Below are positions 1 to 64,000 of a stretch of DNA of 64,000 nucleotides, piece by piece. Where the stretch lies: assembly GCA_902589795.1 (NCBI GenBank), contig CACIUJ010000001.1, positions 17,030 to 81,029 of the forward strand. Direction: 5' to 3'. The notes under the pieces were generated by a model that was not told where the DNA came from, made no database searches, and worked only from the letters and a program-made list of their open reading frames with translations. The stretch's first letter is position 1; every line of letters starts with the position of its first letter. The DNA is from an uncultured Pelagibacteraceae bacterium. Lineage in GTDB: Bacteria > Pseudomonadota > Alphaproteobacteria > Pelagibacterales > Pelagibacteraceae. A program made the position numbers and the translations under genes.

Positions 1-68
1 ATATCTATTTGAACATCGTTTAGAAAAACATACAAGGACTTTATCCCATCATTTAATAGGAAGTTAAA

Positions 69-1511
69 ATGTATAGCAAATTTGGTCAATTTATAGATGG
101 AAAATGGCAACCTTCAAGTAACAATGAAACTTATGATGTTATTAATCCAGCAACAGAAGAAATAATTGGACAAGCATCTAAGGCTACCCCAGCCGATGTT
201 GATAAAGCTTTAAGGTCCGCAGAAAAAGGTTTTAATGTTTGGAGAAAATTTTCGCCATGGGATAGATCTGCGATTATTAGAAAAATTGCTGATCTTATGA
301 GGAAAAAAAATAATGAGCTAGCAAAATGGATGACACTAGAAACTGGAAAAACACTAGCAGAATCTTTAGCCGAAGTAAGTGGATCTGCAGATATTTTTGA
401 ATGGAATGCTGAAGAAACAAAAAGAATTTATGGTCAAACAGTACAAAGTAGGTTTGAAAACACAAGAGTCATTATTAATTATGAACCAGTTGGTGTGGTT
501 GCAGCTTTATCTCCATGGAATTTTCCTCTTGTCTTAGCTTCAAGAAAAATTTCAACAGCTTTAGCCGCAGGATGTTCTGTTATTTGTAAACCAGATGTTA
601 TTACTCCAGGTGTAGTTATGGAGTTAGTAGATATTATTAATCAGTGTGGAGTGCCCCCTGGTGTTGTAAATTTATTATCTGGAGACCCCCCATCAATAGC
701 ATCACAATTAATTTCTTCAGATATAGTAAAAAAAATCTCTTTAACAGGATCTACTAGAGTTGGTAAAATAATTTTAAAACAAGCAGCTGAAAAAATACAA
801 AGAGTTACAATGGAATTAAGTGGACATGCACCATTCATAGTTCATGCAGATGCAAATGTGGAAAAAGCAACCGATATGGCTATGGCTGCAAAATATAGAA
901 ACAATGGACAGGTTTGTATTTCTCCAAGTCGATTTTATATACATGAAAGCAAAAAAGAACAATTTACTAAATCTTTTGTCGATAAAACATTAAAGCTAAA
1001 AATTGGAAATGGAATGGATAAAGATGTTCAACTTGGACCCATTACTACAAAAAAAAGATTAGAAGAAATAGAAAAACTTGTTGAAACAACAAAAAAAGAA
1101 GGGGCCAAATTATTATGTGGAGGAAAGAGACCCTCTGGTTTTAACAAGGGTTATTTTTATGAACCTACTGTTTTTGATAATGTTAAAGATGATTTTACTA
1201 TAATGACAGAGGAGCCTTTTGGTCCATTAACACCTCTTTTAACGTTTAAGAATTTTGACGAGGTTATAGAAAAAGCAAATAATCAAGTAGCAGGTTTAGC
1301 ATCTTATGTGTGCACTACTTCAATTGAACTTGCTAACAAAACGTCCGAAGCATTGGAAACTGGAATGGTAGCGGTTAATACTCCATTTATTTCAAATGCA
1401 GAAACCCCATTTGGGGGAATAAAGCAAAGCGGATATGGTAGAGAAGGCGGGTCAGTTGGTATAAAAGATTATTTAAATATAAAATATACTCATTTGGGCT
1501 TGTTAGGTTAA
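69..1511 (+). CDS. NAD(P)+-dependent aldehyde dehydrogenase (succinate-semialdehyde / betaine-aldehyde dehydrogenase-like)
   Basis: 480-aa ORF with ALDH superfamily hallmarks: catalytic Glu region 'VTMELSGHAP', catalytic Cys region 'NNGQVCISPSRFY', and 'EEPFGPL' and 'FGGIKQSGYGREGG' near the C-terminus. The substrate cannot be assigned from sequence alone. Confidence 0.85.
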   Translation: MYSKFGQFIDGKWQPSSNNETYDVINPATEEIIGQASKATPADVDKALRSAEKGFNVWRKFSPWDRSAIIRKIADLMRKKNNELAKWMTLETGKTLAESLAEVSGSADIFEWNAEETKRIYGQTVQSRFENTRVIINYEPVGVVAALSPWNFPLVLASRKISTALAAGCSVICKPDVITPGVVMELVDIINQCGVPPGVVNLLSGDPPSIASQLISSDIVKKISLTGSTRVGKIILKQAAEKIQRVTMELSGHAPFIVHADANVEKATDMAMAAKYRNNGQVCISPSRFYIHESKKEQFTKSFVDKTLKLKIGNGMDKDVQLGPITTKKRLEEIEKLVETTKKEGAKLLCGGKRPSGFNKGYFYEPTVFDNVKDDFTIMTEEPFGPLTPLLTFKNFDEVIEKANNQVAGLASYVCTTSIELANKTSEALETGMVAVNTPFISNAETPFGGIKQSGYGREGGSVGIKDYLNIKYTHLGLLG

Positions 1512-1513
1512 TT

Positions 1514-2473
1514 ATGCCAAAAATAGCTATTGTAGACAAAATGCATCAAGATGGAATTAATTTATTAAAAAAAAATCCTAAATTTGAATGTGAAATTATC
1601 GAAGATTTATCAAAAAAAAATTTGATATCTAAGCTACCAGACTTTGATGGAATTACCTTACGGAGAGGAAAAATTGATTCTGAAATATTACAAAATTGTA
1701 AAAAACTTAAAGTTATATCCAGACATGGTGTTGGTTATGATAATGTTGATACTAATTTTTTAAAAAAAAATAATATAACTTTGTTAGTAACCGGCACAAC
1801 AACATCAACATCTCCAGCAGAGCATATTATGTTCATGATATTAAACATTTCAAAAGGAAAAGATTTGTATGATCGATCTGTAAGAAATGGAAAGTTTGGT
1901 GCAATAATGCATATGAAGCACCAAACCTTTGAATTATTTTCTAAAAAAATATTGATTATAGGTTTTGGAAGAATAGGAAGAAAATTAATAAAAAAATGTT
2001 TAGGTTTTGAAATGGAAGTTTATGTATATGACCCATTTGTAGATAAAAAAATAATAGAATCTTTTGGTGGAAAAAAAGTAAGTAATTTAGATGATGGATT
2101 AAAGGTAACTGACATATTGTCTCTAACCGTTCCACTTAATAAAGAAACTAACAATATGATCAATATGAAAAAAATGAAAATGATGAAAAAAACATCAATA
2201 ATTATTAATATTTCTCGAGGTGGTGTTGTAAATGAAAAAGATCTAAACGAAGCTCTTGAGAAAGAAATAATATACGGGGCAGGCCTAGATGTTTTTGAAA
2301 AGGAACCACCAAGTGATGAAAATCCTTTATTAAAAAATAAAAAAGTTTTACTAAGTCCACATGCTGCTACATTTACCAAAGAATGCGTTTCTGATATGGC
2401 GATTCAAACAGCGCAAAACATAATTGATTTTTTTGATGATAAATTAAGCGATTCTATGATTGTTAAGTTATAA
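1514..2473 (+). CDS. D-isomer-specific 2-hydroxyacid dehydrogenase family protein
   Basis: Starts 3 nt after the ALDH stop, so probably an operon. Motifs: 'RHGVGYDNVD', NAD fold 'IIGFGRIGRKL', 'NISRGGVVNEKDL', 'GAGLDVFEKEP', 'LLSPHAA'. Confidence 0.85.
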   Translation: MPKIAIVDKMHQDGINLLKKNPKFECEIIEDLSKKNLISKLPDFDGITLRRGKIDSEILQNCKKLKVISRHGVGYDNVDTNFLKKNNITLLVTGTTTSTSPAEHIMFMILNISKGKDLYDRSVRNGKFGAIMHMKHQTFELFSKKILIIGFGRIGRKLIKKCLGFEMEVYVYDPFVDKKIIESFGGKKVSNLDDGLKVTDILSLTVPLNKETNNMINMKKMKMMKKTSIIINISRGGVVNEKDLNEALEKEIIYGAGLDVFEKEPPSDENPLLKNKKVLLSPHAATFTKECVSDMAIQTAQNIIDFFDDKLSDSMIVKL

Positions 2474-2474
2474 G

Positions 2475-3800
2475 CTAACAATCTAATGTATTTACCTTTT
2501 CCCATTCTGTTATCGGATCTTTTTTGGAAAAAGTTTCTTTTGAATTAAAATCTTTTAGTTCTTGCTGCTTTAATTTTAAATAACTAGTAATATTTTTTTC
2601 ACCAAAAGCAGATAACAAAACTTCATTATTACTTAAGTGCTCTAAGGCATCTTCCAAGTCCGAAGGAAGTTTTTTTAAATTTGGGTAATTGTCTCCATCG
2701 GTATACATATTTATAAACAAAGGTTGTCCTGGATCACGTTTTTTTTCCATTCCATCATTTCCTGCAGCTATAATTCCAGCTTGTAAAAGATAAGGATTAG
2801 CAGATCCATCCATTAGGCGTAATTCGAAACGTCCAGGATCCGGTATTCTAATCATATGAGTTCTATTATTTCCAGTGTACGATATTTTACTTGGAGACCA
2901 ACTTGCACCAGAAAGTGTAGGGGGGGCATCAATTCTTCTATAACTATTTATTGAAGGATTAAAAAAAGCACTTAATCCTTCAGCTGAATTTAAAATTCCT
3001 CCTAAAAAATTATAAGCTAATCTTGTAAGGCCTAACTTATCTCCTTTATCTAAAAATAGATTTTTTTTTCCGTCCCATAAAGATATATGAGCATGGCAAC
3101 CATTCCCTGTTAAGTCCTCAAAAGGCTTAGGCATAAAGGTGGCTCTTAACCCATGTTTTTCTGCAATTGTTTTAACCATAAATTTAAAAAAAACATGTCT
3201 GTCTGCAGTAGTAAGACTGTCAGCATAATTCCAATTCATTTCAAACTGCCCATTAGCATCTTCATGATCATTTTGGTATGGTTCCCAACCAAGCTGAATC
3301 ATTGAGTCACATATTTCTTTTATTAAATCGTATTTTCTCATTAAAGCTGATTGGTCATAACAAGGCTTTGATTGTATATCTCTAGAATCCGATATAGCCG
3401 TGCCCTCCGAATTAATTAAAAAATATTCAGATTCTACACCTGATTTCAAAATCATATTATTTCTAGCAAGTTTTTTAATTTGGTTTTTCAACATCACTCG
3501 AGGTGAGGACTCAACAGGCTTACCATTCATCCATAAATCTGAAGCTAACCAGCCAACTTCTTTTTTCCAAGGAAGTTGAATTAAACTTTCTGGATCTGGA
3601 ATAGCAAACATATCTGCATCTGCAGGAGTCATATCTAACCAAGTAGCAAATCCAGCAAATCCCGCTCCATTTTTTTGCATATCTTTAATTGCTTGAGCTG
3701 GAACTAATTTTGATCTTAAGACTCCAAATAAATCAACAAAACTTATTAAAAAATACTTGATTTTTTTCTGCTTAGCTATTTTTGATAAATCTTTTGCCAT
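2475..3800 (-). CDS. Glutamine-synthetase-family ligase (gamma-glutamyl-amine synthetase candidate; GmaS/PuuA-like size)
   Basis: 441 aa. GS catalytic-domain motifs: 'NGCHAHISLW', 'NSYRRI', 'RFELRLMDGSANPYL'. The N-terminal beta-grasp lacks the 'DGSS' ammonium-site motif of true GlnA (by eye), as expected for amine-ligating paralogs. Confidence 0.75.
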   Translation of the reverse strand: MAKDLSKIAKQKKIKYFLISFVDLFGVLRSKLVPAQAIKDMQKNGAGFAGFATWLDMTPADADMFAIPDPESLIQLPWKKEVGWLASDLWMNGKPVESSPRVMLKNQIKKLARNNMILKSGVESEYFLINSEGTAISDSRDIQSKPCYDQSALMRKYDLIKEICDSMIQLGWEPYQNDHEDANGQFEMNWNYADSLTTADRHVFFKFMVKTIAEKHGLRATFMPKPFEDLTGNGCHAHISLWDGKKNLFLDKGDKLGLTRLAYNFLGGILNSAEGLSAFFNPSINSYRRIDAPPTLSGASWSPSKISYTGNNRTHMIRIPDPGRFELRLMDGSANPYLLQAGIIAAGNDGMEKKRDPGQPLFINMYTDGDNYPNLKKLPSDLEDALEHLSNNEVLLSAFGEKNITSYLKLKQQELKDFNSKETFSKKDPITEWEKVNTLDC

Positions 3801-3812
3801 AAAATTAATTAT

Positions 3813-3950
3813 TTATAATATTAAATCTTTGTAAAGTATTAATAGAATTGTAATGATAATAAACATAGCTAGATAAAGTCCATATTTAGCTTTTGGCCAG
3901 GCTAGTCTAGCCATTTTTGGTGGAGTTTTATTTTTATTGTTTTCTTCCAT
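3813..3950 (-). CDS. Possible 45-aa single-pass membrane peptide (hand-translated; below the ORF-track cutoff)
   Basis: ATG at 3950, TAA at 3813-3815. Translation: MEENNKNKTPPKMARLAWPKAKYGLYLAMFIIITILLILYKDLIL, a basic N-terminus followed by one hydrophobic helix. It ends 12 nt upstream of the GS-like gene and sits just downstream of a strong terminator. No Shine-Dalgarno sequence is visible. Confidence 0.2.
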   Translation of the reverse strand: MEENNKNKTPPKMARLAWPKAKYGLYLAMFIIITILLILYKDLIL

Positions 3951-3967
3951 AATTTTAGAAATCTAGT

Positions 3968-4006
3968 AAAAAAAGGGCGCTAAGCAAGTTAGCGCCCAAA
4001 TTTTTT
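3968..4006 (-). terminator. Rho-independent terminator after the amt / small-membrane-protein operon (symmetrical, could act in both directions)
   Basis: Perfect 9-bp GC-rich stem GGGCGCTAA (3975-3983) / TTAGCGCCC (3989-3997) with a 5-nt loop. It is flanked by an A7 run (3968-3974, read as a U-run on the minus strand) and a T6 run (4001-4006). Confidence 0.75.
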
Positions 4007-4017
4007 AGTATTTTATA

Positions 4018-4260
4018 TTACCATTCGGTAATATTTTTTTTGTAATCGTTAGCACCTGGTCTTTTTCTAGCTAACTTTTGCTGCTCTTCAGCTTCACCAG
4101 CTCCAGTAGAAACATGGAACCAAAGCCAAAAAACTATCGCAACTGTTAACCACATCCACTCTGTGCCAACCATAGGATAAATGTCAGCAACTTGTACTCC
4201 TTCAGTTGCTGCATCCACATCTGTTGTTAGATGTTCTATCCAATTTGTTACTGATGCCAT
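4018..4260 (-). CDS. Small (80-aa) single-pass membrane protein co-transcribed with the ammonium transporter
   Basis: A strong Shine-Dalgarno sequence (AGGGAGGAATAAATT-ATG on the minus strand) lies 25 nt downstream of the amt stop. One Trp-rich hydrophobic helix 'WMWLTVAIVFWLWFHV', an acidic N-terminus and a basic C-terminus. I do not recognise the family. Confidence 0.6.
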   Translation of the reverse strand: MASVTNWIEHLTTDVDAATEGVQVADIYPMVGTEWMWLTVAIVFWLWFHVSTGAGEAEEQQKLARKRPGANDYKKNITEW

Positions 4261-4285
4261 AATTTATTCCTCCCTATCTACTTGT

Positions 4286-5674
4286 TTAACCGACTGTTCT
4301 TTCATCTTTTCTAGCCGATTCCATTATATTGTAGTCTAGTCCTGCTATTTCTACTTCTCGAGGTATACGTAATTTACCTGCTCCGTGAAGTATTTTAGCC
4401 AAGATCCAGCCCGGTAAGAAACCAAGAACACCGAACATTATTATAGCTCCGATAAACATTCCTAGAGGGTTAATTGGTGCATAGTCAGTACCAACCCACA
4501 TTGATCCAACACTGTATCCAGATGAAGGATATCCCCATAAAACGAAACCGCATATAATAAGTCCGACAACACCAGCATAACCGTGTACAGCTACTGCACC
4601 TACCGCATCATCAATTTTGAATCTACGTTCAACCCAATAATGCATTTTGTATGCAATGTATGTACCTACAGAAGCAATAAGCATTGCTTGCAGAGGATGA
4701 TATAAATCATTTCCTGCAGAAGCAGTGATAATTCCTGCTAGTCCACCAGAATAAGTCCAGAACGGATCTCCTTTAGAAACCCAATAACCAGCTAACAATC
4801 CTCCTGATAATGACATCAAGAAGTTAAATGTAATACCACTAAGTGTAGTCGGTGTTACATAAATACTTGTTGCCGTAAAGAAAGTTGTTCCTTCCATTCC
4901 GTATTCAGGTCCAAGATCAAATATAGGTATATTACAAGCTGCGTAGAAACCCCAGAAACCTGTATAAATTAAGAACAACCCTATAGTTACTAACCAAGGG
5001 TTTCTTGGTCCAATGTTTCTTGGTTCACCGCTAGATGAAAATTTCCCTATACGAGGTCCTAAAACTGCTAGAACTCCCAAAGCGAATCCTCCTGCTATAG
5101 CATGAATTACTCCTGATGCGTATGCATCGTGATAACCTAATAGTTTAAGCATCCAACCATCAAAGTGCCATCCCCATGCAGCATCGATTGTCCAAAATAC
5201 AGAACCAATTGCAATAGCTAAAATACCAAATGCAAAAGTTGTAATTCTTTCAATGATTGCCCCAGAAACGATTGATGCGGCAGTCCAAGAAAATAAAAGG
5301 AACGCTGCCCAGAATACTCCACTAATGTGGTCACCTAAGTTTACCGCCATTAAGTTACTCGTAGCTACGTACCATTTTGCACTAAATAAAGATTCATCCG
5401 TAATTAATGCTGCGCTTTCGTTCATAATTGAAGGCGCTAGTCCTGGTCCTGTTGGAAATGCCCAATAAATCCACCAACCAAAGAAAAACCATGTTACTGT
5501 TACCAGTGGTATCAATAATGTATTTTTCATAAGAGTGTGTTGGTGATGTTTGTAACGTGATGCTCCAACTTCATACATACAAAATCCTACGTGGATCAAA
5601 AACATAAGTACTACAGTGATCCAATAATAAAATTCTGTGAATATGGTAGTTAAAGCTCCCAATCCATCAGTCAT
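4286..5674 (-). CDS. amt: Ammonium/methylammonium transporter, Amt family
   Basis: 462 aa, polytopic (about 11 hydrophobic helices). Amt signature regions with the twin conserved His: 'HDAYASGVIHAIAGGFALG' and 'DDAVGAVAVHGYAGVVG'. Strong Shine-Dalgarno sequence GGGAGGA upstream. Confidence 0.9.
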   Translation of the reverse strand: MTDGLGALTTIFTEFYYWITVVLMFLIHVGFCMYEVGASRYKHHQHTLMKNTLLIPLVTVTWFFFGWWIYWAFPTGPGLAPSIMNESAALITDESLFSAKWYVATSNLMAVNLGDHISGVFWAAFLLFSWTAASIVSGAIIERITTFAFGILAIAIGSVFWTIDAAWGWHFDGWMLKLLGYHDAYASGVIHAIAGGFALGVLAVLGPRIGKFSSSGEPRNIGPRNPWLVTIGLFLIYTGFWGFYAACNIPIFDLGPEYGMEGTTFFTATSIYVTPTTLSGITFNFLMSLSGGLLAGYWVSKGDPFWTYSGGLAGIITASAGNDLYHPLQAMLIASVGTYIAYKMHYWVERRFKIDDAVGAVAVHGYAGVVGLIICGFVLWGYPSSGYSVGSMWVGTDYAPINPLGMFIGAIIMFGVLGFLPGWILAKILHGAGKLRIPREVEIAGLDYNIMESARKDERTVG

Positions 5675-5795
5675 ATTTTTTCCTCCCTTAATAAAACTGC
5701 AAATATTCTATTAGGTGAGCTAAGTACTACAAGTATGCAGAGTTGTTTAATACCAATGATTTTTTAAATACAAACAACTTGTGATTGTGTTTTTT

Positions 5796-6191
5796 TTAGA
5801 ATTTTTTATAGGCTTTTTTTAAATCTACAAGTGGGTGTTTTGGTGACATTTGAAATTTAATTAATAGTTCTCTTGCAATCATGTCTCTATCTTGTTGATT
5901 ATCAGGTAATTTAATTTTCTTTGGTATTGTAACCCAACCATTTGCATTTCTACAAAAAACAGCTGGACGTCCTTCCTCGTAGCCCATATGTACGTCTTCT
6001 AACCAATTTAAATCATCCCAGCCCATGTGCTCAATATATTTTTTAAGGAAAGGGGTAACTTTTTTATAATCAGGCAATAAGTTTACATCATATCGATACC
6101 CGATATGCTGACCTATCATTTTTTCTCTAGAACTTTCTTTTTCTTTTGGTATAGAGTTTTTTTTTATTTTTTTACTTTTTTTCTTTGCCAT
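5796..6191 (-). CDS. Hypothetical 131-aa protein, last gene of the methylamine (gmaS-mgsABC) operon
   Basis: Starts 5 nt after the mgsC stop on the same strand. Lys-rich N-terminal tail 'MAKKKSKKIKKNS', then a soluble domain containing 'GWDDLNWLEDVHMGYEEGRP'. No recognisable motif. Confidence 0.55.
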   Translation of the reverse strand: MAKKKSKKIKKNSIPKEKESSREKMIGQHIGYRYDVNLLPDYKKVTPFLKKYIEHMGWDDLNWLEDVHMGYEEGRPAVFCRNANGWVTIPKKIKLPDNQQDRDMIARELLIKFQMSPKHPLVDLKKAYKKF

Positions 6192-6196
6192 ATTAA

Positions 6197-7570
6197 TTAA
6201 ATTTTATGGAAATCATCCACTCCCACAGTATGATTTGTTCCAGTTAAAGGAACTTTTGCCAACGCAGAGGCTTCCATCGTTAATGCCGCCAAATCTTCTG
6301 GTTCTAAAGAATGAACATTAGTTTTTCCGCAAGCACGAGCTAGCAGTTGTAATTCCAATGCCATTGTATGCAGATAATTATAAACTCTTATTGCTGCATC
6401 ATCAGGATTTAGTCTCTTTCTTAATTTTGGATTTTGTGTTGCTACACCGACCGGGCATCGGCCTGTGTGGCAGTGGTAACAATGTCCAGCTTTAACCCCC
6501 ATTTCTTTTTCAAAATCAACTCCTGGGATTTCTTTATTACAATTTAATGCAATCATCGAACCAGTTCCAATAGCAACTGCATCAGCACCTAACGCCAAAG
6601 CTTTTGCTAAATCAGCTCCGTCTCGAACACCGCCTGCATAAATTAATGTTACTTTTCCAGTTTGACCAACATCATCTAAAGCTCTTCGTGCTTCACGAAT
6701 TGCCGCTATACCAGGAATACCAGTATTAGCTGCTGCAATATGGGGTCCAGCTCCAGTAGATCCTTCCATTCCATCTAAATAAATTGAATCAGGATCACAT
6801 TTTGCAGCCATACGAACATCATCATAAACTTTGGCAGCTCCTAATTTTAATTGAATTGGAACTTGATTATTCGTTAGCTCTCTTAACTCTTGAACTTTTA
6901 AGGCAAGGTCGTCTGGTCCTAACCAGTCAGGGTGTCTTGCCGGAGAACGTTGATCTATTCCTGAAGGCAATGAACGCATTTCAGCAACTTGGTCAGTTAC
7001 TTTTTGACCCATCAAATGTCCACCCATTCCAACTTTTTGCCCTTGTCCTATAAATACTTCTATACCATCTGCTAATTGTGCATGGTGAGGGTTAAATCCG
7101 TAACGTGACTGTATACATTGGTAAAACCATTTTTCAGAATATCTTCTTTCATCTGGTATCATACCACCTTCACCTGAACATGTGGCACTTCCAGCCATAG
7201 TAGCTCCTCTAGCTAATGCAGTTTTAGCCTCATAAGAAAGGGCACCGAAACTCATTCCCGTTATGTAAACAGGAATATCTAATTCAATTGGATTTTTACA
7301 ACGTGGACCAATAATTGTTTTTGTCTCACATTTTTCTCTATATCCTTCAATAACAAATCTTGTAAGAGTTCCTGGTAAAAAAACCAAATCATCAAACGTT
7401 GGTATTTTTCTCATTAATGCCATACCACGCATTCTGTAACGACCTAGTTGTGCTTTTATATGTATGTCGTCAATTACCTCAGGTGTGAAAATTGAATTTT
7501 GACCTAATAAACTTTTATTTCTACCTTTAGTAACTTTAAGACTACCATTAGTTTTTTTCTTTTTTTCCAT
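6197..7570 (-). CDS. mgsC: N-methylglutamate synthase subunit C (glutamate-synthase FMN-binding domain protein)
   Basis: 457 aa. GltS domain-2 motifs: 'GMSFGALS', 'SGEGG', 'GQGQKVGMGGHLMGQKV', 'YLDGMEGSTGAGP', 'GGVRDGADLAKALALGADAV', and a Cys cluster 'CYHCHTGRCPVGVATQ'. Synteny with amidotransferase-like and GXGXG subunits. Confidence 0.85.
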   Translation of the reverse strand: MEKKKKTNGSLKVTKGRNKSLLGQNSIFTPEVIDDIHIKAQLGRYRMRGMALMRKIPTFDDLVFLPGTLTRFVIEGYREKCETKTIIGPRCKNPIELDIPVYITGMSFGALSYEAKTALARGATMAGSATCSGEGGMIPDERRYSEKWFYQCIQSRYGFNPHHAQLADGIEVFIGQGQKVGMGGHLMGQKVTDQVAEMRSLPSGIDQRSPARHPDWLGPDDLALKVQELRELTNNQVPIQLKLGAAKVYDDVRMAAKCDPDSIYLDGMEGSTGAGPHIAAANTGIPGIAAIREARRALDDVGQTGKVTLIYAGGVRDGADLAKALALGADAVAIGTGSMIALNCNKEIPGVDFEKEMGVKAGHCYHCHTGRCPVGVATQNPKLRKRLNPDDAAIRVYNYLHTMALELQLLARACGKTNVHSLEPEDLAALTMEASALAKVPLTGTNHTVGVDDFHKI

Positions 7571-7571
7571 T

Positions 7572-8414
7572 TTAAATTGCTCCTTTTTTTTCTGAAGGTT
7601 CTAAAGCATCATAATTCCAAAGTTTTTTCCCAGCTACCACTTTAGTCATTGTTGTTACATCAAAATCAGATCCTATCTCAGCAACTTTAAGTTTTCTTCT
7701 TAACCAAAAAACATCATCAGAAGAAAGTTTAGCTTTTATTGCATCGCTTCCAAATGACTTAATTTTTCCACCAACAAAAATTGTTCCATCATACATAGAG
7801 TCGCCTAAGTTGATTCCTACATCTCCAAGAATAATTATCCTTCCTCTTTGCATCATAAAACCTGTAAATGCACCTGCGTCACCACCAACTATAATAGTTC
7901 CGCCTTTCATATCTATTCCTGTTCTTGCTCCAACACTACCTTTACAGATTAAGTCACCACCTCTAATAGCTGCCCCAAAACAAGACCCGGCATTTTTTTC
8001 GATTACAACTTTTCCTGCCATCATATTTTCTGCACAAGACCAACCAACTCTTCCAGTTATCCTTACAACAGGTCCATCTATTGAACCCACGCCAAAATAT
8101 CCAAGAGATCCTTCGAAAATTAAATTTAATTTATTTAGTATACCAACACCTAAGCTGTGCTTACCTTGTGGGTTTTTAACTACCACTGTTCCATATCCTT
8201 CTTTCATTAAGGCATGAAGTTTGTCATTTAGCTGGGCACAAGTTAAATTTTTTGCGTCAATATCCGTTCTTTTATTAAAATCAACATCGTAAGCACCATA
8301 GTAGAAGAAATTTTCAGCTTCTTCAGGATTAAAAAATACTTGTTGAGTTCTTCCTGTCAGAACTTCTTTGTGTAGTCCCATTGATTGAGATTTTGAATTT
8401 TTTAAATTTGCCAT
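7572..8414 (-). CDS. mgsB: N-methylglutamate synthase subunit B (GltB C-terminal GXGXG beta-helix domain protein)
   Basis: 280 aa with repeated GXGXG-type turns: 'GSLGYFGVGSIDG', 'GSCFGAAIRGG', 'GSVGARTGIDMKGG', 'GDAGAFTGFMMQRG', 'GDVGINLGDSMYDG'. Overlaps mgsA by 13 nt. Confidence 0.85.
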   Translation of the reverse strand: MANLKNSKSQSMGLHKEVLTGRTQQVFFNPEEAENFFYYGAYDVDFNKRTDIDAKNLTCAQLNDKLHALMKEGYGTVVVKNPQGKHSLGVGILNKLNLIFEGSLGYFGVGSIDGPVVRITGRVGWSCAENMMAGKVVIEKNAGSCFGAAIRGGDLICKGSVGARTGIDMKGGTIIVGGDAGAFTGFMMQRGRIIILGDVGINLGDSMYDGTIFVGGKIKSFGSDAIKAKLSSDDVFWLRRKLKVAEIGSDFDVTTMTKVVAGKKLWNYDALEPSEKKGAI

Positions 8415-9346
8415 ACTTTTACTTCTCCGTCATAAGGATCATAAGTATCAATTTCCTGAGGTAGTAATGTTCTAATTGCAATTTCTTCTGAACCCATTGC
8501 TACCAAATCATCCGATTCATATAACACCATAGGCTTTGCAGCCATTGTATCTTTTGCCATACCTAGGGAATCTTTTGTCGCAACAAGGTAGGTAAAAACT
8601 CCATCTAGTTCTTTTAAAGAATCTTTCATTCCATCTTTTAATGCTATGCCCCTTCTCATTTTGTCAGCTAGATAAACTGCAATAAGTTCTGAATCGCATT
8701 CAGACATAAAACGCATTCCTTTATTTTCAAGAGCTCTTCTATTATTCCAGTAATTTGTTAATTGGCCATTATGAACGACAGATACATCACTGAAAGGATA
8801 ACCCCAAAAAGGATGAGCCGAACGTATATCTACACCTGATTCAGTTGCCATTCTGGAATGTCCAATTGCATGGGTGCCTTTAATTTTATCTAATCCATAT
8901 TGTTTAGAAACAACACTGGCATCACCAATATCTTTTACCAATTCTAAACTTTTTCCAAGAGATAGTATCTCTGTCATCTCGACACTTTCAATTCTTTTAG
9001 AAAATTCCATTAAATCTTTGTCATATTTAATACAATACCTAAATGAATAGGGTGTTAGTTGTGCATCATTTATAATGCTTCCACCAAGATCTCTAATATG
9101 TTTGTCTACTTGTTTTTTTCTTTCATCATAAACTGATTTATCTTCATTTACTGCAGAACTACCTTCAGCAACGTTTTCTCCAACTTTAAAACGCATTATG
9201 TAATCACCTTGATTATTACCTTGGCCATATAAAGCGAATCCTGTTGAATCGGGCCCTCTATGTTTAAGAGCCTGTAACATATCTTGCAGTTCTTTACCGA
9301 TATTTACAGTTTTTCCCTTATGAATTAGTCCAGCTATTCCACACAT
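8402..9346 (-). CDS. mgsA: N-methylglutamate synthase subunit A (class II / Ntn glutamine-amidotransferase-like)
   Basis: 314 aa beginning 'MCGIAG', giving the Ntn catalytic Cys after Met removal. GATase-2 fold motifs 'HSRMATES' and 'HNGQLTNY'. First of the three mgs subunits, directly after the GS-like gene. Confidence 0.85.
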   Translation of the reverse strand: MCGIAGLIHKGKTVNIGKELQDMLQALKHRGPDSTGFALYGQGNNQGDYIMRFKVGENVAEGSSAVNEDKSVYDERKKQVDKHIRDLGGSIINDAQLTPYSFRYCIKYDKDLMEFSKRIESVEMTEILSLGKSLELVKDIGDASVVSKQYGLDKIKGTHAIGHSRMATESGVDIRSAHPFWGYPFSDVSVVHNGQLTNYWNNRRALENKGMRFMSECDSELIAVYLADKMRRGIALKDGMKDSLKELDGVFTYLVATKDSLGMAKDTMAAKPMVLYESDDLVAMGSEEIAIRTLLPQEIDTYDPYDGEVKVWQI

Positions 9347-9369
9347 AATAATTTATTTCCTTTTTTAGA

Positions 9370-10839
9370 CTACGGTAAACAATCCAAATAGGTATCAAGA
9401 TCCCATTGAGTAGTAGCACCTAAGAATTTTTCCCATTCGTCATTTTTATACCAATGAAAAACTTTATACATTTCATCTGGCATCGCTGATTTAATAACTT
9501 CATCTTCTGCTAATCTGTCTAAAGCCTCTCCTAAACTTAATGGAAGTTTTTTGACATCTTTACCTGCTTTTTTAGCTTCATACATACTTCTAGATTCAGG
9601 CTTAGAAGGTGTTAGTTTTTTTGAAATACCATGATCACACGCTTTTAATAAAGCTGCACCTAAAAGATATGGATTATGCATAGAGTCAACTGATCTATAC
9701 TCAAATCTTCCAGGAGCTGATACTCTTAAACCGCAAGTTCTATTTTGATATCCCCAATCAGCATAAACTGGTGCCCAGAAACCTTGATCCCAAAGTCTTC
9801 TGTAAGAATTAACTGTTGAAGATCCTAAAGCAGTTAAAGCAGGCAAGTGTTCCATTATTCCAGCAATGGACTGTAAACCAATTTTACCTGGTAGTTGCAT
9901 ATCTTTAGTATCAGGCATAAAAGTATTTGTGCCTCCCTGTACATAACCAAACACCTCTTCTACTCCAGGTAATTTTTTATTACCTAATTTGTTTGTTACA
10001 ACTTTTCCACCTTTCCATAAAGACATGTTTGTATGGCAACCACTTGCAGATACACCCATAAAAGGTTTTGTCATAAAGCATGCTATTAAATTATGTTCTC
10101 TAGCAACTTGCGCACAAATTTGTCTGTAAGTAGAAAGTCTATCGGCGTTTCTTAAAACATTATCGTATGTCCAGTTTAATTCTAATTGTCCCGGAGCATC
10201 TTCATGGTCACCTTGAATCATATCTAAACCCATAGCTGAAGCGTACTCAATTACTTTCATAAACACAGGTCTCAATGATTCAAATTGATCAATGTGATAA
10301 CAGTATGGTTTAGAAAAACCTGATCCAGTAGGGGTTCCGTCAGGATTTTTTGTTAACCACATCATTTCAGGTTCAGTTCCAACTCTCAATTCTAATCCAT
10401 GTTTTTTCTCAAATTCATCCATAAATATTCTGAGATTTCCTCGACAATCGGAGGTTAAATGTCCTCCTGGATTTTGTCTTTCTTCTCTGTTTCTAAAACA
10501 TGTAACAAAAACTCTTCCAATTCTTTTATCCCAAGGTAATTGACAGAAAGTTTCAGGGTCAGGTATACCAACAAGTTCCATAGCTTCAGGGCCGTAACCG
10601 ATATAATTTTTGTGTCTGTCTACAAATAAATTGGCAGTAGATCCATAAACTAATTGAAAACCTTTTTCCGCAGTTCTTTCCCAATGGTCTGCGGGAATTC
10701 CTTTACCAACAACACGTCCTGTGACAGATATAAATTGGTAATAAATGTATGTAATTCCTAATTCGTTAATTTTTTCTCTAACTTTTTTAACTAATTTATC
10801 ACGTCCTGGCTGGTTAACGTGTTTTTCTAGGTCTGTCAT
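9370..10839 (-). CDS. gmaS: Glutamine-synthetase-family ligase; gamma-glutamylmethylamide synthetase candidate by synteny
   Basis: 489 aa. GS motifs: 'SGCHTNMSLW', 'VNSYRRL', 'RFEYRSVDSMHNPYL'. Lies immediately upstream of mgsABC with a strong Shine-Dalgarno sequence (GGGAGGA). The symbol rests on gene context only; the other GS-like paralog (2475-3800) could be the true GmaS. Confidence 0.7.
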   Translation of the reverse strand: MTDLEKHVNQPGRDKLVKKVREKINELGITYIYYQFISVTGRVVGKGIPADHWERTAEKGFQLVYGSTANLFVDRHKNYIGYGPEAMELVGIPDPETFCQLPWDKRIGRVFVTCFRNREERQNPGGHLTSDCRGNLRIFMDEFEKKHGLELRVGTEPEMMWLTKNPDGTPTGSGFSKPYCYHIDQFESLRPVFMKVIEYASAMGLDMIQGDHEDAPGQLELNWTYDNVLRNADRLSTYRQICAQVAREHNLIACFMTKPFMGVSASGCHTNMSLWKGGKVVTNKLGNKKLPGVEEVFGYVQGGTNTFMPDTKDMQLPGKIGLQSIAGIMEHLPALTALGSSTVNSYRRLWDQGFWAPVYADWGYQNRTCGLRVSAPGRFEYRSVDSMHNPYLLGAALLKACDHGISKKLTPSKPESRSMYEAKKAGKDVKKLPLSLGEALDRLAEDEVIKSAMPDEMYKVFHWYKNDEWEKFLGATTQWDLDTYLDCLP

Positions 10840-10920
10840 AAAACTAATCCTCCCTCAAAGATTGTTATAAAACTTATTACTTAGAAATATGTTAGCTGAA
10901 AAACAAATACTCGTCTAGAT

Positions 10921-12267
10921 TTAGCTCCAAGGAAATGGGCTGCTAGATACAGGGTGCAATTCGCCTTTCGCGTAGCGATTGAATCTGAAAGGCTTAAGTA
11001 AAGTACTTTCTTTTCCCAAAAGTTCGTCGGAAACAAGATCTCCTACTCCTATCATTTTGTATCCGTGGTTGGAGTCAGCAATCATATAAACATTTTCACA
11101 AAACCTATCAAACACAGGAAAAGAATCTGGAGTAAAACACCCAAGTCCTCCTGATGGTCCTTTGTGATAAACAGCACTTTTTCCTTTAAATCTTTTTTGA
11201 CAATGTGCAAGAGCAGAAGTCCACATATGCGCAAATTCCTCCGTTGTTTGATATTCTGGAGAGTCTGGTCCATAGGGATCTACTTTAACTTCATCAACAG
11301 GTTTTATAATTTTGTAAGGCGCTGAACCTCCTTGAACACCTTTAAAATTAAAGTCTGGTTTATAATATATACCCCACATTTTATCTGTAATTAATGAACC
11401 ATCTACGTCTGAATATAAATGAGCATCACTATCAACATGAATTACTGGAGGCATCTTACCATCATCAGTTTTTTGCATATTTGGATCAACACCAAGCACA
11501 CCTTCAGTTAACATCCAGTATATCCACATTGGATAATCCTTATGAATTTTACCTTTTTCATCTCTAATTGAAATTTTTTTAGGTAATTCCAGCATATCCC
11601 AAAATCTTTTTACCCAAGGGCCAGCTCCTATAATTACTTGCTCGCAATCAATAGTTCCTTTTGAAGTTACTACTCCCGTCACAGCTTTACTATTACTTCC
11701 TCTTTTAAAACCTGTAACTTCTGTACCTGTTATAATTCTTGTTCCACAACTTTCTGCTTTGTTTGCTAATCCATAAATTGCAGCGGTATTATTTGCATAT
11801 CCGCCTCTTTTTTCATGGAGAACCGAAGTTATTCCCTTAGCTTGCCAATCATGAAACATATTTTTCATATATTTCATTGAGTCATTTTTTCCTTCTATAA
11901 ACTCAGAATCATAACCGATAGCTTTTTGTTGGTCATAAATACTTGCAACATCTTTGTGCATACTTTCTGGACTTATCTGCATATAACCTACCGGGTGATA
12001 GCTAAAATTTTTTGGATCACTTTCCCAAATTTTAACACTGTGCACCATTAATTCTCTCATAGCGGGTTGGAAATAATTATTTCTAACTACACCACAAGCA
12101 ACTCCGCTTGCGCCAGAAGCTATTCCACTTTTATCTAAAACAACTATATCGTTGTTTGAACCATTACCATTTTTTTTCTTGAGTTTTTGTGAAAGATGCC
12201 AAGCTGTACTTAATCCATGAATTCCAGCACCTATAATTACATATTTTGCTTTTTTTGGAAATGCCAT
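10921..12267 (-). CDS. FAD-dependent oxidoreductase, DAO (SoxB/PuuB/MgdA-like) family, stand-alone
   Basis: 448 aa. N-terminal dinucleotide fold 'YVIIGAGIHGLSTAWHL', then 'GASGVACGVVR', 'VIIGAGPW' and a C-terminal 'HGYKMIGVG'. Starts 1 nt after the tdm stop, so it is co-transcribed with tdm. Confidence 0.8.
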   Translation of the reverse strand: MAFPKKAKYVIIGAGIHGLSTAWHLSQKLKKKNGNGSNNDIVVLDKSGIASGASGVACGVVRNNYFQPAMRELMVHSVKIWESDPKNFSYHPVGYMQISPESMHKDVASIYDQQKAIGYDSEFIEGKNDSMKYMKNMFHDWQAKGITSVLHEKRGGYANNTAAIYGLANKAESCGTRIITGTEVTGFKRGSNSKAVTGVVTSKGTIDCEQVIIGAGPWVKRFWDMLELPKKISIRDEKGKIHKDYPMWIYWMLTEGVLGVDPNMQKTDDGKMPPVIHVDSDAHLYSDVDGSLITDKMWGIYYKPDFNFKGVQGGSAPYKIIKPVDEVKVDPYGPDSPEYQTTEEFAHMWTSALAHCQKRFKGKSAVYHKGPSGGLGCFTPDSFPVFDRFCENVYMIADSNHGYKMIGVGDLVSDELLGKESTLLKPFRFNRYAKGELHPVSSSPFPWS

Positions 12268-12268
12268 A

Positions 12269-14614
12269 TTATGATTTTACCTTTGTTTTTTCAGGATCAT
12301 AAAAAGGAAATTTTACTACTTTTGCTTCAATTCTTTTTTGATGACCATCAATTTTACCAACCTCAACTTTTGTTCCTATATCTGAATATTTAACATCCAT
12401 TCTACAAAGAGCAATATTCTTATTTAGCACAGGTGATATCATTCCACTAGTTATTATACCAACAGTAGCTCTTCCTACGTGCACCCCATCACCGTTTGCT
12501 GCTTGCTCCTTACCTATTAGTTCTAGACCAACAAGTTTTTTTTGTGGAGAAGCTTTTCTTTTTACTAGGGCTTCTTTTCCTACAAAATCATCTTCTTTAG
12601 TTTTTAGCGCAACAGAAAAACCAATACCTGCTTCAAAAGGATCGGTTTGGTCATTGAATTCAAAACCTCCAAAAATTAATCCAGCTTCGATTCTAACCAT
12701 GTCTAAACCTTCAAGCCCCATTGGAGCAATACCTAAATCTTTTCCACACTCCCATACTTTATCCCAAACTTGCGAAGCATCCTTTGGATGACACCATAAT
12801 TCAAAACCTAATTCACCAGTATAACCAGTTCTAGAAATCATCAAGGGAGTTCCTAAATGATCACCTATTCTTCCTATAGTAAATCTAAACCATTGAAGTT
12901 CATTTATCGTTGGTTGAGCAGGCGGAGTCCAAAAAAATTTTTCTAAAATTTTTCTACTATTAGGTCCTTGAACAGAGATATTATGGATTTGATCTGTTGA
13001 AGATTTTACCCAAACTTTATAATTTTTTTTCTTTGCTAATTCTCTTAACCATTCACCACCGTATTCTTGGCCACCAATCCATCTAAACATTTCTTTACCA
13101 AGACGGAATACCGTACCATCATCTACCATACCTCCGTGCTCATAACACATGGCAGCATAACTCACTTGTCCAATTGCAATTTTTTTAACATTTCTTGTTA
13201 GAGCGTATTGCATCAAACTTTCTGAATCTGGTCCAACTATTTCAAACTTTCTTAAAGGCGATAAGTCAATGGCAATAGCTTTTTCTCTACACGCAGTATA
13301 TTCCTTAATAGTTCCGTAATTTGTATAATTATTTGCTAACCAATAACCATTATAATCAATAAAATTTCTAGTTAGTTTTGATGTTTTTTTGTGAAATCCT
13401 GTTTCTTGAGTTAATTTAGGTTCCGAATCTGTTTTCATCCTGAATGCCACTGCTTTTGAAAATTCTTTTTTCTTATCATAAACTCTAACAAAAATATCAG
13501 TTGGATCCCACCCATTGCAATCGTCAATATCACTAGGACATGCAGTAGTTCCGCAAGTTAAGTCTTTTAAAGCACGTAATAATACATAGTCTCCAGGTCT
13601 AGCCCACGATTCTCCTCCAATTACAGCATTTTGTGCATTGGCAATAGTATTAAAAAAAAGGTTTATAGCAGGCCAGCCTTTTCTTTTTTCAATTTCATGC
13701 TTTTCTAAAGCCTTATTTAAATTATCAGAGCAGTTTACATGACCAAAGTATCCTGCGTCTTCGTAATATTTCGAGGTGCACGCTAAATTAAATGTATCAT
13801 GTCTTCCCACGGTATCTCTTACTACCTCAAGCATTGGATCTTGATCCATATCAAAAAATTTCGAAAACAAACCAGGCGCAGGATAAAGTGCACCCATGAA
13901 TGTTCTTGTTGTTAATGGGTCTAATCCGCGCTCTATTCCTTTTTCTAATTTAGCTGTATCAAAAGCTAAAAAATCTGAACACTGCCTTCCAAAAGGATTT
14001 ATAATTTGGATGTAATCTCCTTTTTTAACCTGGTATTCAACAGCCGTGCTGTGCTCAATAAGTATTTCATTGAGTGGATCTACTAGAGGCTCGGGAATAT
14101 TAGCTTTATCTTTATATTTGTTTGGTTTTGATCGTTCGATCATTAAAAGTAAATCTGTAGGAGGATTTTGTTCATCTATTTTCATTTCATTACCGGGGGC
14201 AGAAAATATGCAAGTGCATTTATCTTTGGAAACTAAATTTACTTTTTCACCTGCATTAGAATCATCACTAAATAAAATTGACGCTTTTGCTTTTCCTACA
14301 TCTAAATTTCTTTTTTTTAATGTGCTTGAAGCCTGAAAAGCACTTTCATTTTTATCAGATAAAATCTTTTTTATATTTTTTGGATCATTTTTTTCTTTCA
14401 GTCCTAACAAACTACAGTCAGGTTTTCCGTTTTTATTAAAAACAATTACTTCACACTTTTGTTTTCCTTCGGTATCTGTTATTTCTACTTTATCATCTGG
14501 ATCTAGAGTGACTACAGAAAGCCCTCCTCCTTTTACTAAGTATCTTTCAACTCCTGGTGGTAAAGTTCTAAGACCTGGATCCCTAATATCCATGCTAGTG
14601 AAATTTTTATCCAT
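12269..14614 (-). CDS. tdm: Trimethylamine N-oxide demethylase (DUF1989 N-terminal domain fused to a GcvT-type THF-binding domain)
   Basis: 781 aa. The N-terminal half resembles urea-carboxylase-associated/DUF1989 proteins ('GDYIQIINPFGRQCSDFLAFD'). The C-terminal half is an aminomethyltransferase fold ('IDLSPLRKFEIVGPDS', 'SRTGYTGELGFELW'). Neighbours are the tmoX/W/V transporter and tmm, matching the described Tdm architecture and context. Confidence 0.85.
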   Translation of the reverse strand: MDKNFTSMDIRDPGLRTLPPGVERYLVKGGGLSVVTLDPDDKVEITDTEGKQKCEVIVFNKNGKPDCSLLGLKEKNDPKNIKKILSDKNESAFQASSTLKKRNLDVGKAKASILFSDDSNAGEKVNLVSKDKCTCIFSAPGNEMKIDEQNPPTDLLLMIERSKPNKYKDKANIPEPLVDPLNEILIEHSTAVEYQVKKGDYIQIINPFGRQCSDFLAFDTAKLEKGIERGLDPLTTRTFMGALYPAPGLFSKFFDMDQDPMLEVVRDTVGRHDTFNLACTSKYYEDAGYFGHVNCSDNLNKALEKHEIEKRKGWPAINLFFNTIANAQNAVIGGESWARPGDYVLLRALKDLTCGTTACPSDIDDCNGWDPTDIFVRVYDKKKEFSKAVAFRMKTDSEPKLTQETGFHKKTSKLTRNFIDYNGYWLANNYTNYGTIKEYTACREKAIAIDLSPLRKFEIVGPDSESLMQYALTRNVKKIAIGQVSYAAMCYEHGGMVDDGTVFRLGKEMFRWIGGQEYGGEWLRELAKKKNYKVWVKSSTDQIHNISVQGPNSRKILEKFFWTPPAQPTINELQWFRFTIGRIGDHLGTPLMISRTGYTGELGFELWCHPKDASQVWDKVWECGKDLGIAPMGLEGLDMVRIEAGLIFGGFEFNDQTDPFEAGIGFSVALKTKEDDFVGKEALVKRKASPQKKLVGLELIGKEQAANGDGVHVGRATVGIITSGMISPVLNKNIALCRMDVKYSDIGTKVEVGKIDGHQKRIEAKVVKFPFYDPEKTKVKS

Positions 14615-14658
14615 ATATTTCCATACTATATCAGCACTAAATTTCTAAGCAATGTTCA

Positions 14659-14687
14659 TTGACTCATGAAAAATGAGCACATAGACT
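14659..14687 (+). promoter_or_regulatory. Putative sigma70-type promoter for tmoX with an embedded small inverted repeat
   Basis: TTGACT (14659-14664), a 17-nt spacer, then TAGACT (14682-14687), about 30 nt upstream of the tmoX ATG (Shine-Dalgarno sequence GGGGGA). The inverted repeat CTCAT-N5-ATGAG (14663-14677) lies between the two hexamers. Pattern match only. Confidence 0.3.
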
Positions 14688-14718
14688 TTGAATAATTAAT
14701 GTTAAATGGGGGAAAAAT

Positions 14719-15669
14719 ATGACTAAAAAAAACCAACCGATACTTATAATCGGTGTAATAATAATTATAGCAGTTATCATATATCTATTTACACAAACAG
14801 ATAGAAAAGTAGCTGACGGTTCTGGAGATAGCAGTGCGCCCATCGTAATCCCTACACACAATTGGTCAAGCCAAGTGGTTATGGCTTACGTAATTGGTGG
14901 TATCTTTGAAAAGAACGGTAACAATGTTAAATATGTACCGGCTGACTCTCAAGCAGTTTACGAATCAATTCGTATTGGCGATGTAACTATATCGCACGAA
15001 GTTTGGGAATCTGCTTTTGGTAAATCATTTACTACTGCTCTTGATAAAGGGGGTATACTTGACTGGGGAGATCACGAAGCAAGAACTCTTGAAGATATGG
15101 GATATCCAAACTGGGTTGCTGAATTATGCCCAGGTCTACCAGACTGGAATGCTCTAAAAAGTCCTGAATGCGCTAAGAACTTTGTAACACCTGACTCAGG
15201 TGGAAAAGGACGTATGTTAGAAGGTCCACAAACTTGGCATGGAGATTTAATACCTCAAAGAATTGAAGCTTTAGGTTTAGGGGATCTTTGGACAGTTAAA
15301 TTTGCTGGAAGTGCAGATGCACTTTGGGCAGAATTAGAAGCAGCTAAAAAAGAAGGAAGAGGAACTATAATATTCAACTGGACACCAAACTTTACAGATG
15401 GTGCTGGTTTTACATTTATAGACTTCCCTCCATACACTGCGGGTTGCAGACCAGTAGATGGTGGTGACGGAAAATGTGGTTCGCCAGATGGTTATTTGAA
15501 AAAGGCTGTAAATGCAGACTTTCCAAAAACTCATCCAAGTGCGGCAGCTATTTTCAAGAAAATGTCATTCTCTACAAGTCAAATTGGTGCAATGGCAGCT
15601 TTAGTTGACATTGACAAAATGACTCACGAAGATGCAGCTAAAAAATGGCTAGCTGATAATGGCTACTAG
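14719..15669 (+). CDS. tmoX: Betaine-type (OpuAC/ProX family) ABC substrate-binding protein; TMAO-binding TmoX candidate
   Basis: 316 aa with an N-terminal membrane anchor/signal 'ILIIGVIIIIAVIIYLF'. The OpuAC-like domain is rich in Trp and aromatic residues ('HNWSSQ', 'WESAFG', 'NWTPNF'). Divergent from tdm and upstream of an ABC ATPase, a fused permease and tmm. Confidence 0.8.
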   Translation: MTKKNQPILIIGVIIIIAVIIYLFTQTDRKVADGSGDSSAPIVIPTHNWSSQVVMAYVIGGIFEKNGNNVKYVPADSQAVYESIRIGDVTISHEVWESAFGKSFTTALDKGGILDWGDHEARTLEDMGYPNWVAELCPGLPDWNALKSPECAKNFVTPDSGGKGRMLEGPQTWHGDLIPQRIEALGLGDLWTVKFAGSADALWAELEAAKKEGRGTIIFNWTPNFTDGAGFTFIDFPPYTAGCRPVDGGDGKCGSPDGYLKKAVNADFPKTHPSAAAIFKKMSFSTSQIGAMAALVDIDKMTHEDAAKKWLADNGY

Positions 15670-15700
15670 TAGCTATTAACAAGAAAGCTAACAAATTATA

Positions 15701-15739
15701 ATCTCCCCCGGCATATTATGTTGGGGGGGATTTTTTTTT
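15701..15739 (+). terminator. Rho-independent terminator/attenuator directly after tmoX
   Basis: Stem ATCTCCCCC (15701-15709) / GGGGGGGAT (15723-15731) with one G-U pair, a 13-nt loop, then a T9 run (15731-15739). Confidence 0.75.
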
Positions 15740-15765
15740 GATATAATTTTGTGTAAAATATAAAA

Positions 15766-16140
15766 ATGAAAAAATATCTCTTTTATATAATTTTAAGTTG
15801 TTTAATTGCGACTTCAGTATCAGCTCGAAAGACAGGTTGTGAAGGAGATTGTGAAAATGGTTTTGGTAAATGGACCTATACAGACAAAACAACTTATGAA
15901 GGGAATTGGGTTGATACAAAAAAAAATGGTCAAGGAGTTGAAACTTGGCCTAATGGATATATTTATAGAGGTGAATTCAAAAATAGTAAGTGGAGCGGAC
16001 AAGGAGTTTTAACTTTTCCAGATGGGTCAACTTATGAAGGAGAGTGGGCCAACGGTTTCATGAACGGAAAAGGAACATTTACTTGGTCTGATGGAAAACA
16101 AAAAACAGGAATTTGGAAAAACGGTCAATTACAAGAATAA
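15766..16140 (+). CDS. Secreted MORN-repeat protein
   Basis: 124 aa. Signal peptide 'MKKYLFYIILSCLIATSVSA', followed by about four tandem MORN-type repeats ('YEGNWVDTKKNGQG', 'YRGEFKNSKWSGQG', 'YEGEWANGFMNGKG', 'KTGIWKNGQ'). Confidence 0.75.
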   Translation: MKKYLFYIILSCLIATSVSARKTGCEGDCENGFGKWTYTDKTTYEGNWVDTKKNGQGVETWPNGYIYRGEFKNSKWSGQGVLTFPDGSTYEGEWANGFMNGKGTFTWSDGKQKTGIWKNGQLQE

Positions 16141-16148
16141 TTAAAATA

Positions 16149-16700
16149 ATGCTACAAGATAGATATTTAAATAAACTAAGGGAGTTACCCGAGCCAATTA
16201 GACAATTTGGTGGTCTTGTTACTATAACGGTTATCGTAATTTTATCTTTTGCTATTTTAAATATTTTTTGGGGTGGTGGTGACGAATTAATTGAAAAAAT
16301 GAAAAAAGAAGAGCAAAGAATTGAAGAAGCAAGAAAACTAAGTGAACTGATTTCAACCCTCCCACCTGGTATTCTAGTATCCTATGAAGGAACTGATCAT
16401 CAAAGATTGTCCGAAAAACAATACGAAGCAGTTTGTAATGCAACAACAATTGTAACTCAGCGTGCTCTTATGGGTGCGAATTTAATAAATTTTCAAGCTC
16501 ATAAAATATATACTATCAATGGTAATAAAATTGATGAAACATTTGTTAAATGGGATAAAGAGAATAAAAAATGTTTTGCTGGTTACACTGTAAGTGGAAA
16601 TAATGTTGGGGTAAATGAAACAATTGATGTTAGTGGAGAGGCTTTAAGTTTTTTTAATACCGGAATTGATACAAGGGTTTATTTTATTAAAAATTTTTAG
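16149..16700 (+). CDS. Hypothetical membrane-anchored protein (183 aa from the ATG at 16149)
   Basis: The ORF-track start (16113) overlaps the MORN gene, so the ATG at 16149 ('MLQDRYLNKL') is more plausible. One N-terminal TM helix 'LVTITVIVILSFAILNIFW', a coiled-coil-like 'EKMKKEEQRIEEARK', then a soluble domain. No recognised family. Confidence 0.5.
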   Translation: MLQDRYLNKLRELPEPIRQFGGLVTITVIVILSFAILNIFWGGGDELIEKMKKEEQRIEEARKLSELISTLPPGILVSYEGTDHQRLSEKQYEAVCNATTIVTQRALMGANLINFQAHKIYTINGNKIDETFVKWDKENKKCFAGYTVSGNNVGVNETIDVSGEALSFFNTGIDTRVYFIKNF

Positions 16701-16763
16701 GGAGGCAAAAACAGTAATTAGTGTGTATATTTATTTTTATTTCGTATAAATTGTTAAAAAATT

Positions 16764-17795
16764 ATGACTGATGCGGTAATTAAATGTGACTCTGTATATA
16801 AAATTTTTGGAGCAAATGCCAAAAAGATGCTCCAAGAAGCAAATGGAAATGTGGACGCAAAAACATTCCAGAAAATGGGATGTATTGTTGGCGTGAATAA
16901 TGCTTCTTTTGAAGTTGCAAAAGGAGAAATGTTAGTTGTAATGGGATTATCTGGTTCAGGAAAATCTACATTATTAAGATGTATTTCTAGATTAACAGAT
17001 GCCACAGATGGAAAAATTTATATAGAAGGTCAAGATTTACTCTCATTAAATAACAAAGAACTAATTGAACTTAGAAGAAATAAAATGGGAATGGTTTTTC
17101 AAAGTTTTGCTTTACTTCCACATAAAACAGTTTTGGAAAATATTGCCTTTCCACTTCAAATTAAAGGAATGGAAACTGAAGATAGTATTAAGAAAGCTGT
17201 GGATATGGTTAAACTTGTTGGTCTTGAGGGAAGGGAAAATTATTTTCCAAGGGAGCTTTCTGGTGGACAACAACAAAGAGTAGGGATCGCACGATCATTA
17301 GCTGTTGAACCTGATATTTGGTTTCTAGACGAACCTTTTTCTGCACTAGACCCATTGATTAGAAAAGAAATGCAAGATGAATTTTTAAGACTTCAAGAAA
17401 AATTACAAAAAACAATCATGTTTATTACTCATGATTTTGACGAAGCATTAAAACTTGCTGATCGCATTGCAATTATGAAAGATGGAGTAATTGAGCAGCT
17501 AGATACGCCAGCAAAAATTGTATTAAATCCAGCGACAGAATATGTAAAAAAATTTACTGAGGAAGTGCCTAGAGAAAAAGTTTTAAAAATAGAAGATGTA
17601 ATGGAAAAACCAAATAATGAAAATTTAGGTGATCTAAAAGTTTCAAAAGACGAGATAATTGAAAATGTTGCTGAAAAAATTTTAACTCAAGAAAAATCAG
17701 TAACTGTAACTGGTGAAAAAAATAAAATTGTTGGAACGGTCCAACCTTCAAAAATAATCCATACTGTTTTTGGAGGAAGAAGAAATAACAGTTAA
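16764..17795 (+). CDS. tmoW: ABC transporter ATP-binding protein, ProV/OpuAA type
   Basis: 343 aa. Walker A 'GLSGSGKST', Q-loop 'MVFQSFALLPH', signature 'LSGGQQQRVGIARSL', Walker B 'IWFLDEPFSALD', H-loop 'ITHDFDEA'. The C-terminal tail looks too short for the tandem CBS domains of classical ProV. Confidence 0.85.
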   Translation: MTDAVIKCDSVYKIFGANAKKMLQEANGNVDAKTFQKMGCIVGVNNASFEVAKGEMLVVMGLSGSGKSTLLRCISRLTDATDGKIYIEGQDLLSLNNKELIELRRNKMGMVFQSFALLPHKTVLENIAFPLQIKGMETEDSIKKAVDMVKLVGLEGRENYFPRELSGGQQQRVGIARSLAVEPDIWFLDEPFSALDPLIRKEMQDEFLRLQEKLQKTIMFITHDFDEALKLADRIAIMKDGVIEQLDTPAKIVLNPATEYVKKFTEEVPREKVLKIEDVMEKPNNENLGDLKVSKDEIIENVAEKILTQEKSVTVTGEKNKIVGTVQPSKIIHTVFGGRRNNS

Positions 17796-17798
17796 ATT

Positions 17799-19952
17799 AT
17801 GGAATTATTAAAAAAATATCCAAAGTTATTTCAATGGTTATTTTTGTTAATCGTATTTTTTGCTTTATGCTTTTCAATTGATGTTCCCGAAACCTACAAA
17901 TTTATAAGAGGTCAAGCTGAATTCATTAAAGATCCCAATCAAAGCACTTACACACTATTTGGCACGGAAGTTAGGTATTACGCATTCGATGTTCTTTGGA
18001 GACTCCCTCCTTTGCTTGGATGGTTACCTATTTGGGTAAACGATACTTTATTTTTCTTATTGAATGAGTGGATGCCAATGGAGTTTTGGAACGAAGCTAC
18101 TCGAGAATATAAAACTAGACCCTTAGTTCTACAAATAACAAGAAACATAACTGCATTTATGACATTTCTCATTGAATTTATTAGAGAAATTTTATTAGGA
18201 GGCGTTGAGACTGTTGTCGCATTCACAAGTTGGGATTTCGTAAGTACATATCGATGGGCAAAATTACCAGGCTTGCCATGGACAATCGTTGCAGCAGGTG
18301 CAGCAATATTAAGTTACAAACTCAGCGGTAAGGGTCTAGCTATATTTGCTGGTTTAGTCATGATTTATATTTCTGTATTTGGTCAATGGAAACCTTCAAT
18401 GCAAACGCTCTCTTTTATATTAGTAGCAGCACCACTTTCTTTCGCTTTTGGTTTGAGTTTAGGCATTTGGGCTTACAAGAGTAAACGAGTTGAAAAAGCC
18501 TTATATCCAATACTTCTAACTATGCAGACGATGCCTCAATATGCTGTTCTAGTTCCTGCTATGGTTCTGTTTGGCATTGGAGATCATGCTGCAGTTATTA
18601 TAACAATGGTAGTTGCTATTCCGCCAATGATCTTATTAACTTTGCTTGGCCTTAGAGCAGTACCTCCAGAAGTTATTGAAGCTGGTAAAATGAGTGGGTG
18701 TAATAATTTTCAACTTATGACCAAGGTATTAGTTCCAACTGCAAGAAGAGACATTTTAATTGGAGTGAACCAAGTCATAATGGTGTGTTTTTCTATGGCG
18801 GTTATTGCAGCTTTTATAGGTGCTAAAGGATTAGGATGGAATTTATTGTTAGCCTTAAATCAACTAAATATTGGATTAGCATTAGAAGCAGGTCTGTGTA
18901 TTAGTTTGATTGCAATCTTGTTAGATAAAATGTCTTTAGCATGGGCAAATAAACAAGAAGATTATTTTGGTAACTTAACATTTTTTCAACGTTATAAAAA
19001 CTCATTGTTTTTTGCTGGCGCACTATTGATTGGAATTATACTTTCTTACGCTGGATCTTTTTACTTTAAAGAAGGTTATAATTATTTTTTTGAGGTCCCG
19101 CATAATAAAGGAATATCAACCGCAGATTTCTGGAATAAGGGTGTTGACTGGATTTTTGATACGTTCTTCGTATATATAAAAGCATTTAATACATGGTTAA
19201 TTGTAGAAGTGCTTCAGCCAATGAGAGCCTTGTATCTAAGAATGCCAGCAGTCGCTACTTTAGTGTTAGTTGTTGGGGCAGGTTATATAATTGGTGGAAT
19301 TCGTTCAGCTTTAGTAGTAGGTGGATTAGCGTTATTTATAGCCCTAAGTCCATGGTGGGATAGAGCTTTAGTCACAACATATATGGCAACTTTTGGAGTT
19401 ATTATATCTTGCACAATTGGATTAACTGTTGGAACTTTATGTCAACAAAATAAATATACCACAAAATTTATGTTGGCAGTTTGTGATATTTTTCAAACGT
19501 TTCCTTCGTTTGTATACTTAATTCCAGTAATGATGCTTTTTGGAGTTACAGATACATCAGTATTAATTGCAGTAATTGTTTACGCAACTATACCTGCAAC
19601 AAGGTACACTATTGAGGGATTAAGAAGTGTTCCAGCTGGGCTGCATGATGCTGCATCAATGTCTGGTGTAACGAAATTTCAAAGATTAATAAATATAGAA
19701 TTTCCAATAGCTTTTCCTCACATGATGCTTGGCGTAAATCAAACAATAGTATTTGCTCTGTTTATGGTAATCATCGGTGCATTTATTGGAACAGAAGATT
19801 TAGGACAATATATTCTAAAAGCTTTATCTGATAAAGCAGGTGGAGGTAAAGGATTAATACTTGGTATTTGTGTCGCTTTCATAGCTCTGATATTTGATAA
19901 TTTAATTAGAACTTGGGTACAAAAAAGAAAAAAACATCTTGGTATAGATTAA
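17799..19952 (+). CDS. tmoV: Fused double-domain ABC permease (two ProW/OpuAB-like transmembrane domains)
   Basis: 717 aa, polytopic. Two copies of the binding-protein-dependent permease core, each with an EAA-type loop: 'EVIEAGKMSGCNNFQLMTKVLVPTA' and 'GLHDAASMSGVTKFQRLINIEFPIA'. Starts 4 nt after the ATPase stop. Confidence 0.85.
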   Translation: MELLKKYPKLFQWLFLLIVFFALCFSIDVPETYKFIRGQAEFIKDPNQSTYTLFGTEVRYYAFDVLWRLPPLLGWLPIWVNDTLFFLLNEWMPMEFWNEATREYKTRPLVLQITRNITAFMTFLIEFIREILLGGVETVVAFTSWDFVSTYRWAKLPGLPWTIVAAGAAILSYKLSGKGLAIFAGLVMIYISVFGQWKPSMQTLSFILVAAPLSFAFGLSLGIWAYKSKRVEKALYPILLTMQTMPQYAVLVPAMVLFGIGDHAAVIITMVVAIPPMILLTLLGLRAVPPEVIEAGKMSGCNNFQLMTKVLVPTARRDILIGVNQVIMVCFSMAVIAAFIGAKGLGWNLLLALNQLNIGLALEAGLCISLIAILLDKMSLAWANKQEDYFGNLTFFQRYKNSLFFAGALLIGIILSYAGSFYFKEGYNYFFEVPHNKGISTADFWNKGVDWIFDTFFVYIKAFNTWLIVEVLQPMRALYLRMPAVATLVLVVGAGYIIGGIRSALVVGGLALFIALSPWWDRALVTTYMATFGVIISCTIGLTVGTLCQQNKYTTKFMLAVCDIFQTFPSFVYLIPVMMLFGVTDTSVLIAVIVYATIPATRYTIEGLRSVPAGLHDAASMSGVTKFQRLINIEFPIAFPHMMLGVNQTIVFALFMVIIGAFIGTEDLGQYILKALSDKAGGGKGLILGICVAFIALIFDNLIRTWVQKRKKHLGID

Positions 19953-19968
19953 AATTAAAAAAAAGTAT

Positions 19969-21309
19969 TTATTTTTTTGATTGATTTAAAAAAGTTTTTG
20001 AAGAATCGTCCATTGCGGAAGCCCATGGGGTATGATGAATTGGTGCAACAGATCCAGTTACGGGGGATGAAAAAGATTTATTTCTATAAGTCATAATATT
20101 TTCGACTTTATGATGTTCCCATTCTTTAAAATGCTTTCTGATTAATTCAAAATCAATTTTTGGATAATCAGACAATCCATGAAGTTCTTTAGTATATTCA
20201 GTTTGAAAGTCTATCATTTGCTCAGGATTTTCTAATTTTTCTTCCATAGCAACCCACTTATTTATATCTTTTTTAATTTCTGAACTACTTGGAATTTTAA
20301 TTTTACCCATTATTACATCTCTTGCGTACCAAGCCTGACAATCAAACATGTTAAAGGTATGAAATTGATCCTGCATTCCTAAGTACAACAATTTGTGATT
20401 ATTTTCCCAAACCACACCTTTATACAATTTTGGTGGATATAATCTGTTTCTAGTTTTTAGCTTAAGATCTTCAGTTAAAAAAGGAAAATGATGTAGATAG
20501 CCTGAACATAAAATTATTGCATCAGCTTTCTGTTCGTGACCATCTTTAAAGATTGCTTTATTTCCTTCTAGCCTGTCTAAATAATGGACTTCCTTCATTC
20601 CGCTAGGCCATTTAAAACCCATTGGGTTATTTCTATAACCTATGGTCACACTTTTCGCTCCATATTTATTACATTGAAGAGCGACATCTTCAGCAGAATA
20701 ACTACTTCCCAAAACAATAACATTTTTACCTCTAAATTCTTCTGCGTCTCTAAAATCATGCGAATGCAATATTCTTCCAGGAAAAGATTTCATTCCCTGA
20801 TATTCTGGAACAAACGGAACAGAGAAATGTCCTGTAGATACAACTACATAATCAAATGTATCTTTTAAAAATTTATCATTTTTTTTATCATGTGAAGATA
20901 ATTCAAAATTTTTTCCATTATAAGTTACACTCATAACAGTTGTATTAAATCTTACTTTGTTTTTTAGATTCCCTTTTTTTACCCTACCAATTATATAATC
21001 ATATAAAACTTCTCTCGGTGGAAATGATGGGATTGGCTTCCCGAAATGCTCATCAAAAGAATAATCTGCAAATTCTAAACATTCTTTGGGGCCATTTGAC
21101 CAAAGATATCTATACATGCTGTTAGGAATAGGGTCTCCATATTGATCAGACCCAGTTCTCCAATTGTAATTCCACAAGCCTCCCCAATTTTCTTGTTTTT
21201 CAAAACAAACTATTTGAGGTATTTTTTTTCCTTTTTTTTCAGCTTGTTCAAAAGATCTTAACATTGAAAGACCACATGGACCCGTTCCAATAATTGCTAC
21301 TTTTGTCAT
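19969..21309 (-). CDS. tmm: Trimethylamine monooxygenase (bacterial flavin-containing monooxygenase)
   Basis: 446 aa. FAD fold 'VAIIGTGPCGLS', FMO-identifying motif 'FPGRILHSHDF' (FxGxxxHxxxF/Y), NADPH site 'VLGSSYSAEDV'. Adjacent to the tmo transporter genes. Confidence 0.9.
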   Translation of the reverse strand: MTKVAIIGTGPCGLSMLRSFEQAEKKGKKIPQIVCFEKQENWGGLWNYNWRTGSDQYGDPIPNSMYRYLWSNGPKECLEFADYSFDEHFGKPIPSFPPREVLYDYIIGRVKKGNLKNKVRFNTTVMSVTYNGKNFELSSHDKKNDKFLKDTFDYVVVSTGHFSVPFVPEYQGMKSFPGRILHSHDFRDAEEFRGKNVIVLGSSYSAEDVALQCNKYGAKSVTIGYRNNPMGFKWPSGMKEVHYLDRLEGNKAIFKDGHEQKADAIILCSGYLHHFPFLTEDLKLKTRNRLYPPKLYKGVVWENNHKLLYLGMQDQFHTFNMFDCQAWYARDVIMGKIKIPSSSEIKKDINKWVAMEEKLENPEQMIDFQTEYTKELHGLSDYPKIDFELIRKHFKEWEHHKVENIMTYRNKSFSSPVTGSVAPIHHTPWASAMDDSSKTFLNQSKK

Positions 21310-21375
21310 TAAATTTTCTTCACCTATAAATATATTTTACTAACAAAATAGTAAAAATTGAAGTAGTATTTTTTA

Positions 21376-22575
21376 ATGTCCAATTTTGACTGGGGTTATC
21401 CCAATACAGTTTGGTTTGGTGATGGAAGAATTAAAGATTTACCAAAAGCCTGCAAAGTATTGGATATAAAAAATCCCCTATTTGTTACCGATAAAGATCT
21501 AGTAAAGACTAAAATGGTAGAAGAAACTCTTGAAATAAATAAAAGAGCTAAATTACCTACTGCTATTTTTTCGGACTTAAAAGGAAATCCTTTAGGAAGC
21601 CAAGTAAAAAAAGGAGTAGAAGTATTTAAAAATGGTAATCATGATGGGGTAGTAGCTTTTGGAGGTGGCAGCAGTTTAGATGTTGGTAAATCAATAGTAT
21701 TACAAGCAGCACTCAGTAGACCGCTTTGGGATTTTACTGACGAGGGATCTTTTTGGAATGAAAACAATTATTCCGAGTCCATGGCTAAAAATAAAATTAG
21801 CAATCCTGATAATTTAAAACCTTTTATAGCAGTTCCTACTACAGCTGGCACTGGTTCAGAAACATCAAGGGCGGCAGCAATAATTAATGATGAAACAAAA
21901 GTTAAAAAAATTGTTTTTCATCCCAGAATGTTACCTACATTAACTATTCTTGATCCTAAACTTACTCTAGGCATGCCTGCATTTTTAACTGCAGCAACTG
22001 GAATGGATGCGTTTGCTCATAATTTAGAAGCGTATTGTGCGCCCGGTTATCATCCAATGGCAGATGGTATAGCATTAGAAGGCATGTCATTAATTAAAAA
22101 ATGGTTAGCAGTTGCTGTTAATGAGGGAGAAAATTTAAAGGCGAGAGGACATATGATAACCTCATCTAGCATGGGTGCTACAGCTTTTCAAAAAGGATTA
22201 GGGGGAATACATTCATTAAGTCATCCAGTTAATTCTCTATTCAATGTACACCATGGTCTTTCCAATGGAATTTTTATGCCATACGTGCTTACTTTTAATA
22301 GATCAACCATAGAAAATAAAATTGCAAAACTTAGCGAGTACCTCGGTCTAAAAGAGGCTTCATTTAATTCATTTGTTGATTGGGTGGTAGAATTAAAAGA
22401 GCAAATTAAAATTCCACACACAATCTCAGAATCTGCAAAAATAAATGACGAAGATATTGAAAAAATGTCTCCCATGGCCTTAAACGATCCATGTACATCT
22501 GGTAATCCAAAAAAACTTATTTTGGATGATATGGTCTCGATGTACGAACATAGTGTCCAAGGGAAATTATTTTAA
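21376..22575 (+). CDS. Iron-containing (group III) alcohol dehydrogenase
   Basis: 399 aa. 'GGGSSLDVGKS', 'PTTAGTGSE' and metal-His motifs 'DAFAHNLEAY', 'HSLSHP', 'HHGLSNG'. Substrate unknown. Confidence 0.85.
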   Translation: MSNFDWGYPNTVWFGDGRIKDLPKACKVLDIKNPLFVTDKDLVKTKMVEETLEINKRAKLPTAIFSDLKGNPLGSQVKKGVEVFKNGNHDGVVAFGGGSSLDVGKSIVLQAALSRPLWDFTDEGSFWNENNYSESMAKNKISNPDNLKPFIAVPTTAGTGSETSRAAAIINDETKVKKIVFHPRMLPTLTILDPKLTLGMPAFLTAATGMDAFAHNLEAYCAPGYHPMADGIALEGMSLIKKWLAVAVNEGENLKARGHMITSSSMGATAFQKGLGGIHSLSHPVNSLFNVHHGLSNGIFMPYVLTFNRSTIENKIAKLSEYLGLKEASFNSFVDWVVELKEQIKIPHTISESAKINDEDIEKMSPMALNDPCTSGNPKKLILDDMVSMYEHSVQGKLF

Positions 22576-23270
22576 ATTATTTTTTTAAAATTTTTATAAA
22601 TTATTTTAGCACTATTATTAAATAAATTTAAATTTTGTTCTACATCTCTTTTAAATTTTTCAAGAGCATTTTCTCCTAAAGTATTTTCTAAAGCTGATTT
22701 ATATTCAGGTACACATGCCCACTCAGGAACAGTTTTATTAGTTTGTTCAACATGAAACTGCAAACCAAACGACCTACCGAAAGAAAAAGCCTGAACTTTG
22801 CATTCAGAAGAACTTGCTAATAAATTTGTATTTGCTGGTAAATCATACGCTTCATAAGAATGCCATTGCAAAACCTTTAAATTTTTATCCAGTCCTTTAA
22901 ATAAAGATTTATCATTCGTCACAGAAACTTTTAAAACACCAATTTCTGGCGTTTTCATTTTTCTTACTTTGCCACCTATGGCTTCACTAAGAAGTTGTGC
23001 TCCCAGACATAAACCTAAATAAGGTTTCTTATTTACATAAACAAACTTATGGATTGCCTCTTTTTCAGGTTTTAACCAAGGATAAATTTCTTCTTGCCAG
23101 GTATCCATTGGACCTCCCATTACAATCATCGCGTCATAAGGGTCTAGATTTGGTATTTTTTCATTTTCATCCAATTCTACCGTGTCTATTTTAATATTGT
23201 CTTCCTTCATAAATTTGAGGAAAATACCCGGATGCTCAATATTAATATGCTGTAAAACCAAAAATTTCAT
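22572..23270 (-). CDS. Stand-alone class I glutamine amidotransferase / C26-like gamma-glutamyl hydrolase candidate
   Basis: 232 aa. Nucleophile elbow 'GLCLGAQLL' and His-Glu 'GLQFHVE', so the Cys-His-Glu triad is intact. No synthase domain is attached. Confidence 0.8.
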   Translation of the reverse strand: MKFLVLQHINIEHPGIFLKFMKEDNIKIDTVELDENEKIPNLDPYDAMIVMGGPMDTWQEEIYPWLKPEKEAIHKFVYVNKKPYLGLCLGAQLLSEAIGGKVRKMKTPEIGVLKVSVTNDKSLFKGLDKNLKVLQWHSYEAYDLPANTNLLASSSECKVQAFSFGRSFGLQFHVEQTNKTVPEWACVPEYKSALENTLGENALEKFKRDVEQNLNLFNNSAKIIYKNFKKII

Positions 23271-24068
23271 ATGAATAAATTAAATCTATTAATTGTTGAA
23301 GGCAACACAAAAGAAGAAAATATAAACTTTAATAATGCTGGTTGCGTACCTCAATCACAAAATTTTAAAAAACATATCCAAAAAATAGAACCAAATTCCG
23401 AAATAGATATTGTGGAGCCAATGGATGGCAATTCTATTTCAAAAGTTATTTCTTCCTTAAAAAAATATGATGGTGTTATTTTAACAGGAAGCACATTACG
23501 ACTAAACGAAGATATTAAAGAAGTAAAAAAACATATAGAATTTGCTAAAACATGTTTTAAGCATGAAAAAAAAATATTTGGAGCTTGTTGGGGTTTACAA
23601 GTAACTGTCATGGCAGCTGGTGGAAAATGCAGAGTTTCACCTAAAGGACCTCATATCGGAATTGCTTATGATATTAAATTAAATAAAGAAGGAAAAAAGC
23701 ATAATTTATTTCTTAATAAACCAGAAAAATTTACTACACCGGCTTTTAATTATGATGAAGTTGAGATTCCTCCAAAAAATTCAACTTTACTTGCAAGTGA
23801 TAAAATAAATAAATTTCAAGCACTCCATTTTTATGTAGGAAAATCAGAAATATGGGGTTTGCAATATCATCCAGAAATACCATATGATTATATGATTAAA
23901 TTAATTAAACATAGATCAAAAAGAATGTTAGAAAAAAATATTTTTGAAAATCAAAAAGAAATTGATAAACATATTAATTTTATAGAAAAGGCCAAAAACC
24001 AATTAAGTGATAATATTAGAACACTTGAGCTAAAAAATTGGCTTGAATACCTTAAAAATAAAAATTAA
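23271..24068 (+). CDS. Stand-alone class I glutamine amidotransferase-like protein (divergent paralog)
   Basis: 265 aa. 'IFGACWGLQV' (Cys nucleophile) and 'GLQYHPE' (His-Glu). Its start codon directly abuts the start codon of the divergent paralog. Confidence 0.75.
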   Translation: MNKLNLLIVEGNTKEENINFNNAGCVPQSQNFKKHIQKIEPNSEIDIVEPMDGNSISKVISSLKKYDGVILTGSTLRLNEDIKEVKKHIEFAKTCFKHEKKIFGACWGLQVTVMAAGGKCRVSPKGPHIGIAYDIKLNKEGKKHNLFLNKPEKFTTPAFNYDEVEIPPKNSTLLASDKINKFQALHFYVGKSEIWGLQYHPEIPYDYMIKLIKHRSKRMLEKNIFENQKEIDKHINFIEKAKNQLSDNIRTLELKNWLEYLKNKN

Positions 24069-24076
24069 AATTTTTA

Positions 24077-24715
24077 ATGACTTTAAAAAGAACTTCTAGA
24101 GTTTACCAAAAAGAATGGCTTAAAAAAAATAGAAACTTAAAAATACTAGATTTAGGTTGCTCTTCAAAAAACTATTGGCCTGAAGCAAATCATTATGCAG
24201 ATCTGGATGATTTTTCTGAAGAGTTTAATAAACTTAATTTAAAATATACGCAAATTAAAAAAGATCATAAACTTCCATTCAAGGATAAAGAGTTTGATTA
24301 TGTTATTTTATCCCATGTTTTAGAGCATGTGCCAAATTTAATAGAATTTATTTCTGAAGTAGAAAGAATTTCTAAAGCTGGGTATATAGAACTACCCACT
24401 AAATTAAATGATAATTTAGTTTTTGGCTGTGACGAAGATGATATAGGGCACAAATGGTGGTTTGAATATGATGATATTAAAAATACTTTTATATATTCAA
24501 AAAAAATTGATGCTTTGGAAAAATTTGTAACTGTAGGTCAAATATGGAAATTTGAAAAATTTTTTGCAGATAGTCTTTTTATACAAACATACTGGGAAGA
24601 TAAAATAAATATATCTAAAGGAGAAATTATTAAATTTGAAAAAAAAATTTACTTTTTAACTTTAATAAGAAAATATTTTAGTAAAAAATTAAGAGTTTTG
24701 TTTTCAAAAAAATGA
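24077..24715 (+). CDS. Class I SAM-dependent methyltransferase
   Basis: 212 aa. Motif I 'ILDLGCSS', a post-I acidic residue, and 'DYVILSHVLEHV' (Methyltransf_11-like). Confidence 0.65.
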   Translation: MTLKRTSRVYQKEWLKKNRNLKILDLGCSSKNYWPEANHYADLDDFSEEFNKLNLKYTQIKKDHKLPFKDKEFDYVILSHVLEHVPNLIEFISEVERISKAGYIELPTKLNDNLVFGCDEDDIGHKWWFEYDDIKNTFIYSKKIDALEKFVTVGQIWKFEKFFADSLFIQTYWEDKINISKGEIIKFEKKIYFLTLIRKYFSKKLRVLFSKK

Positions 24716-24716
24716 T

Positions 24717-26408
24717 TTAAAAAAGACCTTCAATCTCACCTTTTTTATTTAATTTAATTGAGTCAGCAGCAGGAATTTTTGGCAGTCCAGGCATAGTCAT
24801 AATTGCTCCACAAATTACTACAACAAATCCAGCTCCACTTGATAATCTAATTTCTCTAATTGGCAACGTATGACCTGTTGGTGCTCCCTTTAATTTTGGA
24901 TCAGTAGAAAAACTATATTGTGTTTTTGCAATACATACTGGAAACTTACCAAATCCTGATTTTTCAATTGTTCTTACTTGTTCTTTAACTTTATCATCAA
25001 ACTCTATGCCACTAGCCCCATAAATTTCTTTTGCAATAGTTTCAACTTTTTTTAAAATTGGAGTTTCTTCTGTATACAAATATTTAAAATTTTTTTCGTT
25101 ATTTTTTTTACATGTCTCTACTACATTTTTTGCTAAATCTTCCGTTCCCTTTCCACCGTCAGACCAATGTGTACAAAGACTTACTTTTACACCAAGTTTT
25201 GTGCAGTGATCCTTTATAAGCTTAACTTCTTCGCTAGTGTCCGTAATGAAATGATTAATTGCTACAACTAACTCCAAACCAAATTTTTTCATATTGTTGA
25301 TATGCTTTTCTAAGTTTGGAAGACCTTTTTTAAGAGCATCTAAATTTTCTTTCTTTAAATCTTCTTTTTCAACGCCCCCGTGCATTTTTAAAGCTCTTAT
25401 AGTTGCTACTATCACAACACAGTTTGGTTGAAGTTCTGCTTTTCTACATTTTATATCTAAAAACTTTTCTGCACCGAGGTCTGCTCCAAAGCCAGCTTCG
25501 GTTACAACGTACTCAGATAATTTCAATGCTGTTTTAGTTGCTATTATTGAATTACAACCATGGGCAATATTTGCAAAAGGACCTCCATGAATTATAGCAG
25601 GATTGTTTTCTAATGTTTGAGTTACATTTGGTCTTATTGCCTCTTTCAATAATACTGCCATAGGTCCTTGAGCTTTTAAATCTTTTGCAAAAACAGGTTT
25701 TTTATCTTTTGTATAAGCTATCGTAATATTACCTATTTTGTTTTCTAAATCTTCGAGATTGTTTGACAAACAAAAAATAGCCATTACCTCTGATGCTACC
25801 GTAATATCGAAACCGTCTTCTCTTGGTATATTGTTTTTTAATTTACCAAGATTAATTTTAATAGATCGTAAAGCTCGATCGTTTAAATCCACAACACGTT
25901 TCCATACGATATTATCAGGATCTATATTTAATTTATTTCCCCAGTAGATGTGATTATCAATCAAAGCAGATAGTAAATTGTGAGCCGAAGTTATTGCATG
26001 AAAGTCACCAGTAAAATGTAGGTTAATTTGCTCCATAGGAACAACTTGAGCATAACCTCCACCAGCGGCGCCTCCTTTCATACCAAATGACGGACCTAGA
26101 CTTGGTTCTCTTAAACAGACTATTGATTTTTTGCCAATTTTATTTAGACCATCACTAAGACCAACAGAAGTAGTTGTTTTTCCTTCCCCAGCAGGTGTAG
26201 GAGTTATTGCTGTGACCAAAATCAAATTGCTTTTTTTTTCTTTTAATTTATCAATATATTTAAAATTTAATTTTGCTATGTGTCGACCCATTGGACTAAA
26301 TGAATCTGCGTTATCAGGGACGTTAATTTTCCCTAAAATTTTGCTGATAGGCTCCATTTTGGATGCTCTTGCAATTTCTATGTCAGATTTTACCCCACTC
26401 ATCGGCAC
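24717..26408 (-). CDS. fhs: Formate-tetrahydrofolate ligase
   Basis: 563 aa with a characteristic N-terminus 'DIEIA', P-loop '[16 protein letters not shown]' and '[13 protein letters not shown]'. Full-length family match by eye. Confidence 0.95.
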
Positions 26409-26499
26409 TCCTATATATAAAAAAGAGCACTATGTATACATTATTTAAAGTATCTTTTACAAATAGAAAAATTTCGTTTCGTCATATAAGCTTAAGTCT

Positions 26500-27756
26500 A
26501 TGCAAAAGTATTCCATATTCAGTTTAATAAAAAATGCCCTTAGCAATCACCAAAATTGGGAGGTGGCCTGGAAAGATCCAGAACCAAAGAAAGAATACGA
26601 TGTAGTGATTATCGGTGGCGGGGGTCATGGTCTAGCTACCGCATACTACCTAGCGAAGGAACATAAAATTACTAACGTTGCCATTCTAGAAAAAGGATGG
26701 ATAGGAGGTGGCAATGTAGGAAGAAATACAACAATACTAAGATCAAATTATATGTGGGACGCAAATGGTCTTTTCTACGAACATGGAATGAAACTTTGGG
26801 AAAATTTATCTCAAGAATTAAATTATAATGTTATGTATTCACCAAGAGGAATTATTAATCTTGCACATTCTGATGCACAATTAAACGCTTATTCTCGTAG
26901 AGGTAACTCGATGAGATTAAATGGAATTGATGCAGCGATGTTAGGAAGAGAAGAGTTAAAAAAAATGATTCCTTTTGCAGATTTTTCTAAATCAGCAAGG
27001 TTTCCAATTTTTGGTGGTTTAATGCAGCCCAGAGGAGGAACAGCAAGACATGACGCTGTTGCGTGGGGATACGCAAGACAAGCAGATTCAATGGGAGTGG
27101 ATATAATACAACATTGTGAAGTTACTGGATTTGAAGTTCAAGATGGAAAAATAATGGGGGTGCAAACTTCAAGAGGTAATATTAAAGCAAAGAAAGTTGG
27201 ATTATGTGTTGCGGGAAGCACATCCTTATTAGCTGAAAAATTAAATATGAAATTACCTATAGAGTCACATGTGTTGCAAGCTTGTGTTTCAGAACCAGTA
27301 AAACCATTTCTTGATCATGTTGTTACATTTGGTGCTGGGCATTTTTATTGTAGCCAATCGGACAAAGGTGAAATGGTTATGGGTGGGGATTTAGATGGTT
27401 ATAATAGTTATGCTCAAAGAGGAAATCTTCCAACACTTCAGCATGTTTTATCTGAGGGAGTGGCCATGTTTCCAAATCTTAGCAGATTAAAAATGTTAAG
27501 AACTTGGGGCGGGATTATGGACATGTCTATGGATGGATCGCCAATAATAGACAAAACTCATATTGCAGGAGTTTATTTAAATTGTGGTTGGTGTTATGGA
27601 GGTTTTAAGGCAACCCCAGTATCAGGATGGACTTTTGCGTATACAATTGCTCAAGACCGTCCTCATGAATTAAATTCAAAATTTAAATTAAACAGATTTA
27701 ACAAAGGTCGTCTGATAGATGAAAAGGGAGTAGGTACAAAAACTTGGATAGGATGA
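26500..27756 (+). CDS. soxB: Heterotetrameric sarcosine oxidase beta subunit (or N-methylglutamate dehydrogenase MgdA homolog)
   Basis: 418 aa. 'DVVIIGGGGHGLATAYYLAKEH', 'TTILRSNY', 'GWCYGGFK'. First gene of a B-D-A-G gene order. Confidence 0.85.
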   Translation: MQKYSIFSLIKNALSNHQNWEVAWKDPEPKKEYDVVIIGGGGHGLATAYYLAKEHKITNVAILEKGWIGGGNVGRNTTILRSNYMWDANGLFYEHGMKLWENLSQELNYNVMYSPRGIINLAHSDAQLNAYSRRGNSMRLNGIDAAMLGREELKKMIPFADFSKSARFPIFGGLMQPRGGTARHDAVAWGYARQADSMGVDIIQHCEVTGFEVQDGKIMGVQTSRGNIKAKKVGLCVAGSTSLLAEKLNMKLPIESHVLQACVSEPVKPFLDHVVTFGAGHFYCSQSDKGEMVMGGDLDGYNSYAQRGNLPTLQHVLSEGVAMFPNLSRLKMLRTWGGIMDMSMDGSPIIDKTHIAGVYLNCGWCYGGFKATPVSGWTFAYTIAQDRPHELNSKFKLNRFNKGRLIDEKGVGTKTWIG

Positions 27757-27759
27757 TAG

Positions 27760-28026
27760 ATGTTAGAAATTAAATGCCCATATTGCGGAAAAAGATCTCA
27801 AAATGAATTTTCTTATGGTGGAGATGCAAATATAAAAAGACCAGAGCTTGGAAAGGAAGTTTCTGATAGGGAATGGGATGATTTTGTCTACTTTAGAAAA
27901 AATCCAAGAGGAATGCATTTAGAGTTGTGGCACCACGTAGCTGGCTGTAGACAGTGGTTTAAAGTATCACGAGATACATCAACACATGAAATTTTTAAAA
28001 CATCAAAAATAAACGAGGAATTATAA
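27760..28026 (+). CDS. soxD: Sarcosine oxidase delta subunit family protein
   Basis: 88 aa. Zn-ribbon-like 'CPYCGKRSQNEF' and 'WHHVAGCRQWF'. Position between the beta and alpha subunit genes. Confidence 0.85.
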   Translation: MLEIKCPYCGKRSQNEFSYGGDANIKRPELGKEVSDREWDDFVYFRKNPRGMHLELWHHVAGCRQWFKVSRDTSTHEIFKTSKINEEL

Positions 28027-28033
28027 TTTTTAT

Positions 28034-31030
28034 ATGACCCAAAAATATCGACTGGATAAAGGTGGTTTAGTCAAAAGAGATAAAGAGATTTCTTTTAAAT
28101 TTAATGGAAAAAAATATTTTGGATATAAGGGTGATACATTAGCTTCAGCATTGTTAGCTAACGGGGTTCATTTAGTTGGAAGAAGTTTTAAATACCATAG
28201 ACCAAGAGGTTTTATAGGAGCTGGTGTAGATGAACCTAATGCTAAAGTTCAATTATACAGTGGAGCTAAAACAGAACCTAATGCTGTTGCTACAGAAGTG
28301 GAACTCGTCGAAGGTTTAGTTGCAAAAAGTCAAAATTGTTTTCCATCAGTTTCTTTTGATTTTGGAGAAATTAATAACTTTTTAAGCAAAATTTTTCCAG
28401 CAGGGTTTTATTATAAAACTTTCATGTGGCCAAAAAATTTTTGGTATAAAATATATGAACCTATAATTAGAAAAGCTGCGGGTCTAGGAGTTGCTCCTTT
28501 AAAGCCTGATCCCGATCGTTATGAACATAAGTTCGAATATTGCGATATTTTAGTTGTTGGTTCAGGACCCTCAGGGTTAGCTAGCGCTCTAGCAGCGGCA
28601 AAAAACGGGGCTCGAGTAATTTTAGCTGAAGACAAACCTAGATTCGGAGGGAGTTTACTTACTGATGAAGTGACTATAGGAAATAAAAAAGGAAAAGATT
28701 GGGCTGACGAATCGATAGAAAAATTAAAGACAATGCCTAATGTCATTGTTAAAAAAAGATCTCAAGTTTTTGGATACTATGATCATAACATGATGGTGAT
28801 GTTTGAAAGAACAAAGGATCATCTGGAAAATCCAACACAATATATCCCTAGACAAAGACTTTGGTATATAAGAGCAAAGGAAGTTATAGCTTCAACTGGC
28901 TCAATAGAAAGACCTTTGGTTTTTGGTAACAATGATAGACCAGGGATAATGTTGGCTTCAGCGGCCAAAGAATATTTAAAAGTTTACGGAGTCTTAGTAG
29001 GAAAAAAACCAATTATTTTTACTAACAATGACAGTGCATACGAAACGGCTATAGAATTTAAAAAAAATGGAATAGATCCGTTGGTTGTAGATGTTAGGAA
29101 AAACATTGAAAGTTCAGTAATTAGAGAAGCAAAAAATTTAAATATTAAAATTAAATTTTCCCATGCAATAGCAAACACCAAGGGACATTTAAGAGTAAAA
29201 TCTGCTATGATTGGTAAATTAAATGAAAAAAAATCTAATTTTGAGAGCTTAGAAGAAGTTTCTTGTGATTGTGTATGTGTTTCCGGCAACTGGACACCTA
29301 CCGTCCATCTTTCATCTCAGTCAGGAAATAAACTTAAGTTTGATGAGACTATTAATGCATTTATTCCAAATCAGTCTCGCCAGAATGAAAACACAATAGG
29401 ATCAGCAACAGGTTCATTTACACTTAAAAAATCTCTGGAAGAGGGATTCAATAAAGGATTTGAATTATCAAATAAAATAACCAAAAAAAATATAAAAAGT
29501 GATATTCCAATATCAAATGAAAGAATCAATGAAGAACATGATAAACTTTGGTGTATGCCACTTCCGAAGAACAAAAACTACAAAAGGTGTGTAGATTTTC
29601 AAAACGATGTTTATGTTTCTGATATAGAACTAGCTATAAGAGAAGGTTTTAGATCTATTGAACATGTAAAAAGATATACAACACTTGGCATGGCCACTGA
29701 CCAAGGAAAAACGAGTAATCTAAATGGTTTGCAATTAGTTTCAAATATTGAAAAGAAAATAGTTCCAGAAGTTGGCCATACTACTTTTAGGCCACCTTAT
29801 ACTCCAGTAACTATAGGGGCTATAGTAGGAAGAGAAGTTGGAAAAGATTATAGACCAACAAGAAAATCACCTATGCATGCATGGCATGAAAAAAATAATG
29901 CGGTATTCGTTGATGCGGGTTTATGGTTAAGACCAAGATACTATAAACAAGGTAAAGAAAATTTATATGAAGCCTCAAAAAGGGAAGCTGCAAATGTAAG
30001 AAGCAATGTTGGATTGTGTGATGTTACATCGCTTGGAAAAATAGATATTAAAGGATCAGATTCTGCTGAATTTTTAAATAGAGTTTACACAAATGCTTGG
30101 ATGAAGTTGCCAATTGGTAAAGCAAGATATGGAGTTATGTTAAGAGAAGATGGAATGATTTTTGATGATGGGACTACAACTCGAATTTCAGAAAATCATT
30201 TTCATATGACAACAACAACAGCTCAAGCAGTTAATGTTTTAGCTCATTTAGAACACTACCTACAGGTAGTTTGGCCTGAATTAGATGTAAATGTTTTATC
30301 GACCACAGAACAATGGGCAGGTGCAGCTTTAGCAGGACCCAATTCTAGAAATTTATTAGAAAAAATTTTTCCAGAAATAGATGCTTCTAACGAAGCTTTA
30401 CCATTTATGGGATATAAAGAGGCGGATTTATATGGTGTGCCTGCAAGAATTTTTAGAATTTCATTTTCAGGTGAGTTGGCGTACGAAATAAATGTGGAAT
30501 CCGGCTATGGAGTTTTCATGTGGGAAAAAATAATAGAACTTGGAAAAGAAATGGGTATTGAACCGTATGGAACGGAAGCTCTTTCAACTTTAAGAATTGA
30601 AATGGGACATGTGGCTGGTTCGGAAATTGATGGTAGAACAATACCTTCTGATCTTTCTCTTGATGGCATGTTGAGTAAGAAAAAGGATTTTATAGGAAAA
30701 AGGTCTTTAAGCAGAGAAGGTTTTGTTGAAACAGGTAGAGAAAAAATTGTGGGTGTAGTTCCTATAGATAAAAAAACTATGATACCCGAAGGATCTCATT
30801 TAGTTGAAGATAGTAACGCCAAATTACCCAATCCAAAACTAGGCCACATATCAGCATCTTGTTGGAGCGTTGAGTATAATAATCCCTTTTCTCTTGCAAT
30901 TCTTAAAGATGGAAAAAACAAAATAGGCGAAAAACTTTATGCTCTCTCTCCCCTAAAAAACAAAAGTATACAAGTGGAAATAGTATCTTCGCACTATGTT
31001 GATCCTAAAGGAGAAAGAGTTAGATCATGA
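28034..31030 (+). CDS. soxA: Sarcosine oxidase alpha subunit family protein (NAD/FMN domains plus C-terminal GcvT-type THF domain)
   Basis: 998 aa. 'ILVVGSGPSGLASALAAA', and a C-terminal aminomethyltransferase fold ('DVTSLGKIDIKGSD', 'SFSGELAYEINV'). Confidence 0.85.
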   Translation: MTQKYRLDKGGLVKRDKEISFKFNGKKYFGYKGDTLASALLANGVHLVGRSFKYHRPRGFIGAGVDEPNAKVQLYSGAKTEPNAVATEVELVEGLVAKSQNCFPSVSFDFGEINNFLSKIFPAGFYYKTFMWPKNFWYKIYEPIIRKAAGLGVAPLKPDPDRYEHKFEYCDILVVGSGPSGLASALAAAKNGARVILAEDKPRFGGSLLTDEVTIGNKKGKDWADESIEKLKTMPNVIVKKRSQVFGYYDHNMMVMFERTKDHLENPTQYIPRQRLWYIRAKEVIASTGSIERPLVFGNNDRPGIMLASAAKEYLKVYGVLVGKKPIIFTNNDSAYETAIEFKKNGIDPLVVDVRKNIESSVIREAKNLNIKIKFSHAIANTKGHLRVKSAMIGKLNEKKSNFESLEEVSCDCVCVSGNWTPTVHLSSQSGNKLKFDETINAFIPNQSRQNENTIGSATGSFTLKKSLEEGFNKGFELSNKITKKNIKSDIPISNERINEEHDKLWCMPLPKNKNYKRCVDFQNDVYVSDIELAIREGFRSIEHVKRYTTLGMATDQGKTSNLNGLQLVSNIEKKIVPEVGHTTFRPPYTPVTIGAIVGREVGKDYRPTRKSPMHAWHEKNNAVFVDAGLWLRPRYYKQGKENLYEASKREAANVRSNVGLCDVTSLGKIDIKGSDSAEFLNRVYTNAWMKLPIGKARYGVMLREDGMIFDDGTTTRISENHFHMTTTTAQAVNVLAHLEHYLQVVWPELDVNVLSTTEQWAGAALAGPNSRNLLEKIFPEIDASNEALPFMGYKEADLYGVPARIFRISFSGELAYEINVESGYGVFMWEKIIELGKEMGIEPYGTEALSTLRIEMGHVAGSEIDGRTIPSDLSLDGMLSKKKDFIGKRSLSREGFVETGREKIVGVVPIDKKTMIPEGSHLVEDSNAKLPNPKLGHISASCWSVEYNNPFSLAILKDGKNKIGEKLYALSPLKNKSIQVEIVSSHYVDPKGERVRS

Positions 31031-31614
31031 CAGCTATTAGTCCATTGGAATTTGTCCACAAAAAAGGAATTTTTGGAGATCACCACAAAAAAAATGAAAA
31101 TGAATTATTGCAAATCTCAGAAGTTAAAAATTTAATAATAATTCAAGTTGTTCAATACAAAAAATCAAAAACTAGTATAAATGATGTAAAAATTGATGGT
31201 TTAGAATTTTCAGAAAAAAGTTCTCACGTCACATCAAATAAACAGACAAGAATTCTTTGGAGTGCCCCAAGAACCTGGTTAGTTTTATCTAATAAAGAAA
31301 ATATTTTCGACACTATTAAAAGTAATTTAAATGAAAGAGATTTTGCAATTACCGACATATCACACTCAAGAGCTGTAATCCAAATAAAGGGTATGCAGGC
31401 GAAGGAAGTGTTAAAAAAAGGTAGTCCAATTAATTTTAGTGAATTTAATGTAAATAGATGTTCAGGAACAATATTCCATGGAATTACTATAGTAATAGAT
31501 TTAATTTCAAATGATCCAGATACATTTAATATTTTAACTTTAAGAAGTTTTGGAGAATCTTTTTATCATCATATTACTGATTCTGCTTTAGAATTTGGAT
31601 ATGTGGGAGTTTAA
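31027..31614 (+). CDS. soxG: Sarcosine oxidase gamma subunit family protein
   Basis: 195 aa. ATGA overlap with soxA. Size and position fit the gamma subunit. Sequence conservation is weak, so the call rests mainly on operon position. Confidence 0.65.
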   Translation: MTAISPLEFVHKKGIFGDHHKKNENELLQISEVKNLIIIQVVQYKKSKTSINDVKIDGLEFSEKSSHVTSNKQTRILWSAPRTWLVLSNKENIFDTIKSNLNERDFAITDISHSRAVIQIKGMQAKEVLKKGSPINFSEFNVNRCSGTIFHGITIVIDLISNDPDTFNILTLRSFGESFYHHITDSALEFGYVGV

Positions 31615-31622
31615 GTTAAAAT

Positions 31623-32252
31623 TTATTTATTTACTTCTGCTAAGCATAACCAGGCATTAACATCTTTGCTAGCAATATAATTTGATTTAAAAAATTCTTT
31701 TACATTCCAAGACTTATTTTTTTTTAATTCCTCAATTTTTTTATCAAAACCATATTCTTCGTATATACCTTCATTAATTGTAAAGCAGATTAAACTTTTG
31801 TTTTTTGAGATTCTAATAAATTCATCTAAGGCATTAGGTTTGACATGACCAAAGGTAAAAGTTCCTACGCACATTATAGCATCGTATGTGTTATTCTCAA
31901 TTTTGATTGTTTTATTTAAATCAACCTGGCTTAAATTTTGATAATATCCCCTTGGAACTAAATCTAATAATTTTTTTGATAAATCCATTCCATCGATATT
32001 TAAATAATTATGTTTCTTTAATTCAATTCCAACAAGTCCAGTTCCACAACCTGCATCTAATATTTTGATATTTTTATCTTTGGCATATTTTAAGAAGGTG
32101 GTTACAGTTTCTTTGGGACCAGTATAATTCCAGTCAACCATATCTTGATCGTATTTATTTTCAATACCCCATTCGTCATAATACCTCATGACCTCATCCG
32201 TAGTTTTTAATTTGTAAATAGGTATTTTGTTTCCCACGTCTTTTTGAGCCAT
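31623..32252 (-). CDS. Class I SAM-dependent methyltransferase
   Basis: Motif I 'ILDAGCGTGLVG' and 'YDAIMCVGTF'. The ORF-track start (32267) is a TTG; the in-frame ATG at 32252 ('MAQKDVG') is more likely. Confidence 0.7.
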   Translation of the reverse strand: MAQKDVGNKIPIYKLKTTDEVMRYYDEWGIENKYDQDMVDWNYTGPKETVTTFLKYAKDKNIKILDAGCGTGLVGIELKKHNYLNIDGMDLSKKLLDLVPRGYYQNLSQVDLNKTIKIENNTYDAIMCVGTFTFGHVKPNALDEFIRISKNKSLICFTINEGIYEEYGFDKKIEELKKNKSWNVKEFFKSNYIASKDVNAWLCLAEVNK

Positions 32253-32274
32253 ATGTAAATTTAGCAATAATTTG

Positions 32275-32322
32275 TTAGCTAAACAATTGTATTTTCAAAA
32301 TACCTAAAATGTGATTAGCTAA
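32275..32322. promoter_or_regulatory. Cluster of palindromes in the 59-74-bp divergent spacer upstream of bhmT
   Basis: Self-complementary TTAGCTAA occurs twice (32275-32282 and 32315-32322). These copies bracket ACAATTGT (32283-32290) and a perfect 15-bp palindrome GTATTTTCAAAATAC (32289-32303). The second TTAGCTAA ends 4 nt before the bhmT ATG. Confidence 0.3.
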
Positions 32323-32326
32323 TCCA

Positions 32327-33373
32327 ATGGCGAAAAATTTAATTGAAAGACTTAATCAAGGCCCAATTCTTTGTGCCGAAGGATATCTTTTTGCGATGGA
32401 AAGAAGAGGATATTTACAAGCTGGCGCTTTTGTGCCTGAAGTAGTTTTAGAACATCCAGAAGTCGTTTCTCAGTTACATAGAGAATTTATAAGAGCTGGA
32501 AGCGATGTTGTTCAAGCATTTACTTATTATGGACACAGAGAAAAATTAAGACTTATTGGTAAAGAAAAATTACTTGAACCGCTTCAAAAAAATGCTTTGC
32601 AAATAGCAAAAGATGCAAGAAAAGAATTTAAAGATTTAGATCTTTTGGTTTGTGGAGACGTAGCTAATACTAATGTTTATGATCCGAATGATAAGAAATC
32701 AAATATTGAATGCCAAAAAATGTTTGAAGAGCAAGTTGCTTGGGCTAAAGAAGCTGGTGTAGATTTTATTGTAGCAGAAACAATTACTTGGGTTGAAGAA
32801 ATGAAAATAGCACTTAAAACTATAAAAGATGCTGGTTTAATCGCCGTTTGTAACTATGCAATTAGGAGAGATGGAAAAACAAGAGAAGGCATTTCACCGG
32901 GAGAAGCATGCAAAATTTTAGAAGATAATGGAGCAGACGTGGTTGGTATGAATTGTTATAGAGGACCAAAAATGACAATGAAATATTTACCAGAAATAAG
33001 AAAAGCTGTTTCATGTCATGTTGCAGCTTTGCCAGTTCCCTACAGAACAACGGAAAAAAATCCAGGATTTTTAAATCAAGTAGATGAAGGATGCAACTGT
33101 ATTCCTGGAGGAAATGCTTTTCCAGTGGCTTTAGATAATTTATATTGCAATAGATTTGAAATGGCCGAATTCGCAAAAGAATGTGCAGAAAAAAAAATAA
33201 ACTTTATTGGAATTTGTTGTGGAGCTGAACCTCACCACGTTCGTCAAATGGCAGTTGCCTTGGGTAGAAAACCTATTTCATCCAAGTATTTACCTGACAT
33301 GTCCAAACATTACGCTCATGGTACGGACAAAACTTTAAAAAAACATAACACCGACATAGCTAAAACGTTATAA
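32327..33373 (+). CDS. bhmT: Betaine-homocysteine S-methyltransferase (Hcy-binding/pterin-independent methyltransferase domain)
   Basis: 348 aa. Homocysteine S-methyltransferase domain with Zn-ligand cysteines in 'VVGMNCYRGP' and 'IGICCGAEPHH'. Located directly upstream of dimethylglycine dehydrogenase. Confidence 0.8.
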   Translation: MAKNLIERLNQGPILCAEGYLFAMERRGYLQAGAFVPEVVLEHPEVVSQLHREFIRAGSDVVQAFTYYGHREKLRLIGKEKLLEPLQKNALQIAKDARKEFKDLDLLVCGDVANTNVYDPNDKKSNIECQKMFEEQVAWAKEAGVDFIVAETITWVEEMKIALKTIKDAGLIAVCNYAIRRDGKTREGISPGEACKILEDNGADVVGMNCYRGPKMTMKYLPEIRKAVSCHVAALPVPYRTTEKNPGFLNQVDEGCNCIPGGNAFPVALDNLYCNRFEMAEFAKECAEKKINFIGICCGAEPHHVRQMAVALGRKPISSKYLPDMSKHYAHGTDKTLKKHNTDIAKTL

Positions 33374-33382
33374 TTTATATTA

Positions 33383-35800
33383 ATGGAAAAAAACGCCAAG
33401 GTAGTCGTAATAGGTGGAGGAGTAGTCGGTTGCTCAATATTATATCATTTATCTAAGTTTGGATTAAAAGATTGTATACTACTTGAAAGAAACGAGTTAA
33501 CCTCAGGTTCTTCATGGCATGCAGCCGGCAATGTACATGTAATTTCTTCAGATCCAAATATTTCCAGAATGATGGCATATACAATTGGTCTATATAAAGA
33601 AATTGAAAAAGAATCTGGACAATCTACTGGCTTTAAACCAAGTGGGGGTTTTTATTTAGCTTCCAACGAGGTTTGGTCTGATTATTTAAAAAGAGAAAGA
33701 TCAAAAGCCAGATATATGGGCCTTGATCAAGAATTTATTTCTTTAGAAGAGGTTAAAAAAAAGAATCCGTTAATTGATCCCAAAAGATATCTTTTAGCAT
33801 TGTGGGATCCAATTGATGGAGAAGTGGATCCATCTGGAGTTACCTATGCTTTTGCTAAGGCTGCTAAAAAGTACGGTGGTAAGTATTATACACATACAAT
33901 TGTTACTGATACCAAACAAAAAAACAACGGCACATGGGATGTAATTACAAATAAGGGAAACATAAATGCAGAAATAGTTATTAATGCTGGAGGACTATGG
34001 GCAAGAGAAGTTGGAAAGTTAGCTGGGATAAATTTACCAGTTCAACCAATGGAACACCATTATTTAATTACTGAAACTATTCCTGAAATTGCAGAATTAG
34101 GAGAAAACAATAGACTGCCAATTGGAACAGATTTTGAGGGTAACATTTATTTTAGACAAGAAGGCAAAGGAATGCTTCTTGGTACTTACGAACAAAAATC
34201 TACACCATGGAAAGTAACAGGAACTCCAATGAATTTTGGGCATGAACTTTTAGAACCTAAATTAGATAACATTCAAGATAGATTAGCAATTGGTTTTGAG
34301 AGAATGCCCGCTTTAGAAAAAGCTGGAATTAAAAATATAGTAAATGGCCCTTTTACATTTGGACCTGATGGAAGCCCCTTGATTGGCCCGATTCCAGGTT
34401 TAAAAAATTATTGGGTAGCGGTTGGAGTAATGGCTGGTTTTTGTCAAGGAGGAGGCGTGGGTAAATGTCTTGCGGAATGGATAATTGACGGTGAACCTTC
34501 CATTGATGTTTGGGCAATGGATGTGGCGCGTTTTGGAAATTATGCATCACCAGATTATGGAACAATAAAATCTTCAGAAAATTATGAAAGAAGATTCATA
34601 ATGACTTTTCCTAATGAAACTTTACCAAAAGGTAGAAAACAAAAAACTACTTCTTTATATGATCGTCTTTTAGCCAAAGGAGCAGTAATGGGAGATTCAT
34701 TTGGTTTAGAGAATGCACTTTGGTTCGCAAAAAATCCTAAAGATGCGTATGAGAATCCTACTTTTAAACGTTCAAGGTGTCATGACTATGTAGCAGAAGA
34801 AGTAAAAGCAGTTAGAAATTCAGTTGCCGCAACGGAAATAGCCAACTTCGCAAAGCATGAATTTACAGGGAAGGGAGCTAGAAAATTTTTAGATCATATC
34901 TTAGCTGGCAGAATACCTAAGCCAGGTAGAATTATCCTTACACCAATGCTAACTCACAAAGGAAAATTATACGGAGATCTAACTGTTGCTTGTTTAAATG
35001 AAGAAAAATTTATGATTTTTGGATCTGGGGCCGCACAAGAAATGCATAGAAGATGGTTTGAAAATTTTTTGCCAAAAAATGAAGTAAGTTATAAAAATAG
35101 ATCAGACGATTTTCATGGCATTGCCATTTCTGGGCCAAATTCAAGGAAATTGCTATCTAAAATTTGTAGAGACGATGTATCAGATAAAATATTTAAATTT
35201 AGAGATACTAAAGAAACTTTTGTTGGAGGAGTTCCAGCAATATTAAATCGAATATCTTTTTCTGGAGAACTCGGTTATGAAATTTATGTGGCGCCACAAT
35301 TTCAATTAAAACTATTTGAGGAAATCGAAACTCATGGAAAGGAATTGTCTTTGAAACTTTATGGATCTAGAGCATTAATGTCTTTAAGATTAGAAAAAAA
35401 TTGGGGAGCTTGGACGCTTGATTTTAGACCCGATTTTACTGCAGCAGAATCTGGATTGGATATTTTTATTAATTGGGATAAAGAATTTATTGGTAAAAAA
35501 GCGGCCCAAGATGAAAAAAAACAAGGACCTAAAAAGAAACTTGTTACAATGACTATTGATACTAAAGATATAGATGTCACAAATGATGAAGCAATTTTAA
35601 AAGATAATAAATGTGTTGGTTATATAACTTCAGGAGGTTATGCCCATCATGTAAAAAAAAGTATGGCTCTCGGTTATGTTCCAACAGAATTATCAAAAGA
35701 TAAAACAAATTTACAAGTAGAGATTAATGGAAAATTATATACTGCCCTAGTAACAGCAAAACCTTTATATGATGCTAATGGTGGCAAGATGAGAAGTTAA
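33383..35800 (+). CDS. dmgdh: Dimethylglycine dehydrogenase family flavoprotein (DAO domain plus GcvT THF domain)
   Basis: 805 aa. 'VVVIGGGVVGCSILYHL', covalent-FAD His context 'GSSWHAAG', C-terminal 'SFSGELGYEIYV'. Follows bhmT. Whether the substrate is dimethylglycine or sarcosine is not resolvable by eye. Confidence 0.8.
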   Translation: MEKNAKVVVIGGGVVGCSILYHLSKFGLKDCILLERNELTSGSSWHAAGNVHVISSDPNISRMMAYTIGLYKEIEKESGQSTGFKPSGGFYLASNEVWSDYLKRERSKARYMGLDQEFISLEEVKKKNPLIDPKRYLLALWDPIDGEVDPSGVTYAFAKAAKKYGGKYYTHTIVTDTKQKNNGTWDVITNKGNINAEIVINAGGLWAREVGKLAGINLPVQPMEHHYLITETIPEIAELGENNRLPIGTDFEGNIYFRQEGKGMLLGTYEQKSTPWKVTGTPMNFGHELLEPKLDNIQDRLAIGFERMPALEKAGIKNIVNGPFTFGPDGSPLIGPIPGLKNYWVAVGVMAGFCQGGGVGKCLAEWIIDGEPSIDVWAMDVARFGNYASPDYGTIKSSENYERRFIMTFPNETLPKGRKQKTTSLYDRLLAKGAVMGDSFGLENALWFAKNPKDAYENPTFKRSRCHDYVAEEVKAVRNSVAATEIANFAKHEFTGKGARKFLDHILAGRIPKPGRIILTPMLTHKGKLYGDLTVACLNEEKFMIFGSGAAQEMHRRWFENFLPKNEVSYKNRSDDFHGIAISGPNSRKLLSKICRDDVSDKIFKFRDTKETFVGGVPAILNRISFSGELGYEIYVAPQFQLKLFEEIETHGKELSLKLYGSRALMSLRLEKNWGAWTLDFRPDFTAAESGLDIFINWDKEFIGKKAAQDEKKQGPKKKLVTMTIDTKDIDVTNDEAILKDNKCVGYITSGGYAHHVKKSMALGYVPTELSKDKTNLQVEINGKLYTALVTAKPLYDANGGKMRS

Positions 35801-35801
35801 A

Positions 35802-36980
35802 TTATATACTAGCCATTTCTAAATGAAGTTTTGTTCCAAAATATTTATATCTATCTAGAATTTCTTCTTTAAGCTCAACTCCCAATCCAGGTTTTGTTGG
35901 TGGAATAACGTAGCCATCATTCCATTCAATGGGATCTTTTATGATCTCTGAATAAAAACCTTTCCAGTCTTTTATTCCTTCCAAGATAAGAAAATTTGGA
36001 CTACATGCTGAAATTTGAATATTAGCTGCTCCTACTACAGGGCCACAATAAAGGTGAGGAGCAATTTGCGCATAATGAGTTTCTGCTAAACCAGCTATTT
36101 TTTTTGATTCAAGTATACCACCAGCTCTGCCCAAATTCATTTGTAAAATACTAGCCGCTTTATATTCTAAAATTTTTGAAAATTCATATTTAGTCGATAA
36201 TCTTTCTCCTGTTGCAATTGGTATAGTAGTTGATAAAGCAACTTTTCCCATTTCCTCAAAATTTTCTGGTGGAGTAGGTTCTTCAAACCACATTGGATCA
36301 AATTTTTCTAGTCTTTTTGCTAATCTAATGGCTGATGAAGTCGTCATCTGACCGTGTGTCCCAATTAAAATATCACTTTTATTTTTAACAGTATCGTGGA
36401 TTGTTTTTACAAAATTTTCTACTTTAATTAATTCTTCCAATGTAAGATGACGAGGGTCTAGTGGGGTGTATGAACCAACGGGATCAAATTTAACTGCGGT
36501 AAATCCCTTTTCAATATATTCGTTTGCTCTTTCGGCAGCTAAATTAGCATCTTCGTAAACATTTAATTTATCCGTTTCTTTCGGGTACAGGTAAGTGTAT
36601 GAACGCAATTTATTATTAACTAAGCCACCTAGTAATTCATATATAGGTTTATTCAGTTCTTTCCCAATGATATCCCAACAAGCCATTTCAATACCGCTAA
36701 TAATTCCTAGCAATGAAACGTCAGGTCTTTGTGTGTAGCCACTTGAATAAATAGTTCTCCATAATTTTTCTATTTTAAAAGGATCTTTACCTTTTACATA
36801 TCTTTCAAACACGTCATCAATCATTTTTGAAACTACATTTGGATGAAAAGGAACAGAATAAATTTCTCCATACCCAAATATATCTTTATCAGTGAAAAGC
36901 TTTATAAAAACCCAATATCTTCCACCAAAATGTGGAGGAGGATTTCCAACAACATAAGTTTTTATTTTTTTCAGTTTCAT
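35802..36980 (-). CDS. Enolase-superfamily enzyme (mandelate racemase / galactonate-dehydratase-like subgroup)
   Basis: 392 aa. N-terminal capping domain 'GGRYWVFIKLFTDKDIFGYGE' and 'EMACWDIIGKELNKPIYELLGG'. Barrel-domain acidic ligands are plausible in 'KFDP', 'FEEP' and 'ATGER'. Divergent from a betaine-type binding-protein gene. Confidence 0.75.
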   Translation of the reverse strand: MKLKKIKTYVVGNPPPHFGGRYWVFIKLFTDKDIFGYGEIYSVPFHPNVVSKMIDDVFERYVKGKDPFKIEKLWRTIYSSGYTQRPDVSLLGIISGIEMACWDIIGKELNKPIYELLGGLVNNKLRSYTYLYPKETDKLNVYEDANLAAERANEYIEKGFTAVKFDPVGSYTPLDPRHLTLEELIKVENFVKTIHDTVKNKSDILIGTHGQMTTSSAIRLAKRLEKFDPMWFEEPTPPENFEEMGKVALSTTIPIATGERLSTKYEFSKILEYKAASILQMNLGRAGGILESKKIAGLAETHYAQIAPHLYCGPVVGAANIQISACSPNFLILEGIKDWKGFYSEIIKDPIEWNDGYVIPPTKPGLGVELKEEILDRYKYFGTKLHLEMASI

Positions 36981-37110
36981 CTTTAAATAATATTTTATTG
37001 AATTTTCACATGAAATTTAAAATTTTTCAATCATAAGTTGTTCTTAACGGTTACATTTTTTACTTATTTATGTTTCAATACCAGCATTAAAAAAACAAAG
37101 TGAGGGAAAT

Positions 37111-38133
37111 ATGAACACACTTAAAAAAATAATAGTTTCTTCGCTAGTTGCGTTAGGTTTTTTTGTATTTAATGTAAATGCAAACGCAGCGTGTGGAAAA
37201 CTTGTTATTGCTGAACAAAACTGGGCATCAGCAGAATTGATGGCCAACGTTGATAAAATCATTTTAGAAAAAGGTTATGGTTGCGAGGTTGAATTAGTGC
37301 CTGGTGCTACTATGCCAACTTTTACTTCTATGAATGACAAAGGATCACCAGACATGAACCCAGAACAATGGGCTAATGCTGTTTATACACCTTTAAAAAA
37401 AGCAGTATCTGAAAAAAGATTAATCATAGCTAACAAGGCGCCGATCACTGGTCTTGGTGAAGGTTGGTGGTTAACTCCTGGATCAATAAAAAAACATCCA
37501 GAGTTAAAAGGAATGACTGCTCTTCAAATTTTGGAAAGACCAGATTTATTTCCATATAAAGAAGATCCTTCAAAAGGAGCGTTCGTAGGATGTCCTGCAG
37601 GATGGGGATGTCAGTTAGCAAATGCTAATCTTTTTAGAGCTTTTGAAATGGAGAAAAAAGGTTGGGTGTTAGTTGACCCAGGTTCTGCCGCAGGTCTTGA
37701 TGGATCAATTTCTAAAGCAGCCGATTCAGGAGATACTTGGTTTGGTTATTATTGGAATCCAACTTCAATTGTTGGAAAATATAATTTACAACCAGTTGAT
37801 TTCGGAGTGGAATTTGCAGGTAGAGATAATTGGGATAATTGCATAACGCTTGCAGAGCAAGATTGTGCAGACCCTAAACCAACTGCATGGACTAAATCAG
37901 AAGTTAATTCTATCGTTACAGCTAATTTTGCAAAAACTGGAGGAAAAGACGCTTTGAAATATGTTAAGAAACGTACTTTCCCAGGTGAAGTAATGAATGG
38001 AATGCTTGTGTACATGGCTGATAACCAAGCAAAAGGTTCAGATGCAGCAATTGAGTTTTTGAAAAAGCATGAGAAGATATGGGGTAAATGGGTATCTGGT
38101 AGTGCTAAGAAAAAAATCAAAGCTGGTCTTTAA
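37111..38133 (+). CDS. Betaine-type (ProX/OpuAC family) ABC substrate-binding protein
   Basis: 340 aa. Signal peptide 'LVALGFFVFNVNANA'; 'AEQNWASAELMANV' and 'GYYWNPTS' are typical of glycine-betaine/proline-betaine binding proteins. Confidence 0.8.
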   Translation: MNTLKKIIVSSLVALGFFVFNVNANAACGKLVIAEQNWASAELMANVDKIILEKGYGCEVELVPGATMPTFTSMNDKGSPDMNPEQWANAVYTPLKKAVSEKRLIIANKAPITGLGEGWWLTPGSIKKHPELKGMTALQILERPDLFPYKEDPSKGAFVGCPAGWGCQLANANLFRAFEMEKKGWVLVDPGSAAGLDGSISKAADSGDTWFGYYWNPTSIVGKYNLQPVDFGVEFAGRDNWDNCITLAEQDCADPKPTAWTKSEVNSIVTANFAKTGGKDALKYVKKRTFPGEVMNGMLVYMADNQAKGSDAAIEFLKKHEKIWGKWVSGSAKKKIKAGL

Positions 38134-38147
38134 AATATAATTTATTT

Positions 38148-38183
38148 AACGAGCCTATTAAAAAATAGGCTCGTTAATTTTTT
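38148..38183 (+). terminator. Rho-independent terminator/attenuator between the binding-protein and permease genes
   Basis: Perfect 12-bp stem AACGAGCCTATT (38148-38159) / AATAGGCTCGTT (38164-38175), a 4-nt loop, then AATTTTTT (T-run 38178-38183). Confidence 0.75.
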
Positions 38184-38191
38184 GAGGTAAA

Positions 38192-39076
38192 ATGGAGTTT
38201 TTAACAAAATTTCCAGCAATGGATCGTACAGCTCTCATGGAAATGAGAAAAGGAATTGATTTTGCCTTTAGAGATTTTTCTAGAACATATGGAGATGGTA
38301 TAGAAGCTTTTTTTGATCCATTATTATTTTTTTTGGTCGGATTGGAAAAATTATTAATTAATTCTCCTTGGCCAATAATAATAGCAATTATTTGTGGTTT
38401 ATCTTGGTTAGGTTCAAAAAATTGGAAACTTGTTCTAGGAGCTGGAATAGCTTTCTTCTGTATTGGTTACTTTGGTATGTGGAAAGATACCATGGCAACA
38501 GTAGCAATCATAACTGTATGTGTAATTATCTGCATGTCAGCAGGAATACCTATAGGGGTAATTATGTCTCGTTCAGACAGGGCAGAAAAAGCAATATTAC
38601 CTATTTTAGATATGATGCAAACCATTCCAAGTTTCGTATATTTAATTCCAATACTGATGTTGCTTGGCATTGGAAAAGTCCCAGGATTAATAGCTGTTTG
38701 TATATATGCAGTTCCGCCAATAATAAGGTTAACAAATCTTGGAATTAGAGAAGTTGATAAAGAAACTTTAGAAGCCAGCACTGCTTATGGAGCAACAACA
38801 TTTCAAAAATTAAAAACAGTACAAATTCCACTTGCACTTCCAACCGTTTTCGCCGGAGTAAACCAAACAATCATGATGGCTTTAGCAATGGTAGTAATAG
38901 CTTCAATGATTGGTGTAAAAGGCTTAGGTGTGCCAATTTTACGTGCTGTTTCAAACCAGTATCTTGCTTTAGGATTGTTTAATGGTTTAGCAATAGTGGC
39001 ATTAGCAATTATTTTTGATAGAATTGCTCAAGAATATGGTCGTAGAATACAAAAACATCGCGGACAAAAAAAATAA
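38192..39076 (+). CDS. ABC permease, ProW/OpuAB type (single domain)
   Basis: 294 aa, about six hydrophobic helices. Conserved permease loop 'ETLEASTAYGATTFQKLKTVQIPLALP'. No ATPase gene is adjacent. Confidence 0.85.
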   Translation: MEFLTKFPAMDRTALMEMRKGIDFAFRDFSRTYGDGIEAFFDPLLFFLVGLEKLLINSPWPIIIAIICGLSWLGSKNWKLVLGAGIAFFCIGYFGMWKDTMATVAIITVCVIICMSAGIPIGVIMSRSDRAEKAILPILDMMQTIPSFVYLIPILMLLGIGKVPGLIAVCIYAVPPIIRLTNLGIREVDKETLEASTAYGATTFQKLKTVQIPLALPTVFAGVNQTIMMALAMVVIASMIGVKGLGVPILRAVSNQYLALGLFNGLAIVALAIIFDRIAQEYGRRIQKHRGQKK

Positions 39077-39096
39077 AAAATTAAAGATTGTAATTA

Positions 39097-40071
39097 ATGA
39101 ATAATTATCGAATAGATAATCTTCAATATTGTAACTGGTCAAAAGAAATATTTAAGATTAACAATGAAGCAAAACTAGACGCTGTTCACGTAACTATCGC
39201 TTATCACGAAGATTTTAATGAAGTTAAAAAAAATATAGAAATTTGGAACAAACATTTTAAAGAAAATAAAAATTTAATTTTTCATGGAAAAACATTTAAA
39301 GATATAGAAAAAGCTAATAAAGAAAGAAAAACAGCAATATTTTTTGGTTTTCAAAATTGTTCTCCTATTGCTGATGATATTAGATTAGTTGAAAAAGTAT
39401 ACGATTTAGGTGCAAGATTTATGCAACTTACTTATAACAATCAATCTTTATTGGCTACAGGATGTTATGAAAAGAATGACAGTGGAGTTACGAGAATGGG
39501 AAAAGAAGTTATTAAAGAAATGAATAGATTAGGGTTGGTGGTAGACATGTCTCATTCAGCTGAAAAATCTACATTCGATGCTATAGAAATATCTTCAAAA
39601 CCCATAGCTATTACTCATGCAAATCCATCATTTTGGTTTGCTGCTAAGAGAAATAAATCTAGTCAATTGTTAAAAACTTTAGCAGATTCTAAAGGAATGT
39701 TGGGTCTTTCTTTATATCCTCATCACTTAAAAGATAAGTCAAACTGTACACTCGAAAGTTTTTGTGAAATGGCAGCTAAAACAGCTGAACTCATGGGCGT
39801 TAAGCATATTGGAATAGGATCAGATCTTTGTATTGGACATCCAGATTCAGTCGTTGAATGGATGAGAAATGGAAAATGGACTAAAACAAAAGATTTTGGT
39901 GAAGGAAGTAGCACTAATCCAAATTTTCCCAAGCAACCAAAATGGTTTGAGGATGCCCGTGGATTTAAAAATTTAGAAGAAGGTTTAAAAAAAGTTGGAT
40001 TTCAAGAAGCCGAGGTAAATGACATACTAGGAAATAACTGGTATAATTTTTACCGAGGTATAAACAATTGA
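39097..40071 (+). CDS. Peptidase M19 (renal/membrane dipeptidase) fold protein with apparently degenerate metal ligands
   Basis: 324 aa. M19 core motifs are present: 'ARFMQLTYNNQS', 'MNRLGLVVDMSHS', 'IAITHANPS', 'HIGIGSDL'. Three positions that are canonical Zn-ligand motifs read differently: 'IDNLQY' for 'DGHND', 'FGFQNC' for 'LEGG' and 'LTYN' for 'LTHN'. Alignment by eye. Confidence 0.7.
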   Translation: MNNYRIDNLQYCNWSKEIFKINNEAKLDAVHVTIAYHEDFNEVKKNIEIWNKHFKENKNLIFHGKTFKDIEKANKERKTAIFFGFQNCSPIADDIRLVEKVYDLGARFMQLTYNNQSLLATGCYEKNDSGVTRMGKEVIKEMNRLGLVVDMSHSAEKSTFDAIEISSKPIAITHANPSFWFAAKRNKSSQLLKTLADSKGMLGLSLYPHHLKDKSNCTLESFCEMAAKTAELMGVKHIGIGSDLCIGHPDSVVEWMRNGKWTKTKDFGEGSSTNPNFPKQPKWFEDARGFKNLEEGLKKVGFQEAEVNDILGNNWYNFYRGINN

Positions 40072-41738
40072 GCAAACCAAATATAAATTTGAGAGAACCT
40101 TCTGTGGTAATGAAGCTATCTAGACTAGGTTCGTTTCATCAATCAAAATTATCATTTCTTAGAAGTTTTATTAGAGAATTTAAAAGTTGGAATTTTAAAA
40201 GAGATCTGTTTGATCTTGATAAAAATGGCTATGGCACAGCAGTTTATTCTTTTGAAAAAAAAGGAAGAAATTATTCATTAGTATGTTTTGCCCAACATAT
40301 AAAACCAGAAGAAAGATCAGACAGGGTGATAGCTACCAAATGGGACGCGGCTTTTGTTTTACATGATGGGAAGCCCAAAAAAAAAGATATAAATCGTTTA
40401 AAAGAAAATGTACCAAAGCAAGAAGTAGGAAGGGTTTCTTATAAAGAACTTACTTTATCAAGAGCTAATAAATCAATAAGAGCATTTGATCACGTAGTGA
40501 ATTCACTAAGCGTAGGAAAACAACCCGATAAAGAATTATTAAAAAAGGTTGGTTATTTATATAGAACCACAGCAGTTTACGGATCAGGAAAATTTGGTCT
40601 TGCTGATCGTTTTAGGATTAAAGATAGAAAAGAAATTTATGGACCATTTAGATTAGAAATGATGTTAGTCTATCTTGTTAGACAATTTACTTTCGATCAG
40701 GTTAACCATATTGCAAAATGCAAGAATTCAAAAAAAGCTGTGATGTTGGAAGAAAGCATCGCAAGAAATTTAGGAATAGGCAATTCAACAGGACTTGGTA
40801 TGGCTCCTTTTATAGTAAACCATCCAACTCTTTTGCATAATTGGATTTATTGTAGAGAAAAAGCTTTAAAGCAAATAAGATCAATTAAAAATGTTAATGA
40901 AAATGATTTTAATGTTTTCAAGAATTGTCTTAATAAGTCAAAAAACAACATAGATACTTGGTCAACTGATAGCGAATATCAAATAAATAAAATTAATTCT
41001 TTAAAGTTAGATTTAAAAATTTTTTTAAAGTATTTAGAAAACTTAAATTGTAATAAAAATAATTACTTGTGGAATCTTATTTACACTTGGGCTGAAAAAA
41101 ATCTAAAAGAAGAATGTATAGAATATATTGTATCCATGATGATGGAGCCTTATGATTCAATCATTGACCCCTTAATAAATAACATGAGTTCTGAAGAAGA
41201 CAAATATTTTAATATTCCAGCAGATAAAAAAATTTCTGACCTTAAAAAAATTATTGAAAAAAACTATAAATTAATTATTGAAATTGATTTTAAAGATAAA
41301 GATAGTACAAGAAATTTTTGGTTTATATCAAAAAACAAAGAGGAACCCAGGGTAGCCAATAGATATGAAGAACATGGATCTAATCTAGAACAGCCTTTAG
41401 CTATCGCGAGAGATATAAAGAAACTTTATGAAAAGTTAGCCAAGAGCAATCAAAAAGAAACTGTTGCAAATTTTTTATTAAGCAATGATAGTTTAAGACA
41501 TGTAGTTAGAAGAGCTTTTATAGTTGAAAAATTTCCGTACTCTGAAATTCAAGACAATACTATTGGAGCCTCTTTGGTGCCTATAGATATGCTTCGCTTA
41601 AAACTTTCTTTCTTTGGAGCTGTAAAATTTGATCCGAGATCAGATAAATGGCTTAGGATTAATATGTACCAGGGAGCACCTCTGCCTCACGAAATGAAAT
41701 CTTCAAATGACAATTGGGTTTATAACTCACTGAATTAA
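40068..41738 (+). CDS. Hypothetical protein, 556 aa (542 aa if the ATG at 40110 is used), unknown family
   Basis: Long uninterrupted ORF in an AT-rich genome. The TTG start overlaps the M19 stop (TTGA); the first ATG is at 40110. No TM helices, P-loop or metal motif recognised. The N-terminal half looks conserved ('RTTAVYGSGKFGLADRF', 'GIGNSTGLGMAPFIVNHPTLLHNW'). Confidence 0.6.
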   Translation: MSKPNINLREPSVVMKLSRLGSFHQSKLSFLRSFIREFKSWNFKRDLFDLDKNGYGTAVYSFEKKGRNYSLVCFAQHIKPEERSDRVIATKWDAAFVLHDGKPKKKDINRLKENVPKQEVGRVSYKELTLSRANKSIRAFDHVVNSLSVGKQPDKELLKKVGYLYRTTAVYGSGKFGLADRFRIKDRKEIYGPFRLEMMLVYLVRQFTFDQVNHIAKCKNSKKAVMLEESIARNLGIGNSTGLGMAPFIVNHPTLLHNWIYCREKALKQIRSIKNVNENDFNVFKNCLNKSKNNIDTWSTDSEYQINKINSLKLDLKIFLKYLENLNCNKNNYLWNLIYTWAEKNLKEECIEYIVSMMMEPYDSIIDPLINNMSSEEDKYFNIPADKKISDLKKIIEKNYKLIIEIDFKDKDSTRNFWFISKNKEEPRVANRYEEHGSNLEQPLAIARDIKKLYEKLAKSNQKETVANFLLSNDSLRHVVRRAFIVEKFPYSEIQDNTIGASLVPIDMLRLKLSFFGAVKFDPRSDKWLRINMYQGAPLPHEMKSSNDNWVYNSLN

Positions 41739-41740
41739 TT

Positions 41741-42355
41741 ATGCGTTCTTTTAGTGAAATTGATACAACATCAAAACGCGCATCCAAAGCTGCAGGATTT
41801 GCTTGGGGAGTTGCTGAAGAGGTTGGTAAAAACATGAGAAATCTAGAAATGTTTGGTTTACCAGGAATAAAAAATTTAAATTTATATCTTAAAAAAATAA
41901 AAAAAATTCCATCAGAAAAACCCAAAAAGATAGAAAAAAAAAACAAACCACAATCCAAAGAATTTTGCCCTATTTATTGTGGTACAGCATTTTTAGACAA
42001 TTGCAAAAATTTAGAAAATTTAAAGTTAATTAAATTTTTTAACGTCAGTTATCCTTTATTGATTTTACCTTTTTTAAGCAGAGCATCAGATATAGTGGGA
42101 AAAAAAATATCAGTAAAATATGAAAAAAATAGTTTTTTGCTTAATTTTGACAAAAGCATTTTTTCCAATAATATTAATAATAAAAAAACTATTTCTACAA
42201 CAAAAGAAATTTCCATAGAATTTTTAGAAAACAATAATTCATTTTCTACCAAAGAATGGAAAGAACTTTATAGGCTTTCCGAGGAAACTTTTGTTGAAGA
42301 AACAGAAAGTTTAAAAAAGAAAGGCGCAGGCGCAGGTTTAACTGATAATGATTAA
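41741..42355 (+). CDS. Hypothetical protein, 204 aa (conserved N-terminal ~45 aa, K/N-rich remainder)
   Basis: ATG 2 nt after the preceding stop. The N-terminus 'SEIDTTSKRASKAAGFAWGVAEEVGKNMRNLEMFGLPG' resembles, from memory, DUF3726-type proteins; this is unverified. The rest is low complexity. Confidence 0.5.
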   Translation: MRSFSEIDTTSKRASKAAGFAWGVAEEVGKNMRNLEMFGLPGIKNLNLYLKKIKKIPSEKPKKIEKKNKPQSKEFCPIYCGTAFLDNCKNLENLKLIKFFNVSYPLLILPFLSRASDIVGKKISVKYEKNSFLLNFDKSIFSNNINNKKTISTTKEISIEFLENNNSFSTKEWKELYRLSEETFVEETESLKKKGAGAGLTDND

Positions 42356-42398
42356 AAACATGATTTACAAAAGTTAGGATAAAGTATAATTTCCAAAC

Positions 42399-43832
42399 AT
42401 GCTAAATAAAAAGAATTTTTATATCGATGGAAAATGGACGTCTCCAATAGAGCCACGAAATTATAAAGTTATTGATCCATCAAATGAAGAACCTTGTGCT
42501 GAAATATCTCTTGGTGGAAAGAAGGATATAGATAAGGCTGTTAGTGCTGCAAAAAAAGCTTTCGCAACATGGGCTTTTTCAAAAAAAGAAGAGAGATTGG
42601 AATTATTAGAAAAATTATATGTTGTTTATAAAAAACGATGGTCTGAGATGGCAAAACTCATCACTCTTGAGATGGGAGCTCCCATGAAATTTTCAACTGA
42701 AATGCAAGCCGCTACAGGAGCAAGTCACATTAAGTCCTTTAAAAATATTTTAAAAGATTTTAAATTTGAGAAAGACTTAGGAGAAGAAAAGAATAATCAA
42801 AAATTATTGTACGAGCCAAAGGGTGTTTGTGCTTTGATTACACCTTGGAATTGGCCAATTAATCAAGTTAATTTAAAAGTAATTCCAGCTTTAGCATCAG
42901 CATGCACAGTAGTTTTAAAACCATCTGAAATAGCACCCTTGTCGTCAATGTTGCTTGCGGAAATGATTGATGAGGTCAAATTTCCTTCAGGAGTTTTTAA
43001 TTTAGTGAATGGAGACGGAGCTATTACTGGAGATGCTTTAACAAGTCACCCTGACGTTGATATGATTTCTTTTACAGGATCAACAAGAGCCGGTGCATTA
43101 ATTTCTCAAAATGCAGCAAAAGATTTTAAAAGAATAAGCTTAGAGTTAGGTGGAAAAGGAGCGAATATAATTTTTAAGGACGCCGATTCAGAAGCAATAG
43201 CAAGAGGTGTTTTAAGATGTTTTAGAAATTCAGGACAATCGTGCAACGCTCCTACAAGAATGCTTGTTGAAAAATCCATTTATAGTGAAACTGTAGAAAA
43301 AGTAAAAAAATTAGCAAATGACACAAAGGTAGATTCTCCACAAAAAGACGGTGATCATATTGGACCAGTGGTTTCTGAGGTACAATTTAAAAAAATTCAA
43401 ACTTTAATTCAGAAGGGAATTGATGAGGGTGCAAAATTAGTTGCAGGAGGTATTGGTAAACCTAAAGGATTAGAAAAAGGTTATTATGTTAAACCAACTG
43501 TTTTTGCTGATGTTAATAATCAAATGGAAATTGCAAGAACTGAAATTTTTGGCCCTGTGCTATCTATAATTCCGTTTGAAAATGAAGACGAAGCTATTTC
43601 AATAGCAAATGACACTCCATATGGTTTAACAAATTATATTCAAACCCAAGATAAAGAAAAAATTAAAAGAGTTGCAAGAAAACTTAGATCTGGGATGGTG
43701 GATGTTAACGGTGTTGGTATCGCAGTTGCTTCTCCTTTTGGTGGCTATAAACATTCTGGTATTGGACGAGAAGCTGGAACCGAGGGCTTGATAGAATTTT
43801 TAGAAGTTAAAACTGTTGGTGGCTGGAACTAA
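42399..43832 (+). CDS. NAD(P)+-dependent aldehyde dehydrogenase
   Basis: 477 aa. 'ITPWNWP', 'FTGSTRAG', catalytic Glu 'SLELGGKG', catalytic Cys 'NSGQSCNAPTR', 'EIFGPV' and 'FGGYKHSGIGREAG'. Confidence 0.85.
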   Translation: MLNKKNFYIDGKWTSPIEPRNYKVIDPSNEEPCAEISLGGKKDIDKAVSAAKKAFATWAFSKKEERLELLEKLYVVYKKRWSEMAKLITLEMGAPMKFSTEMQAATGASHIKSFKNILKDFKFEKDLGEEKNNQKLLYEPKGVCALITPWNWPINQVNLKVIPALASACTVVLKPSEIAPLSSMLLAEMIDEVKFPSGVFNLVNGDGAITGDALTSHPDVDMISFTGSTRAGALISQNAAKDFKRISLELGGKGANIIFKDADSEAIARGVLRCFRNSGQSCNAPTRMLVEKSIYSETVEKVKKLANDTKVDSPQKDGDHIGPVVSEVQFKKIQTLIQKGIDEGAKLVAGGIGKPKGLEKGYYVKPTVFADVNNQMEIARTEIFGPVLSIIPFENEDEAISIANDTPYGLTNYIQTQDKEKIKRVARKLRSGMVDVNGVGIAVASPFGGYKHSGIGREAGTEGLIEFLEVKTVGGWN

Positions 43833-43841
43833 GCAAATTCA

Positions 43842-44480
43842 TTATTGAATTGTTTTATTTTCTTCATAATCTAAAAGATTAAAATTAATTATCTCATCAA
43901 ATACTTTAATTTTATTATCCATTTTTCTTGTTTCCATTAATTTTTGTTTTTCTTCAATTGAGAATGGAGAAATCATGCTTACATTACTAATTAATTCATC
44001 CAGATTTAATTTTGACAATTCATTATATTTAACAGGATAATTAATTTTTTTAAAAAAGATTTGTATTTTATTTAATAAATTTTTTTTTTCAGAACTAAAA
44101 GTTTCATCTTTTTTAATTTCCAAATCATCTAAAAATTCAGAGTAGTCAACCTCAAAACTTCTGTACAACTTTTCCTTTTTGAGTTCTTTCTTGATCCTAA
44201 ACCTTGTTAATCCCAAAAGCGTAATTATAAATCTTTTATCTGTTGTTTCGTTAAAGCTTATTATTTTCCCCAAACATCCAACACTATAAACTTCTGGAGA
44301 CATACCCTTACTATTTCTTGGTTGCACCATACCAAACATTCTATTTCCCTTTACACAATCATTAACAAGTTGCAAGTAACGATCTTCAAAAATATTTAAT
44401 GGCAAAATCGTTTTTGGAAAAAATATTGCATTAGATAGAGGGAACACTGGAATTTCTTTTAGTAAATTTTCTTTTTTCAT
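43842..44480 (-). CDS. LON N-terminal (substrate-binding) domain protein
   Basis: 212 aa. 'IPVFPLSNAIFFPKTILPLNIFEDRYLQLV' is the typical start of stand-alone Lon N-domain proteins. 4-nt overlap with the upstream gene. Confidence 0.7.
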   Translation of the reverse strand: MKKENLLKEIPVFPLSNAIFFPKTILPLNIFEDRYLQLVNDCVKGNRMFGMVQPRNSKGMSPEVYSVGCLGKIISFNETTDKRFIITLLGLTRFRIKKELKKEKLYRSFEVDYSEFLDDLEIKKDETFSSEKKNLLNKIQIFFKKINYPVKYNELSKLNLDELISNVSMISPFSIEEKQKLMETRKMDNKIKVFDEIINFNLLDYEENKTIQ

Positions 44481-45517
44481 GGCAATAAAACTAACTTACC
44501 TACATGTTTTTTTAACAAAAAATCTTCCTGTGCTTTTCTAATCTCTTTTAATGGATAGGTTTTTGCAATAAGAGGTTTAATTTCTCCTTTTTCTATATAT
44601 TTTATTAGATTTTTAAATACTTCAACAGGCTGATATGTACAACCATAAAAAGTTAAATCTTTTAAATAAAGTGTACGGACATCTAAGTTAACTAAAGGCC
44701 CCCCGATTGCCCCGGCAGTAGCATATCTACCACCTGGTTTTAAAATTTCTAGCAGTTGACCCCAATTTTCACCTGATACAAGATCTACCACAACATCAAA
44801 TTTATTTTTTCCTAATTCTTTAATTAAATCACTTTCGCGAGAAATAGCTTTATTTGCCCCAATTTTTTTTATTTCATTGATTTTTGATGAAGAACATTGT
44901 GCTGTAATGTGAGCCTTTCTTATTTTTGCTAATTGTATAGCTGCAGAGCCAACTCCTCCCGAAGCACCATTTATAAAAATTTTTTCAGCTCCAAGTTTAA
45001 CTCTATAAAGAAGCCCCTCTGCTGTTGAATAAGAACAAGGTATAGAACCAAGTTCTGCATCGGACCATTTGCAATTTATGGAAAATGTTTCTGAAGATCT
45101 TATTGTTACATATTGTGCGAATCCTCCATTAAGCTCTGAGCCAAGAGTTATCATATTAGGACTCGTAGAATTTTTGGGATCAGTTTGCATTGTACGAGCA
45201 ATAACACGTTCCTTAATTCTTGATTTGTTAACTTTTGATCCTACAGAAACGATAATTCCACAAACATCAGCGCCTTGGATACGAGGAAATTTTAAAGGCA
45301 CACCTGACCAACTGCCCCCAACATTTGATTTATATTTTGAATACCAGGCAGTTCTAGTGTTAATATCGGTATTATTAATTCCTGCAGCAGTTACTTTTAT
45401 TAAAACCTCATCATCTTTTGGAACAGGAACGGGAATATCAGTTTTATATTCTAATTTTTCTAAACCACCATGGCCTGTTAATAAAACTGCATGCATTTTT
45501 TTTGGAATATTTTTCAT
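44477..45517 (-). CDS. Medium-chain dehydrogenase/reductase (quinone-oxidoreductase-like)
   Basis: 346 aa. 'EVLIKVTAAGINNTD', 'GADVCGIIVSVG', NAD(P) fold 'INGASGGVGSAAIQLAK'. No obvious structural-Zn Cys cluster. Confidence 0.8.
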   Translation of the reverse strand: MKNIPKKMHAVLLTGHGGLEKLEYKTDIPVPVPKDDEVLIKVTAAGINNTDINTRTAWYSKYKSNVGGSWSGVPLKFPRIQGADVCGIIVSVGSKVNKSRIKERVIARTMQTDPKNSTSPNMITLGSELNGGFAQYVTIRSSETFSINCKWSDAELGSIPCSYSTAEGLLYRVKLGAEKIFINGASGGVGSAAIQLAKIRKAHITAQCSSSKINEIKKIGANKAISRESDLIKELGKNKFDVVVDLVSGENWGQLLEILKPGGRYATAGAIGGPLVNLDVRTLYLKDLTFYGCTYQPVEVFKNLIKYIEKGEIKPLIAKTYPLKEIRKAQEDFLLKKHVGKLVLLP

Positions 45518-46456
45518 TTATTTTCTTATTCTATTCTCGTATTTTTTTCTCATTTTTAAAAGGTTTACCAAATATTCATCACGGATATTTGATAGAGAAG
45601 TTACCGATTTACCTTTTGATTGCTGTCTTGTTCCTTTTATAACTCTAGAAGATAATTTTTTTGTAAGCTTAGGAGCTTTTAATTTTGTCCAAGGCAATTT
45701 TAGAGCTGGACCAAATTGTTTTAACATGTGTTTCATTCCAGCTTTTCCACCCGCCAGATGAAAAGTAAGAAAAGTACCCATTAAAGAGTATCTCAATCCT
45801 GGACCATCCTCTATAGCTCTGTCCAAATCCTCTGTTTTTGCATAACCCTCATTAACTATATGCAACGCCTCTCTCCACAAAGCTTCTTGTAATCTATCTG
45901 ATAAATAGCCAGGTAATTCTTTTTTTACCATAATCGGGTTCATTGATATTGATTTATAAAAATTTTTTGCTTTATTTAGAAAAAATTTATTTGTTTTTTT
46001 TCCAGGCACTATCTCGATCCCTGGACACAAATATACAGGATTGAAAGGATGACCTATCATTGTTCTAGAAGGATTTTTACATTTTGAGTAAATTTTTGTA
46101 GGTAATAATCCTGAAGAGCTAGAGGAAATAATAGCATTTGGTTTTGAAAATTTTCCAATAGCACTTATTAATTTTGTTTTTAGATTATAATTTTCTGTTA
46201 CACATTCTTGAATAAAATCTGCAGTTTTTACAGCTTCTTCAATCGTAGAAACATATTTTAAATTTTTAAAATTAGGTTTATTTTTATTGAATAATTTTTT
46301 TACAAAAGGCCAAGCACGTTTTATTTCAACAATTAATTTTTTTTTTGATTTGATGTCTTTATCAAATGCTACAACTTTTTTATTATGTGCTAAACATCTA
46401 ATAACCCAACCCGTTCCAATAACTCCGGTACCTATAACAGATATTTTTTTAATCAT
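45518..46456 (-). CDS. 3-hydroxyacyl-CoA dehydrogenase family protein, L-carnitine dehydrogenase / lambda-crystallin-like
   Basis: 312 aa. 'ISVIGTGVIGTGWVIRCL', the Rossmann motif typical of the carnitine/gulonate 3-dehydrogenase subgroup. 'GHPFNPVYL', 'PGYLSDRLQEALWREALH'. Confidence 0.75.
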   Translation of the reverse strand: MIKKISVIGTGVIGTGWVIRCLAHNKKVVAFDKDIKSKKKLIVEIKRAWPFVKKLFNKNKPNFKNLKYVSTIEEAVKTADFIQECVTENYNLKTKLISAIGKFSKPNAIISSSSSGLLPTKIYSKCKNPSRTMIGHPFNPVYLCPGIEIVPGKKTNKFFLNKAKNFYKSISMNPIMVKKELPGYLSDRLQEALWREALHIVNEGYAKTEDLDRAIEDGPGLRYSLMGTFLTFHLAGGKAGMKHMLKQFGPALKLPWTKLKAPKLTKKLSSRVIKGTRQQSKGKSVTSLSNIRDEYLVNLLKMRKKYENRIRK

Positions 46457-47308
46457 TTAATCTGCCAAACCATCAGACCTAGGTTTGTTTCTTTCGATGT
46501 GAATTGGCAACACTTTTCCATATATTGCTTTAGAATGTTCTGGAGTATTCACTCTCCAAGGATCAAGAACGTAAGCTGGTATACAAAGATATCTAGGACG
46601 ACTTCCTTCTATTTTTGTGACACGGTGAAGAGTAAAACGTCCTTTAAATATTTGAAGATCACCTGGTTCTAATTTTAATTGACGAACTCTACTGCGGTCT
46701 CCATCAAGCACTTTTTTAACTTCATCTAATTTTTCATTTCCGGGTTCACGTATATTTGGACAATACTCAAATATTCCGCCTTTCTCAGGTTTTTGTATCA
46801 TAAAACTTAATGTAAATTCGCAGCTATCGAAATGCCAAGGAAGAACACCATCTGGTTTCATCACGTTATAAGCATGGCAAGCCAAAGGATCAGCCCATCG
46901 GTAAATTGGTGATATTCCAAGACAAGCTGAGACAAAATTTAAAAGTTCATCTTGTTCATAAAGAAATTTCATCTCCGAATCTTTTGGAAAAACATCGGAG
47001 TTTAAGTAACCATTATAACGATCCATAAATATTCTTTTTGGATGATTTTTTGGTAATGAAGGGTCGTCTTTTGAATATAAATATGCGTTTATACTTTCCT
47101 TAGACATATAAACTTCATCAAGTTGTTTTTCTAGTTCTGTATTCATTATTTTTAAAGATTTGGGTAAAATAAAATTAGGAATAGTAGCACAACTAAATTG
47201 GTCTAAATCACTTTTACATTTCTTTATTAATTCTTTTATTAATGGAGAATTTAAATCCTGTATTGGATATTTTTTAAGATCAACGATGGTCTCTAATCTA
47301 TTATTCAT
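46457..47308 (-). CDS. Putative Fe(II)/2-oxoglutarate-dependent oxygenase (hydroxylase-type HxD facial triad)
   Basis: 283 aa. 'VLPWHFDSCEF' (H-x-D), distal 'RFTLHRVTKI' (His) and a following Arg in 'GSRPRY'. The jelly-roll-like spacing fits. The subfamily is not assignable. Confidence 0.6.
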   Translation of the reverse strand: MNNRLETIVDLKKYPIQDLNSPLIKELIKKCKSDLDQFSCATIPNFILPKSLKIMNTELEKQLDEVYMSKESINAYLYSKDDPSLPKNHPKRIFMDRYNGYLNSDVFPKDSEMKFLYEQDELLNFVSACLGISPIYRWADPLACHAYNVMKPDGVLPWHFDSCEFTLSFMIQKPEKGGIFEYCPNIREPGNEKLDEVKKVLDGDRSRVRQLKLEPGDLQIFKGRFTLHRVTKIEGSRPRYLCIPAYVLDPWRVNTPEHSKAIYGKVLPIHIERNKPRSDGLAD

Positions 47309-47313
47309 TTTAA

Positions 47314-48549
47314 TTATAAATCCTCTAAAGGATGATGGGACATTAACTCAAGTCCATTTTCGCCAACTAAATATTGTTGTTCTAATTTTACTCCTTCTTT
47401 ACCTCCCACTTTTCCAATATAAGTCTCAACTGTAATAGTCATATTTTTTTCAAAATAACCTTCCCTTTGACCCCCGTCAGTTGGATATCTTATCATTGGC
47501 CACTCATCACAAAGACCTATTCCATGAACCATGCATGAATACCTATTTCCATAATATTCCTCTGGAAGTTTCCAAGACTTTTCAGTGAATTCTTTAAAAG
47601 ACACTCCATGTTTAATTAATCTAGAGTTGTGATTGATATGCTCGATTGCCATTAAGTATAATTTTTTTTGTCCATCATTAAACTTATGGCCTTCAACAAA
47701 AGCCCTAGATATATCAGCGCAATATCCATAAGGACCTACCATATCGGTATCAAAAGATACCAATTCTCCACTTTGAATAATTTTATTGGTACTTTCTTGC
47801 ATCCATGGATTTGTTCTTTCTCCAGAAGATAAAATTCTACATTCAATCCATTCACCGCCATATTCAATATTAGTTTTGTGTAAGATTGACCAAAGTTCAT
47901 CTTCTGTCATTCCTGCTTTTAATTCTTCTCTCATTTTATTAACTCCTATTTCTGCAACATCGATAGCAGCTTTCATACATTTTAATTCTTCAGGAGACTT
48001 AATAACTCTTGCCTGCTCAACGATTGATTTCGCGTCTACTACTTCTATGCCCGACTTATTCAAAGCAGTTACTGCTGGACCGTTAATTACATCAATGGCT
48101 ATTTTTTTACTTTTAAAATATGCTTTTGATAAATCTTTTACTTCATTAATCCATTTTTCTAATTGAACTCCAGCTTGGTCGCCGTTACTAAAGTAATCCC
48201 AAGTTATAGCTGGCCTTATCTCATTTATTAAATTCAAATGGCTAGATAATTTTTCACAGTTAAAATATTCATAAAGAACTATAGGACCGTTAATTGGTAT
48301 AAAACAGTAACGAGTTAAATTATGCATGTTATAGATACTCATATTAGTTGTATCTAATGCATATCTAATATTAACAGGGTCAAATAATATACAGGCTTCA
48401 AGATTATTTTTTTCTAATTCTTTTTTAATTCTATCTAGCCTGTAAGATCTAAGCTTATCAAAATTTATTTCATCTTCTCTTAATCTTTTTTTCGTTACAA
48501 AATTTTGTTTTGGTTTTGTGTCTGGGGTAATTTTTCTATTAAATCTCAT
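47314..48549 (-). CDS. M24-family metallohydrolase with creatinase-type N-domain (prolidase / ectoine-hydrolase / DddP-like)
   Basis: 411 aa. Pita-bread-fold ligand pattern appears complete: 'SFDTDMVGPYGYCADISR' (D, D), 'MVHGIGL' (H), 'ITVETY' (E), 'VKLEQQ' (E). Confidence 0.8.
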   Translation of the reverse strand: MRFNRKITPDTKPKQNFVTKKRLREDEINFDKLRSYRLDRIKKELEKNNLEACILFDPVNIRYALDTTNMSIYNMHNLTRYCFIPINGPIVLYEYFNCEKLSSHLNLINEIRPAITWDYFSNGDQAGVQLEKWINEVKDLSKAYFKSKKIAIDVINGPAVTALNKSGIEVVDAKSIVEQARVIKSPEELKCMKAAIDVAEIGVNKMREELKAGMTEDELWSILHKTNIEYGGEWIECRILSSGERTNPWMQESTNKIIQSGELVSFDTDMVGPYGYCADISRAFVEGHKFNDGQKKLYLMAIEHINHNSRLIKHGVSFKEFTEKSWKLPEEYYGNRYSCMVHGIGLCDEWPMIRYPTDGGQREGYFEKNMTITVETYIGKVGGKEGVKLEQQYLVGENGLELMSHHPLEDL

Positions 48550-48550
48550 A

Positions 48551-49747
48551 TTAGACCAAATTTGTAGCTACCCATTTATGAAAATGATGAGTCGGATTAT
48601 CCATAACTGGTGAAAAGTTTCCACCATTATAAGAAGGAGAATTTCTTCCTTTCTGCATACCTTCTATAATGTGAACATCTTCTGATTGAACGTCATGCCA
48701 AAGTTTTAAATTTTGTCTTCTTAAGTTTTTAAATTTTTTTGAATTTGCAGCTTCGTAACCCACGTAATAAATTTCCATGTGCTCTATAGTAAGTTCATGA
48801 TTTATTGGTTCTAACCAATATGCATAATAGTGGTCTTTGTGAATACCCATCATTACATTGGGGAAAAGAGCAACATATTCAGCTATATTTATTTTATTTT
48901 TTGGCCAATTAGGAAAGCACGGAAATTTATTTTTACCTTTTAATCTAGGATTATAAACAACAGTTCCTTGTCCAGCAAATCTATTTGGCAAGCCTTGTAT
49001 ATGATAATGATCACTAATTTTAGAATAACTATTTAAACCTGGGTGCACCCAAGGCAAATGATAACTTTCACAATAATTTTCAATCGCAAATTTCCAATTG
49101 CACTTTGCTTTTAATTTAAAATAACCTAAGTCTTTTGAGTGTTTAATTAGTTTTTGATCTTTTTCTGGCCAAAATTTAGACCAACGATCTTTTAATGGCT
49201 TAATGTATTTCTCAAATGACACCTCATTATTAGAAATATTTACAACAATCATATCCAGCCAAACATAGGAACGAACTTCTTTAAGACCGCTTGAAGATTT
49301 ATCAAAATCTTTTGATTCGTGTTTATTCATGCCTCCTAAATGAGGAGTAGAAACTAGTTCACCATTTAAACTATAAGACCAGGAATGGTAGGGACATCTT
49401 ATTATATTTTTTATAGAGCATTTTTTTTGTAAAATTTTATATCCTCTATGACTGCAAACATTATGATAAACTTTGACTTGATTTTTTTTATTTCTTAATA
49501 AAATTAAAGGAATTCCTAATAAATCAAAAGGCCTTGCATCTCCAGGTTTGGGTATTGAACTAGCAACGCCTATCACAACCCACTTGTCTTCAAAAAGTTT
49601 TTTTCTTTCTATTTTAGTATACTCAATACTATTATAACATTCATTAGGAAGACCATGTGCTTCAGTTATTGGTTTATTTACCACATCTAGCTTTTCTTTT
49701 TTTACGATGTCGTAGATACTCATGCTTCCATTAAGTTTCGGGACCAT
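48551..49747 (-). CDS. Rieske [2Fe-2S] non-heme-iron oxygenase, alpha/oxygenase component (GbcA/CntA/Stc2-like)
   Basis: 398 aa. Rieske motif 'CSHRGYKILQKKCSIKNIIRCPYHSW' (CxH...CxxH). Mononuclear-iron motif 'ENYCESYHLPWVHP' (H-x4-H). No reductase or ferredoxin gene nearby. Confidence 0.85.
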   Translation of the reverse strand: MVPKLNGSMSIYDIVKKEKLDVVNKPITEAHGLPNECYNSIEYTKIERKKLFEDKWVVIGVASSIPKPGDARPFDLLGIPLILLRNKKNQVKVYHNVCSHRGYKILQKKCSIKNIIRCPYHSWSYSLNGELVSTPHLGGMNKHESKDFDKSSSGLKEVRSYVWLDMIVVNISNNEVSFEKYIKPLKDRWSKFWPEKDQKLIKHSKDLGYFKLKAKCNWKFAIENYCESYHLPWVHPGLNSYSKISDHYHIQGLPNRFAGQGTVVYNPRLKGKNKFPCFPNWPKNKINIAEYVALFPNVMMGIHKDHYYAYWLEPINHELTIEHMEIYYVGYEAANSKKFKNLRRQNLKLWHDVQSEDVHIIEGMQKGRNSPSYNGGNFSPVMDNPTHHFHKWVATNLV

Positions 49748-49840
49748 TTAAAAATCCTAGCATTTCAGTAAAAATTGGCAATAGATATCAATTGAAATTA
49801 CTAGACAGGACTAGGGGTCCGCTGGTATATCCCGTTGATT

Positions 49841-50569
49841 ATGAATTTCTCAATAGAAATTACTATGAAGACTGACCTTTCGGAATTACCTAAAGTTAAG
49901 GATGTCTATATTACTATGCTGCCCGGTAATGATTACAGGCAGGTGGCAAATAAGGCTAGTGAGCTAGTTAAATCTGGGTTTAACCCAGTCCCCCATTTTC
50001 CTGCTCGTTCTATTAAGAATAAGGCTGAATTAAAAGACTACGTAAGCAGATGCAAGGACGGAGGAGTGAAACAGGCTCTAATAATAGGGGGTAGTGCGCA
50101 ACCCATTGGAGATTTTCACTGTTCGTTGCAGTTATTAGAGACAAAATTATTTGAGGGGTGGAAGATAGGAATCGCTGGACATCCAGATGGGTCCCCTGAT
50201 ATATCCGATCAAGATTTAGAAAAAGCTATGATCGATAAGAAACCTTACGCAGACTATATAGTTACACAATGGTTATTAGATTATAATCCGATAGCTAAAT
50301 TTATTTCTAAACAAACTTTACCAGTTCATGTAGGAATTACTGGGCCTCTAAAAATAAGCAGTTTATTAAAGTTTGCAAATATTGTTGGGGCAAAAAATTC
50401 AATTAATTTTCTTAAATCTAATGTTACTAAAGCGGTAGATTTATTAAAACCTAAGGATCCAAATGAAATGATTGAAAAACTCAAAGGATCAACCGAGAAT
50501 TTTCACATTTATACTTTTGGTGGTCTTAAGGAAACTAATAAATGGTTAACGGAGAATAATTATGCCTAA
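49841..50569 (+). CDS. Short methylenetetrahydrofolate-reductase-like (MetF-fold) protein
   Basis: The ORF track starts at TTG 49835; the ATG at 49841 ('MNFSIEIT') is preferred. MTHFR-like landmarks by eye: 'FSIE', 'VYITMLPG', 'VPHFPARS', 'IGIAGHPDGSP', 'ADYIVTQWLLD', 'VHVGITGP'. About 240 aa is shorter than typical MetF, and the 'RGD' acid appears to be replaced ('IGGS'). Confidence 0.6.
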   Translation: MNFSIEITMKTDLSELPKVKDVYITMLPGNDYRQVANKASELVKSGFNPVPHFPARSIKNKAELKDYVSRCKDGGVKQALIIGGSAQPIGDFHCSLQLLETKLFEGWKIGIAGHPDGSPDISDQDLEKAMIDKKPYADYIVTQWLLDYNPIAKFISKQTLPVHVGITGPLKISSLLKFANIVGAKNSINFLKSNVTKAVDLLKPKDPNEMIEKLKGSTENFHIYTFGGLKETNKWLTENNYA

Positions 50570-51986
50570 AAAGAAAAAAGCTAAAAAAAGTAAAGTTAAA
50601 AAAATTAAATCAGTTTCATTTAAACCTGAAAAGGTTAATTACGATAAAGTTAAACACACAACATCTGTTGATCAATCAGATAGACATGTACCTTACAATT
50701 TAAGACAGAGTGGACCAACAAAAGTAGAATTATTAATTTCAACAAGAGTAAGAAAGTCACCCTATTGGCATTTATCAATGAAAGCTGGATGCTGGAGAGC
50801 TACAGTTTATAATCGCGTTTATCATCCCAGAGGTTATGTAAGACCTGAAAAAGGTGGGGCTATGGTTGAGTATGCAGCAATTAAAAATCATGTAACGATG
50901 TGGAATGTAGCTGTAGAGAGACAAATTCGTGTGAAAGGAGCAGATGCTGAAAGATTTACAGATTATGTAATAACGCGTGATGCAACAAAAATTTCAACAA
51001 TGAGAGGTCGTTACGTTATTCTTTGTAATAATAAGGGAGGAGTATTAAACGATCCAGTTTTATTAAGAGTAGCTGATGATGAATTTTGGTTCAGTTTGTC
51101 TGATTCTGATATTGGAATGTACTTACAAGGTGTGAATGCTGATAAAAAATTCAATGTAGAAATAGATGAAATAGATGCATGCCCAGTACAAATACAGGGC
51201 CCTAAATCAAAAGCATTATTAAATGATTTAATTGGAGATCAAGTTGATCTAGATAACATGCCTTTTTATGGTTTGGCAGAAGCTAAAGTGGGAGGCAGAA
51301 GCTGTGTGATTTCTCAATCAGGATTTTCTGGTGAAGCTGGGTATGAAATTTATCTTCGTGATGCAACTTTATATGCAGAAGATATGTGGAATGCTGTTCT
51401 AAAAGCTGGAAAGAAACATAAACTAATGGTTATTGCTCCTGCACACCATAGAAGAATTCAAGCAGGAATTTTGTCTTGGGGCCAAGATATGGATAATGAA
51501 CATAACCCTTTCCAATGTAACTTGGGTTACCAAGTTTCTTTGTCCGGCAAAGGTGAGTGGAATAAAAAAACAGATTATGTAGGAAAAGAAGCTTTAGAAA
51601 AAATGAAAGAGGAAATTAAGCAAGGAAAAAAACCTTATAAACTTCAACTCGTAGGTATGGAACTAGGAGGAAAGCCAATAGAAGAATATGCTCCAGATTT
51701 TTGGCTAATTTCGAATGCAAAAGGAGGAAAGCCAATAGGTTATATTACTTCTCCTTGGTACCACCCAGAAAAGAAAAAAAACATTGCAATGGGATATGTT
51801 CCATATGAAGGACATCTAAGCGCTAAAGGGTTTCCAATTGGAAATTTTGGTAAAAAATACAAGGTTCATTTGCCAAAGAAATATTCCAGTAAACCAGTTG
51901 ATGCGGTAGTTGTTCCTATACCTTTCACGCAGTCATTCAATGCAAATACTCGTGAAGCTGAAGTATTGGCTACTTTAAATAAATAA
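50562..51986 (+). CDS. GcvT-family THF-dependent methyltransferase/demethylase (DmdA/LigM-like) with Lys-rich N-terminal extension
   Basis: 474 aa with an 8-nt overlap with the MTHFR-like gene. Aminomethyltransferase fold: 'MWNVAVERQIRVKGADAERF', 'NNKGGVLNDPVLLRVADDEFWFSLSDSD', 'VQIQGPKS', 'SGFSGEAGYEIYL'. N-terminus 'MPKKKKAKKSKVKKIKS'. Confidence 0.75.
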   Translation: MPKKKKAKKSKVKKIKSVSFKPEKVNYDKVKHTTSVDQSDRHVPYNLRQSGPTKVELLISTRVRKSPYWHLSMKAGCWRATVYNRVYHPRGYVRPEKGGAMVEYAAIKNHVTMWNVAVERQIRVKGADAERFTDYVITRDATKISTMRGRYVILCNNKGGVLNDPVLLRVADDEFWFSLSDSDIGMYLQGVNADKKFNVEIDEIDACPVQIQGPKSKALLNDLIGDQVDLDNMPFYGLAEAKVGGRSCVISQSGFSGEAGYEIYLRDATLYAEDMWNAVLKAGKKHKLMVIAPAHHRRIQAGILSWGQDMDNEHNPFQCNLGYQVSLSGKGEWNKKTDYVGKEALEKMKEEIKQGKKPYKLQLVGMELGGKPIEEYAPDFWLISNAKGGKPIGYITSPWYHPEKKKNIAMGYVPYEGHLSAKGFPIGNFGKKYKVHLPKKYSSKPVDAVVVPIPFTQSFNANTREAEVLATLNK

Positions 51987-52613
51987 TTAAATATTAAAGC
52001 TAGCTTTAATACCGTCAATAATAAATTGAGTTGCGAGAGCAGCAAGAATAAAAGCCATTACTCTAGCAGTAGTGTGTAAAAATTGTTTAGGTAAAAATTT
52101 TACAATATAACTTCCACCTATCATCAATAATAGACTGACAAACAAAGCAGCAACCAAAGCTAAAATAACTGTTATATGAAATTCAGGAAGATTTGCAGAG
52201 TTTCCTATTAAAAGAATTATTGTAGCTAATGTAGCTGGACCAGCAATAAAAGGGATGGCGATCGGAAAAACTATGATTTCTTCATAACTTTTCTCATCTA
52301 GCGCTTCCTCTACTTTTTTTTCTCTTCTAATTTTTCTTTTTTCAAAAAGAATATCAATTGCTATAAACATTAAAATAATACCTCCAGCAATCTTTAAAGA
52401 ATCCAAGGTAACACCCAAAGCTTCTAATAAATATCTTCCAATATAAGCAAACGCTATAAGAATAAAAAAAGCTATAACCGTGCTTTTAATTGCTATTTGA
52501 GTTCTTTTTTTAAATTTTGCATCTTCTGTAAGACTTAAAAAGAATGGTAGATTTCCTATAGTATCTATAGTTATAAAAAATAATACGAAAGAATTTATAA
52601 ACATTTTTAACAT
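51987..52613 (-). CDS. MarC-family (UPF0056) integral membrane protein
   Basis: 208 aa with about six helices. The N-terminus 'FFITIDTIGNLPFFLSL' resembles the MarC family signature region. Confidence 0.65.
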   Translation of the reverse strand: MLKMFINSFVLFFITIDTIGNLPFFLSLTEDAKFKKRTQIAIKSTVIAFFILIAFAYIGRYLLEALGVTLDSLKIAGGIILMFIAIDILFEKRKIRREKKVEEALDEKSYEEIIVFPIAIPFIAGPATLATIILLIGNSANLPEFHITVILALVAALFVSLLLMIGGSYIVKFLPKQFLHTTARVMAFILAALATQFIIDGIKASFNI

Positions 52614-52661
52614 GCCTTTATTTCATATATCTTCGTGGCAATAATATGATATAGAGAAAAA

Positions 52662-53183
52662 ATGAATTCAATTTTTGTTAATAGAATTATAAGGGCATGC
52701 AAATTAGATGTTAGTCTCTATGAAGAGGTAGAAGCGGACAAGTCAGCTACACTTCAAGCCGCATTAGTAGTTATATTATCAAGTTTAGCTGCTGGAGTAG
52801 GGGCCTTATCTTTAGGAGCTTCAAATTTTTTAATGGCACCGATACTTTCGTTAATTAGTTGGTACATTTGGGCATATCTTATTTATTTTATTGGAGCCAA
52901 ACTTTTTCCTGAGGCCAATACAAAAGCTGACCATGGTCAACTTTTAAGAACAATTGGTTTTTCCAGCGCTCCTGGATTAATCAGAATTTTTGGTTTTACA
53001 CCTGAGTTAATGAGCATAACTTTTATTGGTGGAGGAATATGGATGTTGATAGCCATGATTGTGGCTGTAAGACAGGCCCTAGATTATCAAAGTACATGGA
53101 GAGCTATCGGAGTTGTTGTTATTGGTTTTTTAGTTCAAGCAATTGTTTTAATAATGTTGATAAGGATTTTTGGTCCGGCTTAA
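52662..53183 (+). CDS. Yip1-like integral membrane protein
   Basis: 173 aa. Soluble N-terminus 'LDVSLYEEVEADKSAT' followed by about five helices. Yip1-domain-like topology. Confidence 0.55.
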   Translation: MNSIFVNRIIRACKLDVSLYEEVEADKSATLQAALVVILSSLAAGVGALSLGASNFLMAPILSLISWYIWAYLIYFIGAKLFPEANTKADHGQLLRTIGFSSAPGLIRIFGFTPELMSITFIGGGIWMLIAMIVAVRQALDYQSTWRAIGVVVIGFLVQAIVLIMLIRIFGPA

Positions 53184-53311
53184 ATTGGAAAAATTGTTTT
53201 TGAAGTATAGCAAGAATCACAAATTTTATATCCATGTTTAATTAAATTTTGGTAAACACTTTCCTCTTCTTTTTTGCATTCTTCACATATATTGTTAAAT
53301 TCCTCGGTCAA
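53180..53311 (-). CDS. Possible 43-aa zinc-ribbon peptide (hand-translated; below the ORF-track cutoff)
   Basis: The TTG start overlaps the upstream stop (ATTTGACC). Translation: MTEEFNNICEECKKEEESVYQNLIKHGYKICDSCYTSKTIFPI, i.e. CxxC-N18-CxxC. Its stop shares a TTAA with the convergent Yip1 stop. There is no in-frame ATG, so the start is uncertain. Confidence 0.35.
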   Translation of the reverse strand: MTEEFNNICEECKKEEESVYQNLIKHGYKICDSCYTSKTIFPI

Positions 53312-53769
53312 ATAACTTCACCTATATACTTTGGATTTGACACGCTGGTTGTCATCCAACAATTTTTTAATTCTCCTTCAAGTAAAACTTTTTCCACCTG
53401 CCACATGTAGTAGTATTTTTCTTTGTTTTTTGTTAACACAATAACTTTGAATACTGATATATCTTCCTTTTCTTTTAATATTGTTATTTCAGTATTCTCA
53501 TGACTTATTAAAATTTTATAGTTTTCTCCATAGATCATTTCTTTAAATTTATCTAAAGGTCCTGTAATTTTTTTATTATTAGGATGTGCAAATTCCCAAG
53601 TTTGTTCAATGCCAGCATCCTTATAGGGTTTATTGTTATCTTTTAATGAATTCAATTGAATCATAAGAACATCAAAAGGTTTAAGATTTGAATTTGGTTT
53701 AATCAAATCTGCACTTGAGATGCTTGTAAAAAGAAAAAAGAAAACTATTAGTTTAAGTAGAACTCTCAT
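53308..53769 (-). CDS. Secreted hypothetical protein (NTF2-like / DUF4864-like by impression)
   Basis: 153 aa with signal peptide 'LIVFFFLFTSISSA'. The family call is from memory only. 1-nt overlap with the upstream small membrane gene. Confidence 0.5.
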   Translation of the reverse strand: MRVLLKLIVFFFLFTSISSADLIKPNSNLKPFDVLMIQLNSLKDNNKPYKDAGIEQTWEFAHPNNKKITGPLDKFKEMIYGENYKILISHENTEITILKEKEDISVFKVIVLTKNKEKYYYMWQVEKVLLEGELKNCWMTTSVSNPKYIGEVI

Positions 53770-54011
53770 TATTTGTTTTCAGCTGGTTTTAATTTTCCAT
53801 CTTCGTACTTAGCGGGCGAATATTTTGTATTTGGGTCAAAACCTCCATAGAATCTTAAAAATCCTAAAGCTATTAAGAGCAGAATCAGGCTGGCAATAGA
53901 CAATTTTGCTACTGGAATTTTTTTATTTTCAAGTTTTCTAAGCCAAGAATAGAAAAAGTAGAGACCAAAAGGACCAACAATTGCTAGTAAAAGTATAATT
54001 TTTTTTATCAT
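53769..54011 (-). CDS. Small (80-aa) two-helix membrane protein
   Basis: Two hydrophobic segments, 'IILLLAIVGPFGLYFFY' and 'IASLILLLIALGFL'. First gene of a small minus-strand operon. Confidence 0.5.
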   Translation of the reverse strand: MIKKIILLLAIVGPFGLYFFYSWLRKLENKKIPVAKLSIASLILLLIALGFLRFYGGFDPNTKYSPAKYEDGKLKPAENK

Positions 54012-54067
54012 AAAAATCTAACTTGACGTATCATAAGCTTATATTTAGAAATTTACCTTATTTATTT

Positions 54068-56500
54068 ATGAAATCAAAAACAAAAGTGGTTGTCATTGGA
54101 GGTGGGGCGGTTGGCACAAGTATGCTTTACCACCTTGCAAAAAAAGGTTGGTCCGACGTTGTTCTAGTTGAAAGAAAAGAGCTAACATCTGGATCTACCT
54201 GGCATGCTGCTGGATTACTACCACTTTTTAATATGAGTTATTCAGTAGGCCAACTGCATAAATATGCAGTAAATCTTTACAAAACTTTAGAAAAAGAAAC
54301 AGGAAAAAATGTTGGTTTCAGCGTTGTTTCCAATATTAGATTAGCAAGCACAAAAGATAGAATGGATGAGTACCATCAATATGCAGGAGTTGCTCAAACC
54401 ATTGGAGTTGATTATAAATTCCTGACTCCTGATCAAGTAAAAGAAATCTGGCCATTGTGCAATACTTCAGATTTAATTGGTGCTATTCAACATCCAGAAG
54501 ATGGATATATACAGCCTGCTGATTTAACACAAGCTCTTGCGACAGGCGCAAGAAATAGAGGAGCTGAAATTTATAGAAATACAACAGTTATTGGAATCAA
54601 ACAAACAAAGAATGGATGGGTGGTAGAAACTGACAAAGGTTCGATTGAATGTGAACATGTAGTTTCGTGCTCAGGAAATTTTGCACGACAAACTGGTAAA
54701 ATGGTTGGATTAGAAATTCCAGTTATACCTGTAGAACATCAATATATTGTAACTGAACCTCATCCAGAAATTGTGAAAAGAAAGAAAGAAGGTAAACCAG
54801 AAATGGGAGTACTTAGAGATAGCGACAGCAGATGGTACATGAGAGAGGAAGCCGGAGGTTTTATACTAGGACCTTATGAAGATGGAGCACCTTGTTGTTA
54901 TGTAGATGGACCGTCAAAAGATTCAGAGTATGAATTATTTCAGGAAGATTTAGAAAGATTAGGCCCTCATATAGAAGGAGCCATTCATCGTGTACCAGCT
55001 TTTGCGGAAGTTGGAGTTAAAAAAGTTTATAATGGAGCAATTTGTTACACACCAGATGGAAACCCAATAGTTGGACCAGCCTGGGGGTTAAAAAATTTTT
55101 GGATTAATGAAGGACATAGTTTTGGAATTACAGCAGCAGGTGGGGCTGGATGGCAACTTGCAGAATGGATTATAGATGGAGAACCAACGATTGATATGCT
55201 TGGTGTAGAGCCAAGAAGATATGGAGACTATTGTTCTAAAGCATATTTAAAAGAAAAAAACGAAGAAGCTTATAGAAACGTTTTTGTCATTCATTATCCA
55301 GATGAAGAAAGAGAAGCTGCAAGACCTTTAAGACAAGCTCCATGTTATGACAGAATGAAAAAATTAGGAGCAGTGTTTGGTCAAAAATTTGGATGGGAGA
55401 GACCAAATTTTTTTTCAGTAGATGGAATGGAACAAAAAGATGATTGGTCATTTAGAAGATCTAAATGGTTTAAAGCAGTTGAAAAAGAATGCAAAAATGT
55501 AAAAGAAAATGTAGGTCTTTTAGATATGTCTGCATTTGGGAAATGTAGAATTAAAGGACCTGGGGCAGAAAAATTCCTTGATTATTTGGTTGCTAATAAA
55601 CTTCCAAAAAAAATTGGGAGAGTTAATTTATGTCACGCCCTAAATACCAAGGGAGGTGTGCATTCTGAATTTACAATAATGAAAGAAGCAGAAAATAGTT
55701 ATTATTTAGTTTCTGCAGGAGCCTTTCAAAGGTTAGATCATGATTGGATACAAAAATGGATGCCAACAGACGGTTCAGTTCAATTTGAAAATTTAACAAA
55801 TGCAATGGGTGTGTTAGTGGTTGCGGGCCCAAAAGCAAGAGAACTAATGAAGAAAGTCTCTAAAGATGATTTTTCCAATGAAAATTTTAAATGGTTAAGT
55901 TCTAAAAAAGTAGATATTGGTTATGCTCCGTGCACAGCAATAAGAGTAAACTTTGTAGGAGAGTTAGGATGGGAACTTCATCATCCAATTGAATATCAAA
56001 ATCACATATTCGATAAATTAATAGAACATGGAAAAAATTTTAACCTCAAGCCTTTCGGAATTCGAGCCATGAATAGTTTGAGAGTTGAAAAATCTTATAA
56101 ATTAGTTGGAACAGAGTTATCAATTGAATACTCACCTTATGAATCGGGCTTAGATAGATTTATACATCCAAACAAAGGAAATTTTATTGGTTTAGAATCT
56201 TTAAACAAATGGCGAGAAAAGGGTTTTCAAAATAAATTAGTAACGATGGAAATACATAATATTACTGACGCAGATGTATTGGGAAACAATCCAATTTACG
56301 AAAATGGGAAAGTTGTTGGAAGAGCAACAGGAGGAGATTTTGGCTTTAGATTAAATAAATCAATAGCTTTAGGGATGGTTAAACCAGAGCTTGCGACAAC
56401 AGGGCAAAAATTAAAAATTGATATTCTAGGCAAAATGCACGACGCTACTATTTTGGATGAAAGCCCATATGATCCAGAAAATAAATTATTAAGAGCATAA
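54068..56500 (+). CDS. Sarcosine/dimethylglycine dehydrogenase family flavoprotein (DAO domain plus GcvT THF domain), second paralog
   Basis: The ORF-track start (54023) is a TTG; the ATG at 54068 ('[18 protein letters not shown]') fits the family N-terminus. 'GSTWHAAG', C-terminal '[12 protein letters not shown]'. Immediately upstream of etfBA. Confidence 0.85.
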
Positions 56501-56504
56501 AGAA

Positions 56505-57254
56505 ATGAAAATTTTAGTAGCAGTAAAAAGAGTAATTGATTACAACGTTCAAGTTAGAGTTAAAGAGGATAATACGGGTGTGGTAACCGAAAATGTTAAA
56601 ATGTCCACAAATCCTCCTGACGATAATGCCATTGAGGAAGCTGTCAAAATAAAAGAATCTGGTAAGGCAAAAGAAGTAGTAGCAATTACAATTGGTGAAG
56701 AAAAAGCACAAGAAACAGTAAGAAAAGCTTTAGCCGTAGGAGCAGATAGAGGAATTCATGTCAGGACAGACGGTGTTGTTGAGCCCTTAGCAGTATCAAA
56801 AATTCTTAAAAAAATTGTTGAAAAAGAAAATCCAGATTTGGTTTTTATGGGAAAGCAGGCAATTGACGATGATTGTAACCAGACGGGACAAATGTTAGCT
56901 GCATTATTAAATTGGCCACAAGCAACTTTTGCTTCAAAAATTACAGTCAAAGAAAAATTACTTGAAGTGATAAGAGAGGTTGATGAGGGTTTAGAAACAG
57001 TAGAAGTAAATATTCCTGCAGTAGTTACATGTGATTTAAGATTAAATGAACCCAGGTATGCCTCATTACCAAATATAATGAAAGCAAAGAAAAAGCCTTT
57101 AGAGCAAATTAATTTTTCTGACTTGGGTGTTGATATAAAATCAAAAATAGAACAAATAAAAGTCGAAGATCCACCAAAAAGAAAAGGGGGAATTAAAGTA
57201 TCTAGTGTTGCTGAATTAGTTCAAAAATTAAAAAATGAGGCAAAAGTAATTTAA
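56505..57254 (+). CDS. etfB: Electron transfer flavoprotein beta subunit
   Basis: 249 aa. '[15 protein letters not shown]', '[22 protein letters not shown]' and '[16 protein letters not shown]' are typical EtfB motifs. Confidence 0.95.
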
Positions 57255-58207
57255 TGTCGGTATTATTAATAGCGGAGCACAACAACAAAGAGGTAAAACC
57301 GTTTACTTTAAATGCTATAACAGCAGCTACTCAAATAGATAAAGATCTTCATATTTTAGTTATAGGAAACAAAGCGGACTCAGTAGCAAAATCTTTATCA
57401 GAAGTTCCTAATGTAAAAAAAATTATTCATATAGACAATGAAATTTATGAAAATTATTTGGCTGAAAACTTTACTCCCATAATTGTGAAATATGCTGAAA
57501 GTTATTCACACATTCTTTGTTCAGCTAATACGTTTGGAAAAAATTTAATGCCCAGAGTTTCCGCTCTTTTAGATATATCTCAGGTTAGTGATATAATAAA
57601 AGTGATATCTTCGGATACTTTTTTAAGACCAATTTATGCAGGAAATGCTTTGGCAACCATTAAAAGTACAGATAAAAAAAAATGTATAACAATAAGACCT
57701 ACGTCTTTTGATCCCGCTCCTACTTCAGGTGGATCAGCAGAAATAGTTAAAGGAGAAGCTAAAGAATCTTTTCAAAAAATAAAGTTTATTAAAAGAGAAG
57801 AAGTTAAATCAGATAGACCCGAGCTCGGGACAGCAAGAGTTGTTATCTCTGGCGGTAGAGGAATGCAAAAAGCAGAAAATTTTAAACTAATCACAGCTAT
57901 AGCTGATAAATTAAATGCAGCAGTTGGTGCCTCAAGAGCAGCTGTGGACGCTGGATATATAAGTAACGATCATCAAGTGGGACAAACAGGAAAAGTTGTT
58001 GTTCCAGATTTGTATATTGCAGTAGGAATATCAGGTGCTATACAACATTTAGCTGGAATGAAAGAAAGTAAAGTAATAGTAGCAATAAATAAAGATGGAG
58101 AAGCTCCCATTTTTAGTATAGCTGACTATGGCTTAGAGGCAGATCTATTCGATGCATTGCCTAAATTTTTAGAAGAGTTAAATAAACTCAACACTATTCA
58201 AAAATAA
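57254..58207 (+). CDS. etfA: Electron transfer flavoprotein alpha subunit
   Basis: 317 aa. FAD-binding signature 'PDLYIAVGISGAIQHLAGMKESKVIVAINKD'. TAATG overlap with etfB. Confidence 0.95.
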   Translation: MSVLLIAEHNNKEVKPFTLNAITAATQIDKDLHILVIGNKADSVAKSLSEVPNVKKIIHIDNEIYENYLAENFTPIIVKYAESYSHILCSANTFGKNLMPRVSALLDISQVSDIIKVISSDTFLRPIYAGNALATIKSTDKKKCITIRPTSFDPAPTSGGSAEIVKGEAKESFQKIKFIKREEVKSDRPELGTARVVISGGRGMQKAENFKLITAIADKLNAAVGASRAAVDAGYISNDHQVGQTGKVVVPDLYIAVGISGAIQHLAGMKESKVIVAINKDGEAPIFSIADYGLEADLFDALPKFLEELNKLNTIQK

Positions 58208-58228
58208 AAGGTTTGATATAGTCCTCAT

Positions 58229-59836
58229 ATGCCAAGAGAAGTAATGGGATATGATGTAGTAATTGTTGGAGCAGGTCCAGCAGGACTATCGACAGCTATT
58301 AAACTAAAACAAATCGATACTAACATTAGTGTATGCATATTAGAAAAGGGATCTGAAGTTGGGGCACATATTTTAAGTGGCAATGTTTTTGAAACAAAAG
58401 CACTTGATGAACTTTTACCAAAATGGAAAGAAGAGGGAGCTCCTGTAAAAAATAAAGTTTCTAAAGAAAGATTTTTATTTTTGGGAAAAAATAATTCTCT
58501 AAACTGGCCAACTTGGCTTTTACCTTCAGTGCAAAAAAATCATAAGAATTATATAATTAGCCTGGCAAACCTCTGCCGCTGGTTAGCTGAACAAGCAGAA
58601 AAATTAGGGGTGGAGATATTTCCAGGTTTTCCAGCGAGCGAAGTACTTTACAAAGAAGATGGTTCAATTAAAGGTGTGGCCACTTTAGATATGGGTTTAG
58701 ATAAAGACGGAAACAAAAAAGAAGGATATCAAGAAGGTATGGAGTTACATGCAAAGGTCACAGTTTTTGCAGAGGGTTGCAGAGGCCATTTAGGTAAGCA
58801 GCTAATCAAAAAATATGAATTAGATAAGGGAAAAAATCCCCAACAATATGGAATTGGTTTTAAAGAAATTTGGGAAGTTAACGAAACTCAACATGAAGAA
58901 GGACTAGTCATGCACACAGCTGGATGGCCACTTGATAACAAAACCTACGGGGGTAGCTTTGTTTATCATGCAGAAAATAAACAAATTTATATAGGTTATG
59001 TTATTGGTCTTGATTATAAAAATCCCTATCTATCCCCCTTTGATGAATTTCAAAGATTTAAAACGCATAAAGTTATTAAAAAAATGCTGGAAGGTGGAAA
59101 AAGGATAGCATTTGGTGCAAGAGCTTTAATAGAGGGAGGGATTCAGAGTCTTCCAAAAATGTATATGCCCGGTGGTTTATTAATTGGTTGTGATGCTGGA
59201 ACTTTAAATATGCCAAAAATTAAAGGATCTCACACAGCCATGAAAAGCGGAATTATCGCGGCCGAAACTATAATAGAAAATTTAAAAAATAAAAAAGATT
59301 TATCAATTTATGAAGAAAAATTTAAGACAAGCTGGGCTTATAAGGAATTGTATGCTGCCAGAAATGTAAAACCCAGTTTTAGCTGGGGCTTATTATTAGG
59401 AATTATTTATACTGGTTTAGATCAAATATTATTTAGAGGAAAATTGCCATTTACTTTAAAACATAAACATGCAGACCATGAGTCTCTAAAACCTGCAAAA
59501 GAAATGGAAAAAATTAATTATCCAAAGCCAGATTGTAAAATTACCTTTGATAAAACTAGTTCAGTTTTTTTAACTGGGACAAATCATGTTGACAATCAAC
59601 CAGTCCATTTAAAATTAAAAGATTCTAATTTACCAATTAATTTTACATTAAAAGAATATGATGAACCAGCACAAAGATATTGTCCTGTTGGTGTGTACGA
59701 AATTCAGAATGAAAAATTTGTTATTAATTCACAAAATTGCATTCATTGTAAAACTTGTGATATTAAAGAACCATCCCAAAATATTACATGGGTAGTTCCA
59801 GAGGGTGGTGGCGGTCCAAAATATGGAAACATGTAA
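58229..59836 (+). CDS. Electron-transfer-flavoprotein:ubiquinone oxidoreductase
   Basis: 535 aa. 'YDVVIVGAGPAGLSTAIKL', and a C-terminal 4Fe-4S region 'YCPVGVYE...CIHCKTCDIKEP'. Confidence 0.9.
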   Translation: MPREVMGYDVVIVGAGPAGLSTAIKLKQIDTNISVCILEKGSEVGAHILSGNVFETKALDELLPKWKEEGAPVKNKVSKERFLFLGKNNSLNWPTWLLPSVQKNHKNYIISLANLCRWLAEQAEKLGVEIFPGFPASEVLYKEDGSIKGVATLDMGLDKDGNKKEGYQEGMELHAKVTVFAEGCRGHLGKQLIKKYELDKGKNPQQYGIGFKEIWEVNETQHEEGLVMHTAGWPLDNKTYGGSFVYHAENKQIYIGYVIGLDYKNPYLSPFDEFQRFKTHKVIKKMLEGGKRIAFGARALIEGGIQSLPKMYMPGGLLIGCDAGTLNMPKIKGSHTAMKSGIIAAETIIENLKNKKDLSIYEEKFKTSWAYKELYAARNVKPSFSWGLLLGIIYTGLDQILFRGKLPFTLKHKHADHESLKPAKEMEKINYPKPDCKITFDKTSSVFLTGTNHVDNQPVHLKLKDSNLPINFTLKEYDEPAQRYCPVGVYEIQNEKFVINSQNCIHCKTCDIKEPSQNITWVVPEGGGGPKYGNM

Positions 59837-59841
59837 TCTAA

Positions 59842-60402
59842 ATGAAGAGATTAATATTTATAATTTTACTACTATTTTTAAATCAAAATAGCTTAGCAGA
59901 AACTGCTTTTAAAGATTTACAAGATAAAAAAACTTCATATTTAGATTTTGTTCTTACGAAAATAGAAAGTAGATTAGTGCAAAGACATAATTTGCTAGGA
60001 ACTCAAATGATGCCCGTAAGAATTCAATTCCAAAACGTGGGATCTCAGGTAGATTTTTTTTCAAAAGAATCAAAAATTGTAATTTCTATTAGAGGTGTAA
60101 TGGATAAAAATAGATATTCAAAAAAAAAATATATACCTAAATTAACTGATTGTAATATATTAAGAAATATCCTTCTTTACGGTAAACAAGGTTACCATTT
60201 AATTTTAAAAAAACGTAATAAATTTCTTACCGACTCAGATATGAAGGATATTTTTATTAGCAGATTTCTTAACAATTTAACTTTATCAGATGAAGAAAAA
60301 ATTTATATTACAGAAAATACATTTGCTAGAGTACAAATAATTGATCCAGTAAGAGGTAATGACGTTTTTTGTTCTGGAAATATTGCTAAAGAACTAAATT
60401 AA
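59842..60402 (+). CDS. Hypothetical secreted protein
   Basis: 186 aa with signal peptide 'LIFIILLLFLNQNSLA'. No recognisable motif. 5 nt after the ETF-QO stop. Confidence 0.45.
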   Translation: MKRLIFIILLLFLNQNSLAETAFKDLQDKKTSYLDFVLTKIESRLVQRHNLLGTQMMPVRIQFQNVGSQVDFFSKESKIVISIRGVMDKNRYSKKKYIPKLTDCNILRNILLYGKQGYHLILKKRNKFLTDSDMKDIFISRFLNNLTLSDEEKIYITENTFARVQIIDPVRGNDVFCSGNIAKELN

Positions 60403-60779
60403 GATAAATCAATTGCATATTTTTTTAGAAGTTCTAAAGGAATTATTTCAAGAGTTTTATAATTAGTTTTTTTTAAATAAACCTTACAAGCAGTACCAGC
60501 TTTGATGGATTCAGCGAAGGTACCAGCACAAACACACCAACTATTTCCATCTTTTAATCCTGGAAAATCTAACTCTGGATGTGGTGTAATTAAATCGTTA
60601 CCAGCTTTTTTTGCCCATTCTAAAAATTTTGTCGTAACTTTAGCACAAACTGTATGTAAACCATGATCATCTTCGTTTGTATTACAACAACCATCTCTAA
60701 ACCAGCCTGTTACAGGGTCAGTTGAGCATGGTTCAAGCTTTTCTCCCAAAACATTTTTTTGAAAATTTTCACTATTCAT
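60399..60779 (-). CDS. DUF2237-family protein
   Basis: 126 aa. 'NVLGEKLEPCSTDPVTGWFRDGCCNT', 'HTVCAKVT', 'GNDLITP' and 'WCVCAGTF' match my memory of DUF2237 conserved blocks. Confidence 0.7.
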   Translation of the reverse strand: MNSENFQKNVLGEKLEPCSTDPVTGWFRDGCCNTNEDDHGLHTVCAKVTTKFLEWAKKAGNDLITPHPELDFPGLKDGNSWCVCAGTFAESIKAGTACKVYLKKTNYKTLEIIPLELLKKYAIDLS

Positions 60780-61246
60780 TATAACTCAGTTGGATTAGGT
60801 TCATCTTTGTAAACTTTTTTTGGATCAAAAATTTTTTCTTTTTCCTCAAAATTAATTTCAATTTTTTTTGTATTGTCAATTTTTCCCAATGGTATTGATC
60901 TATAAAAACATGATTTATATCCAACATGGCAACTTGCTCCATCACCAATTTCTACAGAAATCCAGATCGAATCTTGGTCATCGTCAATTCTCATTTCTTT
61001 TATTTTTTGCACAAATCCACTTACTTGGCCTTTATGCCAAATTTTTTTTCTTGATCTGCTCCAGTAATGGGCTTCTTTAGTTTCTATTGTTTTTTTTAGA
61101 GCTTCGTCATTCATGTACCCATGCATCAATACAGAACCTGTTTGAAAATCGGTTGTAACAACAGGAATTAACCCATTTTTATTGAATTTAGGGGCTAAAT
61201 ACTTGCCTTCTTCAACTGCTACTATATTATCTCTTTTTTTAAACAT
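60779..61246 (-). CDS. hisI: Phosphoribosyl-AMP cyclohydrolase (stand-alone HisI)
   Basis: 155 aa. 'GLIPVVTTD', 'VLMHGYMNDEAL', 'HYWSRSRKKIWHKGQVSG' and 'DQDSIWISVE...ASCHVGYKSCFY' are HisI motifs. Confidence 0.85.
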   Translation of the reverse strand: MFKKRDNIVAVEEGKYLAPKFNKNGLIPVVTTDFQTGSVLMHGYMNDEALKKTIETKEAHYWSRSRKKIWHKGQVSGFVQKIKEMRIDDDQDSIWISVEIGDGASCHVGYKSCFYRSIPLGKIDNTKKIEINFEEKEKIFDPKKVYKDEPNPTEL

Positions 61247-61291
61247 AAATTATATTATACAGGTATTTAAAATAATAACGAATATAATAAC

Positions 61292-61903
61292 ATGAAATTA
61301 GTTAAAGATATTGAACAGGTACAAAAAGAAGATAATAAAATATCAGATGAAAAAGCTGAAGAGGCTGTAAGAACTATTATAAAATGGATAGGTGAGAACC
61401 CAGAAAGGGAAGGCTTAAAGTCTACACCAAAAAGAGTTGTTAAAGCCTTCAAGGAATATTTCCATGGATATAGTGTGGATCCTTCTCGCTTTTTAGTAAA
61501 AACTTTTACAGAAGTTGAGGGTTATGATGATATGGTTATTGAAAAAAACATCAGTATTAGAAGTCACTGCGAACATCATATGGCTCCGATAGTTGGGGTT
61601 GCTCATGTTGCGTATATTCCATCAAATAAAGTAGTTGGGTTAAGCAAGTTGGCGCGAGTAGTGGAAACTTATTCAAAAAGACTACAAACACAAGAACGTT
61701 TAACAATGCAAGTAGCTAAATTAATTATGGAAGTGCTAAAACCAAGAGGAGTCGCTGTAACTATTGATGCAACTCATCAATGCATGACTGACAGAGGTAT
61801 AAAAAAGGAGAATACTACTACAGTGACAAACTATTTTCTTGGTGTGTTTAAAGAAGATTTAAGTTTTCAAAATCGTTACTTAAGATATATTAATAAAGAA
61901 TAA
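61292..61903 (+). CDS. folE: GTP cyclohydrolase I
   Basis: 203 aa. 'REGLKSTPKRV', 'SHCEHHMAPIVGVAHVAYIP', 'VVGLSKLARVVE' and 'RLQTQERLT' are classic FolE motifs. Confidence 0.95.
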   Translation: MKLVKDIEQVQKEDNKISDEKAEEAVRTIIKWIGENPEREGLKSTPKRVVKAFKEYFHGYSVDPSRFLVKTFTEVEGYDDMVIEKNISIRSHCEHHMAPIVGVAHVAYIPSNKVVGLSKLARVVETYSKRLQTQERLTMQVAKLIMEVLKPRGVAVTIDATHQCMTDRGIKKENTTTVTNYFLGVFKEDLSFQNRYLRYINKE

Positions 61904-61934
61904 CGCTTATTAATAATTAGCCTTAAATATTTAA

Positions 61935-62936
61935 ATGAGTGAAAAGTTTAAAGCAATAGTATTGAACCAATCCGATGAAAAATTTTCTAGAGAGATACAA
62001 AATCTAGACAAAGGCTTTTTTAAAACTGGCGATGTATTCGTAAAAATAGATTATTCAAGCTTAAACTACAAAGATGCTTTAATTTTGAAAAATGGAGGAA
62101 AGCTCGTAAAAGAGTATCCCCACATACCTGGTATAGATTTTGTAGGCAAGGTTGTAGAAAGTGAGTCAAAAAATTTTACACCAGGAGACGAAGTTGTTTT
62201 AACAGGATGTAGAGTTGGAGAAATTTATCCTGGAGGGTATTCCCAATTTGTAAAAGTAAAAAGTGAATTATTAGTAAAAAAACCAAAGTTAATTTCAAGT
62301 AAAAATGCCATGATACTGGGCACTGCTGGTATTACTTCTCTACTTTGTGCTTTTGCAATAAAAGCACGAGAAGAATTATTTTTGGGTGAAAAAGTAAAAG
62401 ATGTTTTAGTAACAGGAGCAACAGGAGGAGTTGGTTGCATTGCAGTTATGGTTTTATCTAAAATGGGTTATAATGTTACAGCAGCGACAGGAAAAAAAGA
62501 TAAAGAAGATTTTTTAAAAAAATTAGGAGCAGTGGCCGTTATTGATAGAAAAGAACTTGATGTTGAAAGTCGACCTTTAGACAAAGGACTTTGGGATGGT
62601 GTAGTAGATACAGTTGGAGGAAAAATATTAGCAAAAGCTATTTCGAATACTAAGCCCAATGGAATTGTTGCTGCATGCGGATTAGCATCTAATTATAAAC
62701 TTAATACTACAGTAATGCCTTTTATTATAAGGGGTGTTAAGTTGTGGGGAATAGATTCCGTAATGATTAGTAAAAAAAGAAGAGAATTTATATGGTCTCA
62801 AGTAGCTAATCTTGTTGATTTTAATCTTTTAGAAAAAAATGTTAAAGTGGTTAATTTAGAAGAATTATTAAATGTTTTTCCAAGCATGTTAAAAGGAGAG
62901 ACTTCTGGTAGAATTCTAATTGATCCGAATAAATAA
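61935..62936 (+). CDS. YhdH/AcuI-type MDR oxidoreductase (acrylyl-CoA reductase family)
   Basis: 333 aa. 'IDYSSLNYKDAL', 'YPHIPGIDFVGKVVES', 'VTGATGGVGCIAV' and the C-terminal 'GETSGRILI' are typical of the YhdH/AcuI subgroup. Confidence 0.8.
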   Translation: MSEKFKAIVLNQSDEKFSREIQNLDKGFFKTGDVFVKIDYSSLNYKDALILKNGGKLVKEYPHIPGIDFVGKVVESESKNFTPGDEVVLTGCRVGEIYPGGYSQFVKVKSELLVKKPKLISSKNAMILGTAGITSLLCAFAIKAREELFLGEKVKDVLVTGATGGVGCIAVMVLSKMGYNVTAATGKKDKEDFLKKLGAVAVIDRKELDVESRPLDKGLWDGVVDTVGGKILAKAISNTKPNGIVAACGLASNYKLNTTVMPFIIRGVKLWGIDSVMISKKRREFIWSQVANLVDFNLLEKNVKVVNLEELLNVFPSMLKGETSGRILIDPNK

Positions 62937-62939
62937 AAT

Positions 62940-63830
62940 ATGGACTGGGATAAACTTAAAATATTTCATGCTGTAGCAGAAGCGGGAAATTTTACTAAAG
63001 CAACATATGCATTAAATCTAAGCCAATCTGCGATCAGTAGACAAATCCAATCTTTAGAACTAGAACTTAAAACCCAACTTTTCGAAAGACATGCTAGAGG
63101 ATTGTCTTTAACGGAAAATGGAGAATATTTATTTAAAACTGCTCGCGAAGTAATTTCTAAGTTAAAAGATGTTGAGTCTGCTTTAATTGACAAAAAAGAT
63201 AAACCTAGCGGAAAGCTCACAGTTACTACCTTTGTAAGTTTTGGAACAACTTGGCTAACTCCAAGAATTCAAGAGTTTATGAAATTAAATCCAGAAATGG
63301 AAATAGAATTAGTTTTTGATGATAAAGAATTAGACCTAAGTACTCGGCAGGCGGATATTGGTATTTGGGCGAGAAGACCTAAAAAATTAAATTATATACA
63401 AAAAAAATTAATTGATATTAATTATCATATATATGGATCAACCAAATATCTTGAGAAGCATGGTCATCCGAAAACTGTTTCTGAGCTAAACAAACATAAA
63501 TTTATTTCTTATGGAAAGGGAGCTCCTTCTCCAGTTTTTAATCCTGATTGGGCTTTAAAACTTGGTTTAAAAGATAATAAAAAAAGAAAACCAGTTATGA
63601 AAGTAAATAGCGTATATGGCTTGTTACTTGCTGTACAAAGTGGTGTCGGTTTAGCTGCGCTACCAGATTATATAACTGTATCTGTTCCAAATATTGTAAA
63701 AGTTTTACCCAATATTGAAGGACCAAAAACCGAAGCTTATTTTGTTTATCCTCAATCACTTAAAGACACAGCCAGAATAATAGCTTTCAGGAATTTTCTT
63801 TATTCTAAAGTTAGTGAGTGGGAATTTTAG
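62940..63830 (+). CDS. LysR-family transcriptional regulator
   Basis: 296 aa. N-terminal wHTH 'LKIFHAVAEAGNFTKATYALNLSQSAISRQIQSLE' plus a LysR substrate-binding domain. Confidence 0.9.
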   Translation: MDWDKLKIFHAVAEAGNFTKATYALNLSQSAISRQIQSLELELKTQLFERHARGLSLTENGEYLFKTAREVISKLKDVESALIDKKDKPSGKLTVTTFVSFGTTWLTPRIQEFMKLNPEMEIELVFDDKELDLSTRQADIGIWARRPKKLNYIQKKLIDINYHIYGSTKYLEKHGHPKTVSELNKHKFISYGKGAPSPVFNPDWALKLGLKDNKKRKPVMKVNSVYGLLLAVQSGVGLAALPDYITVSVPNIVKVLPNIEGPKTEAYFVYPQSLKDTARIIAFRNFLYSKVSEWEF

Positions 63831-63832
63831 TA

Positions 63833-64000
63833 TTACTTATGTGTTTCAGTTTTAATTTTTAAAACTGCGCCTTCTTCTATCATTAAAGTTTTTTGGTTTA
63901 ATACGCCTTCAATATTTCCAGTTTTTCTTATTTTAATTTTTTCAGAATTTACATTGCCTTTCATTAGGCCTCCTATTGAGGCATTTTTAGACTCAATGTT
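63833..64000 (-). CDS. Bactofilin-like protein, C-terminal fragment (runs off the window)
   Basis: Hand translation of the minus strand: NIESKNASIGGLMKGNVNSEKIKIRKTGNIEGVLNQKTLMIEEGAVLKIKTETHK*, with the stop at 63833-63835. The periodic G/V/I beta-helix-like repeats are typical of bactofilins. Confidence 0.5.
   Translation of the reverse strand, partial: NIESKNASIGGLMKGNVNSEKIKIRKTGNIEGVLNQKTLMIEEGAVLKIKTETHK

What the first reader, a model, noticed from the sequence alone, without database searches (positions are those of the whole stretch)
49835..51986. Short MetF-like protein translationally coupled to a DmdA/LigM-like THF methyltransferase: a self-contained methyl-THF module of unknown substrate
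GcvT-fold demethylases of the DmdA and LigM type transfer an intact methyl group to THF, producing 5-methyl-THF. This differs from the oxidative dehydrogenases, which produce 5,10-methylene-THF. Such demethylases need an MTHFR running in reverse to feed the C1 pool, and ligM-metF linkage is the known precedent in lignin-derived aromatic O-demethylation. Here a roughly 240-aa MTHFR-fold gene overlaps a 474-aa GcvT-family gene by 8 nt. The 474-aa protein's core blocks ('NNKGGVLNDPVLLRVADDEFWFSLSDSD') resemble the DmdA subgroup. It also has a roughly 60-aa Lys-rich N-terminal extension and a longer C-terminus. The pair is divergent from the Rieske cluster across an 87-bp spacer. The substrate (DMSP-like sulfonium, methoxy-aromatic or N-methyl compound) is open. 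The MetF-like protein is unusually short, and the acidic residue of the 'RGD' motif seems to be missing.
Basis: partly seen in the sequence, partly recalled or inferred. Interest (0 to 1): 0.65.

Follow-up and report, generated by a model that had tools for sequence, protein, structure and literature searches.

The report
SAR11 methyl-folate demethylase and oxidase pair
This is the conserved SAR11 gene pair (a DmdA-like methyltransferase plus a short MetF-like methyl-folate oxidase) that was already pointed out in 2011 as a methyl-group-harvesting module of unknown substrate; gene neighbourhoods in other bacteria now point to glycine betaine as the likely substrate.

Summary
The pair is adjacent in all 80 Pelagibacteraceae species loci fetched. 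Start and stop overlap in all 79 measured (8 nt in 67).

Sun et al. 2011 described this pair as SAR11_1264 (metF) and SAR11_1265 (DmdA-like aminomethyltransferase, unknown substrate) and proposed methyl-THF oxidation. The MetF-like protein matches the 'type 4' methyl-THF-oxidising MTHFR of Sphingobium SYK-6 (published 2025). It differs from it: the catalytic Asp is Ser or Gly in all 76 SAR11 orthologues scored, and Pro268 is Thr.

The 474-aa protein is neither GcvT nor true DmdA. It scores 240.8 bits against a DmdA cutoff of 410, is 30% identical to P. ubique DmdA, and sits in a separate clade with 99% bootstrap support.

My addition is a substrate hypothesis. In other lineages the pair lies in betA-betB-BCCT or betI operons, or beside dimethylglycine dehydrogenase, sarcosine oxidase and ETF genes. 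Glycine betaine is therefore the leading candidate, from gene context only.

The parts
49748..49840 (.). Intergenic spacer between the divergent Rieske gene and the MetF-like gene. It is 87 bp if the TTG at 49835 is the start and 93 bp to the ATG at 49841.
   Evidence: No Rfam family hit. Promoter-like matches are not above the shuffled expectation.
49841..50569 (+). MetF-like gene, 242 aa: a compact MTHFR-fold protein related to the type 4 (CH3-THF-oxidising) MTHFR of Sphingobium SYK-6. It is the probable orthologue of SAR11_1264.
   Evidence: - Sequence match to PDB 7xg9: 107.9 bits, E=4.8e-30.
- AF2 model pLDDT 90, and Foldseek top hits 7xg9/7xlf with TM-score 0.83-0.85.
- Pfam MTHFR scores only 19.5 bits, below the gathering cutoff of 24.
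- All but one of the 120 closest homologues are 242 aa.
- Residues kept: E6, T25, L27, P28, Q143, F178, Y224, F226, G227, G228, L229.
- Residues not kept, in S6 numbering: Asp107 to S85, Arg78 to S57, Pro268 to T225.
50562..50569 (+). The 8-nt stop/start overlap ATGCCTAA, consistent with translational coupling. A GGAG lies 8 nt upstream of the ATG.
   Evidence: The overlap is 8 nt in 67 of 79 SAR11 species, 17 nt in 11 and 41 nt in 1.
50562..51986 (+). DmdA-like GcvT-family aminomethyltransferase, 474 aa. It is the probable orthologue of SAR11_1265 and a predicted THF-dependent methyltransferase.
   Evidence: - Pfam GCV_T 139 bits plus GCV_T_C.
- NCBIfam DmdA model 240.8 bits against a cutoff of 410, and GcvT 158 bits against a cutoff of 300.
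- Best PDB sequence match is 3tfh, P. ubique DmdA: 154.8 bits, 30% identity.
- It forms its own clade with 99% bootstrap support.
50562..50627 (+). Hypervariable Lys-rich N-terminal head (residues 1-22, of which 11 are Lys), encoded by an A-rich tract.
   Evidence: The distance from Met1 to the VDQSDR motif ranges from 15 to 58 aa across SAR11 species.
50655..50744 (+). N-terminal segment (residues 32-61, 'H..SVDQSDR.VPYNLRQSGPTKVE.LIST') that is absent from DmdA. It is conserved in SAR11; the motif from SVDQSDR onward is also present in its closest high-GC relatives.
   Evidence: Alignments: V36 to G51, except residues 42-43, are invariant among 30 SAR11 sequences. The motif from SVDQSDR onward is shared with L092, L094 and L095.
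54023..59836 (+). Context rather than part of the pair: dimethylglycine/sarcosine dehydrogenase-like gene (825 aa), ETF beta, ETF alpha and ETF-ubiquinone oxidoreductase.
   Evidence: The same gene set recurs next to the pair or its relatives in L082, L099, L100 and L115.
44477..49747 (-). Context rather than part of the pair: a variable island encoding a Zn-ADH, a carnitine-dehydrogenase-like protein, a HalD-like Fe/2OG oxygenase, a DddP-like M24/creatinase-N protein and a GbcA-like Rieske oxygenase.
   Evidence: every protein scores below its equivalog cutoff. The island is present upstream of the pair in only about 20 of the 80 SAR11 loci.

Best explanation
The two genes form a conserved, translationally coupled SAR11 operon, the orthologue of SAR11_1264/SAR11_1265. 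It harvests a methyl group onto tetrahydrofolate and feeds it into C1 oxidation.

Step 1 (inferred from homology). The 474-aa DmdA-like protein transfers an intact methyl group from an activated 'onium' donor to N5 of THF. The products are 5-methyl-THF and the demethylated compound.

Step 2 (inferred from homology and from SAR11 physiology). The 242-aa MetF-like flavoprotein oxidises 5-methyl-THF to 5,10-methylene-THF. The electrons go to an acceptor other than NAD(P)+. The product then passes through FolD, Fhs and formate dehydrogenase to CO2.

SAR11 lacks MetH, MetE and the split methionine synthase. Methyl-THF therefore has no biosynthetic sink there, and this enzyme must run oxidatively. 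It probably also serves DmdA.

Glycine betaine is the most likely methyl donor (glycine betaine + THF -> dimethylglycine + CH3-THF). I put that at about 0.45. It rests on gene context in other lineages, not on biochemistry.
For: Fold and family of both proteins.

Linkage: the pair is adjacent in 80 of 80 SAR11 species loci, and start and stop overlap in all 79 measured.

Expression: both genes are co-regulated, with mRNA falling 5-10 fold together, and both are detected as proteins in HTCC1062 (PMC5069961).

Direction of the MetF-like reaction:
- S6MTHFR oxidises CH3-THF and hardly reacts with NADH. Its Leu48-Pro49 block NADH binding (PMC11868366).
- The equivalent L27 is invariant and P28 is kept in 74 of 76 SAR11 orthologues.
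- SAR11 lacks MetE, MetH and MtgBCDE (PMC12478193).

The same MTHFR-like + AMT pairing recurs outside SAR11, in L082, L117, L115, L097, L098, L099, L106 and L107.

Glycine betaine context:
- L082 has betA-betB-BCCT-MetF-like-AMT. BetA and BetB score above their NCBIfam equivalog cutoffs, and ETF and a DMGDH-like gene lie downstream.
- L117 has BetI-MTHFR-like-AMT. The BetI model scores 138.7 bits against a cutoff of 118.
- L115 has a BetI::MTHFR-like ORF followed by the AMT, divergent from ETFba and ETF-QO.
- L113 has AMT-PhyH-soxBDAG.
- L100 has AMT-DMGDH, and L094 has DMGDH divergent from the AMT.
- In the sister clade, L099 has DMGDH-ETFba-FeS-AMT-MTHFR-like-GntR, and L096 has AMT-GntR-BetA.
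- In SAR11 the pair lies next to OpuAC-ProW or DMGDH-ETF in subsets of species.
Against: - There are no biochemical data for either protein.
- The catalytic Asp (E. coli Asp120, S6 Asp107), which binds the pterin, is Ser or Gly in all 76 SAR11 orthologues scored. Pro268 and Arg78, described as conserved in type 4 MTHFRs, are Thr and Ser. Flavin binding and activity are therefore not assured.
- SAR11 already has a BHMT-type enzyme credited with glycine betaine demethylation (PMC3160333, PMC12478193).
- About half of the non-SAR11 loci examined carry no betaine-related neighbours (L090, L091, L092, L095, L102, L103, L114, L116).
- In the commonest SAR11 arrangement the upstream neighbour is an ABC transporter of unknown specificity.
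- The SAR11 protein is only 50-57% identical to the relatives that sit in bet or betI operons or beside DMGDH, sox and ETF genes (L082 itself is 57%).
- I could not compare the window directly with the HTCC1062 sequences.
Confidence: 0.72

Rival explanations
1. The module works as described, but the methyl donor is a different onium compound. Candidates include a second DMSP-type sulfonium (DMSP itself, dimethylsulfonioacetate, S-methylmethionine, gonyol) and another quaternary amine (choline, carnitine or gamma-butyrobetaine, proline betaine, homarine, trigonelline).
For: - The closest characterised relative is DmdA.
- The adjacent variable island encodes carnitine-dehydrogenase-like, GbcA-like Rieske and DddP-like proteins.
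- In more than 21 SAR11 species an ABC transporter of unknown specificity lies directly upstream.
- Half of the non-SAR11 contexts are uninformative.
Against: - The Trp reported as DMSP-specific in DmdA ('W171' in PMC7487153) is Phe here.
- SAR11 already carries a dedicated DmdA.
- In other lineages the recurrent neighbours belong specifically to the choline/betaine -> dimethylglycine -> sarcosine route and its regulator BetI.
Confidence: 0.3
2. This is the proposal of Sun et al. 2011: the AMT removes the second methyl group of the DMSP pathway, converting methylmercaptopropionate (MMPA) to mercaptopropionate.
For: The AMT is a paralogue of DmdA with similar metagenomic abundance, and it is adjacent to metF (PMC3160333).
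Against: - A thioether is not an activated methyl donor in the way a sulfonium or quaternary ammonium is (general chemistry, my own knowledge).
- No dmdB/C/D-type genes lie next to the pair in SAR11 or in the other B-clade loci examined.
- The neighbours found instead belong to betaine, dimethylglycine and sarcosine catabolism.
Confidence: 0.06
3. The AMT does not transfer methyl groups. It would act as a GcvT/Tdm-like formaldehyde or iminium-capturing partner that makes 5,10-methylene-THF for an oxidative demethylase such as the neighbouring Rieske oxygenase. The MetF-like protein would then run reductively or have another role.
For: - GcvT-fold domains of DMGDH, SoxA and Tdm do exactly this.
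- A GbcA-like Rieske gene is divergently adjacent in this window.
Against: - The Rieske cluster is absent from about 60 of the 80 SAR11 loci, whereas the pair is constant.
- The constant partner is an MTHFR-like protein, which is only needed if methyl-THF is the product.
- SAR11 has no known use for reductively made methyl-THF (PMC12478193).
- The protein groups with DmdA at 100% bootstrap support, apart from Tdm, DMGDH, SoxA and GcvT.
Confidence: 0.07
4. The MetF-like protein is catalytically impaired or not an oxidoreductase because it lacks the essential Asp. It might instead be a methyl-THF-binding or channelling partner of the AMT.
For: - Ser or Gly replaces Asp107/Asp120 in all 76 SAR11 orthologues scored.
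- The protein is 242 aa, against 288 aa for S6MTHFR.
- Pfam MTHFR and both NCBIfam MTHFR models score below their cutoffs.
Against: - Glu6, Gln143, Phe178, His52 and the barrel are all conserved, and the model is confident.
- Gly or Ser at this position is common across the wider family, including full-length members, which suggests compensation rather than decay.
- SAR11 needs some enzyme to recycle the methyl-THF made by DmdA, and Sun et al. list this gene as the only metF.
Confidence: 0.12

Closest known systems
SAR11_1264 (metF) / SAR11_1265 (gcvT-like AMT) of 'Ca. Pelagibacter ubique' HTCC1062 (Sun et al. 2011, PMC3160333; Smith et al. 2016, PMC5069961)
   Same: Same lineage (Pelagibacteraceae) and the same two-gene arrangement. 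The same description applies: a DmdA-like AMT of unknown substrate next to a metF homologue thought to oxidise methyl-THF. It is a core gene pair at about one copy per genome.
   Different: None is expected, since this window almost certainly holds the orthologues from another SAR11 genome. Identity to the HTCC1062 sequences could not be computed here. The window copy carries a 22-aa Lys-rich head that some SAR11 lineages lack.
ligM-metF-ligH operon of Sphingobium lignivorans SYK-6; S6MTHFR, 'type 4 MTHFR' (PMC11868366; PDB 7XG9/7XLF)
   Same: A THF-dependent methyltransferase gene sits next to an MTHFR that runs in reverse. The MetF-like protein here is most similar to S6MTHFR in both sequence and fold. 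It keeps Glu21, Thr46, Leu48-Pro49, Gln175, Phe215, Tyr267 and Phe269-Gly-Gly-Leu.
   Different: - The partner methyltransferase is DmdA-like, not LigM-like (LigM model 30.8 bits).
- The MTHFR here is 46 aa shorter.
- Asp107 is replaced by Ser, Arg78 by Ser, Pro268 by Thr and Cys219 by Val.
- SYK-6 uses methyl-THF for methionine synthesis, and SAR11 cannot.
DmdA, DMSP demethylase (EC 2.1.1.269; P. ubique SAR11_0246, PDB 3TFH)
   Same: Same GcvT fold, and the closest characterised relative. It is the mechanistic model: a redox-neutral transfer of a methyl group from an onium donor to THF N5.
   Different: - 30% identity, and a separate clade.
- Below the NCBIfam DmdA cutoff (240.8 bits against 410).
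- The DMSP-associated Trp is Phe.
- About 50 extra N-terminal residues and about 30 extra C-terminal residues.
- dmdA is not adjacent to metF in HTCC1062 (SAR11_0246 against SAR11_1264).
MtgBCD + MetF2 (SPO1862) of Ruegeria pomeroyi (Mausz et al. 2025, PMC12478193)
   Same: Glycine betaine demethylation yields methyl-H4F. A dedicated metF paralogue encoded next to the methyltransferase genes is proposed to oxidise it.
   Different: That system depends on cobalamin (MttB-family MtgB plus a corrinoid protein). This one has no corrinoid component and uses a single GcvT-fold protein. The paper reports no MtgC homologue in Pelagibacteraceae.
CmuAB + MetF of Methylorubrum extorquens CM4, and Dmt + N20MTHFR of Rhizorhabdus dicambivorans (as cited in PMC11868366)
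   Same: These are further examples of a methyl-THF-forming demethylase coupled to a type 4 MTHFR.
   Different: They use different methyltransferase families and different substrates (chloromethane, dicamba).

Membership tests
Type 4 (S6MTHFR-type) MTHFR | MTHFR TIM-barrel fold | tested here: met
   The AF2 model has pLDDT 90 and pTM 0.88. The top Foldseek hits are 7xg9/7xlf with TM-score 0.83-0.85, followed by other MTHFRs. The sequence match to 7xg9 has E=4.8e-30.
Type 4 (S6MTHFR-type) MTHFR | Four catalytic residues: Glu21, Asp107, Gln175, Phe215 (E. coli Glu28, Asp120, Gln183, Phe223) | tested here: not met
   E6, Q143 and F178 are present and invariant. Asp107 is S85 here, and Ser (42) or Gly (34) across 76 SAR11 species, never Asp.
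Type 4 (S6MTHFR-type) MTHFR | Loop beta2-alpha3 Leu48-Pro49, which blocks NADH binding | tested here: met
   The motif is 'TMLPG'. L27 is kept in 76 of 76 and P28 in 74 of 76 SAR11 species.
Type 4 (S6MTHFR-type) MTHFR | Loop beta8-alpha11 Pro268-Phe-Gly-Gly-Leu, and Arg78 | tested here: not met
   The loop reads 'YTFGGL'. Pro268 is Thr in 76 of 76, which is the residue found in type 1/2 MTHFRs. Phe-Gly-Gly-Leu is kept. Arg78 is Ser57 in 76 of 76.
Type 4 (S6MTHFR-type) MTHFR | Encoded together with a THF-dependent demethylase | tested here: met
   It overlaps the DmdA-like AMT gene, and the two are adjacent in 80 of 80 SAR11 loci.
Type 4 (S6MTHFR-type) MTHFR | Binds FAD, oxidises CH3-THF, and shows no NADH activity | not testable with these tools
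   This needs purified protein.
DmdA (DMSP demethylase) | Score at or above the curated cutoff of the NCBIfam equivalog model NF009133 (410 bits) | tested here: not met
   The score is 240.8 bits. Relatives in other lineages score 264-335 bits.
DmdA (DMSP demethylase) | Groups inside the DmdA clade | tested here: not met
   In the NJ tree the SAR11 protein and its relatives form their own clade (99% bootstrap). P. ubique DmdA falls outside this clade and its sister clade, which group together at 79% bootstrap. Identity to DmdA is 30%. Only one true DmdA sequence was available to me.
DmdA (DMSP demethylase) | The Trp reported as the key residue for DMSP interaction ('W171' in PMC7487153) | tested here: not met
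   DmdA reads 'SGWSKQGGYEVY' and the window protein reads 'SGFSGEAGYEIY'. Equating 'W171' with this Trp is my own inference.
DmdA (DMSP demethylase) | GcvT fold with conserved folate-binding residues | tested here: met
   Pfam GCV_T plus GCV_T_C. The GYE.Y motif is conserved.
GcvT (glycine cleavage T protein) | Score at or above the cutoffs of the NCBIfam GcvT models | tested here: not met
   Scores are 158.3 (cutoff 300), 131.6 (cutoff 235.85) and 122.6 (cutoff 459). In the tree the protein lies apart from B. subtilis GcvT.
LigM / DesA aryl O-demethylases | Score at or above the cutoffs of the NCBIfam equivalog models | tested here: not met
   LigM scores 30.8 (cutoff 580) and DesA 38.5 (cutoff 800). 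The PDB LigM match is 21.5 bits.
SAR11_1264/1265 orthologous pair | A metF homologue directly upstream of a DmdA-like AMT in a Pelagibacteraceae genome, present as a core gene pair | tested here: met
   A direct sequence comparison with HTCC1062 was not possible, because that genome was not among the loci returned.

The most novel reading that the evidence does not exclude
The SAR11_1265-type protein and its wider clade would be a previously unrecognised, cobalamin-independent glycine betaine:tetrahydrofolate N-methyltransferase (glycine betaine + THF -> dimethylglycine + 5-methyl-THF). It would work with an Asp-less type 4 MTHFR that oxidises the methyl-THF, possibly passing electrons to ETF. 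That would be a fourth route of betaine demethylation, beside BHMT, GbcAB and MtgBCD. It would also be the catabolic entry point for betaine methyl groups in the ocean's most abundant heterotroph. DmdA would then be a sulfonium-specialised offshoot of an older betaine demethylase family.
Probability: 0.4. Interest if true: 0.78.

Novelty: new member of a known kind. Interest (0 to 1): 0.45.

Why it matters
SAR11 is the most abundant heterotroph in the sea and gains energy by oxidising methyl groups of algal osmolytes.

This pair belongs to its core genome, and the MetF-like gene is the only metF that Sun et al. list for it. It is therefore the gate through which DmdA-derived methyl groups, and those of the unknown substrate, reach the C1 oxidation pathway. 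The substrate of the AMT has been an open question since 2011.

If the substrate is glycine betaine, models of marine betaine turnover would need revision. Those models credit SAR11 with BHMT only, a route limited by homocysteine supply.

There is also a practical point. These proteins hit the DmdA model best but score below its cutoff, so loose thresholds in metagenomic surveys could count them as dmdA.

For enzymology, the natural loss of the 'essential' Asp in a whole clade of MTHFR-like proteins would be informative.

Tried and rejected
- **Structure of the 474-aa protein.** AF2 on an alignment of 30 close SAR11 homologues gave pLDDT 49.8, which is unusable. I therefore have no structural analysis of the N-terminal segment or the substrate pocket.
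- **DmdA structure paper.** Schuller et al. 2012 is not held. The DMSP-binding residues come only second-hand, from PMC7487153.
- **Riboswitch or RNA element in the spacer.** There is no Rfam hit anywhere in the window.
- **Promoter and terminator scan.** Nothing rose above the shuffled expectation.
- **Other short MTHFR-like proteins.** P0396, P0250 and P0256 (33-45% identity) are not next to any AMT. Shortness alone does not mark the coupled type.
- **Rieske cluster as part of the module.** Rejected, because it is a variable island.
- **LigM-like reading of the AMT.** Rejected.
- **Covariation between T8 and S85 of the MetF-like protein.** The association is weak (30/12/12/20) and probably phylogenetic.
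- **Spacer in the 452-aa forms.** I first thought that the 452-aa forms of the AMT leave a spacer after the MetF-like gene. One search showed this was wrong.
- **Literature search.** I found no paper describing a GcvT-type, THF-dependent betaine demethylase.


Full report
**What is in the sequence**

The window has about 32% G+C. It carries the SAR11 osmolyte and C1 island. In order, it encodes:
- soxB, soxA and soxG;
- a homocysteine S-methyltransferase (BHMT-like) next to an 805-aa DMGDH/SARDH-type dehydrogenase;
- OpuAC and ProW;
- an aldehyde dehydrogenase;
- an 825-aa DMGDH-type dehydrogenase followed by ETF beta, ETF alpha and ETF-QO.

Inside this island, ORF A (49835/49841-50569, + strand) and ORF B (50562-51986, + strand) overlap by the 8 nt ATGCCTAA. 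A GGAG lies 8 nt upstream of the second start. All but one of the 120 closest homologues of A are 242 aa, so the ATG at 49841 is the start. B has no alternative in-frame start before its conserved core.

**Is the pairing more than chance?**

Yes. A scan of one genome per GTDB species returned 405 relatives of B, and the best 80 are all Pelagibacteraceae. A lies directly upstream of B in every one of those 80 loci. Among 79 loci with both ends readable, the stop/start overlap is 8 nt in 67, 17 nt in 11 and 41 nt in 1.

The flanks vary. The divergent Rieske / DddP-like / HalD-like / carnitine-DH-like island seen in this window is present in only about 20 of the 80 loci. Other SAR11 genomes have OpuAC-ProW, or an ABC transporter of unknown specificity, directly upstream. 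The module is the pair alone.

**Protein A**

Pfam and NCBIfam MTHFR models hit only below their cutoffs. The sequence nevertheless matches PDB 7XG9 at 107.9 bits, E=4.8e-30. An AF2 model built on a 41-sequence alignment is confident (pLDDT 90). It is a TIM barrel whose best structural matches are 7XG9/7XLF (TM-score 0.83-0.85), ahead of all other MTHFRs.

7XG9 is S6MTHFR of Sphingobium SYK-6, encoded in the ligM-metF-ligH operon. Yu et al. 2025 (PMC11868366) showed three things about it. It oxidises CH3-THF. It barely reacts with NADH, because Leu48-Pro49 and the Pro268-Phe269 loop block the NADH site. It defines a 'type 4' MTHFR family that accompanies THF-dependent demethylases.

I mapped its residues through the alignment:

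| S6MTHFR residue | Residue in protein A | Conservation in SAR11 (76 species) |
|---|---|---|
| Glu21 | E6 | kept |
| Thr23 | T8 | Thr or Gly |
| Thr46 | T25 | kept |
| Leu48-Pro49 | L27-P28 | kept |
| Arg78 | S57 | Ser in 76 of 76 |
| Asp107 (E. coli Asp120) | S85 | Ser in 42, Gly in 34, never Asp |
| Gln175 | Q143 | kept |
| Phe215 | F178 | kept |
| Tyr267 | Y224 | kept |
| Pro268 | T225 | Thr in 76 of 76 |
| Phe-Gly-Gly-Leu | F226-L229 | kept |

Gly or Ser at this position is also frequent among more distant, full-length relatives.

A exhaustive HMMER search of 1.84 billion cluster representatives found 1738 relatives at E<=1e-3. Only a handful of these are compact forms of about 240 aa. 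Three such compact forms from other lineages are not next to any AMT.

**Protein B**

B has the Pfam domains GCV_T and GCV_T_C. Its best NCBIfam model is DmdA, at 240.8 bits against a cutoff of 410. The GcvT models are also below their cutoffs, and LigM and DesA are negligible. The best solved structure by sequence is P. ubique DmdA, 3TFH, at 154.8 bits.

I built a neighbour-joining tree with 300 bootstrap replicates. The results were:
- the SAR11 proteins and their relatives from other lineages form one clade (99%);
- that clade is sister to a second uncharacterised clade of mostly high-GC organisms (79%);
- both clades together group with P. ubique DmdA (100%);
- all of these lie apart from the GcvT-fold domains of Tdm, DMGDH and SoxA, and from GcvT itself.

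Identity between B and DmdA is 30%. The Trp that Hernandez et al. 2020 call the key DMSP-interacting residue is Phe in B.

The N-terminus has two parts. The first is a hypervariable Lys-rich head: Met1 to the VDQSDR motif spans 15-58 aa across species, and the head is 22 aa here. The second is a segment of about 30 aa, conserved in SAR11 and absent from DmdA.

**Prior knowledge**

Sun et al. 2011 (PMC3160333) described exactly this pair in HTCC1062:
- SAR11_1265 is a gcvT-like AMT of unknown substrate.
- It is 'closely related to' dmdA.
- They cited Methylobacterium CM4 MetF as a methyl-THF oxidiser.
- They speculated about MMPA demethylation.
- The gene occurs at about one copy per recA in ocean metagenomes.

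Smith et al. 2016 (PMC5069961) found both proteins expressed and both mRNAs falling together 5-10 fold in stationary phase. No other paper in the searchable library names these loci. I found none that assigns a substrate.

Mausz et al. [quoted passage not shown] Methyl-THF then has no biosynthetic use in these cells. The only metF that Sun et al. list must therefore work oxidatively, for DmdA as well as for B. This last step is my inference.

**What is the substrate?**

I looked at relatives outside SAR11.
- **L082.** The closest compact homologue of A (52% identity) lies on a 1.9-Mb contig in the order betA-betB-BCCT-A-B, all on one strand. ETF alpha/beta and a DMGDH-type gene lie just downstream. 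BetA and BetB pass their NCBIfam equivalog cutoffs.
- **L117.** Among relatives of that AMT, this locus has BetI-MTHFR-like-AMT. The BetI model scores 138.7 bits against a cutoff of 118.
- **L115.** This locus has one 509-aa ORF fusing BetI to an MTHFR-like domain, followed by the AMT. It is divergent from ETF beta/alpha and ETF-QO.
- **L113.** This locus has AMT-PhyH-soxBDAG.
- **Metagenome loci of the same clade.** L100 has AMT-DMGDH, and L094 has DMGDH divergent from the AMT.
- **Sister clade.** L099 has DMGDH-ETFb-ETFa-FeS/CCG protein-AMT-MTHFR-like-GntR. L096 has AMT-GntR-BetA. Four short contigs have AMT-MTHFR-like.

About half of the 16 informative non-SAR11 loci carry such neighbours, and the rest are uninformative. 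In none of the betaine-linked loci is another betaine demethylase (GbcAB, BHMT, MtgB) visible in the flanks. Dimethylglycine, the expected product, is the substrate of the recurrent neighbour DMGDH.

I therefore rank glycine betaine first, at about 0.4-0.45. This is association only. SAR11 has a BHMT-type enzyme as well, and the SAR11 protein is only 50-57% identical to the relatives found in these betaine-linked contexts (57% to the L082 protein).

**Verdict**

The finding as written repeats what has been in the literature since 2011, so it is not a discovery.

This analysis adds three things. It places the MetF-like protein as an Asp-less, Pro268-less variant of the newly defined type 4 MTHFRs. 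It shows that the AMT belongs to a widespread clade distinct from DmdA. It gives a specific, testable substrate hypothesis that links the pair to the choline/betaine regulon.

Noticed in passing
window 50562-50627; L001-L080 at the start of the AMT gene: The AMT begins with a Lys-rich head encoded by an A-rich tract. Its length differs widely among SAR11 species. Met1 to the VDQSDR motif spans 15-58 aa, from 'MSNEFDY...' to 'MPKKKKKKKVSSKKRKPKKVAKVKSKKVSKP...'. The ATG(C/T)CTAA overlap with the upstream stop codon is conserved throughout. Whether the head has a function or is merely tolerated slippage is unknown.
   Followed up: partly
L115:6432-7961: In a sponge-symbiont-type contig (the AMT is named as from 'Candidatus Persebacteraceae bacterium Df01'), a single 509-aa ORF joins a BetI-type repressor (N-terminal part, above the NCBIfam BetI cutoff) to an MTHFR-like domain. 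It lies directly upstream of the AMT. This could be a real fusion or an assembly or frame artefact.
   Followed up: partly
window 44477-49747 (- strand): This is a five-gene island encoding a Zn-ADH, a carnitine-dehydrogenase-like protein (355.8 bits, cutoff 414), a HalD-like Fe/2OG oxygenase, an M24 protein with a Creatinase_N domain whose best hit is DddP (360.9 bits, cutoff 600), and a GbcA-like Rieske oxygenase (120 bits, cutoff 670). It occurs at this position in only about a quarter of SAR11 species. It looks like a catabolic cassette for an unidentified osmolyte.
   Followed up: partly
window 39097-42355; also L-loci such as L053: This is a trio of genes: an M19 membrane-dipeptidase-like protein, a 556-aa protein with no Pfam or NCBIfam hit, and DUF3726. 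In many other SAR11 genomes it sits convergently just downstream of the MetF-like/AMT pair. Its function is unknown.
   Followed up: no
L016:1486-5210: In the commonest SAR11 arrangement (21 or more of the 80 loci) an ABC transporter lies directly upstream of the MetF-like gene on the same strand, 13 nt away. It comprises an SBP_bac_1/6/8-type binding protein, a 538-aa fused permease and an ATPase. It gives only weak hits to 2-aminoethylphosphonate transporter models. Its ligand could be a clue to the AMT's substrate.
   Followed up: partly
L115:2950-6262, L082:8982-10708, L099:6327-9936, window 56505-59836: ETF alpha/beta, with ETF-QO or an FeS/CCG protein, recurs next to the pair. In L115 this happens with no DMGDH gene within 8 kb. 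ETF might therefore be the unknown physiological electron acceptor of this class of MTHFR. This is speculative.
   Followed up: no
L097, L098, L099, L106, L107 (MTHFR-like genes downstream of sister-clade AMTs): The MTHFR-like partners of the sister clade keep the catalytic Asp. They lack the Leu-Pro and Pro-Phe-Gly-Gly-Leu motifs said to define type 4 MTHFRs. Demethylase-coupled MTHFRs are therefore more varied than the published motif set suggests.
   Followed up: partly
window 1-64000: No Rfam family reaches its gathering score anywhere in the 64-kb window. This includes the SAM, glycine and THF riboswitch families.
   Followed up: yes
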